Virus record (IMG/VR): IMGVR_UViG_3300048574_000531
Coordinates: 1 to 53,476 of that record
DNA: 53,476 nucleotides
Strand: one strand, 5' to 3'
DNA from: a virus
Taxonomy: Duplodnaviria; Caudoviricetes
Shown here one piece after another: positions 1 to 53,476 of the stretch. Numbering within the stretch: position 1 is the first letter of the stretch; each line of letters begins with the position of its first letter. The translations under genes were made by a program, and so were the position numbers. The notes under the pieces were generated by a model that made no database searches, had not been told where the DNA came from, and saw nothing but the letters and a program-made list of their open reading frames with translations.

Positions 1-483
1 ATGATTACTCAAGAACGCCTCAAGCGCTGGCTGAAGTACAACCAGATAACCGGCGTGTTTACTTGGATCGAGCAACGGCAACATATAAAGGCCGGCTCAG
101 TGGCTGGCAGCGTCAAGAAGTCGGGCTACATCGAGATCAAGCTTGATGGTGTCAGCTACCAAGCTCACCGCTTGGCGTGGTTGTACGTCTATGGCGAGAT
201 GCCAAGCTCATGCATCGATCACATCGACATGGACAAGACAAACAACCGCTTTCGTAACCTGCGCCAAGCCACGGCAGCCGAGAACCTGCGGAACAGGAAG
301 GCACGCAAGGATTCAGCAACCGGGCAAAAGGGCGTCTATGCTGCCGCCAACCGATTCAAGGCACAGATCACGGTAGACGGGAAGCGGATTCACCTTGGCT
401 GCTATGCTACAAAGGAAGAGGCAGCGGAGGCCTATGCCAAAGGCGCAGCTGAACATCATGGTCAGTTTGCTAGATCAGCATGA
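1..483 (+). CDS. HNH homing endonuclease with AP2-like C-terminal DNA-binding domain
   Basis: AHRLAWLYVYG...IDHIDMDKTNNRFRNLR HNH_3 motif followed by KGVY...FKAQITVDGKRIHLG...EEAAEAY. Confidence 0.9.
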   Translation: MITQERLKRWLKYNQITGVFTWIEQRQHIKAGSVAGSVKKSGYIEIKLDGVSYQAHRLAWLYVYGEMPSSCIDHIDMDKTNNRFRNLRQATAAENLRNRKARKDSATGQKGVYAAANRFKAQITVDGKRIHLGCYATKEEAAEAYAKGAAEHHGQFARSA

Positions 484-526
484 CCGGCTCCACCAAACAA
501 GCCCCGAAACATGGGGCCTCTAGCGG

Positions 527-598
527 AAAAGGTTGTTGAAAGTTGCTGAAAATATGTCCCGGTTAGTCCCGGTTTCAGCAACATTTCAGCAACCTTTT
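527..598. repeat. Long imperfect inverted repeat built from GTTG(C/T)TGAAA units
   Basis: aaaaggttgttgaaagttgctgaaa (527-551) versus tttcagcaacatttcagcaacctttt (573-598); one mismatch and one bulge. Confidence 0.85.
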
Positions 599-717
599 TT
601 GTTTCCCCTCTCAGCCCGTCCTGGGCAATTCAAATCCACCATATGTGATAAACCCCGCATGTCGCGGGCCAGGCTTTGGCTATGATTCGGCAACCACACA
701 TGCAAGGAGGCATAGCT

Positions 718-924
718 ATGGCGCTCGTACTCTCTCGCCGCGTCGGCGAGGAAATTCAGCTCTCAATCGATCCGAACATCAGTCCAGAGCAGATGCGCGA
801 ATTGATCAGGGAGGGCATCACGTTGCGGGTCGGCAGCATCGAATCCAATCAGGTCAAGATCTCACTGCGAGCAAGCCAGGGCGTTCACATCGTCCGCACT
901 GAACTACTGGCTGATCGGCTATAG
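718..924 (+). CDS. csrA: CsrA/Rsm-family RNA-binding protein, RsmN(RsmF)-like
   Basis: MALVLSRRVGEEI...GITLRVGSIESNQVKISLRASQGVHIVRTEL matches the CsrA pattern with an extra internal helix; RBS AAGGAGG at 704-710. Confidence 0.88.
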   Translation: MALVLSRRVGEEIQLSIDPNISPEQMRELIREGITLRVGSIESNQVKISLRASQGVHIVRTELLADRL

Positions 925-1268
925 CGGGATGCCCCGCCTGCCCTGACGCCTGCCCACATGATCCACGCACGCCAGCGGGCAATGCCACTTGAGCGCAATG
1001 CGTTGCGGAACACGCGGTCAGCGTCCAATCGGGGCAACGCGCCAGTCGTGTAAATATGATCGTGCAGCACGGCAGCGGCATGGCCATATGCGCCCAGCAG
1101 CGCGTATGTCAGCGGCAGCCTTGGCACGCTGGCGAAGTCGGTCTCGAACCCGGCCGGCACGTCTATCGGGCCGCAGTCCGGGTCGAGGTAGGAGAATGCA
1201 GACAGCAGCCGCCAGGTGCTGCGGTCGTGCTGCAACTCAACTTGCAGCTTCAGTGGGAACCGATCCAT
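885..1268 (-). CDS. DUF1353-family protein
   Basis: IDVPAGFETDFASVPR...AAVLHDHIY...ADRVF motif; start taken at MDRFPL. Confidence 0.85.
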   Translation of the reverse strand: MDRFPLKLQVELQHDRSTWRLLSAFSYLDPDCGPIDVPAGFETDFASVPRLPLTYALLGAYGHAAAVLHDHIYTTGALPRLDADRVFRNALRSSGIARWRAWIMWAGVRAGGASRYSRSASSSVRTM

Positions 1269-1647
1269 TCGGCCAGCCCTCATCGAGCATGGTTTCGGAA
1301 AACGTACCGGCATCAAGCGCGGCCAGCAGTTCCGCTTCCCGGTCAAAGCAGGCTTGAACGTGCGCACGCAAAGTCGTGGCCACGCCGATCAGCGTCTGCG
1401 CGTCGAGTTGCACGAACCCAGTTGCAGTCTTCCAGTTGCAGACATACGTCGAGTCGATAAAGGCGTTCAGTGCGGCACCAGTGATCAGTGCCTGGCTGTC
1501 GCGCCCCGTGTCGATCTGTACGCCTGAAACGGTAATCCCGCCTGTTTCGGCGACATACCTCCGCGCCGCGATTGCAGCGATCTGCGCTGTTTTCGCCGTT
1601 GCCGCTTTGTCCTCAGCGGTTACCAGTTGGCTCCAGTCGATAGTCAT
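1237..1647 (-). CDS. DUF4376-like tail fibre-associated protein
   Basis: IDWSQLVT...RYVAETGGITVSG.QIDTGRDSQALI...WKT..GFVQLD; lies downstream of the tail fibre. Confidence 0.8.
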   Translation of the reverse strand: MTIDWSQLVTAEDKAATAKTAQIAAIAARRYVAETGGITVSGVQIDTGRDSQALITGAALNAFIDSTYVCNWKTATGFVQLDAQTLIGVATTLRAHVQACFDREAELLAALDAGTFSETMLDEGWPNGSVPTEAAS

Positions 1648-1970
1648 GCGGACATCTCCTCGGTCAACTCAGGCTCTGCATCGAACGGCAGCGGCACTTC
1701 GCCATCCTCGGTCACAGTGATCGGCTCCGGGAATGCGACCGCAGGCGATGGATTCGGGCCGTGCGGCAGTATTAGCGTCAGTTCCAGTTCGCCGTCGGTG
1801 CGCGTGATATCTCCGATCAGCCATGGGCAGTCTGTTGCGCTCGCAGGGAGCGTTTCGCCTTCGCCTAACTGAGTGAACCCGTACTTCGTGCCGTTGATCG
1901 TCAGCACATCACCGTATTTAAGTACACGCAGAGAGTCATCACGACGTTGTGGCAAAAGATTGATTTTCAT
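1644..1970 (-). CDS. Tail fibre assembly/accessory protein
   Basis: MKINLLPQRRDD...GDVLTINGTKY...LTLILPHG type typical after Pseudomonas phage fibres; translationally coupled. Confidence 0.7.
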   Translation of the reverse strand: MKINLLPQRRDDSLRVLKYGDVLTINGTKYGFTQLGEGETLPASATDCPWLIGDITRTDGELELTLILPHGPNPSPAVAFPEPITVTEDGEVPLPFDAEPELTEEMSA

Positions 1971-2887
1971 TAGAACCACCTTCCTACCGCGAATTCCATA
2001 CCTAGATAAACATTCGTATAGGTATTGGCCAAAGAGACTCGGTAAATTCCCACCTGAGTGCTTGATATGCCGTTAGCGTTACTAATACAAAACGTTGATA
2101 CATCGTTATTGGGGGCAACTGACCGCATAGATGAAGCGAACGCGATATTTGCATCTACAAATGCAGAGGGAAATACCCAGGTCTCAACAAGATAATAGAA
2201 TGACAATGCACCTTCTGTACGCGCAGTATAAGTACCCGAACCCAGTGTTCCACTGGTACGGTTACGCCAGCATATCTGTGTTCCATTGGCGAACCTCACA
2301 TATAGCCCGTTCGCATTACTTCCACTTTCGATTATCGCCCCAGTAGGAACGCCGCCTGACTGCGAGACAGTGCCAAGAATAGAATCCATGGAATACAGCG
2401 AACCCGTACTCCCCAAGGCTGCCCGAGTCGCGGCCGTGCCAAGTCCCAGCGTCGTCCGTGCCGCTGCCGCATCAGCGTCATCGAGCAGCGTACGGGCGAA
2501 TGCCGTTAATGCGGTAGTTGCGACCGCATCTGCTTCGGTGGCGTAGATCATCTGATTGGCTGCCAGGGTCAAATTGGCAAGCGCGGTGAGAGTGGCATCG
2601 AGTGGCTGGGCGCCTAAAGTTGTGCGCGCCGCAGCAGCATCAGCATCGTCTAGTAGCGTCCGGGCAAACGCCGTGAGTGTCGCCAGGCTCATGGCGCCGG
2701 CGCCTGTGAAATACGGGGCCTTGTCGGCAGCGCCTGATAATCCGTTCAGCGCTGCCGAGTTTGCAGCACTTCCGCCTGCTCCGTATAACTCCGTAAAGTT
2801 TGCTTGCACCTTCTGGAAAGCCGCTCTCGCGCTATCGCCATCAAGGGCGGCGGGAGGGGTGCCGAGATTAATGTGCTGTTGTGCCAT
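1970..2887 (-). CDS. Side tail fibre protein
   Basis: N-terminal INLGT...GDSARAAFQKVQANF anchor, duplicated LTAFARTLLDDADAAAARTTLG, C-terminal GAIIESGSNANG.YVRFANGTQIC...AVGRWF. Confidence 0.85.
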   Translation of the reverse strand: MAQQHINLGTPPAALDGDSARAAFQKVQANFTELYGAGGSAANSAALNGLSGAADKAPYFTGAGAMSLATLTAFARTLLDDADAAAARTTLGAQPLDATLTALANLTLAANQMIYATEADAVATTALTAFARTLLDDADAAAARTTLGLGTAATRAALGSTGSLYSMDSILGTVSQSGGVPTGAIIESGSNANGLYVRFANGTQICWRNRTSGTLGSGTYTARTEGALSFYYLVETWVFPSAFVDANIAFASSMRSVAPNNDVSTFCISNANGISSTQVGIYRVSLANTYTNVYLGMEFAVGRWF

Positions 2888-2935
2888 GCGGGGCAGCTCC
2901 GGTGGGTAGTGGGGGCGGATGTTAGCACAGGGCTT

Positions 2936-3631
2936 TTAAGCTAGCCCGGTTACATCAGCCAGGATCAAATAGGGGGCGGGGCCAGCCTGAGCATAAACCC
3001 CGTCCACGACTAGACTCCCGTCACTACTGGACGTGGGGTCGAAACTGATAGTTGCTGCCGGAACAGGTCCGCTCGCCACGCTCCCTGGGATGTTATAAGC
3101 CTCAAAATACAGTGTATAAAAAGCATCTAAAACATCTGCCATAACGCGACTACTGGTTAAAACACCTGCATAAGTTCGTCCCGATTGAAGGGGCTCGGTA
3201 TAGGGTATTTTAACAATATCTGCCACTGAATAGGACGGGCTAGTCATAGACCTATAAATGCCCGCAATAATTAAGGGGCTTTGATTACTATTGAAGGTTA
3301 AAACTCCAGCGGTGTCGAACAACTGTAAACCGCACCCCCCCCCGCTAGTCATTTTATCAAAAATATAAAACTCTAGAGTGACAGACGCGTAAGTTCCAGG
3401 CGAGTTATAGTAAAAGGTTTTAGAAGTTCCCGAGACTATTGCGCCCACCAGCTTAATACTCGGACCTCTAACAAAAACTAAAGGCTGTACCGCATTAAGC
3501 ACGGTTATCACAAACATCGAGGTGCCGGTTCTAGTTTGCGTTATCTTTTCTTTAAATCCAAAGTTCGACAAGTCCGCGTCGAATTGTAGGCGCCCATCGG
3601 GGTAAAAGGACTGAAAACCGCTATCCATCAA
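2936..3631 (-). CDS. Tail-tip accessory protein (AT-rich)
   Basis: GFQSFYPDGRLQFD and GLQLFDTAGVLTFNS repeats; position directly after J. Confidence 0.65.
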   Translation of the reverse strand: MMDSGFQSFYPDGRLQFDADLSNFGFKEKITQTRTGTSMFVITVLNAVQPLVFVRGPSIKLVGAIVSGTSKTFYYNSPGTYASVTLEFYIFDKMTSGGGCGLQLFDTAGVLTFNSNQSPLIIAGIYRSMTSPSYSVADIVKIPYTEPLQSGRTYAGVLTSSRVMADVLDAFYTLYFEAYNIPGSVASGPVPAATISFDPTSSSDGSLVVDGVYAQAGPAPYLILADVTGLA

Positions 3632-3942
3632 TAAATGCCATATAAGAGGGTCGCCGGGACGGGCTGTTGTCCAGCATAGACCGAATTAAAAAAATGATAT
3701 TCCCAAGTTATGTGATCCGCGTAGATGGTCACCATCGGCGCGAAGTTATTCACATCTAAGCTTGCACCACTCGGTAGCACCATGCAAAACGGAATGCCTT
3801 CGGTTAGCCGAGAGTCGTTAATACTTCCAGTCGGATTGGAGCTATATGCCACTGCCACCGTGCCGAGAAACTTTGCGTAATTCCGCGTCGTATCGAACAC
3901 CGAGTTCCCAAGCTTATCGAATATCTGTAAACCAGAAGGCAT
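3628..3942 (-). CDS. Small tail-tip accessory protein
   Basis: MPSGLQIFDKLGNSVFD...LLYGIY family found downstream of J. Confidence 0.7.
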   Translation of the reverse strand: MPSGLQIFDKLGNSVFDTTRNYAKFLGTVAVAYSSNPTGSINDSRLTEGIPFCMVLPSGASLDVNNFAPMVTIYADHITWEYHFFNSVYAGQQPVPATLLYGIY

Positions 3943-3943
3943 G

Positions 3944-6900
3944 TTAGCTCCATATCCCGAGACGAACTGCTAGGCCACCGCCCTCGGATGACGAGTAGTA
4001 AACCTGTAAAAGCTCATTGTTGAGAGTTAGCCGGCCACCGCCTGCGACAGTGCCGTTTATTTCAATGCCACCCGCTTTGGTAAGTCGCCACCCGCTTACA
4101 TTCGGAACATAATTATCAGACTGCAAAGTGTCCGTTATTTTCGCGAAGTTGATCGACGCGTCGCCGATCACTGCGTTATTGATGATCGTCTGTCCACCCT
4201 GAACCACGAAGGGCGATACCGGAGTTCCATTGATTGAATTAAGGATGGCGAAACGGTCAGCGACGAATAGAACTTGCGACTGCATGCCGCTGGGTGTGTT
4301 CTCTATCCCAATCCCCATACCTGCGGCGTAGTATTTGCCATTCGAGTCTATGCCGAGCTTGATGCTGTACATGGTTGACAGCTCGCCATCTAGGCTCGCA
4401 ACTGCATCCGCTGCGACCTCAATCGCCGCAGAGTTGTCGCCTACGGTTGCGGTCAGCGTGGTGATCTGTTCGGCTAGCGCCCCGTCTGCATCCGCGCGCG
4501 CAGTGGCTTCTTCTTGAATTGCGGCCTGAATGCCGTCCCCTATCTCGGCCTCGATTACATCGATTCGTTGCGCCAGGGCCTCATCGCCATCTGCAAAGGC
4601 GGTATAGACGGACCAGACACCGGCCTGTATCACGGTTGTACCCGCCTGCCAGTCCGTGGCGCCAGCCATGGCCGGATAAACCTGGGCGTATACGCCATCG
4701 ACGCGAGTGGACAGGGCTGTCATTTCGCCCTCGACCTCGCCCACTGCCGTCTCGACATCATCGACCCGGACGGCCAGGGCGGTAACCAGTTCGCCCAACG
4801 AGGAGTAGTCGCCGACGTTTTCCCAATAGGCTGTATCGGTAGTCGGAGTCCCGGCCGGAACGTCCTGCACAGCCCTGAACAGGCTGCCATCGAACTTGAC
4901 TAGCGAGCCCTCAAGATAGGCTGTTCCGGAGTCCCAATCCGACGCGCCCACAATGTCAGCCACTTGAGCCGCCAAGGAGGTTATTTGCACCCCTAGCGCG
5001 TCAGCAGCGGTATCAATGCGCTCGTTGACTGAGCCTGTGCCGTCGCCGCTGATTTTTTCTATTTCCGCCAACAACCCGGAGCCCAGTTGGGTTTCGGTGA
5101 TCTGGCCGGTGATGTAGTCGAGGATGGCGGATGCATCCGCACTGGACTGACCTTGCACCCAGTCCGACCAGGGGCCGATGTTGCCGGATCGATCCACCAG
5201 CCGCCCCCGGAACCAGAACGACACGCCCGCAGCCAGGCCCGTCAGCGTATGGGTGCCGGTCGGATAGGAGAACTGCCCCAGCGATAAAGCGGCTTCCTCG
5301 CTCTGCGTCGATCCGTACTGAATATCGGTGTAGGCAGTATCTGCCGCGCCCTCTGCCGGGAACCCCCACCTGACGGTTATACCGAATATCTCAGGCGTTG
5401 CTGTCAGATACGCCAGAGCCGGGGGCGGTGTTGTTTTCCCTTCCAGCGTGGTCTGGTCTGAGGTGCGCCAGATCGATGCGATCTCCATCGCGCTGATAGC
5501 CCGCACACGCGCCAGGTATTGCCCGGCATAGATGCCTGTCACATCGACGCCCAGCGTGCCGGTACGGGGCAGCCTGATCCAATTGCCGTCGTCTTTTTTC
5601 CACTCAACCTCGTAGGCCACGGCATTGCTGACGGCCGGCCAGGTGATCGTCATGGTGGTGACGGCAATACCCTGGGATACCGCGCTGAACGTGCTCAGGG
5701 CAATGCTTGCTGGCGGGTCGATAACACCTGTTGGCAACACCGAGATAGGCCGGGTCTCCAGCTTGGCCCCCGTGTCGATGGCTGCGAACTTCGACGGCTC
5801 ATATTGCAGCGCAGTGATCTCGAAGACGCCCTTCTCCGGCCTCGAAACCTTCATCACGCGGTAAAGCGGAACGGCAAGTTCGTCCGCGTCGAGCGCCCAT
5901 ATCAGTTCACGCTCCGGCGTCTCGCTGTAGGCCGTGGTCACTGTGACCGAGCGGCCGGATACTGACTGTACCGTGCGCCCCTCGCACTTCCCGCTGGGCA
6001 GGTTGAGGATAAGCCGATCTCCAGCCTTGGCCATGGTGTCGCGATCGAGCGTGATGGTGTTGCCCGCTACGGCGCTGATACGCCCCCCTACCTCGCGCCC
6101 AGCCAGCAGCGAGTCAGCGATAGGGATGATGTAGCCAGGCAGCGGAATGGCACCATCCATGCCGACCTTGAACGTTACGGTGCGGTCCTGGCTGTTGGTC
6201 AGCAGCGCCCATTTCCCGCGCCGCTGCGCCTCGCTTTCGCGGGTGCAGCCAATGGCGCTGATTTCTACCGGGTTATCCCCATAGCGCAGCTGCAGGCGCT
6301 TGTCGGTGCTGACTGCAACGTCAGTGTCGTAGTTGTTCGACGGGTTGTCATAGCTCACCAGAGCTCGGCTGTAGCGCGTGCGCTCGCTGGCCGAACCGTA
6401 GGAAAACTTGCCGTCGATGACGTTAGCGCGGGTATAGGCGAAATCGAAATCCGTGGCGCGCGGGATATCGGCCTGCACCTTGAGCTGGCCCTGCGCCCAG
6501 TACGTCATACCTCGATAGATCGCGGAAATATCGCGCATCAGTTCCCATGCGCCCACGCGGCTCTGCAAATTGATATTGCAGATGTGTCGCGGCTCCTGGC
6601 CGCCCTTCCCGTCTGGCACCAGTTGGTCGCAATATTGAGCGATGCGGTACATTTCCCAGCGGTCAACCATCCACGACTTGATGCGCCGGCCTACCCCAAA
6701 GCGGTCGTTTACGGCGATATCGTAGGTGAGCCAGACCGGGTTATCGGTCCAAGCCTGCACCATGGTTCCGTCCCACACTCCGGTATAGGCGCGGGTAGTT
6801 GGATCGTAATTACTCGGCACCTGCACACGCCTGGCACGGCATTCAACAGTCACGGCAGGAATGTTGCTGAACTGCTCGGCGCTGAACTCGATATAGAGCA

Positions 6901-7585
6901 GCGCTGTGTTCGGATAGCGCAGCTTGGCGTCGATCACCTCTGTGAAACCGGCAATGATCATCGTGTCGGCGATGCGGTTGCTGTTTTGATTCGCTGTCAG
7001 CCGGCGAACCCGAATCTGCCATCCGGTGGTGGCCTCCGGCAGGTCGATACGACGCGACCGCTCGTAGCGGGTAGTGGTCTTGCCGTTGACCGACTCGTTC
7101 AGCACCTCAACGTATGATCCGCCGTCCGTGGCCACATCCACCGCATATTGGATGGCATAGCCCACCACGTCACCATCATCCTCTTGGCGCTGGAGCGCTG
7201 GCCATGCGAAACGAACCCGCACGGCGGACAGTTGAGTATTGCTGACTGACCTGACCCAGGCATTCGAGCTGGTCAACTCGACGTTGACGGTCGTTTCGTT
7301 CTCGACCGATGGAATACCAGGGATGTACGTCTGATCGATAGAGCCCGGGCGCCAGTCCCAGGTCACGCCTTCGAAGTTCAGCCCGCCATCCGCATTGGCC
7401 AGAGGAGTGTTGTCGAGGTAGATGTTCTGAGCGGTTGGCGTCTGGTCGAATTCGCCCTCGCCCACGGCAATCAGGATCTTGGCCTTGGCTACGCTTTGCA
7501 GGCTATCCGGCGACTCTACGGGGGTCTTGGCATTGCTCTCGCCGCCTTTGCGGCCAGCAAGGTCAAAAGGTATTGCAGCGCCCAT
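3944..7585 (-). CDS. Tail tip/host specificity protein J
   Basis: 1213 aa; PDSLQS, WTDNPVW, GCTRESEAQRRGKW, FnIII-like region, C-terminal FVADRFAI...PFVVQGGQ. Confidence 0.95.
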   Translation of the reverse strand: MGAAIPFDLAGRKGGESNAKTPVESPDSLQSVAKAKILIAVGEGEFDQTPTAQNIYLDNTPLANADGGLNFEGVTWDWRPGSIDQTYIPGIPSVENETTVNVELTSSNAWVRSVSNTQLSAVRVRFAWPALQRQEDDGDVVGYAIQYAVDVATDGGSYVEVLNESVNGKTTTRYERSRRIDLPEATTGWQIRVRRLTANQNSNRIADTMIIAGFTEVIDAKLRYPNTALLYIEFSAEQFSNIPAVTVECRARRVQVPSNYDPTTRAYTGVWDGTMVQAWTDNPVWLTYDIAVNDRFGVGRRIKSWMVDRWEMYRIAQYCDQLVPDGKGGQEPRHICNINLQSRVGAWELMRDISAIYRGMTYWAQGQLKVQADIPRATDFDFAYTRANVIDGKFSYGSASERTRYSRALVSYDNPSNNYDTDVAVSTDKRLQLRYGDNPVEISAIGCTRESEAQRRGKWALLTNSQDRTVTFKVGMDGAIPLPGYIIPIADSLLAGREVGGRISAVAGNTITLDRDTMAKAGDRLILNLPSGKCEGRTVQSVSGRSVTVTTAYSETPERELIWALDADELAVPLYRVMKVSRPEKGVFEITALQYEPSKFAAIDTGAKLETRPISVLPTGVIDPPASIALSTFSAVSQGIAVTTMTITWPAVSNAVAYEVEWKKDDGNWIRLPRTGTLGVDVTGIYAGQYLARVRAISAMEIASIWRTSDQTTLEGKTTPPPALAYLTATPEIFGITVRWGFPAEGAADTAYTDIQYGSTQSEEAALSLGQFSYPTGTHTLTGLAAGVSFWFRGRLVDRSGNIGPWSDWVQGQSSADASAILDYITGQITETQLGSGLLAEIEKISGDGTGSVNERIDTAADALGVQITSLAAQVADIVGASDWDSGTAYLEGSLVKFDGSLFRAVQDVPAGTPTTDTAYWENVGDYSSLGELVTALAVRVDDVETAVGEVEGEMTALSTRVDGVYAQVYPAMAGATDWQAGTTVIQAGVWSVYTAFADGDEALAQRIDVIEAEIGDGIQAAIQEEATARADADGALAEQITTLTATVGDNSAAIEVAADAVASLDGELSTMYSIKLGIDSNGKYYAAGMGIGIENTPSGMQSQVLFVADRFAILNSINGTPVSPFVVQGGQTIINNAVIGDASINFAKITDTLQSDNYVPNVSGWRLTKAGGIEINGTVAGGGRLTLNNELLQVYYSSSEGGGLAVRLGIWS

Positions 7586-7645
7586 GCGTTACTCCAGGCA
7601 TAAAAAAACCGCCCGATGGCGGCTTGTACGGAGCGTGAATGATGC

Positions 7646-8245
7646 TTAAGCCTTGTCCTCGGCATATATCGACGCCGAAATAATCGCCCCGCCCCACCTG
7701 CGCTTGCCGTAGCAGATCGGCACCGGGTTGCCGGCCGCCGTGGTGTTCTTCGCGCTGCCGAAGGCGTAGGACGGCAGGTTCTCGGGTGCCGCTGATTGCT
7801 TGAGGCCACCAGCCTGGGGGCTGAGCATCTGGATAACACCGCCAGCCGTCATGGCAATACCGAAATTCATGATCGGAGTACCAATCCCATATCCATATAC
7901 GTTGAGCACAGCGCCCACAACGATCAGAACGACTCCGACAATAGTCTGAAGGACCCCGCCACGCTTGCTGCCCCTGATGACCGGGGCGATACGGATCATT
8001 TCTTTGCCGCCGAACTCCAATTCTTTCTCGCCTATATTTCGCTTCCCTCGGAAAACGGCGAACTCCATTCCTCGCAGATGAGCATTGGCTAAGAATTTCT
8101 CCAGGCCCGGAATCTGCACGCATAGAGCTTTAATTGCCTCGGCAGTTGAGTTGACTGATAGGCGGAAATCGCGACCGAACTGGCGTAGCGCGCCATACAG
8201 GCGAATTGTGGTCATTGGGTGGTATTCGAGCACACATGCGGCCAT
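7646..8245 (-). CDS. Tail assembly protein I
   Basis: IRLYGAL..FGR...AEAIKALC; GNPVPICYGKRRWGGAIISA. Confidence 0.93.
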   Translation of the reverse strand: MAACVLEYHPMTTIRLYGALRQFGRDFRLSVNSTAEAIKALCVQIPGLEKFLANAHLRGMEFAVFRGKRNIGEKELEFGGKEMIRIAPVIRGSKRGGVLQTIVGVVLIVVGAVLNVYGYGIGTPIMNFGIAMTAGGVIQMLSPQAGGLKQSAAPENLPSYAFGSAKNTTAAGNPVPICYGKRRWGGAIISASIYAEDKA

Positions 8246-8303
8246 TGCTTTTCTCCATGCATAAAAAAACCGCCTGTATGGCGGCTTGATGAGACGTTCT
8301 CTA

Positions 8304-8720
8304 CTACCTGATTCTGGTCAGCCTTAAACTTCCATCAGACGGGAGAAGAATCCTGTATGCGGTATGGGCCCCAGCCTTAAGATCAGCATCTTGAGACGTG
8401 GCGATATTGGGGCAAAGACCTCCGCCCGTCTCAAGCCTGAAAAAATACGAGCCTGGTGATAGTGATAACTTTACGGTCTCTCCCTGGCGAATCGCAAATG
8501 CCTTCCTATTGTTCACATATAGATCATGGCTACATCCTGAGCCGACGTAACCGCTATCCCGAAAAAACGCCACTTCTGCCTGGTCTGCGCCTGCCATCCC
8601 TACAAGTTCAGGGGCATAGATACGATCTGCCGGGATTGCCTTTGCGGTCTGCTCGGTCACCGGGGTTGTGGAGCACCCTGCCAACATCACTATCATCGCC
8701 ACGCACATCATTATCCGCAT
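8304..8720 (-). CDS. Moron lipoprotein
   Basis: Signal peptide with lipobox LAGC; RBS AGGGAG; followed by a terminator at 8262-8287. Confidence 0.8.
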   Translation of the reverse strand: MRIMMCVAMIVMLAGCSTTPVTEQTAKAIPADRIYAPELVGMAGADQAEVAFFRDSGYVGSGCSHDLYVNNRKAFAIRQGETVKLSLSPGSYFFRLETGGGLCPNIATSQDADLKAGAHTAYRILLPSDGSLRLTRIR

Positions 8721-8797
8721 ATCAGCTCTCCCTGTTTTGCCGGAGTGTATAGCGGCATTGTTTCCGGGGTTGACACTGCGATCGATATTGAAAGAGA

Positions 8798-9190
8798 TCA
8801 AAGGATCTTGATAAGCATCCCGCTAGCTCCAATTTCCCAACCTCCAATGAGTCTGTCGTTACGAATCAGGAACCGATAAGGCTTGGCGCCGACGTATCCG
8901 CCAAAGCTGTTTTTTGCATTTACCGTCACATCTAAAAGAAATCCACCCTCAACCTTTCTGCCCTCAAAAGCGCTGCCAACTACGTATCCTCGATACACAG
9001 TACCGAAGCTATATCGCGCTGAGTCGGGGTCTTTTAGGTAAATACCGAAGAACTCTCTTACCGCCTTTTCCGCATCGACTTGGTAGACGGAAGCTCCATA
9101 ATCGGCGTTGCTGATTTGTTCAGGCGTTGGCTTCGAGGCGCAGCCAGAAAGCAATACGCACAAAAGGAACATCAGTGTCATTGATCGCAT
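8798..9190 (-). CDS. Moron lipoprotein
   Basis: Lipobox LSGC; LKDPDSARY...VNAKNSFGGYVG motif; extended -10 TGgTAGATT upstream (about 9220-9228). Confidence 0.85.
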   Translation of the reverse strand: MRSMTLMFLLCVLLSGCASKPTPEQISNADYGASVYQVDAEKAVREFFGIYLKDPDSARYSFGTVYRGYVVGSAFEGRKVEGGFLLDVTVNAKNSFGGYVGAKPYRFLIRNDRLIGGWEIGASGMLIKIL

Positions 9191-9285
9191 CTAGTACTCT
9201 CCCTGTTTGTGATACCAGCAATCTACCATCACAACGCCAGCGCCGAAACCCAGCGCAAAGCTGGGCTCGGGTTTCGCGCTTTGGA

Positions 9286-10275
9286 CTAGAAGCCAGGTAC
9301 GCCGTCAGCCCGCAGCTTCTTGGCTGTGTCGCTCAATTTGTATGTGACCGCCGCATGCTTCCTGCCCTCGAACATCCGAGCCATGTCAATGAAGTCCAGT
9401 CTGAAATCCGTCAGCAACTGTCGCATGGCCAAGACCTCCAGTCGGCATGCCTCGACTTCGTATCCTTTACCAGACAGTTTCCTCAGCAGATCCAGGGTAA
9501 GCGAGCGCGAATCCATGCCGCAGAGTGCCTTGTGCTGAATGGTGATCCGCGCATCGGCGCCGCCGTTATAGGCATGCGGGTTCATCTCGACCAACTTTTC
9601 GACCGGATAGTGGATATCCAGGCGCTGCATCGGTTTCTCAGCCTTCGGCAGCCACTCGCCCTCCAGTGCATAGGCGGCTATGAAGTTGCGCGCCGAGTCA
9701 AGTTGATCGGCAGGGATATCCTCCGCGCTTCGTACATTGAAAGCGGCGTGAACCTGAGCCCACAGTTTCATCGTTGCCCGGCGCTGGCTTTGAGTCGGCA
9801 GCGAGCGAACCTTGCCGGCCACCAATGAGCCCAGGACGTGGAAGCCGTCAGTGCCGATAGTAGTGCTCAGAACGCTGGCAGCGCTCCGATCATCCCGGCG
9901 AACGGCCAAGCCGTCGTTCCAGTACGCCCAGAGTGCATCATCGCATTCGTTCTGGTAGGCGATCACATTGTCACGCAGGTCAGGTCGCACCTTACTGGCG
10001 TGGATCGACATCAGCCAACCGGCGAGTTTTCTCAGTGGCAGACATGCCATTTCGCGTTGCCTACCGTCACCAGCAACTGTGGTGATCATCACCATAGTTG
10101 AGTTGAATCGACCTCCCTGCAGTTTTGCGTACTGGCTTTTCCAGTCCAGCCCCATGCCATCGACCACCGGCTTCATCGGCACGAATGGCTCGCCGCCGTT
10201 GTCGACCAGCAGCAGCTCCTTCTGGCGGAACGGGATGATCTTGGCTGAAACACTGGTTGTGCTATGATTCGTCAT
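9286..10275 (-). CDS. ant: Antirepressor, P22 Ant N-terminal family
   Basis: EPFVPMKPVVDGMGLDWKSQYAKL...REMACLPLRKLAGWLMSI...YQNECDDALW. Confidence 0.9.
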   Translation of the reverse strand: MTNHSTTSVSAKIIPFRQKELLLVDNGGEPFVPMKPVVDGMGLDWKSQYAKLQGGRFNSTMVMITTVAGDGRQREMACLPLRKLAGWLMSIHASKVRPDLRDNVIAYQNECDDALWAYWNDGLAVRRDDRSAASVLSTTIGTDGFHVLGSLVAGKVRSLPTQSQRRATMKLWAQVHAAFNVRSAEDIPADQLDSARNFIAAYALEGEWLPKAEKPMQRLDIHYPVEKLVEMNPHAYNGGADARITIQHKALCGMDSRSLTLDLLRKLSGKGYEVEACRLEVLAMRQLLTDFRLDFIDMARMFEGRKHAAVTYKLSDTAKKLRADGVPGF

Positions 10276-10342
10276 GACGTTGTTTACCTCGATAGTTTCG
10301 ACGTTACCCAAAGCCCTGGCCGTTGGCGCGACCGGGGCTTTT

Positions 10343-10495
10343 TCATGCCCGCACATTGCTGGCGTTTTTCTTCGCTTGAGCGATGATCTCGACTAGCTGC
10401 GCATTCATAGAGCGGTTTTGCTCCTTCGCTTGCGATTTCAGCCAATCCATCAGATCACCGGGAAAGCGGACTTGCGTACGAGCTGTGATCTGCAT
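10343..10495 (-). CDS. Arc/Mnt-family repressor (50 aa, not in ORF track)
   Basis: Translated by hand: MQITARTQVRFPGDLMDWLKSQAKEQNRSMNAQLVEII; RBS AGGGAG. Confidence 0.85.
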   Translation of the reverse strand: MQITARTQVRFPGDLMDWLKSQAKEQNRSMNAQLVEIIAQAKKNASNVRA

Positions 10496-10505
10496 GAGCC
10501 CTCCC

Positions 10506-10524
10506 TAGTGACACGGAGTCACTA
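10506..10524. promoter_or_regulatory. Palindromic operator between divergent Arc genes
   Basis: TAGTGAC-N5-GTCACTA; further AGTGAC half-sites at about 10541-10557. Confidence 0.65.
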
Positions 10525-10557
10525 TACATTAAATTTTATCAGTGACAAGGTAGTGAC

Positions 10558-10800
10558 ATGAAAGAAGATTCCTACCGATCCCAGTTCCGGCTCCCCTACT
10601 CCCTTTATGAGCAACTCAAGGCTTCTGCAGACCAGAATCAGCGCTCCGTGAATGCCGAGCTGGTTTCCGCCCTGCAAAACCACTACCGAGGGACGTCTTT
10701 TGGGATTCCCCAGGTCATTGATCAAGTCACCCAGCAACTTGATCAAACCAAGGGCGTATCGGTGGAAATCAGCATTTCCATTAAGCCCGATGTCACCTAA
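10558..10800 (+). CDS. Arc/Mnt-family DNA-binding protein
   Basis: RSQFRLPYSLYEQLKASADQNQRSVNAELV. Confidence 0.88.
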   Translation: MKEDSYRSQFRLPYSLYEQLKASADQNQRSVNAELVSALQNHYRGTSFGIPQVIDQVTQQLDQTKGVSVEISISIKPDVT

Positions 10801-10836
10801 CTGAAGCCCTGGCCTGCACGCCGGGGCTTCTTCGTT

Positions 10837-10992
10837 TCAGGCTGCTGCCTGCTCTTGTCGCCTTTTCTCTTCCGAGATCATGAAAACCATCTCTGCGGTC
10901 TGTGACCGATGGTTCTTCTGTGCCTGGCTCTCTAGCCATTTCTTTAGCTCCTCCGGTAAGCGCAGATTGAATTGCGGGTCTTTTCTACTCAT
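10837..10992 (-). CDS. Arc/Mnt-family repressor (51 aa, not in ORF track)
   Basis: Translated by hand: MSRKDPQFNLRLPEELKKWLESQAQKNHRSQTAEMV; RBS AGGAG. Confidence 0.88.
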   Translation of the reverse strand: MSRKDPQFNLRLPEELKKWLESQAQKNHRSQTAEMVFMISEEKRRQEQAAA

Positions 10993-11084
10993 TTGCCGCT
11001 CCTATAGCAAAATGCTTGGCTGCCGACACAGTAAAGCAGAATGCTTTATTGCTGTCTATAGCTTCGTGCTACACAATCCGAGCC

Positions 11085-11405
11085 ATGACCAGAGCAGACC
11101 TACAAGTGAATTTCCGCATGCCGGCCAGCCTGAAGGCGATGCTCGAAGCTGCGGCCAAAGAGAATCACCGATCGCTCACAGCGGAGCTGATTGCCCGCCT
11201 GGAAGCATCGTTTCGTCACAACGAACTGGTTGAAGAAACTGCGACCGCATCGGATGCCGTGGTAGAGCGCTCTATCCATGTTCAGAGAACAGATGGAGAG
11301 ATCGTCGTCTACACCAGTGACGCTATTAAGGAAGCGGTTATGAGAGCCTTTGAAAGTATCGAAGCAGGCCAGGGGCCAAAGCCTCGCAAGAAATACCCAA
11401 AGTGA
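11085..11405 (+). CDS. Arc/Mnt-family DNA-binding protein
   Basis: MTRADLQVNFRMPASLKAMLEAAAKENHRSLTAELIARL. Confidence 0.88.
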   Translation: MTRADLQVNFRMPASLKAMLEAAAKENHRSLTAELIARLEASFRHNELVEETATASDAVVERSIHVQRTDGEIVVYTSDAIKEAVMRAFESIEAGQGPKPRKKYPK

Positions 11406-11457
11406 TAACCGCCTGGTCAGGAAGCGGCCACGATCTTTATCCCGCAACGTCCGGGGG

Positions 11458-11508
11458 TGTCGATTCAATTCAACCATGGTCATTATGACCATAGTCGCCG
11501 AAGACGGG
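11458..11508 (+). pseudogene. Inverted fragment of a second ant-like gene
   Basis: Encodes RFNSTMVIMTIVAEDG versus RFNSTMVMITTVAGDG in Ant; differences mostly at third codon positions. Confidence 0.7.
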
Positions 11509-11536
11509 CGTTTGCTTTTGGGTTGTAGTGGGCGGT

Positions 11537-12295
11537 TTACGTCGGCGCCTCACGATGCCGCAGAATCAGCCGCACGCGGTCCCGCCAAGGGCCGCCGAAC
11601 ACTATCAGTTCGCTAGGGCGCCCATACAGATGGTGCAGCAGGAACGGCCCCTGCCCGAACACCTGCGAGTCCTCGCCCGGCAATGACGGATCGCCGGCCA
11701 GGTATATGCCGGCATGGTTCGGGTGAGCCGTCCTGCCTACGGACATGATGATCACGTCACCACGCTTTGCGCTGTCTACGCGGTAGAAGCCGGCAGCTTC
11801 GAAGTTCTGTTCGTAGAGGCTTGGGCCGTTCGACTTTTCCCACCAGCCATCTTCCCTATGGTATTTCGGGAATTCCACCCCCCATTGCCGGGCGTACCAG
11901 TCTGCGCAGACCTGCCAGCAGTCCTGCACGCCATGGACAAATGGGCGCCCCAGGAGAGGTACAGTCGTAACCGGCTCTAGTTGCCTCAAGTCGCCCTCTG
12001 GCCAGCTCAGGATGTACCAAGTTAGCCCCGAAGCATTGCACATGGCCACATCCGCATTGCTTGGCCTGCTGGTGGCGTCAGGGTGGCTATGTACCACCGC
12101 GATGATCTCCCCTTGGTCCTCCGCAGTTGCATATGCCTCTGGCGAGATACGGAACTCCTCATTGGGGTCAGTCGCCGTATTGGCGCATGGCAGATATTTC
12201 TGAGCTCGACCGATCTTTATCAGGAGCCCGCAACATTCTGCCGGGTAGCACGATGCCGCATGTTCGCGGATGGCCCGCTCGATATGTTTCAGCAT
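11537..12295 (-). CDS. Tail assembly protein K (JAB + NlpC/P60)
   Basis: YPAECCG...VHSHPD JAB motif; GRPFVHGVQDCW...HAGIY...HH NlpC domain. Confidence 0.95.
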   Translation of the reverse strand: MLKHIERAIREHAASCYPAECCGLLIKIGRAQKYLPCANTATDPNEEFRISPEAYATAEDQGEIIAVVHSHPDATSRPSNADVAMCNASGLTWYILSWPEGDLRQLEPVTTVPLLGRPFVHGVQDCWQVCADWYARQWGVEFPKYHREDGWWEKSNGPSLYEQNFEAAGFYRVDSAKRGDVIIMSVGRTAHPNHAGIYLAGDPSLPGEDSQVFGQGPFLLHHLYGRPSELIVFGGPWRDRVRLILRHREAPT

Positions 12296-12337
12296 TTCTT
12301 GTGTCCATGAAAAAGGGCGCCGAAGCGCCCTTGAAAG

Positions 12338-12958
12338 TTACGGTCTCTGCCATCGATCATTGGAAAGTATCGCCTCAGGCGGCCAGCCTGACCGAAGCCG
12401 TCCAAAAATGGTCTCGCTCTTTATTCCTGTTCTGGCTGCCCACTCTGCTACACATAAGGAAAGCCCAAAAGCAGTTATATGCCTGTTTCTGCTGGTATTG
12501 CGGTTCTGAGTTCGTCTTGATGCCCACCTGCAATTTCCAGGACGATAGTCGCCATCGTTATCTTCCCTGTCGATCGTAAGCCCATCCGGACACTCACCCA
12601 TATCTCGCAGGAAATTCTCGAACGACTCCCAGCGGGCACAGACCTTTATCCCGCGACCTCCGTATCTTGAGTATTCCTTTCTGCTGGGATTGGCGCAGCG
12701 ATCTATCATCCCTCTCCAGATTCTGTAGGTTCTGGTGTAGCTCTTCCCGTGCGTGGACGCGTTACTGATAAATATTTCTAGCTTCCTACATCCGCAGGAC
12801 TGGCTCTGGCCAGAGGTGAGCCCAGATGTACGCACGACCAGGCGTCTACCACATGCGCATTCACAGGCCCATGCTGTACGTCCGTCAATATTATCGGCCT
12901 TGTCAACAACCGTGAGCCTTCCAAACTTCATGCCTGAAAGGTCTTTTTTGATTGGCAT
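12338..12958 (-). CDS. HNH-type homing endonuclease moron
   Basis: DLSGMKFGRLTV...CECACG...SCGC; W.GM..RC; YGGRGIKVC..W..FENF..DMG...TIDREDND. Confidence 0.85.
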   Translation of the reverse strand: MPIKKDLSGMKFGRLTVVDKADNIDGRTAWACECACGRRLVVRTSGLTSGQSQSCGCRKLEIFISNASTHGKSYTRTYRIWRGMIDRCANPSRKEYSRYGGRGIKVCARWESFENFLRDMGECPDGLTIDREDNDGDYRPGNCRWASRRTQNRNTSRNRHITAFGLSLCVAEWAARTGIKSETIFGRLRSGWPPEAILSNDRWQRP

Positions 12959-12989
12959 ACTCGCTCCCAATGCGCGCCCTAATTGAGGA

Positions 12990-13041
12990 GCGCGCCAGGC
13001 CGGTTAGGGTGCCGGCTTTTCGGGAGCTACCCTAGACGCGC
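12990..13041 (-). ncRNA. c4-like antisense/leader RNA (element B)
   Basis: CTAGGG-tagct-CCCGAAAAGCCGG-caccctaa-CCGGC; loops complementary to downstream TTAGGG and GGGAGC (RBS); TGaTATAAT promoter just upstream. Confidence 0.75.
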
Positions 13042-13053
13042 ATCGTGATTATA

Positions 13054-13803
13054 TCAGGACCGTGCGATGATGCTCACTGCGGGAAATCCCGTAAATGGGA
13101 GTGGGTTTCCCTCGCCAAACCTGGGAATACAGCCAGTTGCGAGGCACCCATCACACTCATCTTTTTCAGGCGAATCCGTCAGGTTGCCGTCAATATCCCG
13201 ATACGGCCCGGTGTACGAGCAAACAGGTCCGCGATACTGGCCTGTCATTGCTTCATGGCAAAGTGTCGTGCACTGCCTGCCGATTTTCTCGTTTGCCACA
13301 TCACCAGGGGATGCCAATTCCCACGACACGGACTCCCCGTCCTCGCTGGTCTTCTGGTCCAGATACCAGACCTCTGTCGCCTCTTGGGTCGGGTCGGCAT
13401 CCGGGTTGCCGGACGGGAAATTCTCGGCGTCCAGATACTGCGCAAGCGTGGTGCGAACTGTCAGCCTGAATTGCAGCAGATCCTCGAACGCCAGGCACAG
13501 GGCCGTGATGCGCCCATTGACGTTGCCGGCGACGAAGCGAGGCCGCGCTGCCTGCCCATCGCTACCGGCCTCTATGCCCTCGATCTGGACGGGCCAGGCG
13601 GCGTACTCGTTGCCCTGCCACCATATCGCCTTGGCCGGCAATTCATCTGCGCTAGCCCCAGCAGCTACCAATTCCTCGGGGGTATGCGCAATTGCATGGC
13701 CGTGAAAGCGGATCACGTCCGCGCCGAAGTCAGAGCCGTCTAGTTCGAACAGGATGATCTCGGCGCCAGGCTCCAATTTCTGGAATTGAGTGACCAGGCT
13801 CAT
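13054..13803 (-). CDS. Minor tail protein L
   Basis: IWWQGNEYAAWPVQIEG; YLDAENF..GNPDADP; C-terminal Cys cluster and FTGFPA. Confidence 0.95.
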   Translation of the reverse strand: MSLVTQFQKLEPGAEIILFELDGSDFGADVIRFHGHAIAHTPEELVAAGASADELPAKAIWWQGNEYAAWPVQIEGIEAGSDGQAARPRFVAGNVNGRITALCLAFEDLLQFRLTVRTTLAQYLDAENFPSGNPDADPTQEATEVWYLDQKTSEDGESVSWELASPGDVANEKIGRQCTTLCHEAMTGQYRGPVCSYTGPYRDIDGNLTDSPEKDECDGCLATGCIPRFGEGNPLPFTGFPAVSIIARS

Positions 13804-14138
13804 GGTGCGAATGCCTCATTGAACGTGACGGTGATGGTGTAGACCCCTGCGCCATTGCCGGTTAACTGGTATTCCTCGGCTCGGTAGAGGCCGAGATCGC
13901 CCAAAGGCGGCGTCCAGAGAAAGGATTTGTATCCTCGGTGGCTATCGAGAAAGTCGCGTATTTCACGGGTGACCGCCTCCTTGCCGACGAAGGTCAGGTT
14001 CCACGATTGGCTCTTTCCATTGATGCCGTCACCTACTACCTGCGCATAACCATCGCCGAACTGAGAAGTCCTGACCCGTTGTGTAGTGGTGCCCTGCGCC
14101 TCTGTTTTGGGGCACCAGACGAACGTCTCAATTGCCAT
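13800..14138 (-). CDS. Minor tail protein M (distal tail)
   Basis: ETFVW.P...QFGDGYAQ...GIN...FL..HRGYKSFLWTPP. Confidence 0.95.
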   Translation of the reverse strand: MAIETFVWCPKTEAQGTTTQRVRTSQFGDGYAQVVGDGINGKSQSWNLTFVGKEAVTREIRDFLDSHRGYKSFLWTPPLGDLGLYRAEEYQLTGNGAGVYTITVTFNEAFAP

Positions 14139-14143
14139 TGTGA

Positions 14144-16582
14144 TTACCCATTGATAGCGCGACCGATTGCGCCGTCTCGGCGTAGATCGCGGGACAGGAG
14201 CTCCCGGTATTTCTGCTCCACAAAGGCTCCTATCTCGCGCCCGAACTGGTTGGCCGTCGCGTCATCCGACGAGACTTGAGATGTGCCATCGCTGGAGATG
14301 TTGACCTCGACGTTGATCTGAGTACCCCCACCGACCACCCCGTCGAGCTTGGCCCTTACGCCAAGGGAGCCGTCCGAACCGCGAGTCAGAGGCATGATCG
14401 CCTCCGGGCCGGCCTCACCCATCAACCCCGTACCATTGGCGAACGGGAACAGTGTCGGCTGACTCACTATGGAGTTGGTGAATGCCCCACCCTTGGCAAA
14501 CATCTGTATGCCGTCTGCCCATGCGCCGCCCTTTGCCTGCGGGAAATAGGTAGAGGAGTAACCCGCCGTGGTTGAGCCCGCGGATGTCGCTCCGCCCGTC
14601 CATAACCCCGCCACGGTGCTGACCGCGCTGGAAAGAATGCCTGTGGCGGCTTGGCGGGCGGCGATGCGCGCCATATCAGCCAGCACGCTCTTGGCAAAGT
14701 CGGAGAACGATAGCTTGCCGGTCGTGGCGAATTGCACGATGGCATCCTCCATGCCGCCAAAGGCGTTCTCAAACAGACTTTTGGTCTGACCCGCTACGTC
14801 CTTGGCGCTTTCGAGGTAATTCTCGTATGCCGATTTGGCACCTAGCGTCCAATCGGATTGAGCCTCGTCCAGTTGAGCGTAGTAATCCTGCTGCATGTCG
14901 ATACGCTGCTCGAGGTGATCCCTGTAAAGCTCGAGTTGTTTTTCATAACCCTGATCGTCGATATCGCCCGCCGCACGCATCTGAGCGGCTTGATTGATCT
15001 GGTCCTGATAATCAGCGATAAGCGCTCGCTGAGAGCGCAGCCGCTCTTGAGCCTTGTCACTCAGACCGATACCGGCCAGCTCATCGCCGTACTGGCGCGA
15101 TTCCGACCCCCTGGACGCGGAGAGGGACTTCTCCAGCGTGGAGATCGCCTCTTGGGCTTTTTTCTGCTTTTCAAGGCTGCTGACTGTTTCCAGCAACGAC
15201 TTGGCATACTCAAGCTGGCTGTCGGTCGCGCCCTTGACGCGCAGGTCGTATACCAGCACCTCATCAGCGCTCATGCCCCACACCTTGGCGGCACGCTCCA
15301 GGGCACTGATCTGGCCGTTGATCGCTTCGGCTTCTTTCGCGGCGGCTGCAGCTGATGCCTTGGCAGCTTCTGCTGCTTTCGCATAATCAGCACCGGTTCC
15401 CTGCCCCGAAGTTGTGGCATCTCCCGCTGCAGCAGCGGCTTCGGCAGCAGCCTGCCCGGCTTTTTGCGCCTGCTCATAGAACTGCTTTATTGCCTCGCCA
15501 GCAAGCGGCTTGTTCAGTGTTTCTTCGATATGCTCCTGAGCGCCATCGATGATGCCCTTTGCATCTTTGGCATACTGCTCCAGGGATGCTATCTGTGCTG
15601 AGTTATCTATGCCGGGCAGCTTGTCTTGCGCTTTGAGAAGGAAGCCGAAGGTTTCTGCAATTGCCAGTTGCACACCGGAAAATGCAACGACGATTCCATC
15701 AGCTGCTAGATCGAATACTCTCTTGACGCCATCGGCTGCGGATGCCAAAAAAGCGATGGCGGAGACGGCCTTTTGTACCGCATCAGGCACCACCTTACCC
15801 AAGCCGCCGGCCTTCTCTGCGCTCTCCAGAAACTGATTGCCCATTGCTGTCAGCACGGGGGCCAATTCGACAGTGAGTTGCTTACCTATCCCGTCTGCTA
15901 GCAGGCTGAAGTTGCTCAGCGCATCGCCGGCCATTTCGACCTTCGCCGAATCGACGGCAGACAGTTTGATGCCGAAAATCTCCACTTGCCGGGATGCCTC
16001 GGCAAGGGTCTCAGAGTCCAGCATCTGAATAGCGGCGGCGTTTTTAGCGCCGAAGAGCGTTGCCGCAACCGCTGCGCGCTCGGCGACAGGAATGTTCTTC
16101 GCCAGCGCCTCGTTGATCGTCGATATCCGCTCGTCGAGCGGCATGGCGGCGACTGACTCATAGCTGAGCCCCAGGCGGTCGAATGCCTGCACCTGCACTT
16201 TGCTGCCTTGGGCAGCCTTGCCAAGCGATACTTCGAGTTTCTGCCCAGCCGATTCTAACTGCTCTAGGCCGATGCCAGACAGTTCCGCCGCGCGCGTTAG
16301 GGTGCCTAGGCTTTCTGTTGTCGTGCGCAGCCGGACAGCCATATCGGCCTGGTCGCCGATCACGTCCAACTGCCGCGCCACCATTGCAGTCAGAGCGGCA
16401 GCGGCGATGCTGGCCCCGGCGCCGATGCCAACACCAAGCGCTGAGCCTGCGCTCTTTGCCGCCTTGGATATTTCAGCCATGCGCTTCTGCGATTCGCGAG
16501 ATGCCTTATCCAGCGGACCGGTAAATCCGCCGATTTTGGCTATAAGGTCGAGCGTCAAAGTGCCCAGTGATTGGCTAGCCAT
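14144..16582 (-). CDS. Tape measure protein
   Basis: About 812 aa, Ala-rich; LGTLTLDLIAKIGGF N-terminus, lambda TMP C-terminal GLMGEAGPEAIMPL. Confidence 0.95.
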   Translation of the reverse strand: MASQSLGTLTLDLIAKIGGFTGPLDKASRESQKRMAEISKAAKSAGSALGVGIGAGASIAAAALTAMVARQLDVIGDQADMAVRLRTTTESLGTLTRAAELSGIGLEQLESAGQKLEVSLGKAAQGSKVQVQAFDRLGLSYESVAAMPLDERISTINEALAKNIPVAERAAVAATLFGAKNAAAIQMLDSETLAEASRQVEIFGIKLSAVDSAKVEMAGDALSNFSLLADGIGKQLTVELAPVLTAMGNQFLESAEKAGGLGKVVPDAVQKAVSAIAFLASAADGVKRVFDLAADGIVVAFSGVQLAIAETFGFLLKAQDKLPGIDNSAQIASLEQYAKDAKGIIDGAQEHIEETLNKPLAGEAIKQFYEQAQKAGQAAAEAAAAAGDATTSGQGTGADYAKAAEAAKASAAAAAKEAEAINGQISALERAAKVWGMSADEVLVYDLRVKGATDSQLEYAKSLLETVSSLEKQKKAQEAISTLEKSLSASRGSESRQYGDELAGIGLSDKAQERLRSQRALIADYQDQINQAAQMRAAGDIDDQGYEKQLELYRDHLEQRIDMQQDYYAQLDEAQSDWTLGAKSAYENYLESAKDVAGQTKSLFENAFGGMEDAIVQFATTGKLSFSDFAKSVLADMARIAARQAATGILSSAVSTVAGLWTGGATSAGSTTAGYSSTYFPQAKGGAWADGIQMFAKGGAFTNSIVSQPTLFPFANGTGLMGEAGPEAIMPLTRGSDGSLGVRAKLDGVVGGGTQINVEVNISSDGTSQVSSDDATANQFGREIGAFVEQKYRELLSRDLRRDGAIGRAING

Positions 16583-16967
16583 ATTTTCTCCAGACATAAA
16601 AAACCGCCCTGAGGCGGTTCCAAGCTTTTGCGCGGCCTATCTGGCCAAACACAGCTCTATTCGATCAGTGAGATCTACTAGCGATTTCATGGCAAGATCT
16701 GGATTGGCACCAGGTCATGCGCCGATTGGGTTAAATCCATCACCTGGCGGAGTGCTGTGCCTGATGCGCTTGATCGCTAAGCATCCCGAACTGTCGCAAA
16801 ACTGTCGGCAAACTGAACCGACTCATGATCAAGAGAGACCGCGCCGCATTCTTCACTCGGAAGATGAGGGAAGGCGGCAAGATCATCAGGGCAACCGTCA
16901 AAAGCATTACACCGAGCTTGACCACCCAAGGGTATCTCTCAGCGTCGAGATCGACTGGTAGACGCCA

Positions 16968-17270
16968 TCAGTGCCACGTCGCCATAGCCTGCTCCAGGCT
17001 TACCGCCGATTCTTCCTCATGCGGCATGAAATCGGACAGCCTGAAGCCGCCGTTCTTGCTGTGTGAGTTGGCATATAACGTGGCGAGCAATGCGGAGCTT
17101 CGCTCGACCCTCATTCCCACATGCAGCGAACCGCGCTTACTGCGGTACTTCGCCCAACTTAGGAACTCAGGATAGCTGAGCCGTTGCTGTGCCTCAGCGA
17201 TAGTCCGACCGCCGATACCGCACAGCACCAACTCATGCCAGAGCTCGTCTAGCTCGCTGAGCTCGGCGTC
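16968..17270 (-). CDS. Tail assembly chaperone GT extension (reached by -1 frameshift)
   Basis: The -1 frame after GGGAAAG reads DAELSELDELWHELVLCGIGGRTIAEAQQRLS. Confidence 0.88.
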   Translation of the reverse strand, partial: DAELSELDELWHELVLCGIGGRTIAEAQQRLSYPEFLSWAKYRSKRGSLHVGMRVERSSALLATLYANSHSKNGGFRLSDFMPHEEESAVSLEQAMATWH

Positions 17271-17656
17271 TTTCCCAGGCTGTTCACCTCGCCGATTACC
17301 GCCAGCAGGGCCACGGTCAGGTTGCCGTCCAGTTCGCCGCGCTCGGAGTCGGCCTCGCCGGTAATGTCCTCAGGTGTAAACACCCGCTTTCCTTCCTCGT
17401 CGCAGATGCTGGCAGCGATCCGGCCGGCCACGCCATCGACCTTCCCGGTCAGTGCTCGCAGGTCGGAGACGACAGAAGAGTACGACAGCGGTCGCACGTA
17501 GACGGTGGCTGTCAGTTCTTTCTCTTCCCTGGTTCCAGGTATCTCCTCTCCGTTTTCATCTTCTTCGTACGATACCTGCATCCAGGTGATCTCGCGCTCA
17601 ACCGGGGTGCCCCTGAAGGCGCCGACCTGCTTGAGGGTGTCGATGGTCAGCTTCAT
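17249..17656 (-). CDS. Tail assembly chaperone G
   Basis: Between major tail and tape measure; ends LGK with slippery G GGA AAG at 17270-17276. Confidence 0.9.
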   Translation of the reverse strand: MKLTIDTLKQVGAFRGTPVEREITWMQVSYEEDENGEEIPGTREEKELTATVYVRPLSYSSVVSDLRALTGKVDGVAGRIAASICDEEGKRVFTPEDITGEADSERGELDGNLTVALLAVIGEVNSLGKTPSSAS

Positions 17657-17665
17657 AGGGACTCC

Positions 17666-18187
17666 TTATGCGGTCTTGCGAATCCAGGCGGAACCGCCCG
17701 AACGCTGGATGGTGGCGGCGGTGGTCACAACCGAGTTGGCGGCGAAGTCGAACGGGAAGTCGCTAACGTAGCCGCGGAAAACGAACCAGGTTCGAGTGGC
17801 CGGAAGGTCGAAGTCCCAGTCGCCGTTACTGTCCTGCTCTGCAGCCGGCACGACGTCCTTACCGTCTGACCAACCCACCGCAAATGCGATGCTTTGATCC
17901 TCCTGATCGTCCGATTCGGAGAGTTGATATAGCCGGTAGTGCGATTCGTTGCGTGGATCGGCGTTCAGGGTCAGGGATGCCTGGCCCGGGGTGCGCAGAC
18001 CGCGCAGATAGCTGCGCACGGTCGCGCTCAGACAGGTGTCTTCGATCTGGTCTGCCGGGTTGCCACCCGGGCTGAATGCGGTAGCGCATTCGATCTCAAT
18101 TACTTCGTATTGGTCGGTCGGGTCACCGCTCGAGTCCAGTTCGCGAACCAGCGCGTAGACCTGCGTGCCCTGGGCAAGAATGCTCAT
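17666..18187 (-). CDS. Major tail tube protein
   Basis: [11 protein letters not shown]...IEDTCL...GLRTPGQAS...[11 protein letters not shown]...IQRSG. Confidence 0.92.
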
Positions 18188-18282
18188 GTCGTCTCCTCGG
18201 ATTTTCATGTCCGGGGAGGCGTGGTGATCAGAGGGGCCTTTCGGCGTGTCTGCTCAGCGTGCCCGGTGTAGTGGGTTTTGGT

Positions 18283-18378
18283 TTATTCGTGCTCTTTCAA
18301 CCAGCGCTCCCAGGCTGCAATTGCAGCCTTGGCGGCGCGGATAAGACTGCGGTGCAGCTCTTTGGTGATTTCGCTCAA
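18283..18378 (-). CDS. 31-aa leader peptide upstream of major tail gene
   Basis: TTG start with GGAG RBS; MSEITKELHRSLIRAAKAAIAAWERWLKEHE. Confidence 0.5.
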   Translation of the reverse strand: MSEITKELHRSLIRAAKAAIAAWERWLKEHE

Positions 18379-18385
18379 AGTGGTG

Positions 18386-18437
18386 CTCCAGAAACGACGA
18401 AGCCCGCACTAGGCGGGCTTGGGGTCGTCGGGGTTGG
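18386..18437 (-). terminator. Terminator shared with 22367-22417
   Basis: AAGCCCGC-ctagt-GCGGGCTT hairpin followed by CGTCGTTTCTGGAG. Confidence 0.75.
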
Positions 18438-18438
18438 G

Positions 18439-19011
18439 TTAGGCTGCGTCGAGGCCGAAGGTCAATTGAAGCTGGTTGATGTACTCCAGCAATTCCTCCC
18501 CAGGGCTGAACCATTCGCCATGCTCGCGCAAACCAGTAAACCGCGCGTGTAGCTCTCGCTCCGCACCGAAGGATCCTGGTACAGAGGCTATAAGTTCGAG
18601 GTGTTCGCCAGCTCCAGTTTCAAGCTGATGTAGGCGATCCTCGACATTCATACTCGAACCGATCTTGATCGATCCACGACTGTTCCGAATGAAGTAAACC
18701 ATGCGGCGCTTCACCTTCCCGTCACCGTCGATCATCAATTCGTTTTCCCCTACGCCAGATAGCTCCAAAGCGTAGCGACACAAGCCCGCGACGCGCGAGT
18801 CTTCGCCAGAGGCTTTGATGCAAAGATCGATCTCGTTGATCGCTTCGAGGACTGCCATCTCATCGAATAGGCCGACAGTTCGGACGAGGCTGCATTTCAG
18901 GAAGACAGCGGCTATCCGATCTATTAGGTACTCATAGGCATCGGTCGCCTTCAAAGCAGCGTCCAGCCCATCAGCCAATCTCTTAATCTCGAAAACATTA
19001 CTGTCGCGCAT
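18439..19011 (-). CDS. GIY-YIG / T5orf172-domain protein
   Basis: VYFIR...IKIG.S.NVEDRL.QLETG...ERELH.RF...GEWF. Confidence 0.85.
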   Translation of the reverse strand: MRDSNVFEIKRLADGLDAALKATDAYEYLIDRIAAVFLKCSLVRTVGLFDEMAVLEAINEIDLCIKASGEDSRVAGLCRYALELSGVGENELMIDGDGKVKRRMVYFIRNSRGSIKIGSSMNVEDRLHQLETGAGEHLELIASVPGSFGAERELHARFTGLREHGEWFSPGEELLEYINQLQLTFGLDAA

Positions 19012-19012
19012 C

Positions 19013-19103
19013 TGTCGTTACCTCGCTCATCAGGCGAATAGGAACGCAGCCGGGGCGAATGGATGAGCAACATCCGCCGTTCGAGGGCGACTCTAGGCTG
19101 CGT
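19013..19103 (-). ncRNA. c4-like leader RNA (element A, copy 1)
   Basis: 91-nt direct repeat of 23177-23267 with one mismatch; ACGCAGCC/GGCTGCGT closing stem. Confidence 0.75.
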
Positions 19104-19151
19104 TTTTCGGTTGCCTTGCGGCAGAAATTGAAACCCCAGCGAGTGCCGGGG

Positions 19152-19520
19152 TTATCGAAGGGATATCCAGTCCACGTCCATGGTGGACCGATAATTCATG
19201 GTTACAGGGTCGCGTGACTCTCCGCCGTAGCGAGTGATGTAGCAATTCAGCTCAATTGCCCCTTCAATGGCAGACAATGTGCTTCTAGTCTGCGATGCGC
19301 TGTCGCCGTATACATCTACTTGAATCGTATGCCCTTCTGCGTCTGGACGCCCAGCCAGATAATTCTCCGGCTTGCCCGCTACTACCTGCCAGACGGCATA
19401 GGGCTTCTGCACATTTTGCGGCGCCATGCCAAACATGAAAAAACGAACAGGATTGCTTCCGAGTAATGCCGTGACTCCAACATTGGCTGCGCACAAAGCA
19501 AAGATTGGGGGCGTATTCAT
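19152..19520 (-). CDS. Tail terminator (DUF3168-like)
   Basis: FG.APQ...PYAVWQVV.G.PENYL..RPD...QVDVY. Confidence 0.85.
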   Translation of the reverse strand: MNTPPIFALCAANVGVTALLGSNPVRFFMFGMAPQNVQKPYAVWQVVAGKPENYLAGRPDAEGHTIQVDVYGDSASQTRSTLSAIEGAIELNCYITRYGGESRDPVTMNYRSTMDVDWISLR

Positions 19521-20017
19521 ATTTGCACAGCTTTCTTTTGAGCCCGCTTGATGGCGCGATCGATGGCCTTCTGGTACTCGGTGACGAAGGTATTGGTGGC
19601 GGCATCTATGTTCTGCTCGAGTGCGGGGCGCATGAAAGGCTGCGCGCGCGCATGCTCGTGCCCGAACTCGACAAATGCCCAGTAGCGAGTATCGCCACCG
19701 GGCCCGCCTGGCTCGGTTCCTTTTGGCCTTGACTTAGGAATTCGGGCGCCGCCCAGAACCCCAACGCGGAAACCAAGGTCGCCAGTTCGCTTGAACAGCC
19801 TGCCATTCCATCGCAATGTGATGTTCTGGCTGATGTCTGTTGCGGTGTCGGGATCGTCCAGGCGCTTGGCGTTGGCTTGCGCTGCTGCGCTAACCACCTG
19901 GGCGGCCTTGCGTAAAGCCGCTCGCCCACCCTTGCGCTTAACGTCATAGCTGACCGACTCAAGTTTGCCTAGCAAGCTATCCAAGCCGGTGATGGCAAAT
20001 TCGATGGTGTCAGCCAT
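19517..20017 (-). CDS. HK97 gp10-family tail-completion protein
   Basis: GLDSLLGKL...AALRKAA...YWAFVEFG...AQPFMRPA. Confidence 0.9.
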   Translation of the reverse strand: MADTIEFAITGLDSLLGKLESVSYDVKRKGGRAALRKAAQVVSAAAQANAKRLDDPDTATDISQNITLRWNGRLFKRTGDLGFRVGVLGGARIPKSRPKGTEPGGPGGDTRYWAFVEFGHEHARAQPFMRPALEQNIDAATNTFVTEYQKAIDRAIKRAQKKAVQI

Positions 20018-20627
20018 GGAACCTCCGAAACGCAAAGCTAGTGATCCCTTCCCGGCCAAGCTCGGATTCGGCCTGGTTCATTTCTGCCAGAGCGAACCCT
20101 TGACGCTCGCACCAACCGATGAAGCCATGGAGGCTGAAATACCAGCAATGCTCGCCCGGCTTGTAGTGCTTGGAGTGCAGGCAATCCAACTGGTCGCGGT
20201 AGATCGGCATGGATACGAACAACCATTCGCCGACATGATCCAGCAGCTGCTCCGGCTCCGGGATGTGCTCCAGGCTGTCCCAGCAGGTCACGGCCTCGGC
20301 ATGGTGTTTGTAGGGGTCGTAGTAGCGATCCTGAGCCTTGAGCCATGCCACGGCCTCCGGGTTCACGTCATAGCCCATCGCCTCGGCCTCAGTGACGAAG
20401 CGGCCACCGCCGATGCCGATATCCACCACCTGGCCGGAGAAGTGCCTGCGGACCAGATCGATACGTGCCCGGGTCAGCGCTTCGCCCATCGGGGTGGCAT
20501 CGAGGCCCTGGTATTTCTCGAAGTACGGCCCGGTGTAATCCATAGGAGGGCGCGGGTGAAAACCCATGCCCAACTCCTCAGACCAGAGCAGGCAGTCGGT
20601 CATGCCTTGAGGAAGCGAAACGGTCAT
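20010..20627 (-). CDS. Class I SAM-dependent methyltransferase
   Basis: VVDIGIGGG motif I, GYDVNP, VTCWDSLEHIPEP. Confidence 0.88.
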   Translation of the reverse strand: MTVSLPQGMTDCLLWSEELGMGFHPRPPMDYTGPYFEKYQGLDATPMGEALTRARIDLVRRHFSGQVVDIGIGGGRFVTEAEAMGYDVNPEAVAWLKAQDRYYDPYKHHAEAVTCWDSLEHIPEPEQLLDHVGEWLFVSMPIYRDQLDCLHSKHYKPGEHCWYFSLHGFIGWCERQGFALAEMNQAESELGREGITSFAFRRFHG

Positions 20628-20694
20628 TCGGACTCCACCTAGAAATTCAGGCAATAAAAAACCCGCCGAAGCGGGTTTTGTATGTAGGACGCGG

Positions 20695-20910
20695 CTATTC
20701 CTTTGACGCCATGTGCAGTATGTCATACAGGGAGCCGTTTATTTTCACAAGCTCACCGTCTTCAAAATTCATCTCTGCACTGCCACGCATAGATATCTTG
20801 TATCCGGCTATCTCTACAGTGACTGTCTCGCCTTTGCTGATTCGCTCAAACATTTCTACCTGATCTTGATTGTACGGATCAGCCTCTAATGTAAACCGGA
20901 TAAACGCCAT
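20695..20910 (-). CDS. Hypothetical moron protein (71 aa, AT-richer)
   Basis: Own RBS GAGG, upstream promoter/c4-like leader, downstream terminator at 20657-20680. Confidence 0.65.
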   Translation of the reverse strand: MAFIRFTLEADPYNQDQVEMFERISKGETVTVEIAGYKISMRGSAEMNFEDGELVKINGSLYDILHMASKE

Positions 20911-20943
20911 CTCAACAACCTCTAGCTGAGCCTCAATGTGGGC

Positions 20944-20992
20944 GTGGCAGGCGGTGAGGTTGCCGCTTTTCGGGCCGTCGCCCTAGCTGCAC
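20944..20992 (-). ncRNA. c4-like leader RNA (element C)
   Basis: CTAGGG-cgacgg-CCCGAAAAGCGG-caacctca-CCGCCTG; TTGCCG-N17-TAGTAT promoter directly upstream. Confidence 0.72.
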
Positions 20993-20999
20993 TGACATA

Positions 21000-21815
21000 C
21001 TACAATCGGTCCGCCCAAGCGGCAAAGCGTTGGTCATGATCGGCGATCCTTTTGTCGCAGGTATGCTGTTTCAGCGTGCATCGGCAGAAGTTGTCCGGCA
21101 CCGCGAAGGTGATGCGGGACAGGTCCATGCATTTGTCAGTGATATGTTCTGGCGAGTTAAAGCCGCCCTGCCCTCCGCAGATAATCAAGGCTGGCACTTT
21201 GGCGGCTATGGCGGCCGGTACGATCCAGCCAATGCCGCCGATTACCGCAGCGGCGTGTTGGAGCAGAGCTAGCAGTTGCTCAACCGGCAACTCGCCTTTG
21301 TGAAACTGGATGTCAGCAGGCGGCAGTGGATCAAGCGCCCATTCCTTTCCTGGCTCAAGATCGGCCACGGACACCACTTTGTAGCCCCTGTGGCGCATCT
21401 CGGCGGCAGCACTGGCGATGTATTCGGGCAGAGGATTGCGCGAGTCTGCCCGCCACTCAGCGCGCACCGTGGCAGGCCGCACCAGCGCATAGCGGCCCTC
21501 GACCGGAGAAGGTCCGAAGTCTGGTAGGTCGAACTCGCCCGGCTCGCAACGGAACGCCTTGCGCAGCCCCTGAACGATGGGCATTTGCCCGTAATGGATG
21601 CGCATCTGGCCGACGCCTACAGGGCGGTGCCATTCTTGCTCGCGCTGGATGTTGCGAAGCTGGGTGCGCAGTTGCGTGGTTGGTCGGACGCACTTAACTG
21701 GCAGGTCTTTCAGCAATTGCGGCCAAGGCGTTTCGACGTAGCAGTTCGGGTATTTCTTCAGAAAGGCGCGGATATAAACGCTGTCGCCCAAGCCTTGCAT
21801 CGACTTAATCAGCAC
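21000..21815 (-). CDS. Glycosyltransferase, GT9 (heptosyltransferase)-like
   Basis: N-terminal QGLGD; C-terminal LLALLQHAAAVIGGIG...AAIAAKVPALIICGG. Confidence 0.75.
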   Translation of the reverse strand: MLIKSMQGLGDSVYIRAFLKKYPNCYVETPWPQLLKDLPVKCVRPTTQLRTQLRNIQREQEWHRPVGVGQMRIHYGQMPIVQGLRKAFRCEPGEFDLPDFGPSPVEGRYALVRPATVRAEWRADSRNPLPEYIASAAAEMRHRGYKVVSVADLEPGKEWALDPLPPADIQFHKGELPVEQLLALLQHAAAVIGGIGWIVPAAIAAKVPALIICGGQGGFNSPEHITDKCMDLSRITFAVPDNFCRCTLKQHTCDKRIADHDQRFAAWADRL

Positions 21816-22167
21816 GAGCGACCTTCATTTGCCGGCAGGCGTACACCACGCGACAGGCCTGGTAGACCTCCATAATCAGGTCTTCCATGCCGACCAAGCC
21901 CATACGCTCCGCAACGTGACTAACGGATGGCTGACGCCCTTCCTTGGATAGCGCAAAGAAGCAATTCCATGCCTCCCTGTCCAGGGAGGCGCGGGCATAA
22001 CTCAGGAGCGATTCCCGGCTGACCTTCCATGGCACCGTCTGTGCGCTGCCTGATTCGTATTGGCACAAGATTTCACAGGCAACACTGCGCGCTTCGCCCT
22101 CGCCTTCCGGCCAGAACTTCACTGATTCGCCATCGACCTCAACATGAATAACTGCCTTGCTCGTCAT
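21805..22167 (-). CDS. Hypothetical protein
   Basis: ORF coupled to the GT gene, GGAG RBS. Confidence 0.55.
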   Translation of the reverse strand: MTSKAVIHVEVDGESVKFWPEGEGEARSVACEILCQYESGSAQTVPWKVSRESLLSYARASLDREAWNCFFALSKEGRQPSVSHVAERMGLVGMEDLIMEVYQACRVVYACRQMKVARAD

Positions 22168-22171
22168 CTGC

Positions 22172-22360
22172 TCATTTCTCCGCAATTCGATTAAATGCGT
22201 CCCTTGCAGCGATACCGGTCGCCACGCATGCGCCATGTATTTCCAGCGTGTCGAACTGGCAGCGCTTGCAAGCCCCGCACTCTCGATAGCTGAGTACCGC
22301 GCCAGCCTTTGAACGAACCGCCTGCCGATCTACCGTTGCCCCACCGCAACTGCATTGCAT
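22172..22360 (-). CDS. Small Cys-rich (Zn-ribbon-like) protein
   Basis: CSCGG...CGAC; RBS GGAGG. Confidence 0.6.
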   Translation of the reverse strand: MQCSCGGATVDRQAVRSKAGAVLSYRECGACKRCQFDTLEIHGACVATGIAARDAFNRIAEK

Positions 22361-22418
22361 AGATGCCTCCAGAAACGACGAAGCCCGCACTTGGCGGGCT
22401 TTCGTTCGTCGGGTTTGG

Positions 22419-23177
22419 CTAGGCAGCTTGCGGATAGATCAGGCGGAGCTGTCCGTAGCGCTTGTATGCCGCAGTGCAGCGCGACACGAAGTCCTGGTAG
22501 TCCACGCAGCCATTGGCCAGAGCGGTGATGGCGATCAGTTGCGCCTCAACTGCCCGGAGTGCGTCATCCGCCAGGTATTGGTGAATCTTCTCCCCTGCTC
22601 TGCAGCGAGATTTTGCAGCTTCGTAAACCGGCTTCGGCAGCGCAACGCCATATACCCATTCGGCAGTAATTTTTCCGAACAGCGGCGGCGTTCCGCTGGC
22701 ATGCCCGGTAAACGGCATGCTGGTCAGCCGGCCGAGCGCCCTGTAGAACGGGTCGGCGAATCGCTTCTCCCATGTTGCCGCATCGGGCAGAGTCAGCAGG
22801 GCAACGATTTGCTCGTCGCTGTAGGTGATGGACTGCGACCGGATCATGGCCTTGATGTGGCGGTCGCATGCGCGGGCGAACTTGGGAGAAAGCCAGCGAG
22901 CGAACTCGATGGCAAGCTCTGGATGAATCCAGGTGCCGCCATAGCGGCCTTTGCGCACCTCCACTAAAAGGTCGGGATTCCGGCTTTTAAAAATCTCTGG
23001 ATCTTGCTCGGCAAGTTCGTCCAGAGCCTCGCGGATATACTCGGCGGTCTGCTCCGTATCGAGCCAGTGCTGCGGCCTTTTCCCGAAGCGCTTGGCTGCT
23101 TCGGTCGCATGAATCCACCCGTCACTAGTGAACCGGATAGCCTGGCCTTCGAAATCCATCGGGACGATGTTGCTCAT
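22419..23177 (-). CDS. KilA-N domain protein with P63C-like C-terminus
   Basis: DGWIHATEAAKRFGKRP.HWL...GGTWIHPELAIEFARWLSPKF; WEKRF...FY...FGKIT..WVY. Confidence 0.88.
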   Translation of the reverse strand: MSNIVPMDFEGQAIRFTSDGWIHATEAAKRFGKRPQHWLDTEQTAEYIREALDELAEQDPEIFKSRNPDLLVEVRKGRYGGTWIHPELAIEFARWLSPKFARACDRHIKAMIRSQSITYSDEQIVALLTLPDAATWEKRFADPFYRALGRLTSMPFTGHASGTPPLFGKITAEWVYGVALPKPVYEAAKSRCRAGEKIHQYLADDALRAVEAQLIAITALANGCVDYQDFVSRCTAAYKRYGQLRLIYPQAA

Positions 23178-23267
23178 GTCGTTACCTAGCTCATCAGGCG
23201 AATAGGAACGCAGCCGGGGCGAATGGATGAGCAACATCCGCCGTTCGAGGGCGACTCTAGGCTGCGT
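23177..23267 (-). ncRNA. c4-like leader RNA (element A, copy 2)
   Basis: Repeat of 19013-19103; loop GAUGUUGCUCAU is the exact complement of the first 12 nt of the KilA-N CDS. Confidence 0.78.
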
Positions 23268-23293
23268 GTTTGGCGCCCTTGCGGGCGAAGTCG

Positions 23294-23650
23294 TTACTGG
23301 CCGTCGGTTAGGCCATCGGAACAGCGCAGACGCCATTCACGGCGAGCGGTGGCATCGGTCTCTGCGCTGGTGATGTTGTAAACCCGGCCATCCCAAAGAA
23401 TTCGCCAGGTGTAGAGTTCCAGTCGATCCACCGGGAACCATCGGCAGTTGATGCGCGCCGTGGTTTCTGCTTGCTTGGCATCGGCTGCGATCAGTTCTCG
23501 ACCGGCCCCAGTCAACACCTCAGCGGGAACATCTGGACGACCTGAAAACAGAACTGTCTCCCAGGTGGTTGTCACTTCTCCCGTCACAGGATCTTGTGTA
23601 TGCACCTGTCGCTGGAACTCGATGCGGTGGCGCATGCGGTAGGCGAGCAT
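23294..23650 (-). CDS. Head closure protein (head-tail joining)
   Basis: MRHRIEFQ...DPVTGE...W...WRILWDGRVYNI. Confidence 0.9.
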   Translation of the reverse strand: MLAYRMRHRIEFQRQVHTQDPVTGEVTTTWETVLFSGRPDVPAEVLTGAGRELIAADAKQAETTARINCRWFPVDRLELYTWRILWDGRVYNITSAETDATARREWRLRCSDGLTDGQ

Positions 23651-23651
23651 G

Positions 23652-23858
23652 TCAGTCCCCGTAGAAATGATCTTTCACGGACTCGGGATGCCAGGCCCTG
23701 GCCGCATTGCCAGAGTAGGTTTTCGGGCACGCTTTGATGTCGTGATCCTTCGCACCGCAATAGGTGCAGCGGAGATTTGCGCGCCTGGCACTTCCCGAAT
23801 AGGTGCTTGGGCAGAGCGCTTTCGTATGTGCACTACTTCCGCAGTAGGAGCAGTACAT
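23652..23858 (-). CDS. Double CCHC zinc-knuckle protein
   Basis: CSYCGSSAHTKALC and CTYCGAKDHDIKAC, both CX2CX4HX4C. Confidence 0.8.
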   Translation of the reverse strand: MYCSYCGSSAHTKALCPSTYSGSARRANLRCTYCGAKDHDIKACPKTYSGNAARAWHPESVKDHFYGD

Positions 23859-24179
23859 TTAAACCCCCAGCCCGCAGCGGTACGGCATCAGCTTCACCTC
23901 GGCCGCCTTGCGCAGCGTCTCGATTTCATCAGGAGCGGCCTGGTAGTTCGCCTGGAGCAGCAGCAGAACGCCTACAGCCACGCTCGGCGGAAGTCCTGGC
24001 TCGCTGCTGGCTGCCTCGCTGCTCTCTTCGCAGTTGCACAGACCATCCAGGGATTGCCGCCACATGAACTGGCAGGCTTCGTCTTCAGCGCCATCCAGCA
24101 GCAACTGGATCTTGGCGTCATCCGAATCGTGGATCACGTCCAGAAATGCCTTGGCCGTCTCAAGCGGGATCAGGCTCAT
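23859..24179 (-). CDS. Head-tail connector (gp6/gp15-like)
   Basis: LETAKAFLDVIHDSDDAKIQLLL..A...VLLL....Y...LMPYR. Confidence 0.9.
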   Translation of the reverse strand: MSLIPLETAKAFLDVIHDSDDAKIQLLLDGAEDEACQFMWRQSLDGLCNCEESSEAASSEPGLPPSVAVGVLLLLQANYQAAPDEIETLRKAAEVKLMPYRCGLGV

Positions 24180-24726
24180 TCAGCGCTTCCTCTAATGGCC
24201 GGCGAACGAAACAGGTCAGCGCCGTTTCGCGGGTGCAGTTGATAATTTCGATGCTTGGGTTGTTGCGCTTCAGCCGCTCGAACTCGGCCGGCCATTCCGC
24301 GATCTTCCCGGCGCTCCCAAGCCCTCTCGGATGGTCTCCGTGCCAGTGCGATTGGCTATTGGTTTTCTGCATGTCATAGCCCAGCAGGATGATGCGCTTG
24401 GCGCCCTTGGCGATGGCCAAGGAAACCGCACCGCCTCCGGAGTTCCTGTAGTGCTCGATTCGTGCCGTCTTGATGCCGAAGCGGTTGGCGTTGAGGGTGA
24501 GTAGTTCGCCCTGGAAGGAGATCTTTGCCTCTGCGGCGTATCGCTCCCACCAGACCTTATCCATAGCCCATAGCGCATCAGCCCAGGGTGTCAGTCGGAA
24601 TGTGGTGTTCGTGCAGACGGACGCCCTCTTCGGCGCGGCGTCTCGCCACTCACGGACTCGCCCGCAGTCTTCAGCGGTGAGGCTTGGGCCGCTGGCGATG
24701 CAGACGGCGACTCGCCAGCCGATTGC
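24160..24726 (-). CDS. Cst-II/Maf-like transferase domain, probably translated by -1 frameshift from 24591-24878
   Basis: Open frame lacking a start codon before VCIASGPSL; later NSGGGAVSLA...GAKRIILLGYDM and IINCT. Confidence 0.75.
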   Translation of the reverse strand, partial: AIGWRVAVCIASGPSLTAEDCGRVREWRDAAPKRASVCTNTTFRLTPWADALWAMDKVWWERYAAEAKISFQGELLTLNANRFGIKTARIEHYRNSGGGAVSLAIAKGAKRIILLGYDMQKTNSQSHWHGDHPRGLGSAGKIAEWPAEFERLKRNNPSIEIINCTRETALTCFVRRPLEEALNEPDPA

Positions 24727-24878
24727 TTTGGGGTTTCATCTTCGATGATCCGGCACAGGCCGCGGGCTTCGAGCTGTTTGGCATGGCGAAGAGAAGCCGG
24801 ATATGGTTTGCTCTTCGCGTTCCTAACTTGGCCGCCATCCTCGTAGGAGCGCAGCGGTTTGATCATGACTTCGGACAT
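24591..24878 (-). CDS. Small post-capsid protein (frameshift donor)
   Basis: GAGG RBS; contains C CCA AAG at 24726-24732; low-complexity Pro/Ser/Arg tail after it. Confidence 0.8.
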   Translation of the reverse strand: MSEVMIKPLRSYEDGGQVRNAKSKPYPASLRHAKQLEARGLCRIIEDETPKQSAGESPSASPAAQASPLKTAGESVSGETPRRRGRPSARTPHSD

Positions 24879-24920
24879 AAGCACCTCGAAATCAGGGCCG
24901 GTTGCCCGGCCCCTTACCGG

Positions 24921-26108
24921 TTAGCTGGAAGTCAGCGACCCGCTAACAAACGCCTCAGGCCGATACACGGCAAACGCCAGTCGCTCTTCAGCGCGGATGG
25001 TTACCATGTTGTTTTCGAAGTCCTTGTCGTTCTCGGTGGAAACCAGAACCTCGATGTCCATGCGGTCGAAGATCTGAGCGCCAAGCGAGAACGCGCCGGT
25101 CAGGAACTCGTCCTGGCTGATTGCTTGGGTCTCCACCACTGGCAGACGCCAGAGGGTCGGAGTGGTGCCGCTCTGCGGGCTGCCAATGATGTAGCGGTTC
25201 TCGGCGTCCTTGGTCAGCTCGATCAGAGCCCAATCGATCGGGTTGAGCACGATGCCGCTGGCCGGGAACTCAGCCAGTTGTGCCTGCAAGATCGCCAAGC
25301 GGATGCGGTCGATTCGCTGCTCAGCCACCACGGATACGCCACCAGGCGGCGCATAGGCCTGAGCCTGCGGGATGATGCCGTGCAGGTTGGCGCCAGTGCC
25401 GTTGCCGTACAGCAGTTGACCTTCTTCCACCAGCATCAGGCCATAGCGGGCGCGGGCGTCGATGTAGCTCTGCAGAGCCGCAGCGTCATCCAGAATCTGA
25501 CGACTGGCCTTGAACAAGTGAGCGATGGTGCGAACCGGCGCATTCTCCAGTTCGAAGGTCAGTTCGGAGTACGGCTTCTGAGTGCCTTCGGAGACCGGTG
25601 CGGCGTTGTTGGTGAAGCCAGTCTCACGGACGTATTCGATGGAGTTGCTGTCGGTAGTTCCCGGGGCCACGAGATCGCGAATGGTCAGGCGGCGCTGCGG
25701 CGCAGCGACGAGGCCAGGACGACGATCAGGAGCAACCAGGGCACCACCCGAGCCGTCGATGGAAGTGATGGCCGAGCGCGGCATGGAGACGCGATGCGAG
25801 CCACGAAGAGAACTGGAAACACCCTTCTCTTTCAGGCTGTCCGCCACCAGTTGACCAGCGGTCTTCGGCGCATCTTCGCCGTGTTCGCGCTTCTCGCTGG
25901 CCAGCATGGCCTGCTCGGCTGCACTCAGGCGTGCCTGCAGTTCGCCCTGGACGGTCAGCAGTTCGTCGACCTTAGCGCGGGTTTCCTTGTTCATCTCGCC
26001 AAAGTTGGCGATCTGGGTGTTGACTTGTTCGGCCTGGGCCTTGATCTGGTCGCCGACCTGCTTGAGGCTGGTGTTCAGTTCGCCGATTTGTTTTTCGAAG
26101 TCGCTCAT
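24921..26108 (-). CDS. Major capsid protein, HK97 family
   Basis: Coiled-coil delta domain; RRLTIRDL, VSEGTQKP, LLYGNGTG.NL.GI, NMVTIRAEERLA. Confidence 0.97.
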   Translation of the reverse strand: MSDFEKQIGELNTSLKQVGDQIKAQAEQVNTQIANFGEMNKETRAKVDELLTVQGELQARLSAAEQAMLASEKREHGEDAPKTAGQLVADSLKEKGVSSSLRGSHRVSMPRSAITSIDGSGGALVAPDRRPGLVAAPQRRLTIRDLVAPGTTDSNSIEYVRETGFTNNAAPVSEGTQKPYSELTFELENAPVRTIAHLFKASRQILDDAAALQSYIDARARYGLMLVEEGQLLYGNGTGANLHGIIPQAQAYAPPGGVSVVAEQRIDRIRLAILQAQLAEFPASGIVLNPIDWALIELTKDAENRYIIGSPQSGTTPTLWRLPVVETQAISQDEFLTGAFSLGAQIFDRMDIEVLVSTENDKDFENNMVTIRAEERLAFAVYRPEAFVSGSLTSS

Positions 26109-26995
26109 TGCGATTCTCCTTTGAGTATCTGGGTAAGTTCGCGTGCCGCTCGAAGTGCGGCAGAGAGGTCAGGAGCGACAGCGCCGGGCGTATCGGTCGG
26201 GGTGTCGCCACCCCCGCCAGCAGCGCCAAGCATGCTGGTCTTGAAGTCGTTGATGAGTTCGTTGCGCTGGCTGCGAGGAATGCCGCTGCGAGCCAGGGCG
26301 GCGTCCATGCGGCGCTTGGCCAGGATGGTTTCGCTGCGGTTGCTAGGAGCGCTGGAGATTTCGTCGGACTCCAGGAAGGCATCAGCCCAACCCTTATCCA
26401 CGGCCTCGCGCCCACCGATCCAGGTCTCGGAATCCATCTGATTCACGATGTCATCCAAGTCGATGCCAGTGCGCTGGGCATAGATGTCCGCCAATGCCAT
26501 GTCGAATGGCTCCAGCCAGTCAGCAACCTCGCGAAAATCGTTACGGTTGCCCATGGCGATCAGCCAGGCGTTGTGGATCATCAGGAATGCGGCCCGGCCG
26601 ATGCGGATTTCATCACCCGACATGGCGATGAAGGAGGCAGCCGATGCGGCGAGGCCGATGATGTTCACCGTCACTTTGCCCTTGTGCTCGCGTAGCAGGC
26701 TATAGATCGCTAGCCCCTCGAACACATCGCCGCCAGGGCTGTTGATGTTGACGGTGACATCGACATCGTTGCCGATGGATCGCAGCACGCCGGCAATGCG
26801 CTTCGCAGTCACGCCTTCGCCAGTCCACCAGTCGTAGCCGATCGGCTCGTAGATAGTAATAGTGGTGTCCGGGCTGTCCCCGGCTGCAGCGCGAAGCTCA
26901 GGACGCCATGCATCCAGCGCTTTCGGCGCGAGCTCGCACTGGACGCCCGCGCGCGGCCGAGCCTCCGGCGCTGCCGGAAGATTTCGCAAGGTCAT
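26105..26995 (-). CDS. ClpP-type prohead maturation protease
   Basis: INSPGGDVFEG, GLAASAASFIAM, LMIHN, ETW...EAV..GWAD. Confidence 0.95.
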   Translation of the reverse strand: MTLRNLPAAPEARPRAGVQCELAPKALDAWRPELRAAAGDSPDTTITIYEPIGYDWWTGEGVTAKRIAGVLRSIGNDVDVTVNINSPGGDVFEGLAIYSLLREHKGKVTVNIIGLAASAASFIAMSGDEIRIGRAAFLMIHNAWLIAMGNRNDFREVADWLEPFDMALADIYAQRTGIDLDDIVNQMDSETWIGGREAVDKGWADAFLESDEISSAPSNRSETILAKRRMDAALARSGIPRSQRNELINDFKTSMLGAAGGGGDTPTDTPGAVAPDLSAALRAARELTQILKGESQ

Positions 26996-26998
26996 GGG

Positions 26999-28306
26999 TT
27001 ACTCCTGTTTTTCTGGCTGGCTGAGCCAGGTCATGAGCGCGGCGCGGACGGCCTGGCTCTCATTGGATTGACCGAGTTGGTCGAGGGGGACAAGGTTGGA
27101 TTGCACGGTAAGTACGTCTGCGTTTCCGCCTTTGCGCGGCAGGTTCTCTTTCACGCGGCAATCGTCGCGGGTATAGATGCCATTCTGGGTCATCTGGCTG
27201 TATAGCTGCGCCCGCCCCTCACTGTCGGCGCGAAGGAAGGCCTCCAAGGAGAATTCAGCGTAGTATTTCTGCCGCTCAATCGGAGTCAGCAGGCGTTTGT
27301 TCACGCACTGCTGAATCTGATTGGTGAAAGAGCTTATGCAGAAGGTCAGGAAGGCCAGCATCTGCTGCTCCAGGCCCGTCCCCCAGTTGCTGCCCTTGTC
27401 TGTCTGCCCGATCATCCAGGGCGGAACCCCGAACCACCGACAGATTTCCTCAATGCTGAATGCTCTGGATTCAAGGAGCTGCGCATCGGAAGGATTGATG
27501 CCGATGGTCTCCGGGGAGATCCCCTGCTCCAGAACAGGGGATTTTCCTGAGTTCAGGGCGCCAGAAATGGTCTTGACATACTCACGGAACTCTTCGCGTT
27601 GGGCAGGCTGCAGCACCCGGTCAACCTTAAAGGCCACCGTGGGCAGAAGGCCATTCTTGAACGTGCCATTCGCCGCGTCATCCGCCGACATCGCTGAGCC
27701 GAACACGTCCACGCCATAGCAGATCGCCGAAAGACCAATTCGACCATCCAGCGTGAAAGCCGGGATGTGCAGCATGTCCTTTCGGTCAATCTTCCGGCGT
27801 GCGCCTTTCTTCGGCGTGTAGTGGTACTCCAAACGCCCGCTGTCGTCGCATTCCAGGTCGATACGCGATGGAAGCAAGAAGTCCAGCGCCACCACTCGAT
27901 CACCTATTCGCCGAATCTCGGCGTAGGCATTCCCCCAGAGCAGCATGGAGGAAACAATCGCCTGCCAGAACTGAAATGCGGTCATATCGTCATTGGGGCT
28001 GGTATGAACGATGTCGTAGAGTGGCAAGCTCCTGGCAGCCTCACGGCTTCCATCCGCCCTCCTCTCGTACACCCCCATCGGGAGTCCGGCAACCGAGGTT
28101 GAAATGATCCGCACGCAAGCCCAGACCGCCGATAGGCGCATTGCGCTATCGACCGTTACAGGCTTCCCACTGGAAGACGTCCGACCGAGCATTTGCGTCC
28201 AGAAATCGCCATCGGTCAGCCGGATCGTCTTTCCCGCCCAGCCAAATAGAGACGCCTGTGGGGCTTTCGCTGCACGATTCAGCACCTGGGCCAGACTTTT
28301 ACTCAC
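26999..28306 (-). CDS. Portal protein, HK97 family
   Basis: SAVWACVRIIS, LLWGNAYA, QLLESR.FS.EEICRWFGVPP. Confidence 0.97.
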   Translation of the reverse strand: MSKSLAQVLNRAAKAPQASLFGWAGKTIRLTDGDFWTQMLGRTSSSGKPVTVDSAMRLSAVWACVRIISTSVAGLPMGVYERRADGSREAARSLPLYDIVHTSPNDDMTAFQFWQAIVSSMLLWGNAYAEIRRIGDRVVALDFLLPSRIDLECDDSGRLEYHYTPKKGARRKIDRKDMLHIPAFTLDGRIGLSAICYGVDVFGSAMSADDAANGTFKNGLLPTVAFKVDRVLQPAQREEFREYVKTISGALNSGKSPVLEQGISPETIGINPSDAQLLESRAFSIEEICRWFGVPPWMIGQTDKGSNWGTGLEQQMLAFLTFCISSFTNQIQQCVNKRLLTPIERQKYYAEFSLEAFLRADSEGRAQLYSQMTQNGIYTRDDCRVKENLPRKGGNADVLTVQSNLVPLDQLGQSNESQAVRAALMTWLSQPEKQE

Positions 28307-28463
28307 TGGTCAGCCCCTTGCGGATGAATGCCGCGCCAGCGAAGGAAGCGCAAGCGCCGGCCATGAGTGACCAGCCAAGCCCGAAAAGGACGAAAGCGCC
28401 CGCCACAAAGAGCGCCAGCCCAATCGTGCCGAGCAGGAGGTAAAGTCCAGTGGCGAAGTTCAT
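28299..28463 (-). CDS. Small hydrophobic protein between terminase and portal (54 aa)
   Basis: Translated by hand: MNFATGLYLLLGTIGLALFVAGAFVLFGLGWSLMAGAC...; overlaps both neighbours. Confidence 0.75.
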   Translation of the reverse strand: MNFATGLYLLLGTIGLALFVAGAFVLFGLGWSLMAGACASFAGAAFIRKGLTSE

Positions 28464-30151
28464 GCGATGATCGGGTTCCGTATGGCATTCATGAAGTCGT
28501 CACCGTCATCAACGCCGGCAACCAGTGCGCGCCCCATTGTCATAATCAAGGTCACCGGACCATCGATCTTGCAATTGGGGTCGTTGTCATTTTCTTTGCG
28601 CGGATAGATGTTCTCTTTGGCATCGATCTTGGCCGCCACGTTTCCCATCATCCAGGTCATGACGGGGTTGCCGTCATGCCAGAGCGTCCGCGCGATTATC
28701 CTGGCCTCCACCTCCTTCATCGGGTCGCTCATGTTCTTCACCGTCTGGTTGAAGTCCACGACCGGAATTGAGGTGTTCGAAAGCCGGGTTATCAGGTAGT
28801 TGGCTTGCCAATCGTCGAAGGCGACATCCTGCAGATCGACCTGCTTCGCGAATTCAAGGATGTCCGCCTCGATGAAGGCGTAGTCGGTCATGCTCCCGGG
28901 CGTCAGGATCAGATGCCCGTCGAGCGCGAAATTCTGGTACTTCTCGTTTTCCTCGGCTGCAGCTTCGGGGGCATAGAACCGAGGTATGCAGTAAAACTGC
29001 CCGGCCTTCTCGAACAGCATTACCAGGGCGGCGACGTCTTTCTTGCTAGCCAGGTCCAAGGCCATCCAGCACCTGCAGCCAGCCATGTCCGAAATAGTGA
29101 AGTCGCGCTTCTGCCGCTGCCAGGCCAGCATATTCATCCAGGCCGTCCGAGCGCCTACCCATTGGTTCAGGTGTTTGGTGCGGAAGGCGTTCTGCTTCGA
29201 TGCCGAGCGCTTGGCCTGCTGGAGCTGCGCCAAGAGGAAATCCGGGAATACCGAAATTCCATAATTCGGGTTGGCCTTGATCAGGCTGGCCGGGGCATCC
29301 CAGGGGTCATCCTCGTCGATGGTGTAGATGATCCCGAAAATCGTCTCGTCGACCGTCTGCCCTTCGAGAATGCGGATCACGTCCCGGCGCTTCTCATAGC
29401 ATGGGCCGCCGAGGTTCGATCCTGCCGTCGTGATGATCGACAGTAGTGGCTGCTCACGCGCGCCCATGCCGGTCTGCATGGTGTCCACCATGGCATCGGT
29501 GTCGTGCTCATGATATTCATCAACCAGCGCGGCATGAGGGCTTGCGCCATCCCCTGGATTGCCGATGACCGTCTCGAACTTCGACATGTCCTCCATTACA
29601 AACATGGGGCCTGGGTTCTTCTGATTCCCCGCCAACTCGATGCCATACCTGCTCCGCAGGTTGGCCAGCTTGTAGGCCATCATCCATGCTGGCCGGAAGA
29701 CCTCATAAGCCTGCTTCTCGGTCGTGGCGCCGGAGTAAATCTCCGCACCCGCCTCGCCATCTGCGGCGAACAGGTAAATCCCCCTCGCTGCTAGACGAGC
29801 CGATTTGCCGTTCTTCCGGGGAATCTCTTCGTACGACTCGCGGAACCTTCGCTTGCCGGTTTCCTTCTTCACCCAGCCGAACAGGTTGGCTTCGATGAAG
29901 ACCTGCCACGGCTCAAAGACCAGCTTCGACTTCGACGCGCTCCACTTCCCCTTCGTGTGAGGCATGAGCTGCATGAATCGAACAGCCCGATCCGCCTTCG
30001 CCTCATCGAAGACGTAAGGCCAGTCATCATCGCCTTGTCGCGCCAGGTCATTCACGAAGCGTTGGCACGCCAGCTTCACGTAGCGACAGGCAATGACACG
30101 ACCCTCCACGACATCGCTCGCATACTGTCGCGCAATGTCGCTGGGGGTCAT
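28460..30151 (-). CDS. terL: Terminase large subunit
   Basis: IPRKNGKS Walker A, ALVDEYHEH Walker B, ITTAG, ALDLAS, KIDG. Confidence 0.97.
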   Translation of the reverse strand: MTPSDIARQYASDVVEGRVIACRYVKLACQRFVNDLARQGDDDWPYVFDEAKADRAVRFMQLMPHTKGKWSASKSKLVFEPWQVFIEANLFGWVKKETGKRRFRESYEEIPRKNGKSARLAARGIYLFAADGEAGAEIYSGATTEKQAYEVFRPAWMMAYKLANLRSRYGIELAGNQKNPGPMFVMEDMSKFETVIGNPGDGASPHAALVDEYHEHDTDAMVDTMQTGMGAREQPLLSIITTAGSNLGGPCYEKRRDVIRILEGQTVDETIFGIIYTIDEDDPWDAPASLIKANPNYGISVFPDFLLAQLQQAKRSASKQNAFRTKHLNQWVGARTAWMNMLAWQRQKRDFTISDMAGCRCWMALDLASKKDVAALVMLFEKAGQFYCIPRFYAPEAAAEENEKYQNFALDGHLILTPGSMTDYAFIEADILEFAKQVDLQDVAFDDWQANYLITRLSNTSIPVVDFNQTVKNMSDPMKEVEARIIARTLWHDGNPVMTWMMGNVAAKIDAKENIYPRKENDNDPNCKIDGPVTLIMTMGRALVAGVDDGDDFMNAIRNPIIA

Positions 30152-30152
30152 G

Positions 30153-30533
30153 TCAGAAATCCTCGAACTCGTCCTTCTCCTTCGGCTTTTCCAGGCCGAA
30201 CTTCTGCCGGTCGGACGGGGTTAATCCCAGCCTGGCCAGGTTGCCAATGAGGTGTGTGTACTTGCCGACTGCGAACTCAGTCGGATCGGCGCGGTATTCG
30301 GCCAGCAGGTTGGCGGTGACTTCCAGGATGATCCGGTCGGAACCGGTCAGGACGCCTTTCATCGATTGCGAGCAAAGCTCTTTCCATGCGAGCCGCGCCG
30401 GGCCTTGAAGGTGAATGGGGGCATCACCAATATCCCCCTCGCCCTTCGCCGACTCCTGCCGGTAGCGCTGTGGATTCTTCTTGTCAGCCCCCTTGAACTT
30501 CGCCACCTCGGCAGGCTGCTTGTGACGGGCCAT
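30153..30533 (-). CDS. terS: Terminase small subunit
   Basis: Directly upstream of terL; LGLTPSDR C-terminal motif. Confidence 0.88.
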   Translation of the reverse strand: MARHKQPAEVAKFKGADKKNPQRYRQESAKGEGDIGDAPIHLQGPARLAWKELCSQSMKGVLTGSDRIILEVTANLLAEYRADPTEFAVGKYTHLIGNLARLGLTPSDRQKFGLEKPKEKDEFEDF

Positions 30534-30559
30534 CTGGAAACCTGAATTCTGTGGAAATG

Positions 30560-30630
30560 GAAAAAAGGGGTCGGGCGCGGTGTCCGAGAGGGGAGGCCTA
30601 CGGTTTCGACCCGCCCCCACCCCTACCTCC
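30560..30630. other. Probable cos region
   Basis: Non-coding gap between packaging HNH and terS with G/C runs; minus strand CGGACACCGCGCCCGAC resembles 3'-cos sites of HK97/D3-type phages. Confidence 0.5.
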
Positions 30631-30664
30631 ATCCCTGGTTCGCACCGTTCTGGTGCGCCCAGCG

Positions 30665-30976
30665 TCAGCGCCCTCGGGCCGCCTCGCGTGCCGTCTTCCG
30701 CGCGTGGCAGGGGTGAGCCGCGATGGCCATCAGGTTCGAGTCGTCATCCGTGCCCCCTAGGCTGAGCGGGATGATGTGATCGACCTCGTTGGCTATGCGC
30801 TTCATGCCCTTGCATTCGGAGCACTGGCACAGGTAACCGTCGCGCTTGAGAATGCGGTCACGCTTACGGCGCCAGGGCCGACCACCTCGACCATTACCCC
30901 ATGACTGTTCGGCCACCTCGTGCTTGGGCACATTCGCGGCCTTGGGCTTACTGTGCTTTTGCGGAAGATCAGGCAT
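30665..30976 (-). CDS. Packaging-associated HNH endonuclease (HK97 gp74-like)
   Basis: WRRKRDRILKRDGYLCQC..C...VDHIIP...GGTD...NL...CHARKT. Confidence 0.92.
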   Translation of the reverse strand: MPDLPQKHSKPKAANVPKHEVAEQSWGNGRGGRPWRRKRDRILKRDGYLCQCSECKGMKRIANEVDHIIPLSLGGTDDDSNLMAIAAHPCHARKTAREAARGR

Positions 30977-31208
30977 CGCTCAATCCCAGGTGCTTGGCGA
31001 CTACCAGCGATTCGGCCAGGTCATTGCCGTTCACATCGCGCCACTCTGATACGCCGGCATCCTCCCAAGTGATGGGCTGGCCTGGCGGGTCAAGCCTGGC
31101 TCGCACTACCTTGTACCTAGCCTGCAGGATCAGCTTGCCGAACCAACCGCGGCGCACGCGCATGGCATCGATCTCGGTGCATTTGGTTCGACCGTAGATT
31201 GGCATCAT
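30969..31208 (-). CDS. Hypothetical protein
   Basis: Coupled ORF in late operon; RRGWFGKLILQ. Confidence 0.6.
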   Translation of the reverse strand: MMPIYGRTKCTEIDAMRVRRGWFGKLILQARYKVVRARLDPPGQPITWEDAGVSEWRDVNGNDLAESLVVAKHLGLSDA

Positions 31209-31453
31209 CTCGTCTTCTGCGGGGGCCTGCGATACCATGCCAGCTCGTAGCGCCAGGCTTCATCAGGTATCTGCTCAATAACCCAACGTATGCATTGCAG
31301 GTAAAGGCGTTCTGGCTTGCTCGGGCTAGGCCGTATTGATTGCACCAGATATGCCGAGCCGCGAGCAGTGGTAATGAAGTCTCCAACCATCAGGCCTTCG
31401 GCTCCGTCGATATACAGCTTGCACGGAGTGAATGGTTGGCGTTGCCGAGCCAT
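31205..31453 (-). CDS. Hypothetical protein
   Basis: Coupled ORF. Confidence 0.6.
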   Translation of the reverse strand: MARQRQPFTPCKLYIDGAEGLMVGDFITTARGSAYLVQSIRPSPSKPERLYLQCIRWVIEQIPDEAWRYELAWYRRPPQKTR

Positions 31454-31650
31454 CAGCGAATTACCTTGCCACTCAGGTAAGTCTGCGGCTCTGCATCCGG
31501 ATCGCGCTCATCGGCCATGGCATCAACCAAAGCGAGGAGCAGGCTATTTGTCTTGCGCTGCTCATCGAGGATCTGCGCTAGGATCGATTCATCCTTTGCC
31601 GCCCGTGCTTTCTTCGGGGGTGGCGGTATGTCGCGCCAACTACCTACCAT
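31453..31650 (-). CDS. Hypothetical protein
   Basis: Coupled ORF; QILDEQRKTN.LL.AL. Confidence 0.55.
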   Translation of the reverse strand: MVGSWRDIPPPPKKARAAKDESILAQILDEQRKTNSLLLALVDAMADERDPDAEPQTYLSGKVIR

Positions 31651-31792
31651 TGGCGCTCTCCTTGTCAGCGATACCGGTCTCTTCGGTTCGCTCGTTGGGT
31701 TTTCCTTTGAATAGATGGGCAGCCCGCTCTCTAGCGAGCAGGATGTACTTCATCATCCGTTCACGGCGGCGGGCACATGCACCACAGGCCAT
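31640..31792 (-). CDS. Small hypothetical protein (MACGACARRRE)
   Basis: GGAG RBS; follows the spanin. Confidence 0.5.
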   Translation of the reverse strand: MACGACARRRERMMKYILLARERAAHLFKGKPNERTEETGIADKESANGR

Positions 31793-31797
31793 TGCCG

Positions 31798-32286
31798 CTA
31801 CTCCTTCCCGCTTGCACTGCGCACCCACTCCTGCAGCTTCCTTAGCTCTTCGGCGTTGGCGCGACAGTCTGCGTAGTTGTCGGCGACGGTTGCGGCGACG
31901 GTAGAGATTGCAATTCCCGAGGGGGCTTCATCAGCAGCGCCGGCGCTTCCGGATAGTGGCACTCCCTGGGCGGCTGCGTCATGCACCCGGACAAAGCCAG
32001 CAGGCACAGTGCAAGCGGCATCAGCTTTGGCAGTGACATACACAGGGACCTCTTTCGTGATTGTGCGGCCGATCTTCTCCACCACCTGCACTCGGTCAAC
32101 GTATTCGGTGACGATCCGGTCACGGACGATGCCCGCTGCCTGGCCGCGCTTGTACTCGGCAGCGAGTTCTGCATCCTGCAGTTGTTTTGCCTTGGCCTGT
32201 TCGTGGTTCGCACCGGTTATCCATCCATGGCCCCATGTGGCGACCATTACGACAGCTGCGGCGATCCAGCCGTAGGGAATGCTCAC
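31798..32286 (-). CDS. Inner-membrane spanin (Rz-like)
   Basis: N-terminal TM segment, after endolysin; ACTVPAGFVRVHDAA...NYADC...L..LQ.W. Confidence 0.85.
   Translation of the reverse strand: MSIPYGWIAAAVVMVATWGHGWITGANHEQAKAKQLQDAELAAEYKRGQAAGIVRDRIVTEYVDRVQVVEKIGRTITKEVPVYVTAKADAACTVPAGFVRVHDAAAQGVPLSGSAGAADEAPSGIAISTVAATVADNYADCRANAEELRKLQEWVRSASGKE
31842..32039 (-). CDS. Embedded outer-membrane spanin (Rz1-like lipoprotein)
   Basis: Alternative frame within Rz; lipobox LSGC followed by a Pro-rich segment. Confidence 0.75.
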   Translation of the reverse strand: MSLPKLMPLALCLLALSGCMTQPPRECHYPEAPALLMKPPRELQSLPSPQPSPTTTQTVAPTPKS

Positions 32287-32786
32287 TTGACCCCCTCCAG
32301 GCATACAGCACGCTCAGCCATGCGTCGATTGGTCAACCCCCGCACTTCCTTGCCGCCCGCCCTGTTCCACCGAAGCAGCTCGTTGCATGCACCGATATGA
32401 TCACCAGCGTTGAGCTTGGCTTGCAGGGTTGAGCCGCACATGACATTCGGCCCCAGGTTGTACCCGGCCGACACATACGCGCCTCGCTCCTTGTCGCTGA
32501 TCGGGACTTGAATGCATCGATTGATGTAGCTGTTGGCCAGCTGCAGTTCTTCGGCCAGCTTGGCGTCGCACTGAGCCGCGGTGTAACTAGTGCCAGACTT
32601 CACGCCGCGGGTGATCCCGTCGCATGCCGTCCACACGCCTACGATGTCCTGATAGGCGACGTATACTGTACCTGTGGGCGTGGTGAGCTTCGTCTGCTCC
32701 CTGCCCTCCCAGGGCACGACAAGGCCGATTGCAGCGGCTAGCGCAGCGCCGGCGAGGACGCCAGACTTCTGCCTACGCGTTGCCAT
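32283..32786 (-). CDS. Endolysin, GH24 lysozyme with SAR-type N-terminus
   Basis: Basic N-terminus plus Gly/Ala-rich segment, EG...AYQDIVGVWTACDG, GLTNRR..E. Confidence 0.92.
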   Translation of the reverse strand: MATRRQKSGVLAGAALAAAIGLVVPWEGREQTKLTTPTGTVYVAYQDIVGVWTACDGITRGVKSGTSYTAAQCDAKLAEELQLANSYINRCIQVPISDKERGAYVSAGYNLGPNVMCGSTLQAKLNAGDHIGACNELLRWNRAGGKEVRGLTNRRMAERAVCLEGVK

Positions 32787-32787
32787 T

Positions 32788-32985
32788 CTATTCTCTGACC
32801 TTCGGCTGGTAGACGAACCGAGCAACCGTGGCGATCAGCAGTGCCATCCGGTAGACGGTCAGGTCCATCGTGTCCGGCGCGTAATCGAGGAATGCACGCA
32901 GCAGATCAGGCAGCAACTGGAGAAGTACCAGAGCCTGCACGCTGGCGAGTTTCCAGGCCTTGCGCCATTCCGGAATGATCTTCAT
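32788..32985 (-). CDS. Putative holin
   Basis: 65 aa, two hydrophobic segments, WRKAWKLASVQ, directly before the endolysin. Confidence 0.7.
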   Translation of the reverse strand: MKIIPEWRKAWKLASVQALVLLQLLPDLLRAFLDYAPDTMDLTVYRMALLIATVARFVYQPKVRE

Positions 32986-33311
32986 TGCCCGCCCACGGCT
33001 CGCTTATTGTACTCGATCAAGCGGTCCATCTTGGCACCGAGGGCGTTGTAGTCCTCGCGTGCCTGACGCTTGATCGTGTCGAGTTCAGCATCCTGTCTGG
33101 CGTCAGTACGGCGCTGAGTGTCGATGATCTGAGTCATGGCCTGTGTCTGTGTAGCCATGTTGGCCTGCAGTACCGCTATCTGGCCCTGTATGTTGAATGC
33201 GAATGCCAGTGCCGAAACGATGATCGCGCCTGTAGTTAAGATGTGGCTGAGCGATATGGATTTATCGAGGTGCCACTGTCTGCGGTCCATTTCGTGATCC
33301 TCATTGGACAT
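32982..33311 (-). CDS. Lysis-cassette membrane protein
   Basis: One TM segment plus coiled coil; first late gene. Confidence 0.65.
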   Translation of the reverse strand: MSNEDHEMDRRQWHLDKSISLSHILTTGAIIVSALAFAFNIQGQIAVLQANMATQTQAMTQIIDTQRRTDARQDAELDTIKRQAREDYNALGAKMDRLIEYNKRAVGGQ

Positions 33312-33329
33312 GACCCCAGCCCCGAAACA

Positions 33330-33423
33330 AAAACGCCCCGCAAAGGCGAGGCTCAAAATACGAAACCCCGCTCGATGGCGGGGTCTGGAAATGAAAAGCC
33401 CCGGCGTTTCGGCCAGGGCTTTA
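33330..33423 (-). terminator. Stacked hairpin terminators (tR'-like) in the late leader
   Basis: Three GC hairpins each followed by T-runs on the minus strand. Confidence 0.65.
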
Positions 33424-33458
33424 TGATCTTTAATGCGTTAATTCCGCAGAATGATGGA

Positions 33459-33488
33459 ATTTTGTTGCATTGTTGCAGCAACTGTCAA
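33459..33488 (-). promoter_or_regulatory. Late promoter pR'-like
   Basis: TTGACA-N18-CAAAAT with repeated TGCAAC in the spacer (candidate Q-binding element). Confidence 0.6.
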
Positions 33489-33489
33489 G

Positions 33490-33699
33490 TCATTTATTCG
33501 CCAGGCATTCCAGCCCGAATTGCACGAGGTACGGCGCAGTTTTATGTTGTTCGCTGCCCTCGTCGGCAAGATAGTAGCGCATCATTCTGTCAGAAACCCC
33601 TATCAAACCAGCTGCGCGGCGCTGGCTTATGCAAGCCTCATCCAGCAGCCCGCGCAGGTAGCGCGGGTCTGGGTTGTGGTTGGACGCGTCAGGCTTCAT
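33490..33699 (-). CDS. aca1: Anti-CRISPR-associated HTH protein Aca1
   Basis: PDASNHNPDPRYLRGLL...ISQRRAA..IG.SDR.MRYYL...APY.VQF.LECLAN matches Aca1 as recalled. Confidence 0.92.
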   Translation of the reverse strand: MKPDASNHNPDPRYLRGLLDEACISQRRAAGLIGVSDRMMRYYLADEGSEQHKTAPYLVQFGLECLANK

Positions 33700-33895
33700 C
33701 GCTTTCGAACTGCTCGCGGCGAACCTTCTGTGACTCGTCGATCAGAGCCAGCCATTGATCCTCGCTCAGGTCGTCAGTGTCTACCACGCATTCGCGGCTG
33801 AGCAGCCCCATCATGATGCGTCCATCCAGTTCGTCAGCCTCCGAACCCATCAGTTCGGACACTTCGTAGGTGGTGGTGTCGTTGGTGATTTTCAT
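33689..33895 (-). CDS. acrIE3: Type I-E anti-CRISPR AcrIE3
   Basis: 68-aa acidic protein MKITNDTTTYEV.ELMGSEADELDGRIMMGLL..., recalled as near-identical to AcrIE3; directly upstream of aca1. Confidence 0.85.
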   Translation of the reverse strand: MKITNDTTTYEVSELMGSEADELDGRIMMGLLSRECVVDTDDLSEDQWLALIDESQKVRREQFESDEA

Positions 33896-33995
33896 GGCTT
33901 CTATCCTTCTTGGCGCCTCGCCGTTGTGGCTGGCATGGGTTAAATAATACAGGAACCTATTGCCTAGTAAGCTACCGTTCGTCGGATTAAGGCGG

Positions 33996-34574
33996 TCAGG
34001 CCGCCTCAAATAATAGAACCCCTTCTGCTCGCAAAATTTCTTCCGTTTCACCCATCGCCCCACTGATCATGTCATTCAGCACCGCCTCAATGTTGCTTTT
34101 CCACCTCCAGTAGGTCGTGCGATTGAGTCCCTGACTGTCCCAGTTACTCACGTCATAGAACTCAGAGCCCAGAACGATCATGTCGCTGGAGCGTTTGCCC
34201 GTCACTCCCTTGAGTGGCGGGATCGCCCAGGCCGTGACGGCCTTCGTGATGAACAGGCGAGGCGCCGGCGAAGCGATGATCGGGCACAGCGCGCTGATGG
34301 CCTGGACCTTCTTGCCCTTGTGCGTACTGTACTTCGCAACAAGCGCATTCCAGTGCCGGGGCTTGAGCTGACTATGCAGCCTGGCATAGACCCAGCAGTC
34401 TACGTCCATGCGGGTGAGATCGCCCGCCCTGGAGCGCGCCAGGGTCGCCAGGTCGAACCCGTCTTGATAGCCCGGCCGATAGAGCTTCTGCCAGGCCTGC
34501 TTGCTCGTGTTGTCGATGCAATCCGAGGCTAACGCAGAGACTACGGCGCTTAGAGTAGATACGTAGATGGACAT
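33996..34574 (-). CDS. Late antiterminator Q-like protein
   Basis: Last nin-region gene before late promoter and lysis genes; C-terminal HTH-like RTTYWRWK. Confidence 0.65.
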   Translation of the reverse strand: MSIYVSTLSAVVSALASDCIDNTSKQAWQKLYRPGYQDGFDLATLARSRAGDLTRMDVDCWVYARLHSQLKPRHWNALVAKYSTHKGKKVQAISALCPIIASPAPRLFITKAVTAWAIPPLKGVTGKRSSDMIVLGSEFYDVSNWDSQGLNRTTYWRWKSNIEAVLNDMISGAMGETEEILRAEGVLLFEAA

Positions 34575-34583
34575 GGACTATCC

Positions 34584-35105
34584 TCAGGCGTAGCGCGCAA
34601 ATTCTTGGTGCATTGTTTTCCTTACCTCAAGAAGCGCTGCTTCCGCAGCTTCCACGGTACGGTGCAATCCAAGCGCTTTTATCTTGCCGTTCTCGTCTCT
34701 TATCTGCGCCCTCCAGCGTTTCCTTGCTTTAACCCAGTAGACGCCTTTGACTCCCGACTTATTGCTGCTCGGCGTTTTTCGATTCCTAGCATTCTGTCGC
34801 GGCGTTGCTAGCCTGAGATTTGCCCATGCATTGTTGAAAGAGTCTCCATCAATGTGATCAACGTCCATGCTTGGCCACGCACCGGTCATGTACAGCCACG
34901 CAAGCCTATGCGCTGCGTATGCTCTCTTATTGATCATGATTGCGCGGTATCTCCGAACGCCTCCAGTCGAGCCCGCCACGGCGCCAACCGCTATGTTTCC
35001 CCTTGCAACCTTCCAGGTAAAGACGCCTGAGGCAGGGAAATACGAAAGCAGATCACGCAATTCTTCATGGGTAACCGATCCGGCTCTTTCGCTTGGATAG
35101 ATCAT
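34584..35105 (-). CDS. HNH homing endonuclease with AP2-like domain
   Basis: AHRLAWLYMTG...VDHIDGD..NN...NLR...SGVKGV. Confidence 0.9.
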   Translation of the reverse strand: MIYPSERAGSVTHEELRDLLSYFPASGVFTWKVARGNIAVGAVAGSTGGVRRYRAIMINKRAYAAHRLAWLYMTGAWPSMDVDHIDGDSFNNAWANLRLATPRQNARNRKTPSSNKSGVKGVYWVKARKRWRAQIRDENGKIKALGLHRTVEAAEAALLEVRKTMHQEFARYA

Positions 35106-35473
35106 GCCGCCTCCCCCTCTATCGGATATTTCCTGATGTGCACGCGAACGGCGCCGCCTGGCACCGGGTCTCCAATGCCTAGCGTGGTCAGGAAGTTGAA
35201 GTCGTTCACGCCCAGGGCATCAGCCACACCATCGCGGCCGGCCTTGAACCGTCCCAACAAATTGTCGTCGTCATATCGGCGACGGCTGGGTGGGCAGAAG
35301 GTGATCCAGAAATACACCTGCCCTTCCGGCGCTGTTACGCCTGCCGCTTTAGTGAGCGCCCAGCACGCCTGACGGTATGCCTTGGCATGCTTGTGGCGCT
35401 GCCTCCAGTGAACCCTGGCGTTCGGGCTCAGTTCCTTCGGCGGCCATGGCAATACCAGATCAATCATGCGCAC
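35102..35473 (-). CDS. RusA-like Holliday junction resolvase
   Basis: LPWPP..LSPNAR.HW...PP.RRRYDDDNL...KAGRDG. Confidence 0.82.
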   Translation of the reverse strand: MRMIDLVLPWPPKELSPNARVHWRQRHKHAKAYRQACWALTKAAGVTAPEGQVYFWITFCPPSRRRYDDDNLLGRFKAGRDGVADALGVNDFNFLTTLGIGDPVPGGAVRVHIRKYPIEGEAA

Positions 35474-35670
35474 ACCTCTTTATCAGCCGCTATCAGTCGA
35501 ACAACCTCTCCCTTATCCGGCGTATACGCGAACGGCAGATCGCCGCCCGGCCGAGTGATCGTGTACCGGCATTCAGGTATGCGGCACTCTGCGACGGTGT
35601 ATCCGCTGTCGGTAATCCAGCAGTGCGGGATGGGGTTGCCGTCGCGGTCCTTCTTAGCCGCCCACTTCAC
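35464..35670 (-). CDS. Hypothetical nin-region protein
   Basis: GTG start coupled to the upstream stop. Confidence 0.6.
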   Translation of the reverse strand: MKWAAKKDRDGNPIPHCWITDSGYTVAECRIPECRYTITRPGGDLPFAYTPDKGEVVRLIAADKEVCA

Positions 35671-35975
35671 GCAGCCGCTCCCTTCACTGTCATCAGCCCG
35701 GAACGCAGCCAGATATCCTGAGTTTCTGCGACGGCCCTGATTACGTCTCGCCAATCGATCTCGACCCGGCGACGGCCATCAAGAGCGTCATGACATGCAG
35801 AACATGAAAAACATGCAATCTGATCCGGGCCCTTCATTCCCATCCCTTTCATCCCGCACGGGACGTGCGCGAGAACCGTGGTTTCAGGGTTCCGGTTGCA
35901 TATACCGTAGAAACGCAAAGTACATTCCTGGCCCCGCGCACTGTCGCGCAGCTTCTTGCTGACGATGCGAGTCAT
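35667..35975 (-). CDS. DUF1364-family nuclease-like protein
   Basis: LRDSARGQECTLR...CN..PETTVLAH...CSACHD..DGR. Confidence 0.88.
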   Translation of the reverse strand: MTRIVSKKLRDSARGQECTLRFYGICNRNPETTVLAHVPCGMKGMGMKGPDQIACFSCSACHDALDGRRRVEIDWRDVIRAVAETQDIWLRSGLMTVKGAAA

Positions 35976-36580
35976 GCCGCCACCTCCCGATCGAACAATT
36001 CCGCCATCTGCTCTACCTGCTCCGGCGTGCATTGCGGCCAGTACCGGACGCATAGGTGGGCGCAGATACCGCGATAGAACTGCTCGAATTGGTCCTGCGG
36101 CATGCGGTCGAACGCCAGCGATTGAGGAACCTGCACATCGATTGCCTTGATCTCCGGCAGAACCGCCCGGAGCATCCGCGTGGCCGCTTCGCCGAGCAGG
36201 GCTTCGGCCGCCTTCAGGATCGCTTCCACCACAGGGCCGGCATCGATCTGCTCGACCTCGCAGCAGATGCTGGATTCGCGCTGCAAGCGTTTGATGGCCG
36301 CGTGGCAATCCAGCTGCTCAAATCCCTCGACCTGGGCGACGACGAGTTGACCGAGCAGGTGCGCTTTGCGGTGCTGGCCCAGGATGCGGGGCTTCGTAAC
36401 TTCGGCGCGCAGCTCATCGCCAACCTTGTAGCCACGCTCACGCATCAGGCGGCGGTCGGTAGCGAAGCGCGGAACCAGGGCGCCTACGATCTCGCCGGTC
36501 TCTAGTGTGGCGCGCTCGACGCGGAGCATGATGTGGCGGGGGTCTTTGCGCTTACGGTGCTGGGCGAGTTGGTCAGCCAT
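35972..36580 (-). CDS. Hypothetical nin-region protein
   Basis: Coupled ORF; PQSLAFDRM.Q..FE.FY resembles DUF1367/NinB-like C-termini. Confidence 0.65.
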   Translation of the reverse strand: MADQLAQHRKRKDPRHIMLRVERATLETGEIVGALVPRFATDRRLMRERGYKVGDELRAEVTKPRILGQHRKAHLLGQLVVAQVEGFEQLDCHAAIKRLQRESSICCEVEQIDAGPVVEAILKAAEALLGEAATRMLRAVLPEIKAIDVQVPQSLAFDRMPQDQFEQFYRGICAHLCVRYWPQCTPEQVEQMAELFDREVAA

Positions 36581-36767
36581 TGCTCTGGTCCTCCCCGCTG
36601 ACCAGTTCGCGCAGCAACTGCAACTGGCTGCGCAGTTCGATCAGCTCGATAGATTGCTCACGGTAGACGCTGAAGTGCTTTTCGACGGCGGCGCGCAGCT
36701 GCTCGTTTTCCAGCTCCAGGCGGCGCATCTTGGTCTTCTCTTTAGCGGTCATGCGTGAGTCAGCCAT
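36573..36767 (-). CDS. Small coiled-coil protein
   Basis: Coupled ORF. Confidence 0.6.
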   Translation of the reverse strand: MADSRMTAKEKTKMRRLELENEQLRAAVEKHFSVYREQSIELIELRSQLQLLRELVSGEDQSNG

Positions 36768-37439
36768 CTATGCGGCCTCCCACAGTCGAAGCTGCCGGCG
36801 CAGGTGCGGTGCATTGGCCTCGAACACGGCCTGAGCAAAACCCTTCGGCGTAGCGCTGCGGAAGTTGGCGCGATCAGGGCCGGGCGGCGCGGCGTGAATG
36901 CGGTTGTCTGGCTCGCCAAGGTCGATGGCCTTGAACTCGTCCGGCATTACGAAGCCGCCGCCAGTCCATAGGCAGGTCTGCTTGGTGTAGTTGTCATCAG
37001 CGCAGAACCCGGTGAACTCGTGCGGATGGAAGGTGTGATCTGGCGCGCCGAAGATGCTCGAGAACACCGACACCGGGTTTTCGAAGAACCATGGTGCACC
37101 GCTGATCTGGCCAACCATGCGGCATTGCTCAGCCACCAGTGCGGCCTTGGTCTGGAAGTGCTTGTCGGCCTCTGCCTTGGCAGCGAACCAGCGAGCGCCA
37201 GAGACGGCCACGTCAGTGCAGGGCGGGAAGCCGGCCACAAACACCACGCGGCGACCGCGGATGATCTCGCCGAGGCGGCAGGCGGCCTCTAGTACGGTGC
37301 AAGGAAGGCGCTCTACCCGACCGTCGTTGCTGTACTTGCCGTGCTGCGGGTCAACCAGCACGGCGTCATAGCCTGCCTCGACCCACGGCTTGACCATGGC
37401 GCCGGTCAGATCGCAGAGGGAGATGATTACGCCGTTCAT
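36768..37439 (-). CDS. Compact DNA cytosine-5 methyltransferase-like protein
   Basis: FPPCT (motif IV) and ENPV (motif VI). Confidence 0.8.
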   Translation of the reverse strand: MNGVIISLCDLTGAMVKPWVEAGYDAVLVDPQHGKYSNDGRVERLPCTVLEAACRLGEIIRGRRVVFVAGFPPCTDVAVSGARWFAAKAEADKHFQTKAALVAEQCRMVGQISGAPWFFENPVSVFSSIFGAPDHTFHPHEFTGFCADDNYTKQTCLWTGGGFVMPDEFKAIDLGEPDNRIHAAPPGPDRANFRSATPKGFAQAVFEANAPHLRRQLRLWEAA

Positions 37440-37696
37440 GCCCGGCGCTCCCGCTTGTCGTGGTCGTCCTGGCAGGAGATGCAGCGCACGGCGTTCTTGA
37501 CGGCATGTAGCCGGCGCGGGTCGATGTCCTCGCCACAATCAAGGCAGTCCGGCCGGCCCTGCCCCTGCAGCCTGGCCTGTACCAGCGCAACGCCCCCAAT
37601 CCGATCAGCCTCCTCTAACCCGGTGGCGCGGTCTGTTACATCGGGAGCTGTGCGGGCCGGCTCGAAGGCTTCGGTGATTTCCATAAAGTCGGTCAT
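37436..37696 (-). CDS. TraR/DksA C4 zinc-finger protein
   Basis: D..D.A; CLDCGEDIDPRRL.....RCISCQ. Confidence 0.88.
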   Translation of the reverse strand: MTDFMEITEAFEPARTAPDVTDRATGLEEADRIGGVALVQARLQGQGRPDCLDCGEDIDPRRLHAVKNAVRCISCQDDHDKRERRA

Positions 37697-38082
37697 TTGG
37701 CGGCATCCGACTCGCGTAGCGGACTGCCTTGAAGCCCCTTCCGCTTAAAGTAGTCCATAGCCTTTGCTGGCAGATCGTTATCTGGCGCGGCCTTGGTTAG
37801 CGCCTGGACTAGTCGACGCACTAGCGCGGACAAGTCGTCCACCGTTGCGCGAAGCTCAATCATCTGGCGCTCTTCGGTGGCCGTGTGCCTCCGATACAGG
37901 CCTTCCAGGCTTTCGGCATACGCGATCAGCTCGAGAATGGCGTCCGGGTTGGCCTTGAGCAGGTAGCGCGCATCAGTGCCAAGCATTTCGGCCTCTTCGA
38001 TCGTGCCTTCCCACCCGTGGGACCGGATCACTTGCGTGTGCGCAGCCTCTGCCGCTTCCTTCAATTCGTCGTACTTGCTCAT
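37693..38082 (-). CDS. Ead/Ea22-like protein
   Basis: MSKYDELKEAAEAA...ANPDAILELI. Confidence 0.65.
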   Translation of the reverse strand: MSKYDELKEAAEAAHTQVIRSHGWEGTIEEAEMLGTDARYLLKANPDAILELIAYAESLEGLYRRHTATEERQMIELRATVDDLSALVRRLVQALTKAAPDNDLPAKAMDYFKRKGLQGSPLRESDAAK

Positions 38083-38161
38083 TTCCGTGCTCCTACGCCG
38101 CGCTGGGTGCTTCCGTCAGCACAGACGACGCGATGGTCATTGCCGATCGAGTTGATGTGAT

Positions 38162-39067
38162 TCATGCGGTCTCCCTGATGCCGCGTAGCAGCAGATCGTT
38201 GTAGTCAGTGCCTCGCGGGCAGTCGTGGCGGACATCACACGCGATGCCCTGGAGCGAGAGGCGCTTTGCCAGCGCAAAGGCGGCGGCCTCTCCGGTGTAG
38301 TTCTGGTCAACATCCGCGAAGACCGTCACGCGCTCGACCCCTGCCGGAACCTTGAAGCGCTCCATGCGGCCTGCATCCCCGGTAGCCCAGCAGGGAATGC
38401 CAAACAGCTCGGTAACACTGAGGGCGGTTTCGATACCTTCAGCCAGGCCGATATGGCTCTCGACGGCGGTCAGGCGGATCACGCATTCGCCGGTCTGGCC
38501 AGGCGAGTACAGCCGCGGGGCGTCAATGGCGGCTTTCTCGCCGCGCTCGCTCAAGTAGGTCATGTGGTAGCCATGGCATTTGCCATCTACGTCGCGCAGG
38601 GCTGCGACCATTGCAGGCAGGGTGCGGCGCTCTTGCGAGTGCCACGCCGCAGGGTGGTAGCGCAGGAATTCGCGCGGAACTCGGCGGATGGCCCGGCTGC
38701 GCAAGTAGGTAACGACAGGGCTGATATCGCCGACAGGCAGCAGGCCGGCACCGATGCGGCGCAGGAGTTCGCCCGTGTCGCGGCGCTCAGGCTGCTGGAC
38801 GCTGTAGTTGCCGTATGCTTTATCAAGCTCCGCAGCAACCTCCCGGAAATCCCGGCCAGTCAGGCGCATCATCAGCTTCATGCCGTCGCCTGCCCCGCAG
38901 CCGGCGCAAAAGTAAGAGCCGGTGCCGTCCTTATCGTCGAAGCGGAAGCGGTCTTTGCCGCCGCACATCGGGCATGGGCAGTGCTTGCCAGACAGTTCCC
39001 GGTCGGTCATGCCGGCGTACTTGAGGGCGTCGTGCCAACGGCCGCGCATCAGTTCGGCAGTCTTCAT
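38162..39067 (-). CDS. Primase (Zn-binding + Toprim)
   Basis: HCPCPMCGGKDRFRFDD; AEGIETALS; VFADVD; DYND. Confidence 0.92.
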   Translation of the reverse strand: MKTAELMRGRWHDALKYAGMTDRELSGKHCPCPMCGGKDRFRFDDKDGTGSYFCAGCGAGDGMKLMMRLTGRDFREVAAELDKAYGNYSVQQPERRDTGELLRRIGAGLLPVGDISPVVTYLRSRAIRRVPREFLRYHPAAWHSQERRTLPAMVAALRDVDGKCHGYHMTYLSERGEKAAIDAPRLYSPGQTGECVIRLTAVESHIGLAEGIETALSVTELFGIPCWATGDAGRMERFKVPAGVERVTVFADVDQNYTGEAAAFALAKRLSLQGIACDVRHDCPRGTDYNDLLLRGIRETA

Positions 39068-40557
39068 GCTGCGGCCCTCTGCGATTCACGGCTTTTGGCG
39101 AAGGCGATGTTCTTGTGCTTGATCCAGCCCATGACCTCGGGGGTCGGCTGCATCGGGGAGACGCCTTTCTTCTCGCGCGGGGCGTGCCCGGTGTACTCCT
39201 GGCACTTGTAATAGGCCCAGCCGTCCTTCTTACCCGTGCTGCGCGCGTACCACAAAAGCTGCGCGTAGACTTCGCGGCGCTGATCGGTAGTGAAGGTCTT
39301 GCGCTTGGCAACCTCGCCGAGCGGCACGAGCTTGCCGTCTACCCACTCAACATCCTGATGCGGGAGCGGCTGATGCCCGCAGGCAGGGCAACGGCTAGTC
39401 GAGAACACGTAGCCGCATTTACCGCATGGGCGAGGCTCGCGCTCGGCCTTTACCTTGTCGCGCTTCTTGCGGTCGGGGTTATCGCCCTTGCCTTGATCCA
39501 GTTCGGCAGGAAGATCATCGGTCGGGAGGCCGTTGCGCAGGCAGTTCCCGGCGTGATCGATAATGATGCAGTCGGCCTTTCCGTCAGCAGTGCGCAGTCC
39601 TCGACCCATCATCTGGTAATGCATCATCAATGACTTCGTGGGGCGAGCCAGGACAACGCAAGCGGTTTCAGGGGCATCGAAGCCCTTGGTCAGCACGGCC
39701 ACGTTGCACAGCACGCGAATGCGGCCGGCGCGGAAGGCATCAATGATTTGCGTGCGCTCGGCAATGTCGGTGTACCCATCAACGTGCGCGGCCCTTACCC
39801 CAGCCAGGGAGAATTGGCGGGCCAGTTCGCGCGAGTGCGCCACGTTGCAACCGAAAACGATGGTCTGGCGACCCTCCGCGAGCCGGCACCAGTTCTCAAC
39901 CACGTCGCCAATCAGCTTGGCATCGCCCATGACTTCGGCGAGGGCGTCTTCTACCCAATCACCGCCGTTGCTTTTCACGCCAGTCAGGTCGGGGACGCTA
40001 GGTGCATAGCAGAGTGCAGGGACCAGATAACCTTGCTCGGTGAGGCTGCGCAGGGTCGCGGTTACGACCAGGCGGTCAAACACCAGACCCATGCCCTTAC
40101 GGAACGGAGTGGCGGACAGGCCGATGACCGGAACGCCCTCCTTCACGCACGCCTCAATGATGCGAACGTGGTCCTTGTGCAGCACATGGCACTCATCGAT
40201 GACCAGCAAGTCAGGGCGGAATGCGGCGCAGATGCGATCCCATCGGGCGCGCAGCGTCTGGATCGTGCACACCTGAACGGGCTTGGCGTAGTTCGTCAGT
40301 TCGTGCTGCCCCTGGATCACACCAACGTCCAGGCCGTCAGCTTCGAAGCGGGCAACGGCTTGCTCGACAAGCTCAAGGCTGTCCACGACGAAAAAAGCCC
40401 GCTTCCCCTTAAGCATGGCGCCTTGCTTCATCGCGGAAGCAATGGTGGTTTTGCCTGCCCCGGTTGGGGCCATCAGAACCTGTGTTTTGTGACCAGCAGC
40501 GATACCGCGACGGAGTTCGTCAAGGGCTTGCTGCTGGTAGTCTCTGAGCTGTTGCAT
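39064..40557 (-). CDS. SF2 DEAD/DEAH helicase
   Basis: PTGAGKT, DECH, SAT, QMMGRGLR; C-terminal Zn finger. Confidence 0.95.
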   Translation of the reverse strand: MQQLRDYQQQALDELRRGIAAGHKTQVLMAPTGAGKTTIASAMKQGAMLKGKRAFFVVDSLELVEQAVARFEADGLDVGVIQGQHELTNYAKPVQVCTIQTLRARWDRICAAFRPDLLVIDECHVLHKDHVRIIEACVKEGVPVIGLSATPFRKGMGLVFDRLVVTATLRSLTEQGYLVPALCYAPSVPDLTGVKSNGGDWVEDALAEVMGDAKLIGDVVENWCRLAEGRQTIVFGCNVAHSRELARQFSLAGVRAAHVDGYTDIAERTQIIDAFRAGRIRVLCNVAVLTKGFDAPETACVVLARPTKSLMMHYQMMGRGLRTADGKADCIIIDHAGNCLRNGLPTDDLPAELDQGKGDNPDRKKRDKVKAEREPRPCGKCGYVFSTSRCPACGHQPLPHQDVEWVDGKLVPLGEVAKRKTFTTDQRREVYAQLLWYARSTGKKDGWAYYKCQEYTGHAPREKKGVSPMQPTPEVMGWIKHKNIAFAKSRESQRAAA

Positions 40558-41145
40558 GTATAATTTCCTCGCTCGTTTCTGAGTAACGCCCCGCTTGCCT
40601 AGCCGCTGTGGGGCGTTTTTGTTTCCAGCCTCCCAAGGCCCATCCAGGGGAGTGCTGTGTGTGGTGCCTCGCGTGTGCGTTACACCGTGCTCTGGTACTT
40701 ACTCACCCTTGGCTGGGGTGCTGTTTCGGGGCACATCTTCCCCATACCCACCTGAGCGGGTACGGAGCTTTCAGCAGTGCGCCTGTCTCGTCGGCGGTGC
40801 TGGCAACAGTCGAATCGCTCGCTGTCACTTGGGCAGGATTCACGTCAGCGACGACGCATCCCGGAGCTGCCCACTGGTGATAGCCACATCACCCGCTTCC
40901 CCCTCCTGCCGGCCTTGGGAGCCTTTTGCCGGCTTGTCCTGTCAGGGCTGACGCCAAGCGTTCGTTTCACCGTCAAACGCCAGCCCGATGCTTAGGGCAT
41001 CACTCCATTCCGGCGCGCCTGCTCGGAGAAGGCGCTTTACCTGTCACTGGCCGACAGGGCGGGGAACTCATTCCGAATCAGCCACCCTGCTCGGTGGCTT
41101 TTTCATGTCCGGAATTCGACTATTCAGGCCCTCAACAGGGCCTCT

Positions 41146-41325
41146 TCAGCCCTTTCGCCTGAACGGCTGTACTTTTCCCCGGCACGGCTTCGGCCTGGTT
41201 TTCACGACCAGCTCCTGTTCAACCATCAGCGCCAGGGCCTCTTCAGGGGTAACCCCTTTTTCCTTCGCCATTCGCTCCAGGCCGTCAACGGCCCTTGCGC
41301 TCAGGCTTGTTGTGATCTCTCGCAT
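41146..41325 (-). CDS. Small DNA-binding-like protein (59 aa, not in ORF track)
   Basis: Translated by hand: MREITTSLSARAVDGLERMAKEKGVTPEEALALM. Confidence 0.55.
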   Translation of the reverse strand: MREITTSLSARAVDGLERMAKEKGVTPEEALALMVEQELVVKTRPKPCRGKVQPFRRKG

Positions 41326-41348
41326 GCCATAGGCCCTCAGTAGCGCCT

Positions 41349-41537
41349 TCAGGCCGCGGTGTGTTCTTCGTTACCTTCATCCGCTAGGCGCTCAAGCGCT
41401 GCCTCGACCAGATCGCGGACGAGGACGGCCTTTTGCGTGCGATGAAAACGCGCCAACGCGCCGATCAGGTCATAGGTGGCCTCATCGACACGGAGCTTGA
41501 TTTCCCGGTCCTTCAGGTGTGATGGGTTGTCGTACAT
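41349..41537 (-). CDS. RHH-like regulator in cII position
   Basis: MYDNPSHLKDREIKLRVDE...QKAVLVRDLV; AGGA RBS. Confidence 0.7.
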   Translation of the reverse strand: MYDNPSHLKDREIKLRVDEATYDLIGALARFHRTQKAVLVRDLVEAALERLADEGNEEHTAA

Positions 41538-41548
41538 GGTCGATTTCC

Positions 41549-41779
41549 TTATGCAGCCGTTTTCTTGGGGCTTGACTCGGCGAGCAGCCATTCAGCCGTG
41601 AACTCGCCACTAGATGCTTCTGCAAGTATTTGGGCGTAACACGTCTCGCCCGTGTATTCGGTGCGCGGCAGGGCAGCAGCTGCCAGCCACTTGTAAATAG
41701 CCCGCTGACTTACGCCACAAATCGCGGAGGCCTTAGCGACCCCGCCGACCTTATCGATCGATTCCTTTAGAGCACTCAT
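41549..41779 (-). CDS. cro: Cro-like repressor
   Basis: [22 protein letters not shown]; divergent from cI. Confidence 0.85.
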
Positions 41780-41801
41780 GGAGGCCTCCGGCTATGAATT
41801 C

Positions 41802-41873
41802 TGTACTTACGGTACATGTTAAGCCGGAACTGAATGTTCATGCAAGCAAGTGCGAACATGAACGAATGGTTCA
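41802..41873. promoter_or_regulatory. OR: three 15-bp operators
   Basis: TGTACTTACGGTACA (41802), GGAACTGAATGTTCA (41826), TGAACGAATGGTTCA (41859). Confidence 0.8.
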
Positions 41874-42591
41874 ATCACAAGATTTACGCACCGAATTCGC
41901 CAGCCGCCTCAAGAAAGCCCTTTCAGAAATGGGAATTCCTGAGTGGGGCGCCGGCGCTCGCCTTTCCGAAATTACGGGCAAGACAGCGAAGGCCGCGAGT
42001 AAATGGCTTAACGCCGAGACGATGCCGGGCCGCGAGAACATGAAGGCTATAGCGTCCGCATTGAAAGTCCGCATCGAATGGCTTCAGTACGGCGAAGGCT
42101 CGATGCTTTCAGTGGGCGACCCGCCAGCCTCGCCCAATACTGGCCAATCCCCCAGCTCCGACGACTACGCCCTCATCCCGCAGTACAGCGCGCAGGGGCA
42201 TTGCGGCGAAGGCCTGCTGAACGATCATGTTGAGGTCAACGGCGGGCTGGCATTCAAGCGCGACTGGCTGCGCCGAATGGGCGCCAAACCCCAGCATCTG
42301 TTCGTCATCTACGCCAGCGGCAGCAGCATGGAGCCGTTCATATTCGACGGTGACGTAGTGCTCTTCGACAGCTCCGACACTGAGCCGCGTGATCGCCAGG
42401 TTTACGCCATCCGGCGCCCGGACGGTGGCGTGAGCATCAAGCGTATGGCGCAGCAAATATCTGGCAGCTGGCTGATCCGCAGCGACAACTCGGACAAGGC
42501 CAGATATCCCGATGAGGAAGTTTCAGCGGCATCGATGCACGAGGTCCCGATCATGGGGCGCGTGATCTGGCGCGGCGGGGCGATGATTTAG
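41866..42591 (+). CDS. cI: CI repressor (HTH + S24 peptidase)
   Basis: N-terminal HTH, CG cleavage-type site, GSSMEP Ser and IKR Lys. Confidence 0.93.
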
Positions 42592-42648
42592 AGAGCGGCG
42601 CCATCGTGGCGCCGAGCAAGGTTAGGGTTTGAGGGAGCGAACCGTCAC

Positions 42649-43458
42649 ATGAGCGAAGTAATCAAGGACGACACGGGTAGCAACACACAGATGGCTTTCG
42701 TCATCGACAACAGGCGACCGGTTCTCGCTTCCGTATACGCGCAGAGCCTTGAAGCGTTATCCAGCGAATACACCCGTTATCTTTCCGCGTTTCACTCTCC
42801 AGCCGATGCCGAATGCACACAAATGTTTGTGCACCAGCTCCGGCCGGGAAGCATCGTTAGCGTGCTGGAGCCATTCGTTGTAGGGGCTCTGCCGCTGTTC
42901 GACGCAGCGAAAACGGTGCTCGAATACAGCGATTACTTGAAGACAATTTTCGACTGGGCCTTGGGAAAAACCGAGGAAAAGCCCAGAATGGCGGACGACG
43001 CCAGGACTATGAAAGACATGGTCAAAATCCTGGAACCAGTAGCGCGCGACCAGGGTGCCCAGATGAACATTGGAACAGTTGAGAACAGCGGGACTATCAA
43101 CTTCACGCTGAACATAGGTTCAACCGAGGCCAACGCAGCACAGAATCACTTCCGGCGTTTCCTTGAGCCATCCAAGCCGCTGCCTGGAGGAGAGCACAAG
43201 ATGGTTGCGCTGCGCTGGTATCAGACGCGCGGCGACGCTAAGGCAAAGTCAGGCGACAAAGCCAGAGTCGAAAGCATTTACCCCGATCCCGTTAAGGTGA
43301 TGTTTGCTTCGCCAGAGCTGAAGGAGCGCATGGTCATCGCAGAGGCGCAGATATACCACAAGGCCTTTATCGTTGATGTCTCTGTCGAAGTGGTGGATGA
43401 CAAGCCTGTCCTGTACGTCGTGAAGGCTTACCATGACGAGATAGACCTAGCGTCTTAG
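42649..43458 (+). CDS. Hypothetical protein co-transcribed with cI
   Basis: GAGGGAG RBS, 269 aa, terminator follows. Confidence 0.8.
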   Translation: MSEVIKDDTGSNTQMAFVIDNRRPVLASVYAQSLEALSSEYTRYLSAFHSPADAECTQMFVHQLRPGSIVSVLEPFVVGALPLFDAAKTVLEYSDYLKTIFDWALGKTEEKPRMADDARTMKDMVKILEPVARDQGAQMNIGTVENSGTINFTLNIGSTEANAAQNHFRRFLEPSKPLPGGEHKMVALRWYQTRGDAKAKSGDKARVESIYPDPVKVMFASPELKERMVIAEAQIYHKAFIVDVSVEVVDDKPVLYVVKAYHDEIDLAS

Positions 43459-43463
43459 CCAAC

Positions 43464-43489
43464 AAGCCCCGCACCTAGCGGGGCTTTTT
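43464..43489 (+). terminator. Intrinsic terminator
   Basis: AAGCCCCGC-accta-GCGGGGCTTTTT. Confidence 0.85.
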
Positions 43490-43568
43490 GTATCTTCAGA
43501 ACCCTTCTATTCCGCACCTTACAGCCAATGTACGGGCCTAGGACTGTCCTAGGCCATGTCGAGCCCGG

Positions 43569-43603
43569 CTGATTCCTGATTCCTGATTCCTGATTCCTGA
43601 TTC
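43569..43603. repeat. Tandem heptamer (CTGATTC)x5
   Basis: Five perfect copies. Confidence 0.95.
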
Positions 43604-43660
43604 CCTCAATAGGGCCTCGGCAGAGCCTCGGGGCGGTTTCGTTCGCCTATTCGAAAAATA

Positions 43661-43703
43661 TGTACTTTTGGTTCTTGACCAATGTGAACGCACGGTTCAT
43701 AGT
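43661..43703 (+). promoter_or_regulatory. PL promoter with OL operators
   Basis: TTGACC-N17-CATAGT; operators TGTACTTTTGGTTCT (43661) and TGAACGCACGGTTCA (43685). Confidence 0.8.
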
Positions 43704-43732
43704 TCACCCATCGACGCAGCAGCACCGCGTCA

Positions 43733-43760
43733 GGGCCTGAAAAGCCCACGCTCTTTAAAA
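43733..43760 (+). promoter_or_regulatory. nut-like site (boxB hairpin then boxA)
   Basis: GGGC-CTGAAAA-GCCC followed by CGCTCTTTAAAA. Confidence 0.7.
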
Positions 43761-44317
43761 CTTTGCGCCATGAACGACTACCCGGCCCAGCCGGATAGGT
43801 CAGCCCCGGCCACATCCTGTGGGGCGACAGAAAGTCAGGATGAACAAAACGCTGCGCCAGAAGGCGACCGGCGCGCACTGAAAGCCGTAGAGGGGTGGAA
43901 GGTGCGCGAGGTGATGACCGAACCGTGTGAATGACCCGGACGGCGTAGCGAGAGAGAAAACGAATCGAATTAGCGCCCCGAGCCTCGGCTATGAGGGCGC
44001 CGGACCTCATGTGGTGTGCCTACTTAACCGGGCGCCAGGGGCTGTGCGCCGCATGTTGTATTTGCCGATGACCACGCCGCAACGCTGATCGAGCGACGTG
44101 AACAGGAAGCCCCGATGCCAAACCAACCATGACTCACGGCCTGCAATCAGCAGCGGGCACGGGGCGCTCCATCCGGAAGATTGGATGACAGCCGGGAAAG
44201 ACCGGCAACCACCTACCGATTCAAGCCACCCGCTGTCGCCAGTAGCGGGCGGGTGGCTGCTTCACCAGATGAGCTTTGAGAGGCTCATGCGGGAAGTTAA
44301 TCGACGAGGCAGCAGCA

Positions 44318-44575
44318 ATGAACGAATTCAGCGTCAGTGACGAAACCCTGAACGAAGCGGCTCAGGCCTGTGCAACCCGCCTGGCGAAGTGGTTCGGCGG
44401 AATAGACGAGGCCATTGCAGAGTTGGAAGCCGACACGGTTGCGCTGACCCAAGTAGCAATCATGGACTTCCGGAAGGCGCAGCAACACATGGTGCTGAAA
44501 GCCCACATGAACCCGCGGGCGGTCGCACGTGAATGCCTGGATCTAATCAAGGCTGGCGGCGAGTTACCGGCCTGA
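44318..44575 (+). CDS. Hypothetical early protein
   Basis: GAGG RBS, first substantial ORF of the PL operon. Confidence 0.65.
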   Translation: MNEFSVSDETLNEAAQACATRLAKWFGGIDEAIAELEADTVALTQVAIMDFRKAQQHMVLKAHMNPRAVARECLDLIKAGGELPA

Positions 44576-44618
44576 TCGGCCCTGCGGTATCAATCAAGAA
44601 TCAGTGGAGGGTAAGAAA

Positions 44619-44735
44619 ATGGTCAAGATCAAGCGCACTGTGTTCGACGTGTGGAAGGTCAATAACGAAATGTGGGTCTCCCGCAATCACGCCGCCTTCT
44701 TCACCGCGCGTGGTTGGGAAATCTGCCCTGACTAA
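44619..44735 (+). CDS. 38-aa early peptide
   Basis: GGAGG RBS; MVKIKRTVFDVWKVNNEMWVSRNHAAFFTARGWEICPD. Confidence 0.55.
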   Translation: MVKIKRTVFDVWKVNNEMWVSRNHAAFFTARGWEICPD

Positions 44736-45275
44736 CCCGCAGCCCTGCCGGTAGAAAGGCCTGCCCCCACCGTGCCCGTTCGGCATGCATCGACGTTAGC
44801 GCCAGTGACCTACAGCAGGCAGAGCAGGATTGCAGTCCCGGCTCAAAGCGCATCGATGTTCGAGTAAACGTGGAAGCCAGGGTGTCCGCTGACTGGCGGA
44901 GTTCCCAAGACGGTGGTAGCCGCGCCACTGGCGACAGAGCGGACCGATCCATCCGCCAGGGTGTATCGGAGAGTGATCGTCCGCTATTGCTATCGCTCGA
45001 ATCTGGCGTGGCGACGGCCTAGAAAAGCGGTCCAGAACGATCACTCTACCGATACAAATGAATGCGCAGTGCTGATGCGCAGAAAGGAATGCCCAGGTTG
45101 GAAACGATGCTATCCGACACCGCCTTAAGTGGGGGTGACAGCAGGGCCAGACAAGCCGGATACCAGCACCGTCCACCTGCATCCGACTCGCCGCCGTAAG
45201 CGGCTCCCCCCTTCCCCTATTCGCCAGCACCTCGCCGTGAGGCTGTGTGCTGCCCAATGAAAAAGGAGACGCACC

Positions 45276-45587
45276 ATGAACCACGCAATCTCGCCCGTTC
45301 GTGGCGACACCGCCCGCCACTACCGTGAGCAGGACGCTGCCGAGCGCTACGAGATAGCCATCGAGCATCGCGCCGACAACATCCGCGACGACCTAGACGC
45401 CAAGGACCTGTTCGACATGCTGGGCGACGATGCGGACAGGCTCATGGCCCTATGTGACGAACTGCTGCGATTCAAGGACTGCAATGCGTTCCGGCTGCCT
45501 CTCGAGCAACGAGGCATCGCCCAGGCGCTGCAGGCCATTACCGAACCATGGATAGCCGCGAAGGTGGCAGAGGAGATAGCGGGATGA
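45276..45587 (+). CDS. Hypothetical protein
   Basis: AAGGAG RBS. Confidence 0.7.
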   Translation: MNHAISPVRGDTARHYREQDAAERYEIAIEHRADNIRDDLDAKDLFDMLGDDADRLMALCDELLRFKDCNAFRLPLEQRGIAQALQAITEPWIAAKVAEEIAG

Positions 45588-45808
45588 GCATCTGGGAAGG
45601 GTCTGCCAAAGTCGCGATCAAGAATCTGCATTTCTCCGACAACCCCAACGCTCAACCTGTCGTCGACTTCATCCGGGGTGGCTTTGAGCTGGGCTACTAC
45701 GAAGCACAGCGCTGCGAGTCGCTAACTCAACAGGCCCTCGACGCCGAGCGCCACCAGCGTATGCGGATCAGGCAGCGGGAAGTGATATTGGATCGGAGGA
45801 TGGCATGA
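45584..45808 (+). CDS. Hypothetical protein
   Basis: ATGA-coupled on both sides. Confidence 0.65.
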   Translation: MSIWEGSAKVAIKNLHFSDNPNAQPVVDFIRGGFELGYYEAQRCESLTQQALDAERHQRMRIRQREVILDRRMA

Positions 45809-46470
45809 CAACCGCACCCGCCGTATCAATCACCGACGAGCTGCTGGCCGAGTTGCGTCGGCTGGCTGAGGCAGCAACCCAAGGCTCCTGGAGGAGGGAT
45901 TACGGCAATGACGTTTCTATCTCAGAGTCCGGAGACGAGGCGTTCTGGGAGTGGCAAGAGGCCGGGCCAGCTAAGTTTGACGGCGATACGGCGCAGACCC
46001 GCGCGGACGCGAACTATGTCTCCGCGGCCAACCCCGCCGCTATCCTCTCCCTGCTCTATCACATTGATGAGCTGAAAGCCCGCCATAATGGATGCCGCGA
46101 CATGGCGGGCTGTATGGAGATGTTTCGCCGTGACATGATCGAGGCAGGCATAACCGGGGAATCCTGCCCGTCGATGTTCATGACTGAGGGCGTACTTGGT
46201 TTTGTCAGGAAACTAAAGGATGAAGTTGAAGAACTGCGCAAACAGCTGGAGGACAGCGATCAAGCGCTGAAAGAGTCGCGGGCCAGTGAAGCGGTCAGCC
46301 AGGAGACCATTCGTGACGCCGAGCGGTATCGGTGGCTGCGCAATAGTGCATCAGTATCAACTGACAGCGAGCCGGTTGTAGTCGATTCGACGCCATCAGA
46401 CCGCGAATGCCTGTTTGGCGAAGGGCTGGATAACGCCATCGACGCTGCCATAGCCAAGGAGTCGCCATGA
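45805..46470 (+). CDS. Ead/Ea22-like mosaic protein
   Basis: LAEAATQG.W...ADANYVSAANPAAILSL; DAERYRWLR. Confidence 0.75.
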   Translation: MTTAPAVSITDELLAELRRLAEAATQGSWRRDYGNDVSISESGDEAFWEWQEAGPAKFDGDTAQTRADANYVSAANPAAILSLLYHIDELKARHNGCRDMAGCMEMFRRDMIEAGITGESCPSMFMTEGVLGFVRKLKDEVEELRKQLEDSDQALKESRASEAVSQETIRDAERYRWLRNSASVSTDSEPVVVDSTPSDRECLFGEGLDNAIDAAIAKESP

Positions 46471-46742
46471 AGAACCACGGATTCTTCACCCTCCGCGATC
46501 TGATCCAGGCCTTGCACCATCAAGGCCTTTTTTATGCCCGCGATCTGATCGACCGAGGGCTGACGATACGGGAGCGCAAGGTATGACCACCCACCAACGT
46601 CAGCGCCGCCGCGCCATCTGGCTTGGCTTCGCCATCATCTTCATCTGCTGGGCAGTCCTGCCGATCATCGCTAAGCACTAACCCCTTCCACCTTTTCACC
46701 ACATGCGCACGCCGTAGGGCTTCGGCTGCGCGGGAGAGATTC

Positions 46743-47261
46743 ATGTCTTCGGAATCCAAAACGCATTTCCGCAAGGCCTTCGATTCCCCATATCTGAGCA
46801 GCGCTGACATTGTCGAGCCGACCGTGTTAACGGTAAGCCGCGTGTCCCTGGACGCTGACAAGACCAAGAAGACGAAGGACCAGTTCAACACGGCCTATTT
46901 TGCAGAGCGCGAACTGCGCCCAGGCGAAAGGCTTAAGCCGATGATCCTCAACGCCACGAACAGCAAAACTATGAAGGCCATCACTGGCTCTCCATTTATC
47001 GAGGATTGGGCCGGCGTGAAGGTCACGATCTACGTCGACACAAACGTGAAGTTCGGAAAGGAAACGATGGAAGGGCTACGGATCAGCCCGCGCGCTCCTG
47101 TAGTGGCTTGGCTTGAGCCGAGCAACGTCAAGCAGTGGAACAGCGCGAAGGCGGCATTCATGCGCGACGGAAATCTTGATGCCGTGTTGGCTCGCGTCTC
47201 GATTAGCGATGAACACCGGGAACAACTGATCCAGGAGTGCCAGCAGCATGATGTGGCATGA
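46743..47261 (+). CDS. Putative recombination protein (annealase position)
   Basis: Directly before the exonuclease; KTHFRK...YL...KPMILNATN...IEDW.G...V.FG...GLRI. Confidence 0.6.
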   Translation: MSSESKTHFRKAFDSPYLSSADIVEPTVLTVSRVSLDADKTKKTKDQFNTAYFAERELRPGERLKPMILNATNSKTMKAITGSPFIEDWAGVKVTIYVDTNVKFGKETMEGLRISPRAPVVAWLEPSNVKQWNSAKAAFMRDGNLDAVLARVSISDEHREQLIQECQQHDVA

Positions 47262-47883
47262 CGTTCCTCAAAATTCAGAAGCATGGCAAGCGTTGCGCTG
47301 TGGCAAAGCGACGGCCTCAAACTTCGCCTGCTTCATGGCCAACGATGGCAAGGCATTCGGCGATCCCGCTAAGCGCTACGCCTTACAGATCGCTCTTGAG
47401 CGAATCACGGGCCGCAAGGCGGAGTACAGCTTCAAGTCGGACGACATGGAGCGCGGTCACGAACAAGAGCCCGTCGCCAGGATGCTGTACGAAGATGAGA
47501 ATTTCACAGCGGTAACGAATGGTGGATTCTTCGATTGCGGCGAATACGGCGACTCGCCCGATGGATTGGTAGGCCATGACGGCATCATCGAAATCAAGTC
47601 AGTCATCGCCTCGGTCCACTACGCCACGTTGCAGCGAGGGTCATTCGATCCAGCGTATCGCTGGCAGCTGGCGGGGCACCTCGACTGCACCGGCAGGGAC
47701 TGGGTCGACTTCGTGAGCTACTGCTCGGACTTCCCCGAGGCTGGCCGGCTGATCGTATATCGATATGACCGCGATGCCTTCAAGGATGAACTGGCAAGGC
47801 TACCGGTACGGCGCGGCGAGTTCCTGCGCCTGGTCGCGGACACACAGATAGCCATCGAAAGCCGCATAGGGGTAGCCGCATGA
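47248..47883 (+). CDS. YqaJ/lambda-type exonuclease
   Basis: QNSEAW..LR.G..TAS; MERG...EP.AR; SPDG...IEIK. Confidence 0.92.
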   Translation: MMWHDVPQNSEAWQALRCGKATASNFACFMANDGKAFGDPAKRYALQIALERITGRKAEYSFKSDDMERGHEQEPVARMLYEDENFTAVTNGGFFDCGEYGDSPDGLVGHDGIIEIKSVIASVHYATLQRGSFDPAYRWQLAGHLDCTGRDWVDFVSYCSDFPEAGRLIVYRYDRDAFKDELARLPVRRGEFLRLVADTQIAIESRIGVAA

Positions 47884-48443
47884 CCGACCCCCTCATCCAG
47901 GCCTCGAACGCGAGGCAAGCACGACTAGAGGCGGCCAAGGCTGCCTTTTTCATGTCTGGCGGAAAGATCCGTGAAGTGCCGAGTGGCGTCAGCACAGAGA
48001 CTCCAAAGGCCAGAGAGGTTCTTTCAAAGTCTAAAGGGGCAGAAAAGGGTCGGGCTGCCGTGGTGGCTCGAACCCGGGCGATCACCGAACAGCGCAAGAA
48101 GGAAGTGCAGGCCCTGGCTGATCGCGGCCTGAACGTCTCCGAAGCAGTGCGCGAATCAGGCTTCGAACAAAGCTGGCTGCGCCGCTTCGCCAAGAAACAC
48201 GGAATCGAGTTCGTCAAAGGCGAGGGTGATACCGCAGCGCTGGAATCAACGAATGCCGAGCGGGCCGAACGCCGGGCATCCCTATACCCGCAGATTGCCG
48301 AAATGGCCGCCAAGGGCGCGTCGATCAATCACATGGCCGAGACCCTTGATGTTTCGCGCACGCTGATCATGAACGCCATGCGGGACTTCAACATCCCGCG
48401 CGGCCCAAAGATGGACCTCACCAAAGGTCCAGGCCATGCGTAG
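47880..48443 (+). CDS. Hypothetical protein with HTH-like repeats
   Basis: Coupled ORF. Confidence 0.65.
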   Translation: MTDPLIQASNARQARLEAAKAAFFMSGGKIREVPSGVSTETPKAREVLSKSKGAEKGRAAVVARTRAITEQRKKEVQALADRGLNVSEAVRESGFEQSWLRRFAKKHGIEFVKGEGDTAALESTNAERAERRASLYPQIAEMAAKGASINHMAETLDVSRTLIMNAMRDFNIPRGPKMDLTKGPGHA

Positions 48444-48609
48444 GCGCCAGGACGATGGCATGTCCTCCCAATACCACGCCTATCTCACCGAATACCGACA
48501 AGGCCACAGCGCACCCCGATATGCCACGTGTCCATACACGCGACTAGACATCGGCCGGCGCTGCGCCTGGCTGGCCGGATACAGAGACAGATATGGAGCT
48601 GCAGCATGA
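48436..48609 (+). CDS. Rmf-like small protein (57 aa, not in ORF track)
   Basis: EYRQG...CPY......RCAWLAGYRD; overlaps both neighbours. Confidence 0.6.
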   Translation: MRRRQDDGMSSQYHAYLTEYRQGHSAPRYATCPYTRLDIGRRCAWLAGYRDRYGAAA

Positions 48610-48797
48610 TGACCGAATCCGCAACGGCGCGCCGTATTGACCGGCTTGCGCGCCCTCTTCTGCACGTCGGCACGAACAAACACTACATCGTCACGGCTTT
48701 CGATGGCCGAACCTACACCCTGGAATCGATCAGCGGCCCGCCCCGCAGGGCGACTGCGGAAGAGCTGCGCGATACGAACCAATGGAGTCAAGCATGA
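48606..48797 (+). CDS. Hypothetical protein
   Basis: ATGA-coupled, GGAG RBS. Confidence 0.6.
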   Translation: MMTESATARRIDRLARPLLHVGTNKHYIVTAFDGRTYTLESISGPPRRATAEELRDTNQWSQA

Positions 48798-49040
48798 ACA
48801 GAATCGACCTGGCGAGTATCCAAGCAGCCCTGGCCGCCTACCGCGCCAAGCAATGGGGTGAGCTGTGAAGCCCTGCCCCATCAACGCACGCAACCAGCGC
48901 CATTCCTGGGCGTTCGTTCGCAACGTCGTCACCAGTCACCTGAGCGGCCGTGTCGGTCGCATCACCCAGCGCGGGCTCTACCGCTGCGAATGCGGTGCAG
49001 CGAAGTATGGCGAGCCGGATTTGAATCAGGAGCAACCGGA

Positions 49041-49313
49041 ATGACGCTACTGAAAGACACCATCCGCTGCGCCCGGAAACACCACGCATGCGGAGCCTGG
49101 TACTGGTTTGATCGGAGCTGCTACGGCCCGCAAGACATTACGCCGGATGATTGGCTGATCGTCGAGGCTGCGCGTGCTGACCGTGGCCGCATCTTGCCTG
49201 GCCAGGAATACATCTATCAGGTCAGCGTCGATGGCGACGGATTCAGAGAGTTCCGCGCTCGCAAGGATATGCACCGCATCTGCATGAAATACGACCTTTA
49301 TCCAGAGGATTGA
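49041..49313 (+). CDS. Hypothetical Cys/His protein
   Basis: ARKHHAC...ILPGQEY; AGGAG RBS. Confidence 0.65.
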   Translation: MTLLKDTIRCARKHHACGAWYWFDRSCYGPQDITPDDWLIVEAARADRGRILPGQEYIYQVSVDGDGFREFRARKDMHRICMKYDLYPED

Positions 49314-49318
49314 CGGAA

Positions 49319-49840
49319 ATGACCAATATCAAAGTGCCGCGTGAGCTGTTGTGGCGAGTATGTAGAGCAGACGCAAGCCTTGGCGCCAGCGCTTCGCAAC
49401 TTGTGGAGGGCTGGCAGGCGATGGCAGAACTCCGCGCCATTCTGGCCGCGCCTGCTGCTAAGCCGGTCCTGCCAGCTCCCTGGCCGAGTGGAGTAATTGC
49501 GCAGACTGCCGCCGCTGCGGTTAGCGATGAGCGCCCTTTCGTAAAGAAAGAGATATGCCCGGACTGCGAGCATCAGTTCGAAAGCAGCGCAAACCCGTAC
49601 ATAAACGAATTGCGCGCAGCCCCCTCCGAGCGCCAAGGGGGCGAGCGGGATGCGGGCCTAGAACTGGCTGCGCAATGGGTAGAGAAGCGTGCCGCAGACT
49701 ACGACGCGGAACACGGCGCAACAGACCCGGAAACAGGAACCCGCGAATATCCCGGCGATGGCGCCGAGTATGTGTATGAGCTTGAAGAGATAGCCGAGGG
49801 TATCCGCGCCCTGTCCGCCACCCAGCAGGAGACCAACTGA
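49319..49840 (+). CDS. Hypothetical mosaic protein
   Basis: GAGG RBS; LRAILAAP linker. Confidence 0.65.
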   Translation: MTNIKVPRELLWRVCRADASLGASASQLVEGWQAMAELRAILAAPAAKPVLPAPWPSGVIAQTAAAAVSDERPFVKKEICPDCEHQFESSANPYINELRAAPSERQGGERDAGLELAAQWVEKRAADYDAEHGATDPETGTREYPGDGAEYVYELEEIAEGIRALSATQQETN

Positions 49841-49841
49841 A

Positions 49842-50072
49842 ATGGCAATGGCCGATTATTACCTCTGTGACAAGTGCGGCGAGAAGTGTTTCTACGATGC
49901 CAATCTGAATTACGAATACCCAGACAAGGCCGGCGACCAACTAGTCAAGGATCGTGGATTCAAACTCGACCACCTGGGTGACATAGCCGCCTTGTGCTTG
50001 GATTGCAGCCAAACGCATGAAGTGATTGTTCAAGAAAAGACTATCGCCACCCAGCAGGAGAAGTCGGAATGA
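49842..50072 (+). CDS. Small Zn-finger-like protein
   Basis: CDKC...CLDC; AGGAG RBS. Confidence 0.65.
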   Translation: MAMADYYLCDKCGEKCFYDANLNYEYPDKAGDQLVKDRGFKLDHLGDIAALCLDCSQTHEVIVQEKTIATQQEKSE

Positions 50073-50416
50073 GTCGCCCGCCGATATATGTTCCGGAATG
50101 CCTAAAGAATCTGCCCAGGCAGAAAAACCGCTCTGCTGACTCAAAAAAGAAGAAAGCCGCGAGGGACCTGGCAAGCGGCGCCATTATCGAGTCAATAACA
50201 AGGGTGAGATGCGCCAAACGAAGCAAGCCAAAAGACTGGGAGCGCGGCTACAACAGCGCAATTACTGTGCTTGAGTTATTCGTTTCTGAGATTTTGGAAA
50301 GGCGCTGGGCTGGCATTGAGGGAGCAGTTGTAAACCAGGAGATTACAACTGGGAAATGCACCTGCGGCCCAGGACAGGGCTGCACAAATTGCCTAACCGC
50401 CAAGGAGACCGACTGA
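50069..50416 (+). CDS. Hypothetical protein
   Basis: Coupled; C-terminal CTC...CTNC. Confidence 0.6.
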   Translation: MSRPPIYVPECLKNLPRQKNRSADSKKKKAARDLASGAIIESITRVRCAKRSKPKDWERGYNSAITVLELFVSEILERRWAGIEGAVVNQEITTGKCTCGPGQGCTNCLTAKETD

Positions 50417-50417
50417 A

Positions 50418-50621
50418 ATGGCTACCAACGAAGTGTCGCTTCCTCTTACGTGCGAGGTTCGCGGCAAAGTGTGGAATCTATTCACTTTTCAGTACACGAC
50501 GCCGGACGGTGAGTTTTGCGGATACCTGCACGCCATTTCTGCGGAACATGCAGTCGCGCTCCTGGAAGACCTTAAAGCCACTGCCGAGTTGAAAGGCCAA
50601 ATGATCGAGGCGGGAATATGA
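50418..50621 (+). CDS. Hypothetical protein
   Basis: AAGGAG RBS. Confidence 0.65.
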   Translation: MATNEVSLPLTCEVRGKVWNLFTFQYTTPDGEFCGYLHAISAEHAVALLEDLKATAELKGQMIEAGI

Positions 50622-51217
50622 GCGAAGGAAATTACATGCTGAGCATTCAGTGGCCAAGCGGGAAACACACTAGCAACGGCATGATCTCTGACGAGCAGTA
50701 CGGCGAGATATGCAAAATCTTGGCGCCTGACTGGACCCCGCCCAGCAGCTTGGAAGGGGTGGAGGTTGTTGCGTGGCGCCACTTCGGCGACAGAACGCGG
50801 CTGCTGTCAGACATTGGAAAGCAGCGCGCTGTGCCTGGCGGGACGGTAGACGAGTTCACCGTACCGCTGATGACTGTGACGCAACACATTGCCGCCCTGT
50901 CAGCCGTGACCGCCGAGCGGGATAGGCTGCAACAGTTCGAGGCCGCATACAACGAATGGCACGACAAGACCGAGTGGGTGCAGAAAACCGCCAAGGCGCA
51001 CGAACTAGGGAAGCACCGCGCCGACGTGCTCAAGGATCGGGTTGACAAGATTCAAGCCGAGGTCGAGGCGCTGCGGGCATTGCTGAGCAAGTCGCTTCCA
51101 GTCGTTGAGGCGCACGCTGGGGCAAGCCACATGCTTGAAGGGTTCCGGCCGATACGGAACAAATGGGACGAACTGGTTGATGGAATTCGCGCCGCCATGG
51201 CTGCGAAGGAGGCGTGA
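50618..51217 (+). CDS. Hypothetical protein with Ea22-like C-terminal part
   Basis: EWHDKTEWVQ...LGKHRADVLK. Confidence 0.65.
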   Translation: MSEGNYMLSIQWPSGKHTSNGMISDEQYGEICKILAPDWTPPSSLEGVEVVAWRHFGDRTRLLSDIGKQRAVPGGTVDEFTVPLMTVTQHIAALSAVTAERDRLQQFEAAYNEWHDKTEWVQKTAKAHELGKHRADVLKDRVDKIQAEVEALRALLSKSLPVVEAHAGASHMLEGFRPIRNKWDELVDGIRAAMAAKEA

Positions 51218-51406
51218 ATGGGTCGCATAGAGCTACTGGCTCGCCGATTCAAGCAGCGCTTCCGCGGCGCAACCTACTGCACCATCGAAAACCGCAGCAC
51301 ACATCAGTTCTCCGTCACCGGCCGCCAGTCATTCATGGTGCTGCTCCGCTGCGAGAAGTGCGGCCAGCTGGCCACATGGGACCCGATCACAGGCTTGACG
51401 GCCTAA
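51218..51406 (+). CDS. Hypothetical protein
   Basis: AAGGAGG RBS. Confidence 0.55.
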   Translation: MGRIELLARRFKQRFRGATYCTIENRSTHQFSVTGRQSFMVLLRCEKCGQLATWDPITGLTA

Positions 51407-51465
51407 CCCCCTAACCCCACCCAAACACACAGCCTGCCGGCGAGAGTCGGCGGGGAGGAGTTCGT

Positions 51466-51786
51466 ATGGTCCTGATTCGAGACACAAAGCACGTCCATCG
51501 CTTCCAGATTGAGAAAGCGGTCGGCAAGGACGCCAGCGGGAAGCGGGTGCTTGACTACTTGTTTGGCGAATATCCCGACCACCACGGCGAGGCAGATTTT
51601 GTTATCCGCGAATGGCGCAGCGACGACCGGACAGTCGTTCAGCGGCTCAACATGCTTTGGGCGGTACCGCTCACGCTGCTGTTGTCGCCCTATCGGTACG
51701 TCGCCAAAGGCCACATAGGCTGGGACAACAAGACGGCGTTCGGCGGCTGGCTGCTGAAGATTACCGGCTCCATGAATGACGCCTAA
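51466..51786 (+). CDS. Hypothetical protein
   Basis: GGAGGAG RBS. Confidence 0.65.
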   Translation: MVLIRDTKHVHRFQIEKAVGKDASGKRVLDYLFGEYPDHHGEADFVIREWRSDDRTVVQRLNMLWAVPLTLLLSPYRYVAKGHIGWDNKTAFGGWLLKITGSMNDA

Positions 51787-51810
51787 CCCCACACGCAGCA
51801 GGAGATAGAC

Positions 51811-52053
51811 ATGCAGCACACAGACAAGGCTACAGCGGCGTTCGAGGCGTGGTGGATTCGTCAGCCGTTCCGCGAGCAGTTCGAGGACGTGAAGGATCAG
51901 ATGCGGAATGTGTGGGTGGCGTCGCGGCGGGAGTTGGTCGTGACCATCGAGCCGGGCGACTGCTTCAGCCCGAACGACTGCGGTTACCTGGCCATATGGC
52001 GTGATGATGCGAAACGCTTGCTCGAAGCAGCCGGCGTAACGGTGAGGGGGTGA
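51811..52053 (+). CDS. Hypothetical protein
   Basis: AFEAWW...W.ASR...EAAGVTV family; AGGAG RBS. Confidence 0.7.
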   Translation: MQHTDKATAAFEAWWIRQPFREQFEDVKDQMRNVWVASRRELVVTIEPGDCFSPNDCGYLAIWRDDAKRLLEAAGVTVRG

Positions 52054-52253
52054 GCATGAGCCTATGGCAATCATTCAAGCGCCTGCCTGAGCAGGAGCAG
52101 AAGCGCCAGTTTGAAGTCCTCGCCAAGTCCGACATGCAGCGGATCCGCATGGAGGTCTGGATAGAGGAAGAAGGCGAGCGCACGAACACATGCGTGAAGA
52201 ACGTACTCGGCAAGCGCTGCAGTTACTGCGGCTGCCGGGAATTGGAGGGGTGA
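52050..52253 (+). CDS. Hypothetical protein
   Basis: Coupled ORF with C-terminal CSYCGC. Confidence 0.6.
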   Translation: MSMSLWQSFKRLPEQEQKRQFEVLAKSDMQRIRMEVWIEEEGERTNTCVKNVLGKRCSYCGCRELEG

Positions 52254-52255
52254 CG

Positions 52256-52501
52256 ATGGAGCCGGAAATTTTGCATGTGCCAGAACTGGCGAAGATGCTG
52301 AACCGAACAGAATGCGCGATACGCTCTGCTATCCGTGACGGGGCAGCCTGGTTGCCGCCTGGATTCAAGCAGGGCGTGCGGCATTGCTGGCGTACAGAGT
52401 CGGTCCGCAGGTTCTTGCGGGAGTATGAGAGCGGCGAACACAAAGCGCCTAAGGTAGGCAGGAAGCGGCGAGAGCCGCCAAAGCTGAGGGGTGTAGCGTG
52501 A
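52256..52501 (+). CDS. xis: Probable excisionase (MerR/AlpA-like winged HTH)
   Basis: LHVPELAKML...WLPPGFK...WRTESV; convergent with int; GGAGG RBS. Confidence 0.7.
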   Translation: MEPEILHVPELAKMLNRTECAIRSAIRDGAAWLPPGFKQGVRHCWRTESVRRFLREYESGEHKAPKVGRKRREPPKLRGVA

Positions 52502-53476
52502 CTAGCCGAGCTTGTCGGCCAGCGCGCTCGGGCAAAGATGTGTGTATCGCTGCAGCATTGCGAGGGTCTTATGTCCCGTGATGCTCGCGACCTCCATCAT
52601 CGTGAAGCCGCGCTCAAACAGGCGGCTCGTGGCCTCGTGTCGCAAATCGTGATAGGTCAGCCCCGCCACGCCGGCAGCCTTGCAGGCGCGCGGGAAGTAG
52701 TTACTCACGGACTGAGGCGACAGGGAAAACACACGGCCATTGATCTGCTTCGGCAGTTCGTCCAGCAGCTTGCGTGCCCGGATCGAGAGCGGCACCAACC
52801 GGCGAGATCCGTTCTTCGTGTCCTCAAGGTGCGCGACCTTCCCTTTGATCTGGTCGCGCCGCAGCAATACCAGTTCAGATCGGCGCATTGCCGTATCGGC
52901 TGCCAGCTCGATGATGACCGGAAGCTCGTGGTGAATCTTCGCGGCCTCGGCATATATCCGGCTCAGCTCATCGCTGGTCGGTCGGCGATCGCGCGACTTA
53001 CTGCCGGCGGGCATCCGCAGGTTCCGGCATGGGTTTACCAACCCTTCAATCCCCCACTCCTTCGCGGCCACTGTATATAGGTGGCTGATGATGGCAAGGT
53101 TCAGGCGAACCGTTGCGGTGGATTTCCCCTCCTTCAGCCTTTCATCACGCCAGGCGGCCAGGTCAGAAGACTTGAGCGAGGCCAGCGACTTCTCCGCCAG
53201 CGGATCTTCCATCCACCGCTTTATGCGGACGCCCTCTTGCTTCTCACCCTTCTTGTGATCGCTTACCTCGCGCCGGTACCGCTTCAGCGCCTCGGCCAGT
53301 GTCGTGCTTTCGGCCTCGCGGATATCCACGAATCGCGCGCGCGACATATCCCCTTCGATCTCGGCCGCCCATCGCTGGGCTTCTGCCTTGGTGTCAAAGG
53401 TAGCTGATAGGGTTGGATATCCTTTGCGGCGAACCTGGGCGCGCCAGGAGCTTCCGCGCTTCTCGAAATAGGCCAT
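52502..53476 (-). CDS. int: Tyrosine integrase
   Basis: TAMRRSE (R), TKNG (K), HDLRH, GH, RY catalytic residues. Confidence 0.96.
   Translation of the reverse strand: MAYFEKRGSSWRAQVRRKGYPTLSATFDTKAEAQRWAAEIEGDMSRARFVDIREAESTTLAEALKRYRREVSDHKKGEKQEGVRIKRWMEDPLAEKSLASLKSSDLAAWRDERLKEGKSTATVRLNLAIISHLYTVAAKEWGIEGLVNPCRNLRMPAGSKSRDRRPTSDELSRIYAEAAKIHHELPVIIELAADTAMRRSELVLLRRDQIKGKVAHLEDTKNGSRRLVPLSIRARKLLDELPKQINGRVFSLSPQSVSNYFPRACKAAGVAGLTYHDLRHEATSRLFERGFTMMEVASITGHKTLAMLQRYTHLCPSALADKLG

Follow-up and report, generated by a model that had tools for sequence, protein, structure and literature searches.

The int-alpA motif owes its name to its location beside integrase or alpA genes. Rfam lists it as family RF02996 of type sRNA. 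In the Rfam model, UA follows a closing stem of 8 bp; next come a hairpin of 4 bp, GAAAA, a second hairpin and CCUG, and then a 3' tail that ends in AgGG and complements the loop of the second hairpin. The motif comes from Weinberg et al. 2017 (PMC5737381); a term search of the main text of that paper found no description of it, and its supplements may already give the pairing between the loop and the proximal tail. Full-text literature searches, with those supplements outside their range, returned no functional account of int-alpA and no mention of RF02996, and nothing on the motif was found in the literature on c4 and related control. The c4 RNA (C4, RF01695, clan CL00128; c4-a1b1, RF03163) lies upstream of its target in the same orientation and has a 17-bp closing stem with two hairpins. 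Its two antisense segments are a', part of a junction strand, and b', part of a loop; they have different targets, and a1/b1 elements lie upstream. It is known to act in trans and to be processed by RNase P. In the annotation of phage P1 (NC_005856), b2, the partner of the hairpin-2 loop b', abuts the Shine-Dalgarno (SD) sequence of icd, and the second target (a2) lies 3 nt after the c4 RNA. A third described system is that of the T-even homing-endonuclease genes I-TevI, segB and mobE, whose ribosome-binding sites (RBS) in phage operons are occluded by RNA structure; these are simple local hairpins, relieved by a late promoter that starts transcription inside the hairpin (PMC2988022).

The window analysed here is the whole 53,476-nt stretch of one caudoviricete record (IMGVR_UViG_3300048574_000531). 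A preliminary description had reported four c4-like RNA leaders in it, each with loops complementary to sites just downstream. All four elements (B, C, A1 and A2) are real and lie on the minus strand at the positions first given; the leader parts, -10-like hexamers, downstream genes and A-type 3' ends described below are on that strand too. Every complementarity quoted was found in the sequence. Reciprocal model matches unite them in one family of three-way-junction leaders, and each folds, in isolation, as the proposed junction; the complete leaders fold with unremarkable energies (z -1.6 to +0.25), which counts against the model of control favoured below. Their assignment to the C4 family did not survive covariance searches with the Rfam models C4, c4-2 and c4-a1b1, which gave no match at the gathering score in the whole window and none to the C4 clan at E<=10 in positions 9000-27000; as a control, phage P1 gave 68.8 bits with C4 and 51 bits with c4-a1b1. 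Instead, B (60.3 bits) and C (40.8 bits) exceed the gathering score of RF02996 (35.8 bits) and are canonical int-alpA members. They share all the features of the Rfam model listed above, with the junction nucleotides CUAG, CGAAAAG and CCUG, and differ in preceding an HNH gene and an orphan open reading frame (ORF) rather than int or alpA. The Rfam model does not extend to an SD-proximal second site, a third hairpin or a -10 element.

Leader B (13042-12977) comprises a closing stem (13041-13035/12996-12990), a first hairpin (H1) of the form GGG uagcu CCC (13032-13022), a GAAAA junction (13021-17) and a second hairpin (H2; 13016-12999) with loop CACCCUAA (13011-13004), the element being supported by both RF02996 and the isolated fold. 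Its proximal site UUAGGG (12983-12978) is the complement of CCCUAA. The gene downstream (12338-12958) encodes a 206-aa HNH endonuclease (phrog_374, E 2.4e-71; no Pfam match) and is followed by a terminator hairpin (ca. 12331-12310; partial rsmX alignment and repeat D9). The preliminary description had both loops tuned to their targets. For B, the complementarity of GCUCCC in the H1 loop and 3' arm (13027-13022) to GGGAGC (12963-12968), which serves the HNH gene as SD, is real and appears in the minimum-free-energy structure of the full leader; as a family trait it fails, the match occurring in 1 of 51 listed relatives and the H1 loop being conserved (UAGCU in 47 of 92 listed relatives). The H2 loop of B finds at best a 4-nt match in the RBS window, which also counts against the favoured model.

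Leader C (20993-20930) has an irregular closing stem (20992-20986/20948-20944), H1 (20983-20972) and H2 (20966-20951) with loop CAACCUCA (20962-20955), the hairpins being supported by both RF02996 and the fold. The proximal site UGAGG (20935-20931) is the complement of CCUCA. The second match, quoted earlier as ACCUC/GAGGU, extends to CAACCUC/GAGGUUG (20922-20916); this SD-proximal copy, which includes the SD itself, lies in and beside the loop of a third hairpin (CUCAGC/GUUGAG, 20911-20930) placed by folding and loop-site matching. The ORF that follows (20695-20910, AUG at 20910) encodes 71 aa of no known family, with no Pfam or PHROG match and no tblastn match in phages, and ends at a terminator supported by repeat evidence (20677-20654).

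The other two leaders, A1 (19013-19125) and A2 (23177-23288), are copies of a 95-nt repeat (19013-19107 and 23177-23271, 98% identical; repeat D1) and score 88.2 and 90.1 bits with R1, a covariance model of the A type; A1 has a fold z-score of -3.0. In A1, a GCAA hairpin (19123-19112) precedes the closing stem (19102-19096/19051-19045), H1 (GAG ucgcc CUC, 19093-19083) and an H2 with an 8-bp stem (19078-19054) and loop UUGCUCAUC (19070-19062). The target GAUGAGC (19031-19025), the complement of GCUCAUC, abuts the SD GAGG (19024-19021). A2 has a GCAA hairpin with a stem unlike that of A1 (23287-23274), the closing stem (23266-23260/23215-23209), the same H2 loop UUGCUCAUC (23234-23226) and the target GAUGAGC (23195-23189), plus a second match, GUUGCUCAU/AUGAGCAAC, in which AUGAGCAAC, at the start codon, is the target (23177-23169). 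That start-codon site is absent from A1, a further point against the favoured model. A1 precedes a 190-aa gene (18439-19011) with T5orf172/MUG113 domains (PF13455, 3.8e-9; PF10544, 4.3e-8), A2 a 252-aa antirepressor-type regulator (22419-23177) with KilA-N and P63C domains (PF04383, 7.9e-21; PF10546, 4e-13; phrog_1136 and phrog_129). Pfam and PHROG uphold the earlier gene calls of an HNH, a GIY-YIG (the T5orf172 gene), a KilA-N and one unknown gene. A search of genome contigs with the KilA-N protein gave no confirmed relative, and the window ORF at 21805-22236 has no similarity to the annotated 'anti-CRISPR protein' of P7869, with which we had tentatively equated it.

RF02996 gave no match to A1 or A2 at E<=10 in positions 9000-27000. 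Of the junction nucleotides, the A type retains C-UAG, CGAA and CC-G; it differs from RF02996 in its GAAC junction, its longer 8-bp H2 and the extra GCAA hairpin upstream. The two types are tied by reciprocal matches below threshold: RF02996 scores A-type relatives at 19 to 27.5 bits, under its 35.8-bit cut-off (F10 27.5; D3 and P7869 23.6; L252 24.3), while R1 reaches 33.6 bits on a canonical tandem element of R656 and finds B as its best place outside the A copies in the window (14.3 bits, E 0.035). A1 and A2 represent a divergent, uncatalogued int-alpA subtype of Pseudomonas phages (D3, F10 and others). A first pattern scan for the A core returned mostly chance matches; the real ones, L140 and L207, are canonical and have a first hairpin of the GAG/CUC type.

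The two A cassettes share, besides their 95-nt 5' ends, a 52-nt 3' end with a terminator-like hairpin (18386-18437 and 22367-22418, 90% identical), and unrelated genes stand between these ends. Such an arrangement, together with the homing-endonuclease type of many of the linked genes, is what one would expect of DNA-level repeats serving recombination or homing at cassette ends, with no role for RNA structure. We regard this explanation as very improbable: the stems are kept by compensatory changes, and the G-U pairs of the A type fit this strand only, the same strand of the window that the covariance models score. In nine distinct A-type sequences, 96.9% of cells are paired, against 30-45% in slid controls, and four pairs have changed on both sides, a number reached by none of 500 shuffles. 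The covariation of loops with their targets, moreover, runs in the mRNA sense. The A loop change GCUCAUC to GUUCAUC is met by G to A at both the SD-side and the start-codon sites (Ser to Asn, codon 2), and the L252 loop GUCCAUC by GGUGGAC and GAUGGAU. Among the A-type matches listed, 24 of 26 distinct loop-plus-leader combinations form a duplex of at least 8 bp, compared with 0.9% for foreign loops; the members being closely related, most of these matches reflect conservation, not covariation. L332 and L335 have mismatches between loop and site, which counts against the favoured model.

Taken by itself, the window supports the loop-site matches modestly beyond chance: among 2000 shuffled leaders, the observed match length was equalled in 121 for the B H2 loop, 61 for the B H1 loop, 28 for C, 24 for A1 and 0 for A2. 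The strong support comes from canonical relatives, which were collected from viral contigs with a search pattern that fixed hairpin 1 and the junction, and are a biased sample to that extent. Own and cross-paired loops were compared by scripts, loop length and site spacing being too variable for MAFFT or covariance-model alignment. In these relatives the variable H2 loop is, judged by sequence, complementary to two downstream sites. Of the 93 listed, 68 match their own leader over at least 6 nt (5.5% for cross-paired loops, 8.3% for shuffled downstream sequence), and 65 have two sites of at least 5 nt (4.3% cross-paired). With all different loops as the control, the figures for listed relatives are 67/92 against 10% and 64/92 against 9.8%, respectively. 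There are at least 67 distinct loops in the 92, and 47 of them have both sites. The proximal site falls 11-20 nt past H2 in 58 of 64 listed relatives. The second lies at the SD and is as a rule displayed by a third hairpin in its loop: of 53 listed relatives, 52 have it inside a local stem and 44 have it mostly unpaired. Restricting the search to the RBS window, with the start codon picked independently of the loop, left matches of at least 6 nt in 30 of 81 listed relatives (3.8% for foreign loops) and of at least 5 nt in 62 of 81 (16.6%). This covariation across the family bears out the pairing of the H2 loop at or near the RBS.

On this evidence, int-alpA-class 5' leaders probably limit translation through pairing of the H2 loop at the ribosome site. 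The leader is a small three-way junction built of a closing stem, the conserved H1, the conserved junctions CUAG, CGAA(A)A and CC(U)G, and an H2 whose variable loop would act as the antisense determinant. That loop would pair either with the proximal target copy just 3' of the element or with a second copy at the SD or start codon, which canonical members usually display in the third-hairpin loop; pairing at the ribosome site would limit translation, and the proximal copy would compete for the same loop. Given this explanation, we lean slightly towards a mainly intramolecular, two-state switch, and give almost as much weight to action in trans like that of c4, either in addition or as the main mode.

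H1 and the junctions CUAG, CGAAAAG and CCUG are conserved far past the needs of base pairing, as they would be if the three-way junction served mainly to bind a protein, ligand or RNase, as a processing site or as a 5'-end stabiliser, with secondary or incidental loop matches. The position of a -10-like hexamer, which implies that the transcript begins right at the element, fits this as well: such hexamers end 9-14 nt before CUAG in 38 of 92 listed relatives, compared with 1 to 9 in seven control windows. As the main function we nevertheless judge it improbable. It leaves unexplained the joint change of loop and two sites in 47 of 67 distinct loop types among listed relatives, as well as the codon-altering compensatory changes of the A type; a binding or processing role could, however, hold alongside loop pairing.

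At this locus, putative promoters are suggested by that enrichment and by TATAAT upstream of B (13048-13053, its 3' end 7 nt ahead of the first base of the closing stem) and TAGTAT upstream of C (20997-21002). A two-hexamer sigma-70 scan found no promoter at B or C, with no good -35, and none was seen for A1, A2 or the A type. Four raw-read RNA runs under the same species label do not cover this prophage, with 0, 0, 2 and 0 reads over 12300-23700. Terminator-like hairpins stand 3' of all four genes. The neighbours include genes for tail L, tail completion and head completion, with the HNH gene and the orphan ORF sitting in the structural (tail-gene) module. A moron is a cassette of promoter, gene and terminator that has entered a conserved phage module, and each of the four leaders had been described as tuned to the RBS of the moron behind it. 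This idea is unsupported because A1 and A2 put the same leader before unrelated genes and B has no good RBS-proximal H2 site; the target sites and the SD belong to the leader cassette itself. Leader and ribosome site move together, in a single cassette that also carries a gene of the homing-endonuclease or antirepressor type. At this locus, promoter (for B and C), leader, targets, SD, gene and terminator would form one such cassette between structural genes of a D3-like Pseudomonas prophage. Many canonical leaders among the listed relatives precede HNH, LAGLIDADG, Endo VII or GIY-YIG genes, DUF1376 genes are also tied to them, and 2 integrases occur among 75 downstream proteins of listed relatives.

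The proposed control likely resembles that of P1 c4 in layout and is not homologous to it, c4 having neither model nor sequence similarity to int-alpA leaders. The layouts agree: in both, the loop of hairpin 2 has a complementary site beside an SD, with another site soon after the RNA. The leaders stand upstream of their targets in the same orientation, share a closing stem with two hairpins, and have a site that includes the SD of the next gene (C, GAGGUUG) or abuts it (A, GAUGAGC). They differ in using one loop for two copies of one target, and no element like a1/b1 was found. This parallel, the Rfam type sRNA and the presentation of the SD-proximal site in a hairpin loop, where loop-loop (kissing) pairing may occur with the geometry typical of antisense RNAs, are points in favour of a leader that is cut out as a stable small RNA and acts in trans on RBSs, as c4 does, its loops being orthogonal specificities that silence genes in the lysogen or hit co-resident or superinfecting phages. 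The diversity of loops upon a near-invariant H1 and junctions points the same way. So do matches of 6-9 nt to the own leader and 3-5 nt to other leaders in the window, the 19 of 56 unique A-type elements listed that are followed by a second element and have no nearby cis target, and the KilA-N, Rha or annotated antirepressor genes that A-type leaders precede, a downstream class that overlaps that of c4. The A-type elements with no nearby target weigh against the favoured model too, as does the failure of the sigma-70 scan to find a promoter at B or C. We hold the trans alternative possible but doubtful. Besides the missing C4-clan homology and the single loop that serves both sites, where c4 has a' and b', the fixed distance of the proximal site is as intramolecular pairing expects. 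A search for trans targets of the A loop (GRTGAGCGRRG) had the own site of A1 as its sole match in the window, and its extra matches in D3 and R656 fell inside coding sequences (orf44 and the minor tail protein M gene).

Translational limitation by the leader, the favoured reading, also shares with the T-even system the masking of the RBS of selfish endonuclease genes, which canonical leaders often precede. The T-even hairpins are local, whereas a conserved three-way junction would bring the pairing loop from a distance, with the presumed promoter upstream of the whole element.

A broader proposal, which we consider rather unlikely, would have int-alpA serve phages widely as a programmable module of RNA control that comes in dozens of loop specificities and whose released small RNAs act in trans between cassettes and between co-resident phages. 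The A-type RNA, including copies without a target of their own, would then keep in check the antirepressor-type genes (KilA-N/Rha) carried by other prophages or by phages entering the cell, an RNA-level immunity analogous to immI of P1/P7 and of independent origin. For int-alpA itself, a catalogued motif without an assigned mechanism, the covariation between loop and RBS, together with the third hairpin and the position of the presumed promoter, now provides a concrete model that mutations can test. The motif is also tied to a class of genes inserted in phage genomes (homing endonucleases, DUF1376 and antirepressor-type genes), and gains a previously unrecognised subtype common in phages of Pseudomonas aeruginosa, D3 and F10 included. 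Should pairing in trans prove true, the hypervariable loops would amount to many orthogonal specificities, which would matter for interactions between phages and as natural parts for RNA control.

The complete 53,476-base provirus record is kin of Pseudomonas phage D3 and its relatives, and its minus-strand genes between 12,000 and 24,000 are head and tail genes, among them those annotated as tail protein L (13054-13803), tail completion (19152-19520) and head completion (23294-23650). The preliminary description had placed four RNA elements in this region, and all four were recovered there, all on the minus strand: leader B (13042-12977), leader C (20993-20930), and A1 and A2 (19013-19107 and 23177-23271), which form a 95-nt direct repeat with 98% identity. 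The genes behind them encode an HNH endonuclease (leader B; phrog_374, E 2.4e-71), a T5orf172/MUG113 protein (A1), a KilA-N plus P63C protein (A2) and a 71-aa orphan (C), and terminator-like hairpins lie 3' of all four. The A1 and A2 cassettes end in a shared 52-nt stretch with 90% identity (18386-18437 and 22367-22418, minus strand) that consists of a long hairpin and then CGUCGUUUCUGGAG, the source of the Shine-Dalgarno (SD) sequence for the next structural gene. With a common 5' leader and a common 3' end, both cassette ends are thus conserved around unrelated genes. The same 95-nt leader, SD included, precedes unrelated genes in A1 and A2; the proposal that each leader is tuned to a pre-existing ribosome site does not hold, the sites and the SD being part of the leader unit itself.

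Folded in isolation, each element forms a closing stem with two hairpins, H1 and H2, the H1 stem being GGG/CCC in B, GGGC/GCCC in C and GAG/CUC in A. The c4-like identity first suggested for these RNAs was not borne out by covariance-model search: the Rfam models C4, c4-2 and c4-a1b1 gave no match at gathering score in the whole window and none at E≤10 in 9000-27000, and the same search on phage P1, as a positive control, returned C4 at 68.8 bits and c4-a1b1 at 51 bits. B and C are int-alpA RNAs, scoring 60.3 and 40.8 bits with RF02996 (gathering score 35.8). A1 and A2 had no Rfam match in the window. The A type is nevertheless a real family in Pseudomonas phages, including D3, F10, Ostro, CF53a, PACT201 and R656 among others; the D3 element lies upstream of orf11, a KilA-N protein, and those of F10, Ostro and CF53a upstream of Rha or 'antirepressor' genes. 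Across nine distinct A-type sequences, 96.9% of cells in the structure are paired (30-45% with partners slid), four pairs are altered on both sides, a result reached by 0 of 500 shuffles, and the G-U pairs are compatible with this strand only. The type also has an upstream GCAA-tetraloop hairpin, the stem of which is unlike between A1 and A2. A covariance model built here on the A type ranked B above every other non-A position in the window (14.3 bits, E 0.035) and gave 33.6 bits on a canonical element of R656, and RF02996 scored 27.5 bits on the A-type element of F10 and 23.6 bits on those of D3 and P7869 (per-genome E 2e-5 to 3e-4). Each model thus gives weak hits on the other type, and on this reciprocal evidence the original 'family of four' stands, with B and C as canonical members and A1 and A2 as copies of a divergent subtype. 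Further sub-threshold int-alpA matches occur in D3 (AF165214, 14757-14816, plus strand, 30.9 bits) and P7869 (PV173770, 49365-49411, plus strand, 33.1 bits), which suggests two elements per genome there versus four here. Separately, a near-threshold match to the P22 sar RNA (RF00262; 39 bits, gathering score 43; E 6.8e-5 in an 18-kb search) lies at 10277-10345 on the plus strand; a strong terminator hairpin makes up its 3' half, and it is antisense to a 356-aa ORF (9286-10356).

Viral contigs were scanned with a pattern of the canonical core in which H1 and the junction were fixed and the second loop and all downstream sequence left free; this yielded at least 119 loci and, from these, 92-93 unique elements including B and C; the counts that follow for canonical relatives are among the matches listed. 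The H2 loop is highly variable (at least 67 distinct strings in 92 elements) and is complementary to two downstream places. Matches of at least 6 nt to the element's own leader were found in 68/93, as against 5.5% with the loops of unrelated members and 8.3% with shuffled downstream sequence, and two separate matches of at least 5 nt in 65/93, as against 4.3%; with a looser control using all different loops, the figures were 67/92 versus 10% and 64/92 versus 9.8%. Both sites are shown by 47 of the 67 distinct loops. The first, proximal site, which begins 11-20 nt past H2 in 58 of the 64 two-site members, corresponds to the AgGG tail conserved in the Rfam model. The other is located at the ribosome-binding site (RBS): between -22 and +3 relative to a start codon picked blind to the loop, own loops matched over at least 6 nt in 30/81 members (cross-matches 3.8%) and over at least 5 nt in 62/81 (16.6%). 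A short local stem ending just before the start codon encloses this site in 52 of 53 testable members, and the site is mostly unpaired in 44 of the 53, which places it in a hairpin loop.

Every complementary pair quoted in the preliminary description is present, some longer than quoted: CAACCUC/GAGGUUG in C and GUUGCUCAU/AUGAGCAAC at the start codon of A2. The observed match length was reached by 121 (B), 28 (C), 24 (A1) and 0 (A2) of 2000 shuffled leaders, so that the window matches on their own are only modestly beyond chance. Leader C fits the two-site pattern of its relatives fully, with UGAGG at 20935-20931 and GAGGUUG at 20922-20916 within a hairpin (20930-20911). Leader B keeps the first site, UUAGGG, and has an RBS match of 4 nt only; its close relatives L029, L050, L058 and L113 carry both sites. 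H1 had been read as a second specificity loop, which it is not: its loop is UAGCU in 47 of the 92 members listed, and the GCUCCC/GGGAGC match of B occurs in one of the 51 listed members with that hairpin, namely B itself. The minimum-energy structure predicted for the whole B leader includes this pairing, which may locally take the place of the missing RBS site. A 21-nt stretch at 16286-16306 (plus strand), inside an 817-aa ORF, shares 81% identity with the H2 region of B; it holds the loop sequence itself, not its target, and the likeness is probably due to chance.

The A-type loop is more conserved than the canonical H2 loop, and its variants covary with their targets: GCUCAUC is paired with GAUGAGC or GGUGAGU; GUUCAUC with GGUGAAC on the SD side and with GAUGAAU at the start codon, where codon 2 changes from Ser to Asn; and GUCCAUC, in L252, with GGUGGAC and GAUGGAU. 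Loop and target mismatch in two members, L332 and L335, and A1 is without the start-codon site present in A2. Duplexes of at least 8 bp (G-U allowed) form in 24 of 26 distinct loop-plus-leader combinations, versus 0.9% with foreign loops, although much of this matching is conservation, the phages being closely related. Among the matches listed, 19 of 56 unique A-type elements have no cis target nearby; in these a canonical-type element comes next in tandem, up to about 30 nt further on, and then the gene, as in L247 (phage YMC11/02/R656, 1201-1342), L243 (PACT201), L301, L265 and others; RF02996 scored 36.3 bits on the canonical-type element of L247 and 33.9 bits on that of L301. When distant targets were sought for the A loop, only intragenic matches emerged. 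The tandem-bearing viral contig L265 also has a sub-threshold match to the SymR antitoxin RNA (1865-1939, minus strand; 41.8 bits, gathering score 61).

Just upstream of B and C lie the -10-like hexamers TATAAT (13053-13048) and TAGTAT (21002-20997), both on the minus strand. Such a hexamer ends 9-14 nt before CUAG in 38 of 92 relatives among the matches listed, versus 1-9 in seven control windows, a position that would make the first bases of the closing stem the transcript start. A two-hexamer scan called no promoter at B or C, and the A type shows no visible promoter. Downstream of the canonical leaders listed, 90 unique proteins were predicted with heuristic start codons; 73 of these plus the window's two were scanned, 17 duplicate, near-duplicate or truncated copies having been dropped by eye. 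The families found, whose counts may overlap since one protein can match several, were DUF1376 (10), HNH families (6, 5, 3 and 3), LAGLIDADG (2), Endonuclease VII (2), integrase (2), Dam (2) and GIY-YIG (1). In L006, L014 and L016 the canonical element is immediately preceded by sequence whose end resembles the 3' portion of a tRNA or tmRNA gene (GGTTCGAATCC...); the RNA element thus borders an integrated element in these contigs, a setting that may lie behind the int-alpA name.

By analogy, the elements are c4-like in layout and outside the c4 family. In P1 c4 the second-hairpin loop (UCACUAAC) pairs with b2 (GUUAGUGA), adjoining the icd SD, and a', a junction strand, pairs with a2, which lies 3 nt past the c4 3' end. 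In both systems the RNA is followed closely by one target and, further on, by another at the next RBS, and the A-type leaders also precede antirepressor-type genes. However, there is no homology, the closing stem is short here, and one loop serves two copies of one target, with no a1/b1. Local hairpins that hide the RBSs of T-even homing-endonuclease genes (PMC2988022) offer another comparison. The int-alpA motif itself is already known; no mechanism for it is described in the searchable literature, and the proximal pairing may be mentioned in the supplement of the 2017 motif paper. As far as checked, the SD-proximal site, the third hairpin, the putative promoter position, the A subtype and the association with homing-endonuclease and antirepressor-type cassettes are new.

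From these sequence comparisons we consider it fairly probable that the leaders limit translation: the H2 loop would pair at the RBS of the gene behind the leader and, in the intramolecular version, the proximal site would compete for the loop. Whether such pairing would act mainly in cis or also, or even mainly, in trans is nearly balanced, with cis slightly ahead. The fixed spacing and the permanent linkage of element and targets favour intramolecular pairing; the presentation of the target in a loop, the strong diversification of the H2 loop compared with other parts of the element, and the A-type copies without a cis target favour action in trans.

What the first reader, a model, noticed from the sequence alone, without database searches (positions are those of the whole stretch)
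24160..24878. Unannotated -1 frameshift fusing the small post-capsid protein to a Cst-II/Maf-like transferase
Seen: the 134-aa ORF (24160-24564) extends upstream through GWRVAVCIASGPSL to a TGA with no start codon. The overlapping gene 24591-24878 has an in-frame X XXY YYZ heptamer, C CCA AAG (24726-24732), exactly where this -1 frame opens. An 8-bp stem GCTGGCGA/TCGCCAGC (24691-24719) starts 6 nt downstream. Known: A AAG heptamers with a 3' hairpin promote -1 shifts, and G.GPSL ... SG ... G.K.I.L.G.D is the pattern of GT42 Cst-II and Maf/DUF115 proteins. Inference: the phage makes a short protein and a longer form carrying a sugar-transferase domain at a fixed ratio, possibly tethering the enzyme to the capsid.
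Basis: partly seen in the sequence, partly recalled or inferred. Interest (0 to 1): 0.88.

Follow-up and report, generated by a model that had tools for sequence, protein, structure and literature searches.

The report
Conserved phage frameshift joining two proteins
A small gene after the capsid gene of this Pseudomonas prophage very probably uses a programmed ribosomal slip to make a short protein and a longer one carrying an enzyme-like domain, an arrangement conserved in many related phages but not annotated in the database records examined.

Summary
On the minus strand a 95-aa ORF (24878-24591) follows the HK97-type capsid gene. The enzyme-like domain lies in its -1 frame, which opens at 24735 just after a TGA. 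That frame has no ATG/GTG/TTG before Met 24564. An in-frame C_CCA_AAG (24732-24726) is followed after 6 nt by an 8-bp hairpin.

Comparative evidence makes a programmed -1 frameshift the best reading (about 0.85):
- Of 180 distinct related loci, 133 keep the same -1 split, 84 of them without any start codon in the domain frame.
- All share C_CCN at one fixed place. In six loci the domain frame's stop abuts it.
- The hairpin is specific to split loci and shows compensatory changes.
- Natural in-frame fusions of the same two parts exist: 2 loci and 7 database proteins.
- Starting at Met 24564 would delete three core strands of a confident AlphaFold model.

The enzyme domain has an MptE-like (DUF115/Cst-II) fold; its activity is unknown. 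The shared N-terminal module is DUF7210-like, is found next to the capsid gene, and is predicted to bind the capsid protein. No experiment was available, and none of 10 literature searches found a description of this frameshift.

The parts
24591..24878 (-). 0-frame ORF (D3 orf6.5 homologue), 95 aa. This is the short product: a DUF7210-like N-domain followed by a 45-aa tail with a basic, AT-hook-like C-terminus. An SD-like GAGG lies upstream of the ATG.
   Evidence: phrog_7993 E 7.9e-36; N-domain HMM E 1.2e-17
24729..24878 (-). Part shared by both products (residues 1-50). It is a small folded beta/alpha module related to Pfam DUF7210.
   Evidence: 19 of 49 homologous fragments hit PF23843, though the window's own does not. 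In the AF2 model of a natural fusion, residues 1-41 have pLDDT about 94. Complex prediction with the capsid protein scored 0.70 against controls of 0.00.
24736..24738 (-). TGA that closes the -1 (domain) frame one codon before the slip site. It separates the upstream in-frame GTG from the domain.
24726..24732 (-). Slippery heptamer C_CCA_AAG (P49-K50 in the 0 frame; CCC AAA in the -1 frame).
   Evidence: It was the most efficient heptamer in E. coli reporters, up to 54% with the IS3 pseudoknot (PMC4066793, passages).
24691..24719 (-). Stimulatory stem-loop: 8-bp stem, 13-nt loop, 6-nt spacer after the heptamer. The 3' arm is made of the codons of the I-A-S-G nucleotide-binding motif.
   Evidence: z -2.52. 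Family-wide helix: 86.9% of cells paired against 23-57% when slid, with compensatory pairs. The helix is specific to split loci.
24160..24726 (-). -1 frame read after the slip (188 codons plus TGA). It encodes the MptE-like/DUF115-fold enzyme-like domain. The predicted trans-frame product is 50 + 188 = 238 aa.
   Evidence: phrog_4603 E 2.3e-67; AF2 pLDDT 94.9
24591..24725 (-). Dual-coding overlap. The 0 frame (tail of the short product) and the -1 frame (strand 1 to strand 2 of the enzyme domain) are both kept open.
   Evidence: The 0 frame stays open at least 70 nt past the ASG motif in 132 of 133 split loci. It closes at +16 in 18 of 31 stand-alone and 2 of 2 fused loci. The Leu codon of GPSL is never NTG before A in the 133 split loci.
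24562..24564 (-). ATG used as the start of the '134-aa' gene in most database records. It is an internal Met58 of the domain.
   Evidence: A start here would remove strand 1, helix 1, strand 2, helix 2 and strand 3 of the AF2 model.
24921..26108 (-). HK97-type major capsid protein gene immediately upstream (context; predicted binding partner of the N-domain).
   Evidence: Pfam Phage_capsid E 1.5e-62; synteny
23859..24179 (-). Head-tail adaptor gene. Its start overlaps the end of the -1 frame by 20 nt (context).
   Evidence: phrog_40 E 1.9e-15

Best explanation
The two ORFs form one recoded gene. Ribosomes start at ATG 24878 and translate the 50-residue DUF7210-like module. At C_CCA_AAG (24732-24726) they are paused by the hairpin 6 nt downstream.

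Most ribosomes continue in the 0 frame and make the 95-aa short protein, which is the module plus a basic tail. A fraction slips back one base and reads GCA (24726-24724) onwards. These make a 238-aa protein in which the same module is joined to a 188-residue MptE-like (DUF115/Cst-II-fold) enzyme domain.

The shared module is inferred to dock on the major capsid protein. On that reading the slip sets the ratio of a plain capsid-binding protein to an enzyme-carrying one.

Shown here: the sequence anatomy, its conservation, the fold, and the existence of natural in-frame fusions. Inferred: that the slip occurs and at what rate, that the module binds the capsid protein, and what the enzyme does.
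For: 1. No other route to the domain.
- The -1 frame has no ATG/GTG/TTG from its opening at 24735 to Met 24564.
- The residues before that Met are the most conserved of the family: A14, S15, G16, S18, N43 and D59 are invariant in 106 sequences.
- Those residues form strands 1 to 3 of a confident model (pLDDT 94.9, pTM 0.92).

2. Family-wide -1 split. The 180 distinct loci sort as follows:
[quoted passage not shown] Of these, 84 have no start codon in the domain frame.
- 31 have no N-module and always have their own start.
- 2 are in-frame fusions, 1 is the odd L128, 4 are unclassified and 9 are truncated.

3. Fixed slip site.
- 109 of 111 split loci have CCC in the domain frame. It lies 36 nt before the ASG motif in most of them (33-42 nt in nearly all).
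- The preceding 0-frame codon ends in C in 85 of 85 distinct sequences.
- The domain-frame stop abuts this CCC in L066, L068, L078, L099, L102 and L103.
- Site types: CCA_AAG 26, CCT_TTG 4, the remainder C_CCN (Pro codon totals CCT 39, CCA 28, CCC 13, CCG 5).
- Reporter data in E. coli rank C_CC.A_AA.G first among heptamers and C_CC.Y among the few active tetramers (PMC4066793, passages).

4. Hairpin.
- An 11-bp helix is 86.9% paired, against 23-57% when slid.
- 11 cells change on both sides, a value reached by 0 of 500 shuffles. Pair 20-54 is GC 34, CG 5, AU 3, GU 3.
- Arms pair at 8.5 of 11 positions in 60 split loci, 7.9 in 10 D3-like loci and 4.1 in 21 stand-alone loci.
- The helix starts 5 nt after CCN in 28 of 41 tetramer loci and 6 nt after the heptamer in 6 of 12 heptamer loci.

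5. Natural fusions. An HMM of the 0-frame module hits the N-termini of P0039, P0066, P0061, P0049, P0021, P0031 and P0023 (E 3e-9 to 6e-5). L209 and L221 are in-frame fusions at the DNA level.

6. The D3-like GTG/TTG candidate start is not conserved. It is absent in L014 and L027 and is cut off by TGA in the window. GenBank records place the start at three different codons, including ATC in D3.

7. Capsid link.
- A capsid gene ends less than 700 nt upstream in 130 of 133 split loci, 2 of 2 fused loci and 1 of 31 stand-alone loci.
- The complex model supports binding but does not show it. Score 0.70, best of 3 controls 0.00. The mark was reached by 58 of 80 solved complexes and 2 of 110 mismatched pairs; these counts hold only roughly because my own alignments were used. 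The runs agree in 100% of contacts, and the partner's pLDDT is at least 82.
Against: - No protein, ribosome-profiling or reporter data were available, so the slip and its efficiency are inferred.
- The heptamer by itself is no commoner than chance.
- In the D3-like phages proper, a GTG or TTG 8 codons upstream of the slip site could start the domain frame independently. PMG1 is annotated that way.
- The D3-like hairpin is weaker than in the rest of the family. The uninterrupted helix has a median of 5 bp, against 10 bp in tetramer loci.
- The covariation counts are on related sequences and are not probabilities.
- The N-module HMM was built from the split loci it then classifies. Only its hits on fused proteins and fused loci are independent.
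- Against stoichiometric capsid decoration: the passages read of the D3 capsid cryo-EM paper (PMC12749128) describe the virion shell as capsid protein only. They contain none of the searched terms gp7, orf7, gp6.5, glycos- or 'extra density'.
- Pairwise BLASTP between P0002 and three fused proteins was not significant.
Confidence: 0.85

Rival explanations
1. There is no frameshift. The domain ORF is translated on its own, either from Met 24564 (the 134-aa protein of most annotations) or from a non-canonical codon such as ATC. The small upstream ORF is then an unrelated overlapping gene.
For: Most GenBank D3-like records annotate the 134-aa ORF. D3 itself uses an ATC start. PMG1 uses a GTG start that gives 198 aa, and protein cluster P0003 holds 350 member sequences called from the corresponding upstream start. 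Stand-alone homologues with their own ATG exist: 31 of 180 loci, PAJU2 ORF010 and P1 PmgO.
Against: A start at Met 24564 deletes the invariant ASGPS loop and three core strands. The window has no ATG/GTG/TTG in the frame, and the GTG is cut off by TGA. 84 of 133 split loci have no start at all. This reading does not explain the fixed C_CCN, the hairpin specific to split loci, the avoidance of 0-frame stops, or the in-frame fusions.
Confidence: 0.07
2. The gene is broken in this provirus. A single-base indel or assembly error split an originally in-frame fusion, leaving a pseudogene.
For: In-frame fusions of the same two modules exist elsewhere. One locus (L128) does look degraded, with the N-module itself out of frame.
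Against: The same -1 relation at the same codon is found in 133 of 180 distinct loci. They come from two collections, including one genome per species, and the domain is down to 43% identical. Both frames are kept open where needed. On the FastTree the split state spans nearly the whole clade and fusions are rare: two fused groups lie inside that clade and L221 just outside it (at least 3 changes on the tree; starred branches force only 1).
Confidence: 0.02
3. The two frames are joined by another recoding route: transcriptional slippage that adds or removes a base in the mRNA, or a +2 or bypass event rather than tandem -1 tRNA slippage.
For: In most relatives the site is only a C_CCN tetramer without a second slippery codon, so the exact mechanics there are not canonical.
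Against: No homopolymer run is longer than 3-4 nt at the site. The window carries the best-characterised bacterial -1 heptamer with a correctly spaced hairpin. C_CC.Y tetramers with a stimulator 5 nt downstream do shift -1 in E. coli reporters (PMC4066793, passages).
Confidence: 0.03

Closest known systems
Programmed -1 frameshifts in phage morphogenesis genes: lambda G/GT tail assembly chaperone, T7 10A/10B (both recalled), and the Lactobacillus phage A2 major head protein (title seen in the reference list of PMC10885494)
   Same: There are two overlapping ORFs in a late structural operon. A slippery site and a downstream structure give two proteins with a common N-terminus, presumably at a set ratio. 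The arrangement is conserved while the sequences diverge.
   Different: The gene family and position differ: this is a DUF7210-like gene directly after the capsid gene. The extension is a complete enzyme-fold domain, not a structural extension. The 3' arm of the hairpin is built from the codons of that domain's nucleotide-binding loop. The 0-frame tail is also kept open, so the overlap is dual-coding.
C_CC.A_AA.G heptamer and Z_ZZ.N tetramer signals characterised in E. coli reporters with IS3/IS911 stimulators (Sharma et al. 2014, PMC4066793; abstract and passages read)
   Same: The window's heptamer is the top-ranked motif. Relatives use C_CC.Y, one of the few active tetramers, with a stimulator 5 nt downstream, as in the reporter constructs.
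   Different: The stimulator here is a simple GC-rich hairpin, and no pseudoknot was looked for. The host is Pseudomonas and other Proteobacteria, not E. coli. Efficiency has not been measured.
Stand-alone homologues of the enzyme domain: phage P1 PmgO ('putative morphogenic function'), P7 HdmB, and PAJU2 ORF010 (annotated 'structural protein'). PHROG 4603 is labelled 'alpha-2,3-sialyltransferase'.
   Same: They share the domain, at 31-39% identity over about 92% of P0001, and they sit in late or morphogenetic gene neighbourhoods. The PAJU2 label hints that the protein is in virions.
   Different: They have their own start codon, no DUF7210 module and no frameshift. Their names are the annotators' labels, and none was tested here.
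MptE (archaeal 6-hydroxymethylpterin diphosphokinase, PDB 8sd5), Cst-II (GT42 sialyltransferase, PDB 1ro7), and Maf/DUF115 proteins
   Same: They share a Rossmann-like fold with an N-terminal G-x-G/S-P-S-L-type loop. Foldseek gives probability 1.00 to 8sd5 (TM 0.51) for the window's model. For the L221 model it gives probability 1.00 to both 8sd5 and 1ro7.
   Different: Identity is 10-16%. The window protein is below the Pfam threshold. The family has its own invariant motifs, such as H-W-H-G-D-H. The substrate and chemistry (sugar transfer or diphosphoryl transfer) are unknown.

Membership tests
Programmed -1 ribosomal frameshift signal (bacterial/phage type) | A downstream ORF in the -1 frame overlaps the upstream ORF and lacks its own usable start. 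| tested here: met
   Also 84 of 133 split relatives have no start.
Programmed -1 ribosomal frameshift signal (bacterial/phage type) | An X_XXY_YYZ (or Z_ZZN) slippery motif lies in the 0 frame inside the overlap. | tested here: met
   C_CCA_AAG at 24732-24726. C_CCN is present in 109 of 111 split loci.
Programmed -1 ribosomal frameshift signal (bacterial/phage type) | A stimulatory structure lies 5-9 nt downstream and is conserved with covariation. | tested here: met
Programmed -1 ribosomal frameshift signal (bacterial/phage type) | The trans-frame protein is observed, and shifting depends on the motif. | not testable with these tools
   This needs a western blot or MS and a reporter assay. 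No RNA or proteome data were found (literature).
Pfam PF01973 MptE-like (includes DUF115/Maf) | The sequence scores above the Pfam gathering threshold. | tested here: not met
   P0001 scores 16.1 bits against 34.6, E 0.01, and matches only 24 residues. 56 of 106 relatives hit at E <= 0.01, best 4.2e-6.
Pfam PF01973 MptE-like (includes DUF115/Maf) | The fold matches a solved member. | tested here: met
   8sd5_B: E 5.3e-4, probability 1.00, TMq 0.51 over 196 columns. Confirmed with the L221 model.
GT42 sialyltransferase (Cst-II) | Sequence or fold similarity, together with the catalytic residues for CMP-sugar transfer. | tested here: inconclusive
   No GT42 Pfam hit among the 106 relatives; only 3 families were returned. 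1ro7_C has E 3.8e-3 and TMq 0.45 for the L221 model. It is not among the rows listed (through rank 50) for the window's own model. Catalytic residues were not compared.
Pfam PF23843 DUF7210 (N-terminal module) | A sequence match to the family model. | tested here: inconclusive
   The window's 50-aa module has no hit at E <= 0.1. 19 of 49 homologous modules hit, best 3.8e-7. The Atlas look-alikes are DUF7210/DUF7302 clusters, with scores under 0.9, so they are leads only.
Capsid decoration protein | The protein is ordered and stoichiometric on the mature capsid. | tested here: inconclusive
   The complex prediction passes and synteny is strict. The passages read of the D3 virion cryo-EM paper mention no additional protein. 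The whole text and the maps were not examined.

The most novel reading that the evidence does not exclude
The DUF7210-like module is a portable capsid-protein-docking tag, and the frameshift meters out a minority of tags that carry an MptE/Cst-II-fold enzyme. That enzyme would modify the capsid protein, or be carried in the particle, during head assembly.

The short form, with its AT-hook-like basic tail, would be a second functional product of the same overlap. If so, this is a widespread and so far undescribed way for HK97-type phages of Proteobacteria to target an enzyme to their own capsid at a ratio set by translation. The RNA stimulator would be written into the codons of the enzyme's active-site loop.
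Probability: 0.35. Interest if true: 0.85.

Novelty: new member of a known kind. Interest (0 to 1): 0.72.

Why it matters
- **Annotation.** The gene is mis-annotated across public phage records. Its start is placed at three different codons. Among the records examined the called product was 134 aa in eight, 152 aa in two and 198 aa in one, often labelled 'alpha-2,3-sialyltransferase', and none was annotated as a joined CDS. Recognising the frameshift gives the correct 238-aa product for a model phage family (D3) and for over a hundred related proviruses.
- **Recoding biology.** This adds a deeply conserved family that uses both the strongest bacterial heptamer and the weak C_CC.Y tetramer. Hairpin strength runs inversely to motif strength, and hairpin position shifts with the A-site codon. 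That makes it a natural series for studying how motif and stimulator trade off.
- **Phage biology.** It points to an enzyme physically linked to a module predicted to bind the capsid protein. This is a testable lead to virion modification.

Tried and rejected
- **Pairwise BLASTP.** P0002 against fused proteins P0021, P0049 and P0039 was not significant. The relation appeared only with a profile.
- **PHROG scan of ten long or fused homologues.** No family was found for their N-termini.
- **PDB sequence search with the family profile.** Nothing was found below E 0.48.
- **The look-up of encoding contigs.** DNA of in-frame fusions was obtained instead from a second viral-contig scan.
- **Sequencing runs.** No RNA holder was listed and no run held more than 0.19 of the words.
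- **Literature.** None returned a paper describing this frameshift, DUF7210, or a phage DUF115/MptE frameshift.
  - PRFect (PMC10885494): only passages were read, and none of Pseudomonas, transferase or CCCAAAG occurs in the text.
  - The supplementary tables of Sharma et al. list 5 prophage clusters in Enterobacteriaceae. They could not be opened and may bear on novelty, as may the GeneTack frameshift clusters named in that paper.
  - The PAJU2 paper behind the 'structural protein' label was not found or read.
- **Rejected: sequencing error or pseudogene.** See the rival explanations.
- **Rejected: the D3-like GTG/TTG as the conserved start.** It derives from 0-frame Leu-Cys codons and is lost or blocked in the window, L014 and L027.
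There is no Pfam hit at 1e-3, and the PHROG is of unknown function.
- **Stand-alone loci.** The neighbouring genes of stand-alone loci were listed but not annotated.
- **Unused jobs.** The 'viral' fold library and the search of protein representatives were not used.
Full report
**Setting.** The window is a complete 53,476-base provirus record. The region lies in the head module on the minus strand. In order it holds the portal gene, a ClpP-type protease gene and the HK97-type capsid gene (24921-26108, Pfam Phage_capsid E 1.5e-62). Then come a 95-aa ORF (24878-24591), the ORF in question, and a head-tail adaptor gene (24179-23859). The DNA is 77-82% identical to Pseudomonas phage D3 and 18 other D3-like phages across this stretch. 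The two ORFs correspond to D3 orf6.5 and orf7.

**Observation.**
- The frame of the 134-aa ORF is open for 191 codons back to 24735.
- It is closed there by TGA (24738-24736).
- It holds no ATG, GTG or TTG before Met 24564.
- C_CCA_AAG (24732-24726) is in the frame of the upstream ORF, as P49-K50.
- An 8-bp stem (24719-24712 with 24698-24691) starts 6 nt later. It folds at -19.7 kcal/mol, z -2.52.
- The heptamer alone is as common as chance would give: 8 copies against 6.6 expected.

**The domain needs the upstream residues.** P0001, the stop-to-stop translation, matches PHROG 4603 from residue 13 to 189, covering profile positions 1-177 of 178 (E 2.3e-67). The database holds 1,815 homologues, and those fetched begin shortly before the C-I-A-S-G-P-S-L motif or directly at its A-S-G-P-S-L part (P0026, P0104), never at an internal Met as the 134-aa ORF would. 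The invariant columns A14, S15, G16, S18, N43 and D59 all lie before Met58, which is ATG 24564. An AlphaFold2 model built on 106 sequences is confident (pLDDT 94.9, pTM 0.92). It places strand 1 at residues 9-13, so a start at Met58 would delete strand 1, helix 1, strand 2, helix 2 and strand 3. The 134-aa gene of most database records is therefore a truncation. GenBank records disagree on the start: ATC in D3, GTG in PMG1, and ATG elsewhere. None of the 14 records examined carries a joined CDS.

**The split is a property of the family.** I collected loci from viral contigs and from one genome per species. That gave 216 loci with the motif, 180 of them distinct over 400 nt. I built a profile of the 0-frame N-terminal module from 56 distinct split loci. 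The loci then sort as follows.

| Class | Distinct loci |
|---|---|
| Module one base ahead of the domain frame (needs a -1 slip) | 133 |
| No module, own start codon | 31 |
| In-frame fusion (L209, L221) | 2 |
| No module hit and no start | 4 |
| L128, whose module is itself out of frame | 1 |
| Cut by the contig end | 9 |

Of the 133 split loci, 84 have no start codon anywhere in the open part of the domain frame. The 49 that have one are mostly D3-like. There a GTG or TTG arises from the 0-frame Leu-Cys codons 8 codons before the slip site. It varies with the synonymous Leu base, is missing in L014 and L027, and in the window is followed by TGA. Classifying split loci with this profile is circular. 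The profile's independent result is that it finds the N-termini of seven longer database proteins (E 3e-9 to 6e-5) and of no other session protein except P0002, and that it finds L209 and L221 in frame. On a FastTree of 187 domain sequences the split state spans nearly the whole clade. Fusions need at least 3 changes on the tree, though starred branches force only 1. Stand-alone forms are the distant outgroup plus a few nested clades. This tree is quick and has weak deep support.

**Slip site.** In 109 of 111 split loci of the first set a CCC codon stands in the domain frame.
- It lies 36 nt before the ASG motif in most of them (33-42 nt in nearly all).
- In all 85 distinct sequences the preceding 0-frame codon ends in C, giving C_CCN.
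- In six loci the domain-frame stop lies directly against this CCC, so the change of frame cannot happen earlier.
- The D3-like group, the window and L055-L057 extend it to C_CCA_AAG (26 sequences). Four sequences have C_CCT_TTG. The rest have a non-slippery next codon.
- Sharma et al. 2014 (PMC4066793; abstract and passages read) measured C_CC.A_AA.G as the most efficient heptamer in E. coli, 54% with the IS3 pseudoknot. They found C_CC.U and C_CC.C among the six tetramers clearly active with a stimulator placed 5 nt downstream.

**Hairpin.** In the tetramer loci the codons G-R-W-R (GGC CGC TGG CG) pair with the codons of I-A-S-G-P (CG CCA GCG GCC).
- On a 53-sequence alignment the 11-bp helix is 86.9% paired, against 23-57% for slid partners. 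It has 11 cells changed on both sides, a value reached by 0 of 500 shuffles.
- Pair 20-54 occurs as GC, CG, AU and GU, and pair 23-51 as GC, AU and GU. These counts come from related sequences and are not probabilities.
- The arms pair at 8.5 of 11 positions in split loci and at 4.1 of 11 in stand-alone loci of similar G+C. Mean MFE z-scores are -2.36 and -0.27.
- G-R-W is not kept in homologues with their own start or in fusions. This points to an RNA-level constraint.
- The helix begins 5 nt after CCN in 28 of 41 tetramer loci and 6 nt after the heptamer in 6 of 12 heptamer loci. Its uninterrupted length has a median of 10 bp in tetramer loci and 5 bp in heptamer loci. A weak motif thus goes with a strong hairpin and the reverse, and the helix moves with the A-site codon.

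**The 0-frame tail is also protected.** After the motif the 0 frame stays open at least 70 nt in 132 of 133 split loci. In 18 of 31 stand-alone and 2 of 2 fused loci it closes at +16. The cause is the Leu codon of G-P-S-L. It is CTC or CTT in 130 of the 133 split loci, the other three having GCC, GTC or GTT at that position, and none has NTG before A. NTG before A occurs in 18 of 31 stand-alone loci, where it creates TGA. The tails end in K/R-rich clusters in 83 of 105 distinct sequences, and 21 contain G-R-P. The short product therefore looks functional too, although part of its sequence merely mirrors the conserved domain frame.

**What the parts are.**
- *Enzyme domain.* The best PDB fold match is M. 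jannaschii HPPK (MptE, 8sd5; E 5.3e-4, probability 1.00, TMq 0.51). The model of the natural fusion L221 (pLDDT 89.3) also matches Cst-II (1ro7_C; E 3.8e-3, probability 1.00, TMq 0.45) and SteA. Pfam MptE-like is hit by 56 of 106 relatives at E <= 0.01. The window's own protein is below threshold. The family profile found no PDB match at the sequence level.
- *N-module.* It is a folded beta/alpha unit; residues 1-41 of L221 have pLDDT about 94. It is related to Pfam DUF7210: 19 of 49 modules hit, best 3.8e-7. The Atlas look-alikes agree but score under 0.9, so they are leads only.

**Link to the capsid.** A homologue of the window's capsid protein ends less than 700 nt upstream in 130 of 133 split and 2 of 2 fused loci, but in only 1 of 31 stand-alone loci. 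The complex model supports binding but does not show it.
- It used residues 100-395 of the capsid protein and the 50-aa module, each as a 42-row alignment.
- The score was 0.70 and the best of 3 controls 0.00.
- The mark was reached by 58 of 80 solved complexes and 2 of 110 mismatched pairs. These counts hold only roughly, because my own alignments were used.
- The runs agree in 100% of contacts, and the partner's pLDDT is at least 82.
- The contacts involve capsid residues 230-247, which include invariant Q231, G235, G237, N241 and G244, and module residues 10-14.

Against an ordered decoration role, the D3 capsid cryo-EM paper (PMC12749128) shows no sign of an extra protein in the passages I read. 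They describe a virion shell built of capsid protein, and none of the searched terms gp7, orf7, gp6.5, glycos- or 'extra density' occurs. A transient, low-copy or disordered association would escape icosahedral averaging. PAJU2 ORF010, a stand-alone homologue, is labelled 'structural protein' and P1 PmgO 'putative morphogenic function'. These are annotators' labels that I could not trace to data.

**Novelty.** Ten literature searches found no description of this frameshift. The mechanism is of a well-known kind. The gene family, the enzyme payload, the dual-coding overlap, and a stimulator written into the active-site codons are the new elements.

**Verdict.** Confidence in the frameshift is 0.85, in capsid docking of the module about 0.5, and in any specific enzymatic activity low.

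Noticed in passing
window 24895-24913 (minus strand): A GC-rich hairpin (GGGCCGG, GCAA loop, CCGGCCC) lies between the capsid gene stop and the start of the 95-aa ORF. The PMG1 record annotates the equivalent as a putative rho-independent terminator. It may lower expression of the recoded gene relative to the capsid protein.
   Followed up: partly
window 23652-23858 (minus strand): A 68-aa ORF with two CCHC zinc-knuckle-like repeats lies between the adaptor and head-completion genes. It has only a weak Pfam hit (AIR2-like_ZnK4, E 3.8e-4, below cut-off) and a weak PHROG hit of unknown function.
   Followed up: partly
window 22419-23336 (minus strand): A KilA-N plus P63C domain protein (E 1.2e-20 and 5.9e-13) is inserted within the head-tail gene block, as D3 orf11 is.
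   Followed up: no
window 20010-20627 and 21000-21815 (minus strand): A methyltransferase (Methyltransf_23, E 5.1e-12; phrog_6564) lies among the structural genes, together with a 271-aa protein of unknown function (phrog_6804, no Pfam hit).
   Followed up: partly
L128 (Neopusillimonas chromosome locus), about 2320-2500: This is the only locus where the N-module is itself out of frame with the rest of the small ORF. The prophage copy is probably decaying.
   Followed up: no
L001 (phage D3, AF165214.2) locus 1985; L006 (PMG1) locus 447: The deposited start of D3 orf7 is an ATC codon, and PMG1_0008 starts at a GTG inside orf6.5. The same gene has three incompatible annotations across records.
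   Followed up: yes
Atlas look-alikes of P0002 residues 1-50: The N-module's predicted fold also aligns with the N-terminus of a 352-aa Glycos_transf_1 cluster and a 369-aa viral cluster (TM 0.80 over 45 residues). It also aligns with Rho_N/L9_N/DUF7210 small proteins. The module may therefore be attached to other payloads. These are leads only.
   Followed up: no
L061 (viral contig), about 2416-2521: This is the one stand-alone locus that still sits directly after a capsid gene (72% identical to the window's). It has its own ATG and no N-module. It is a natural comparison for what the module adds.
   Followed up: no
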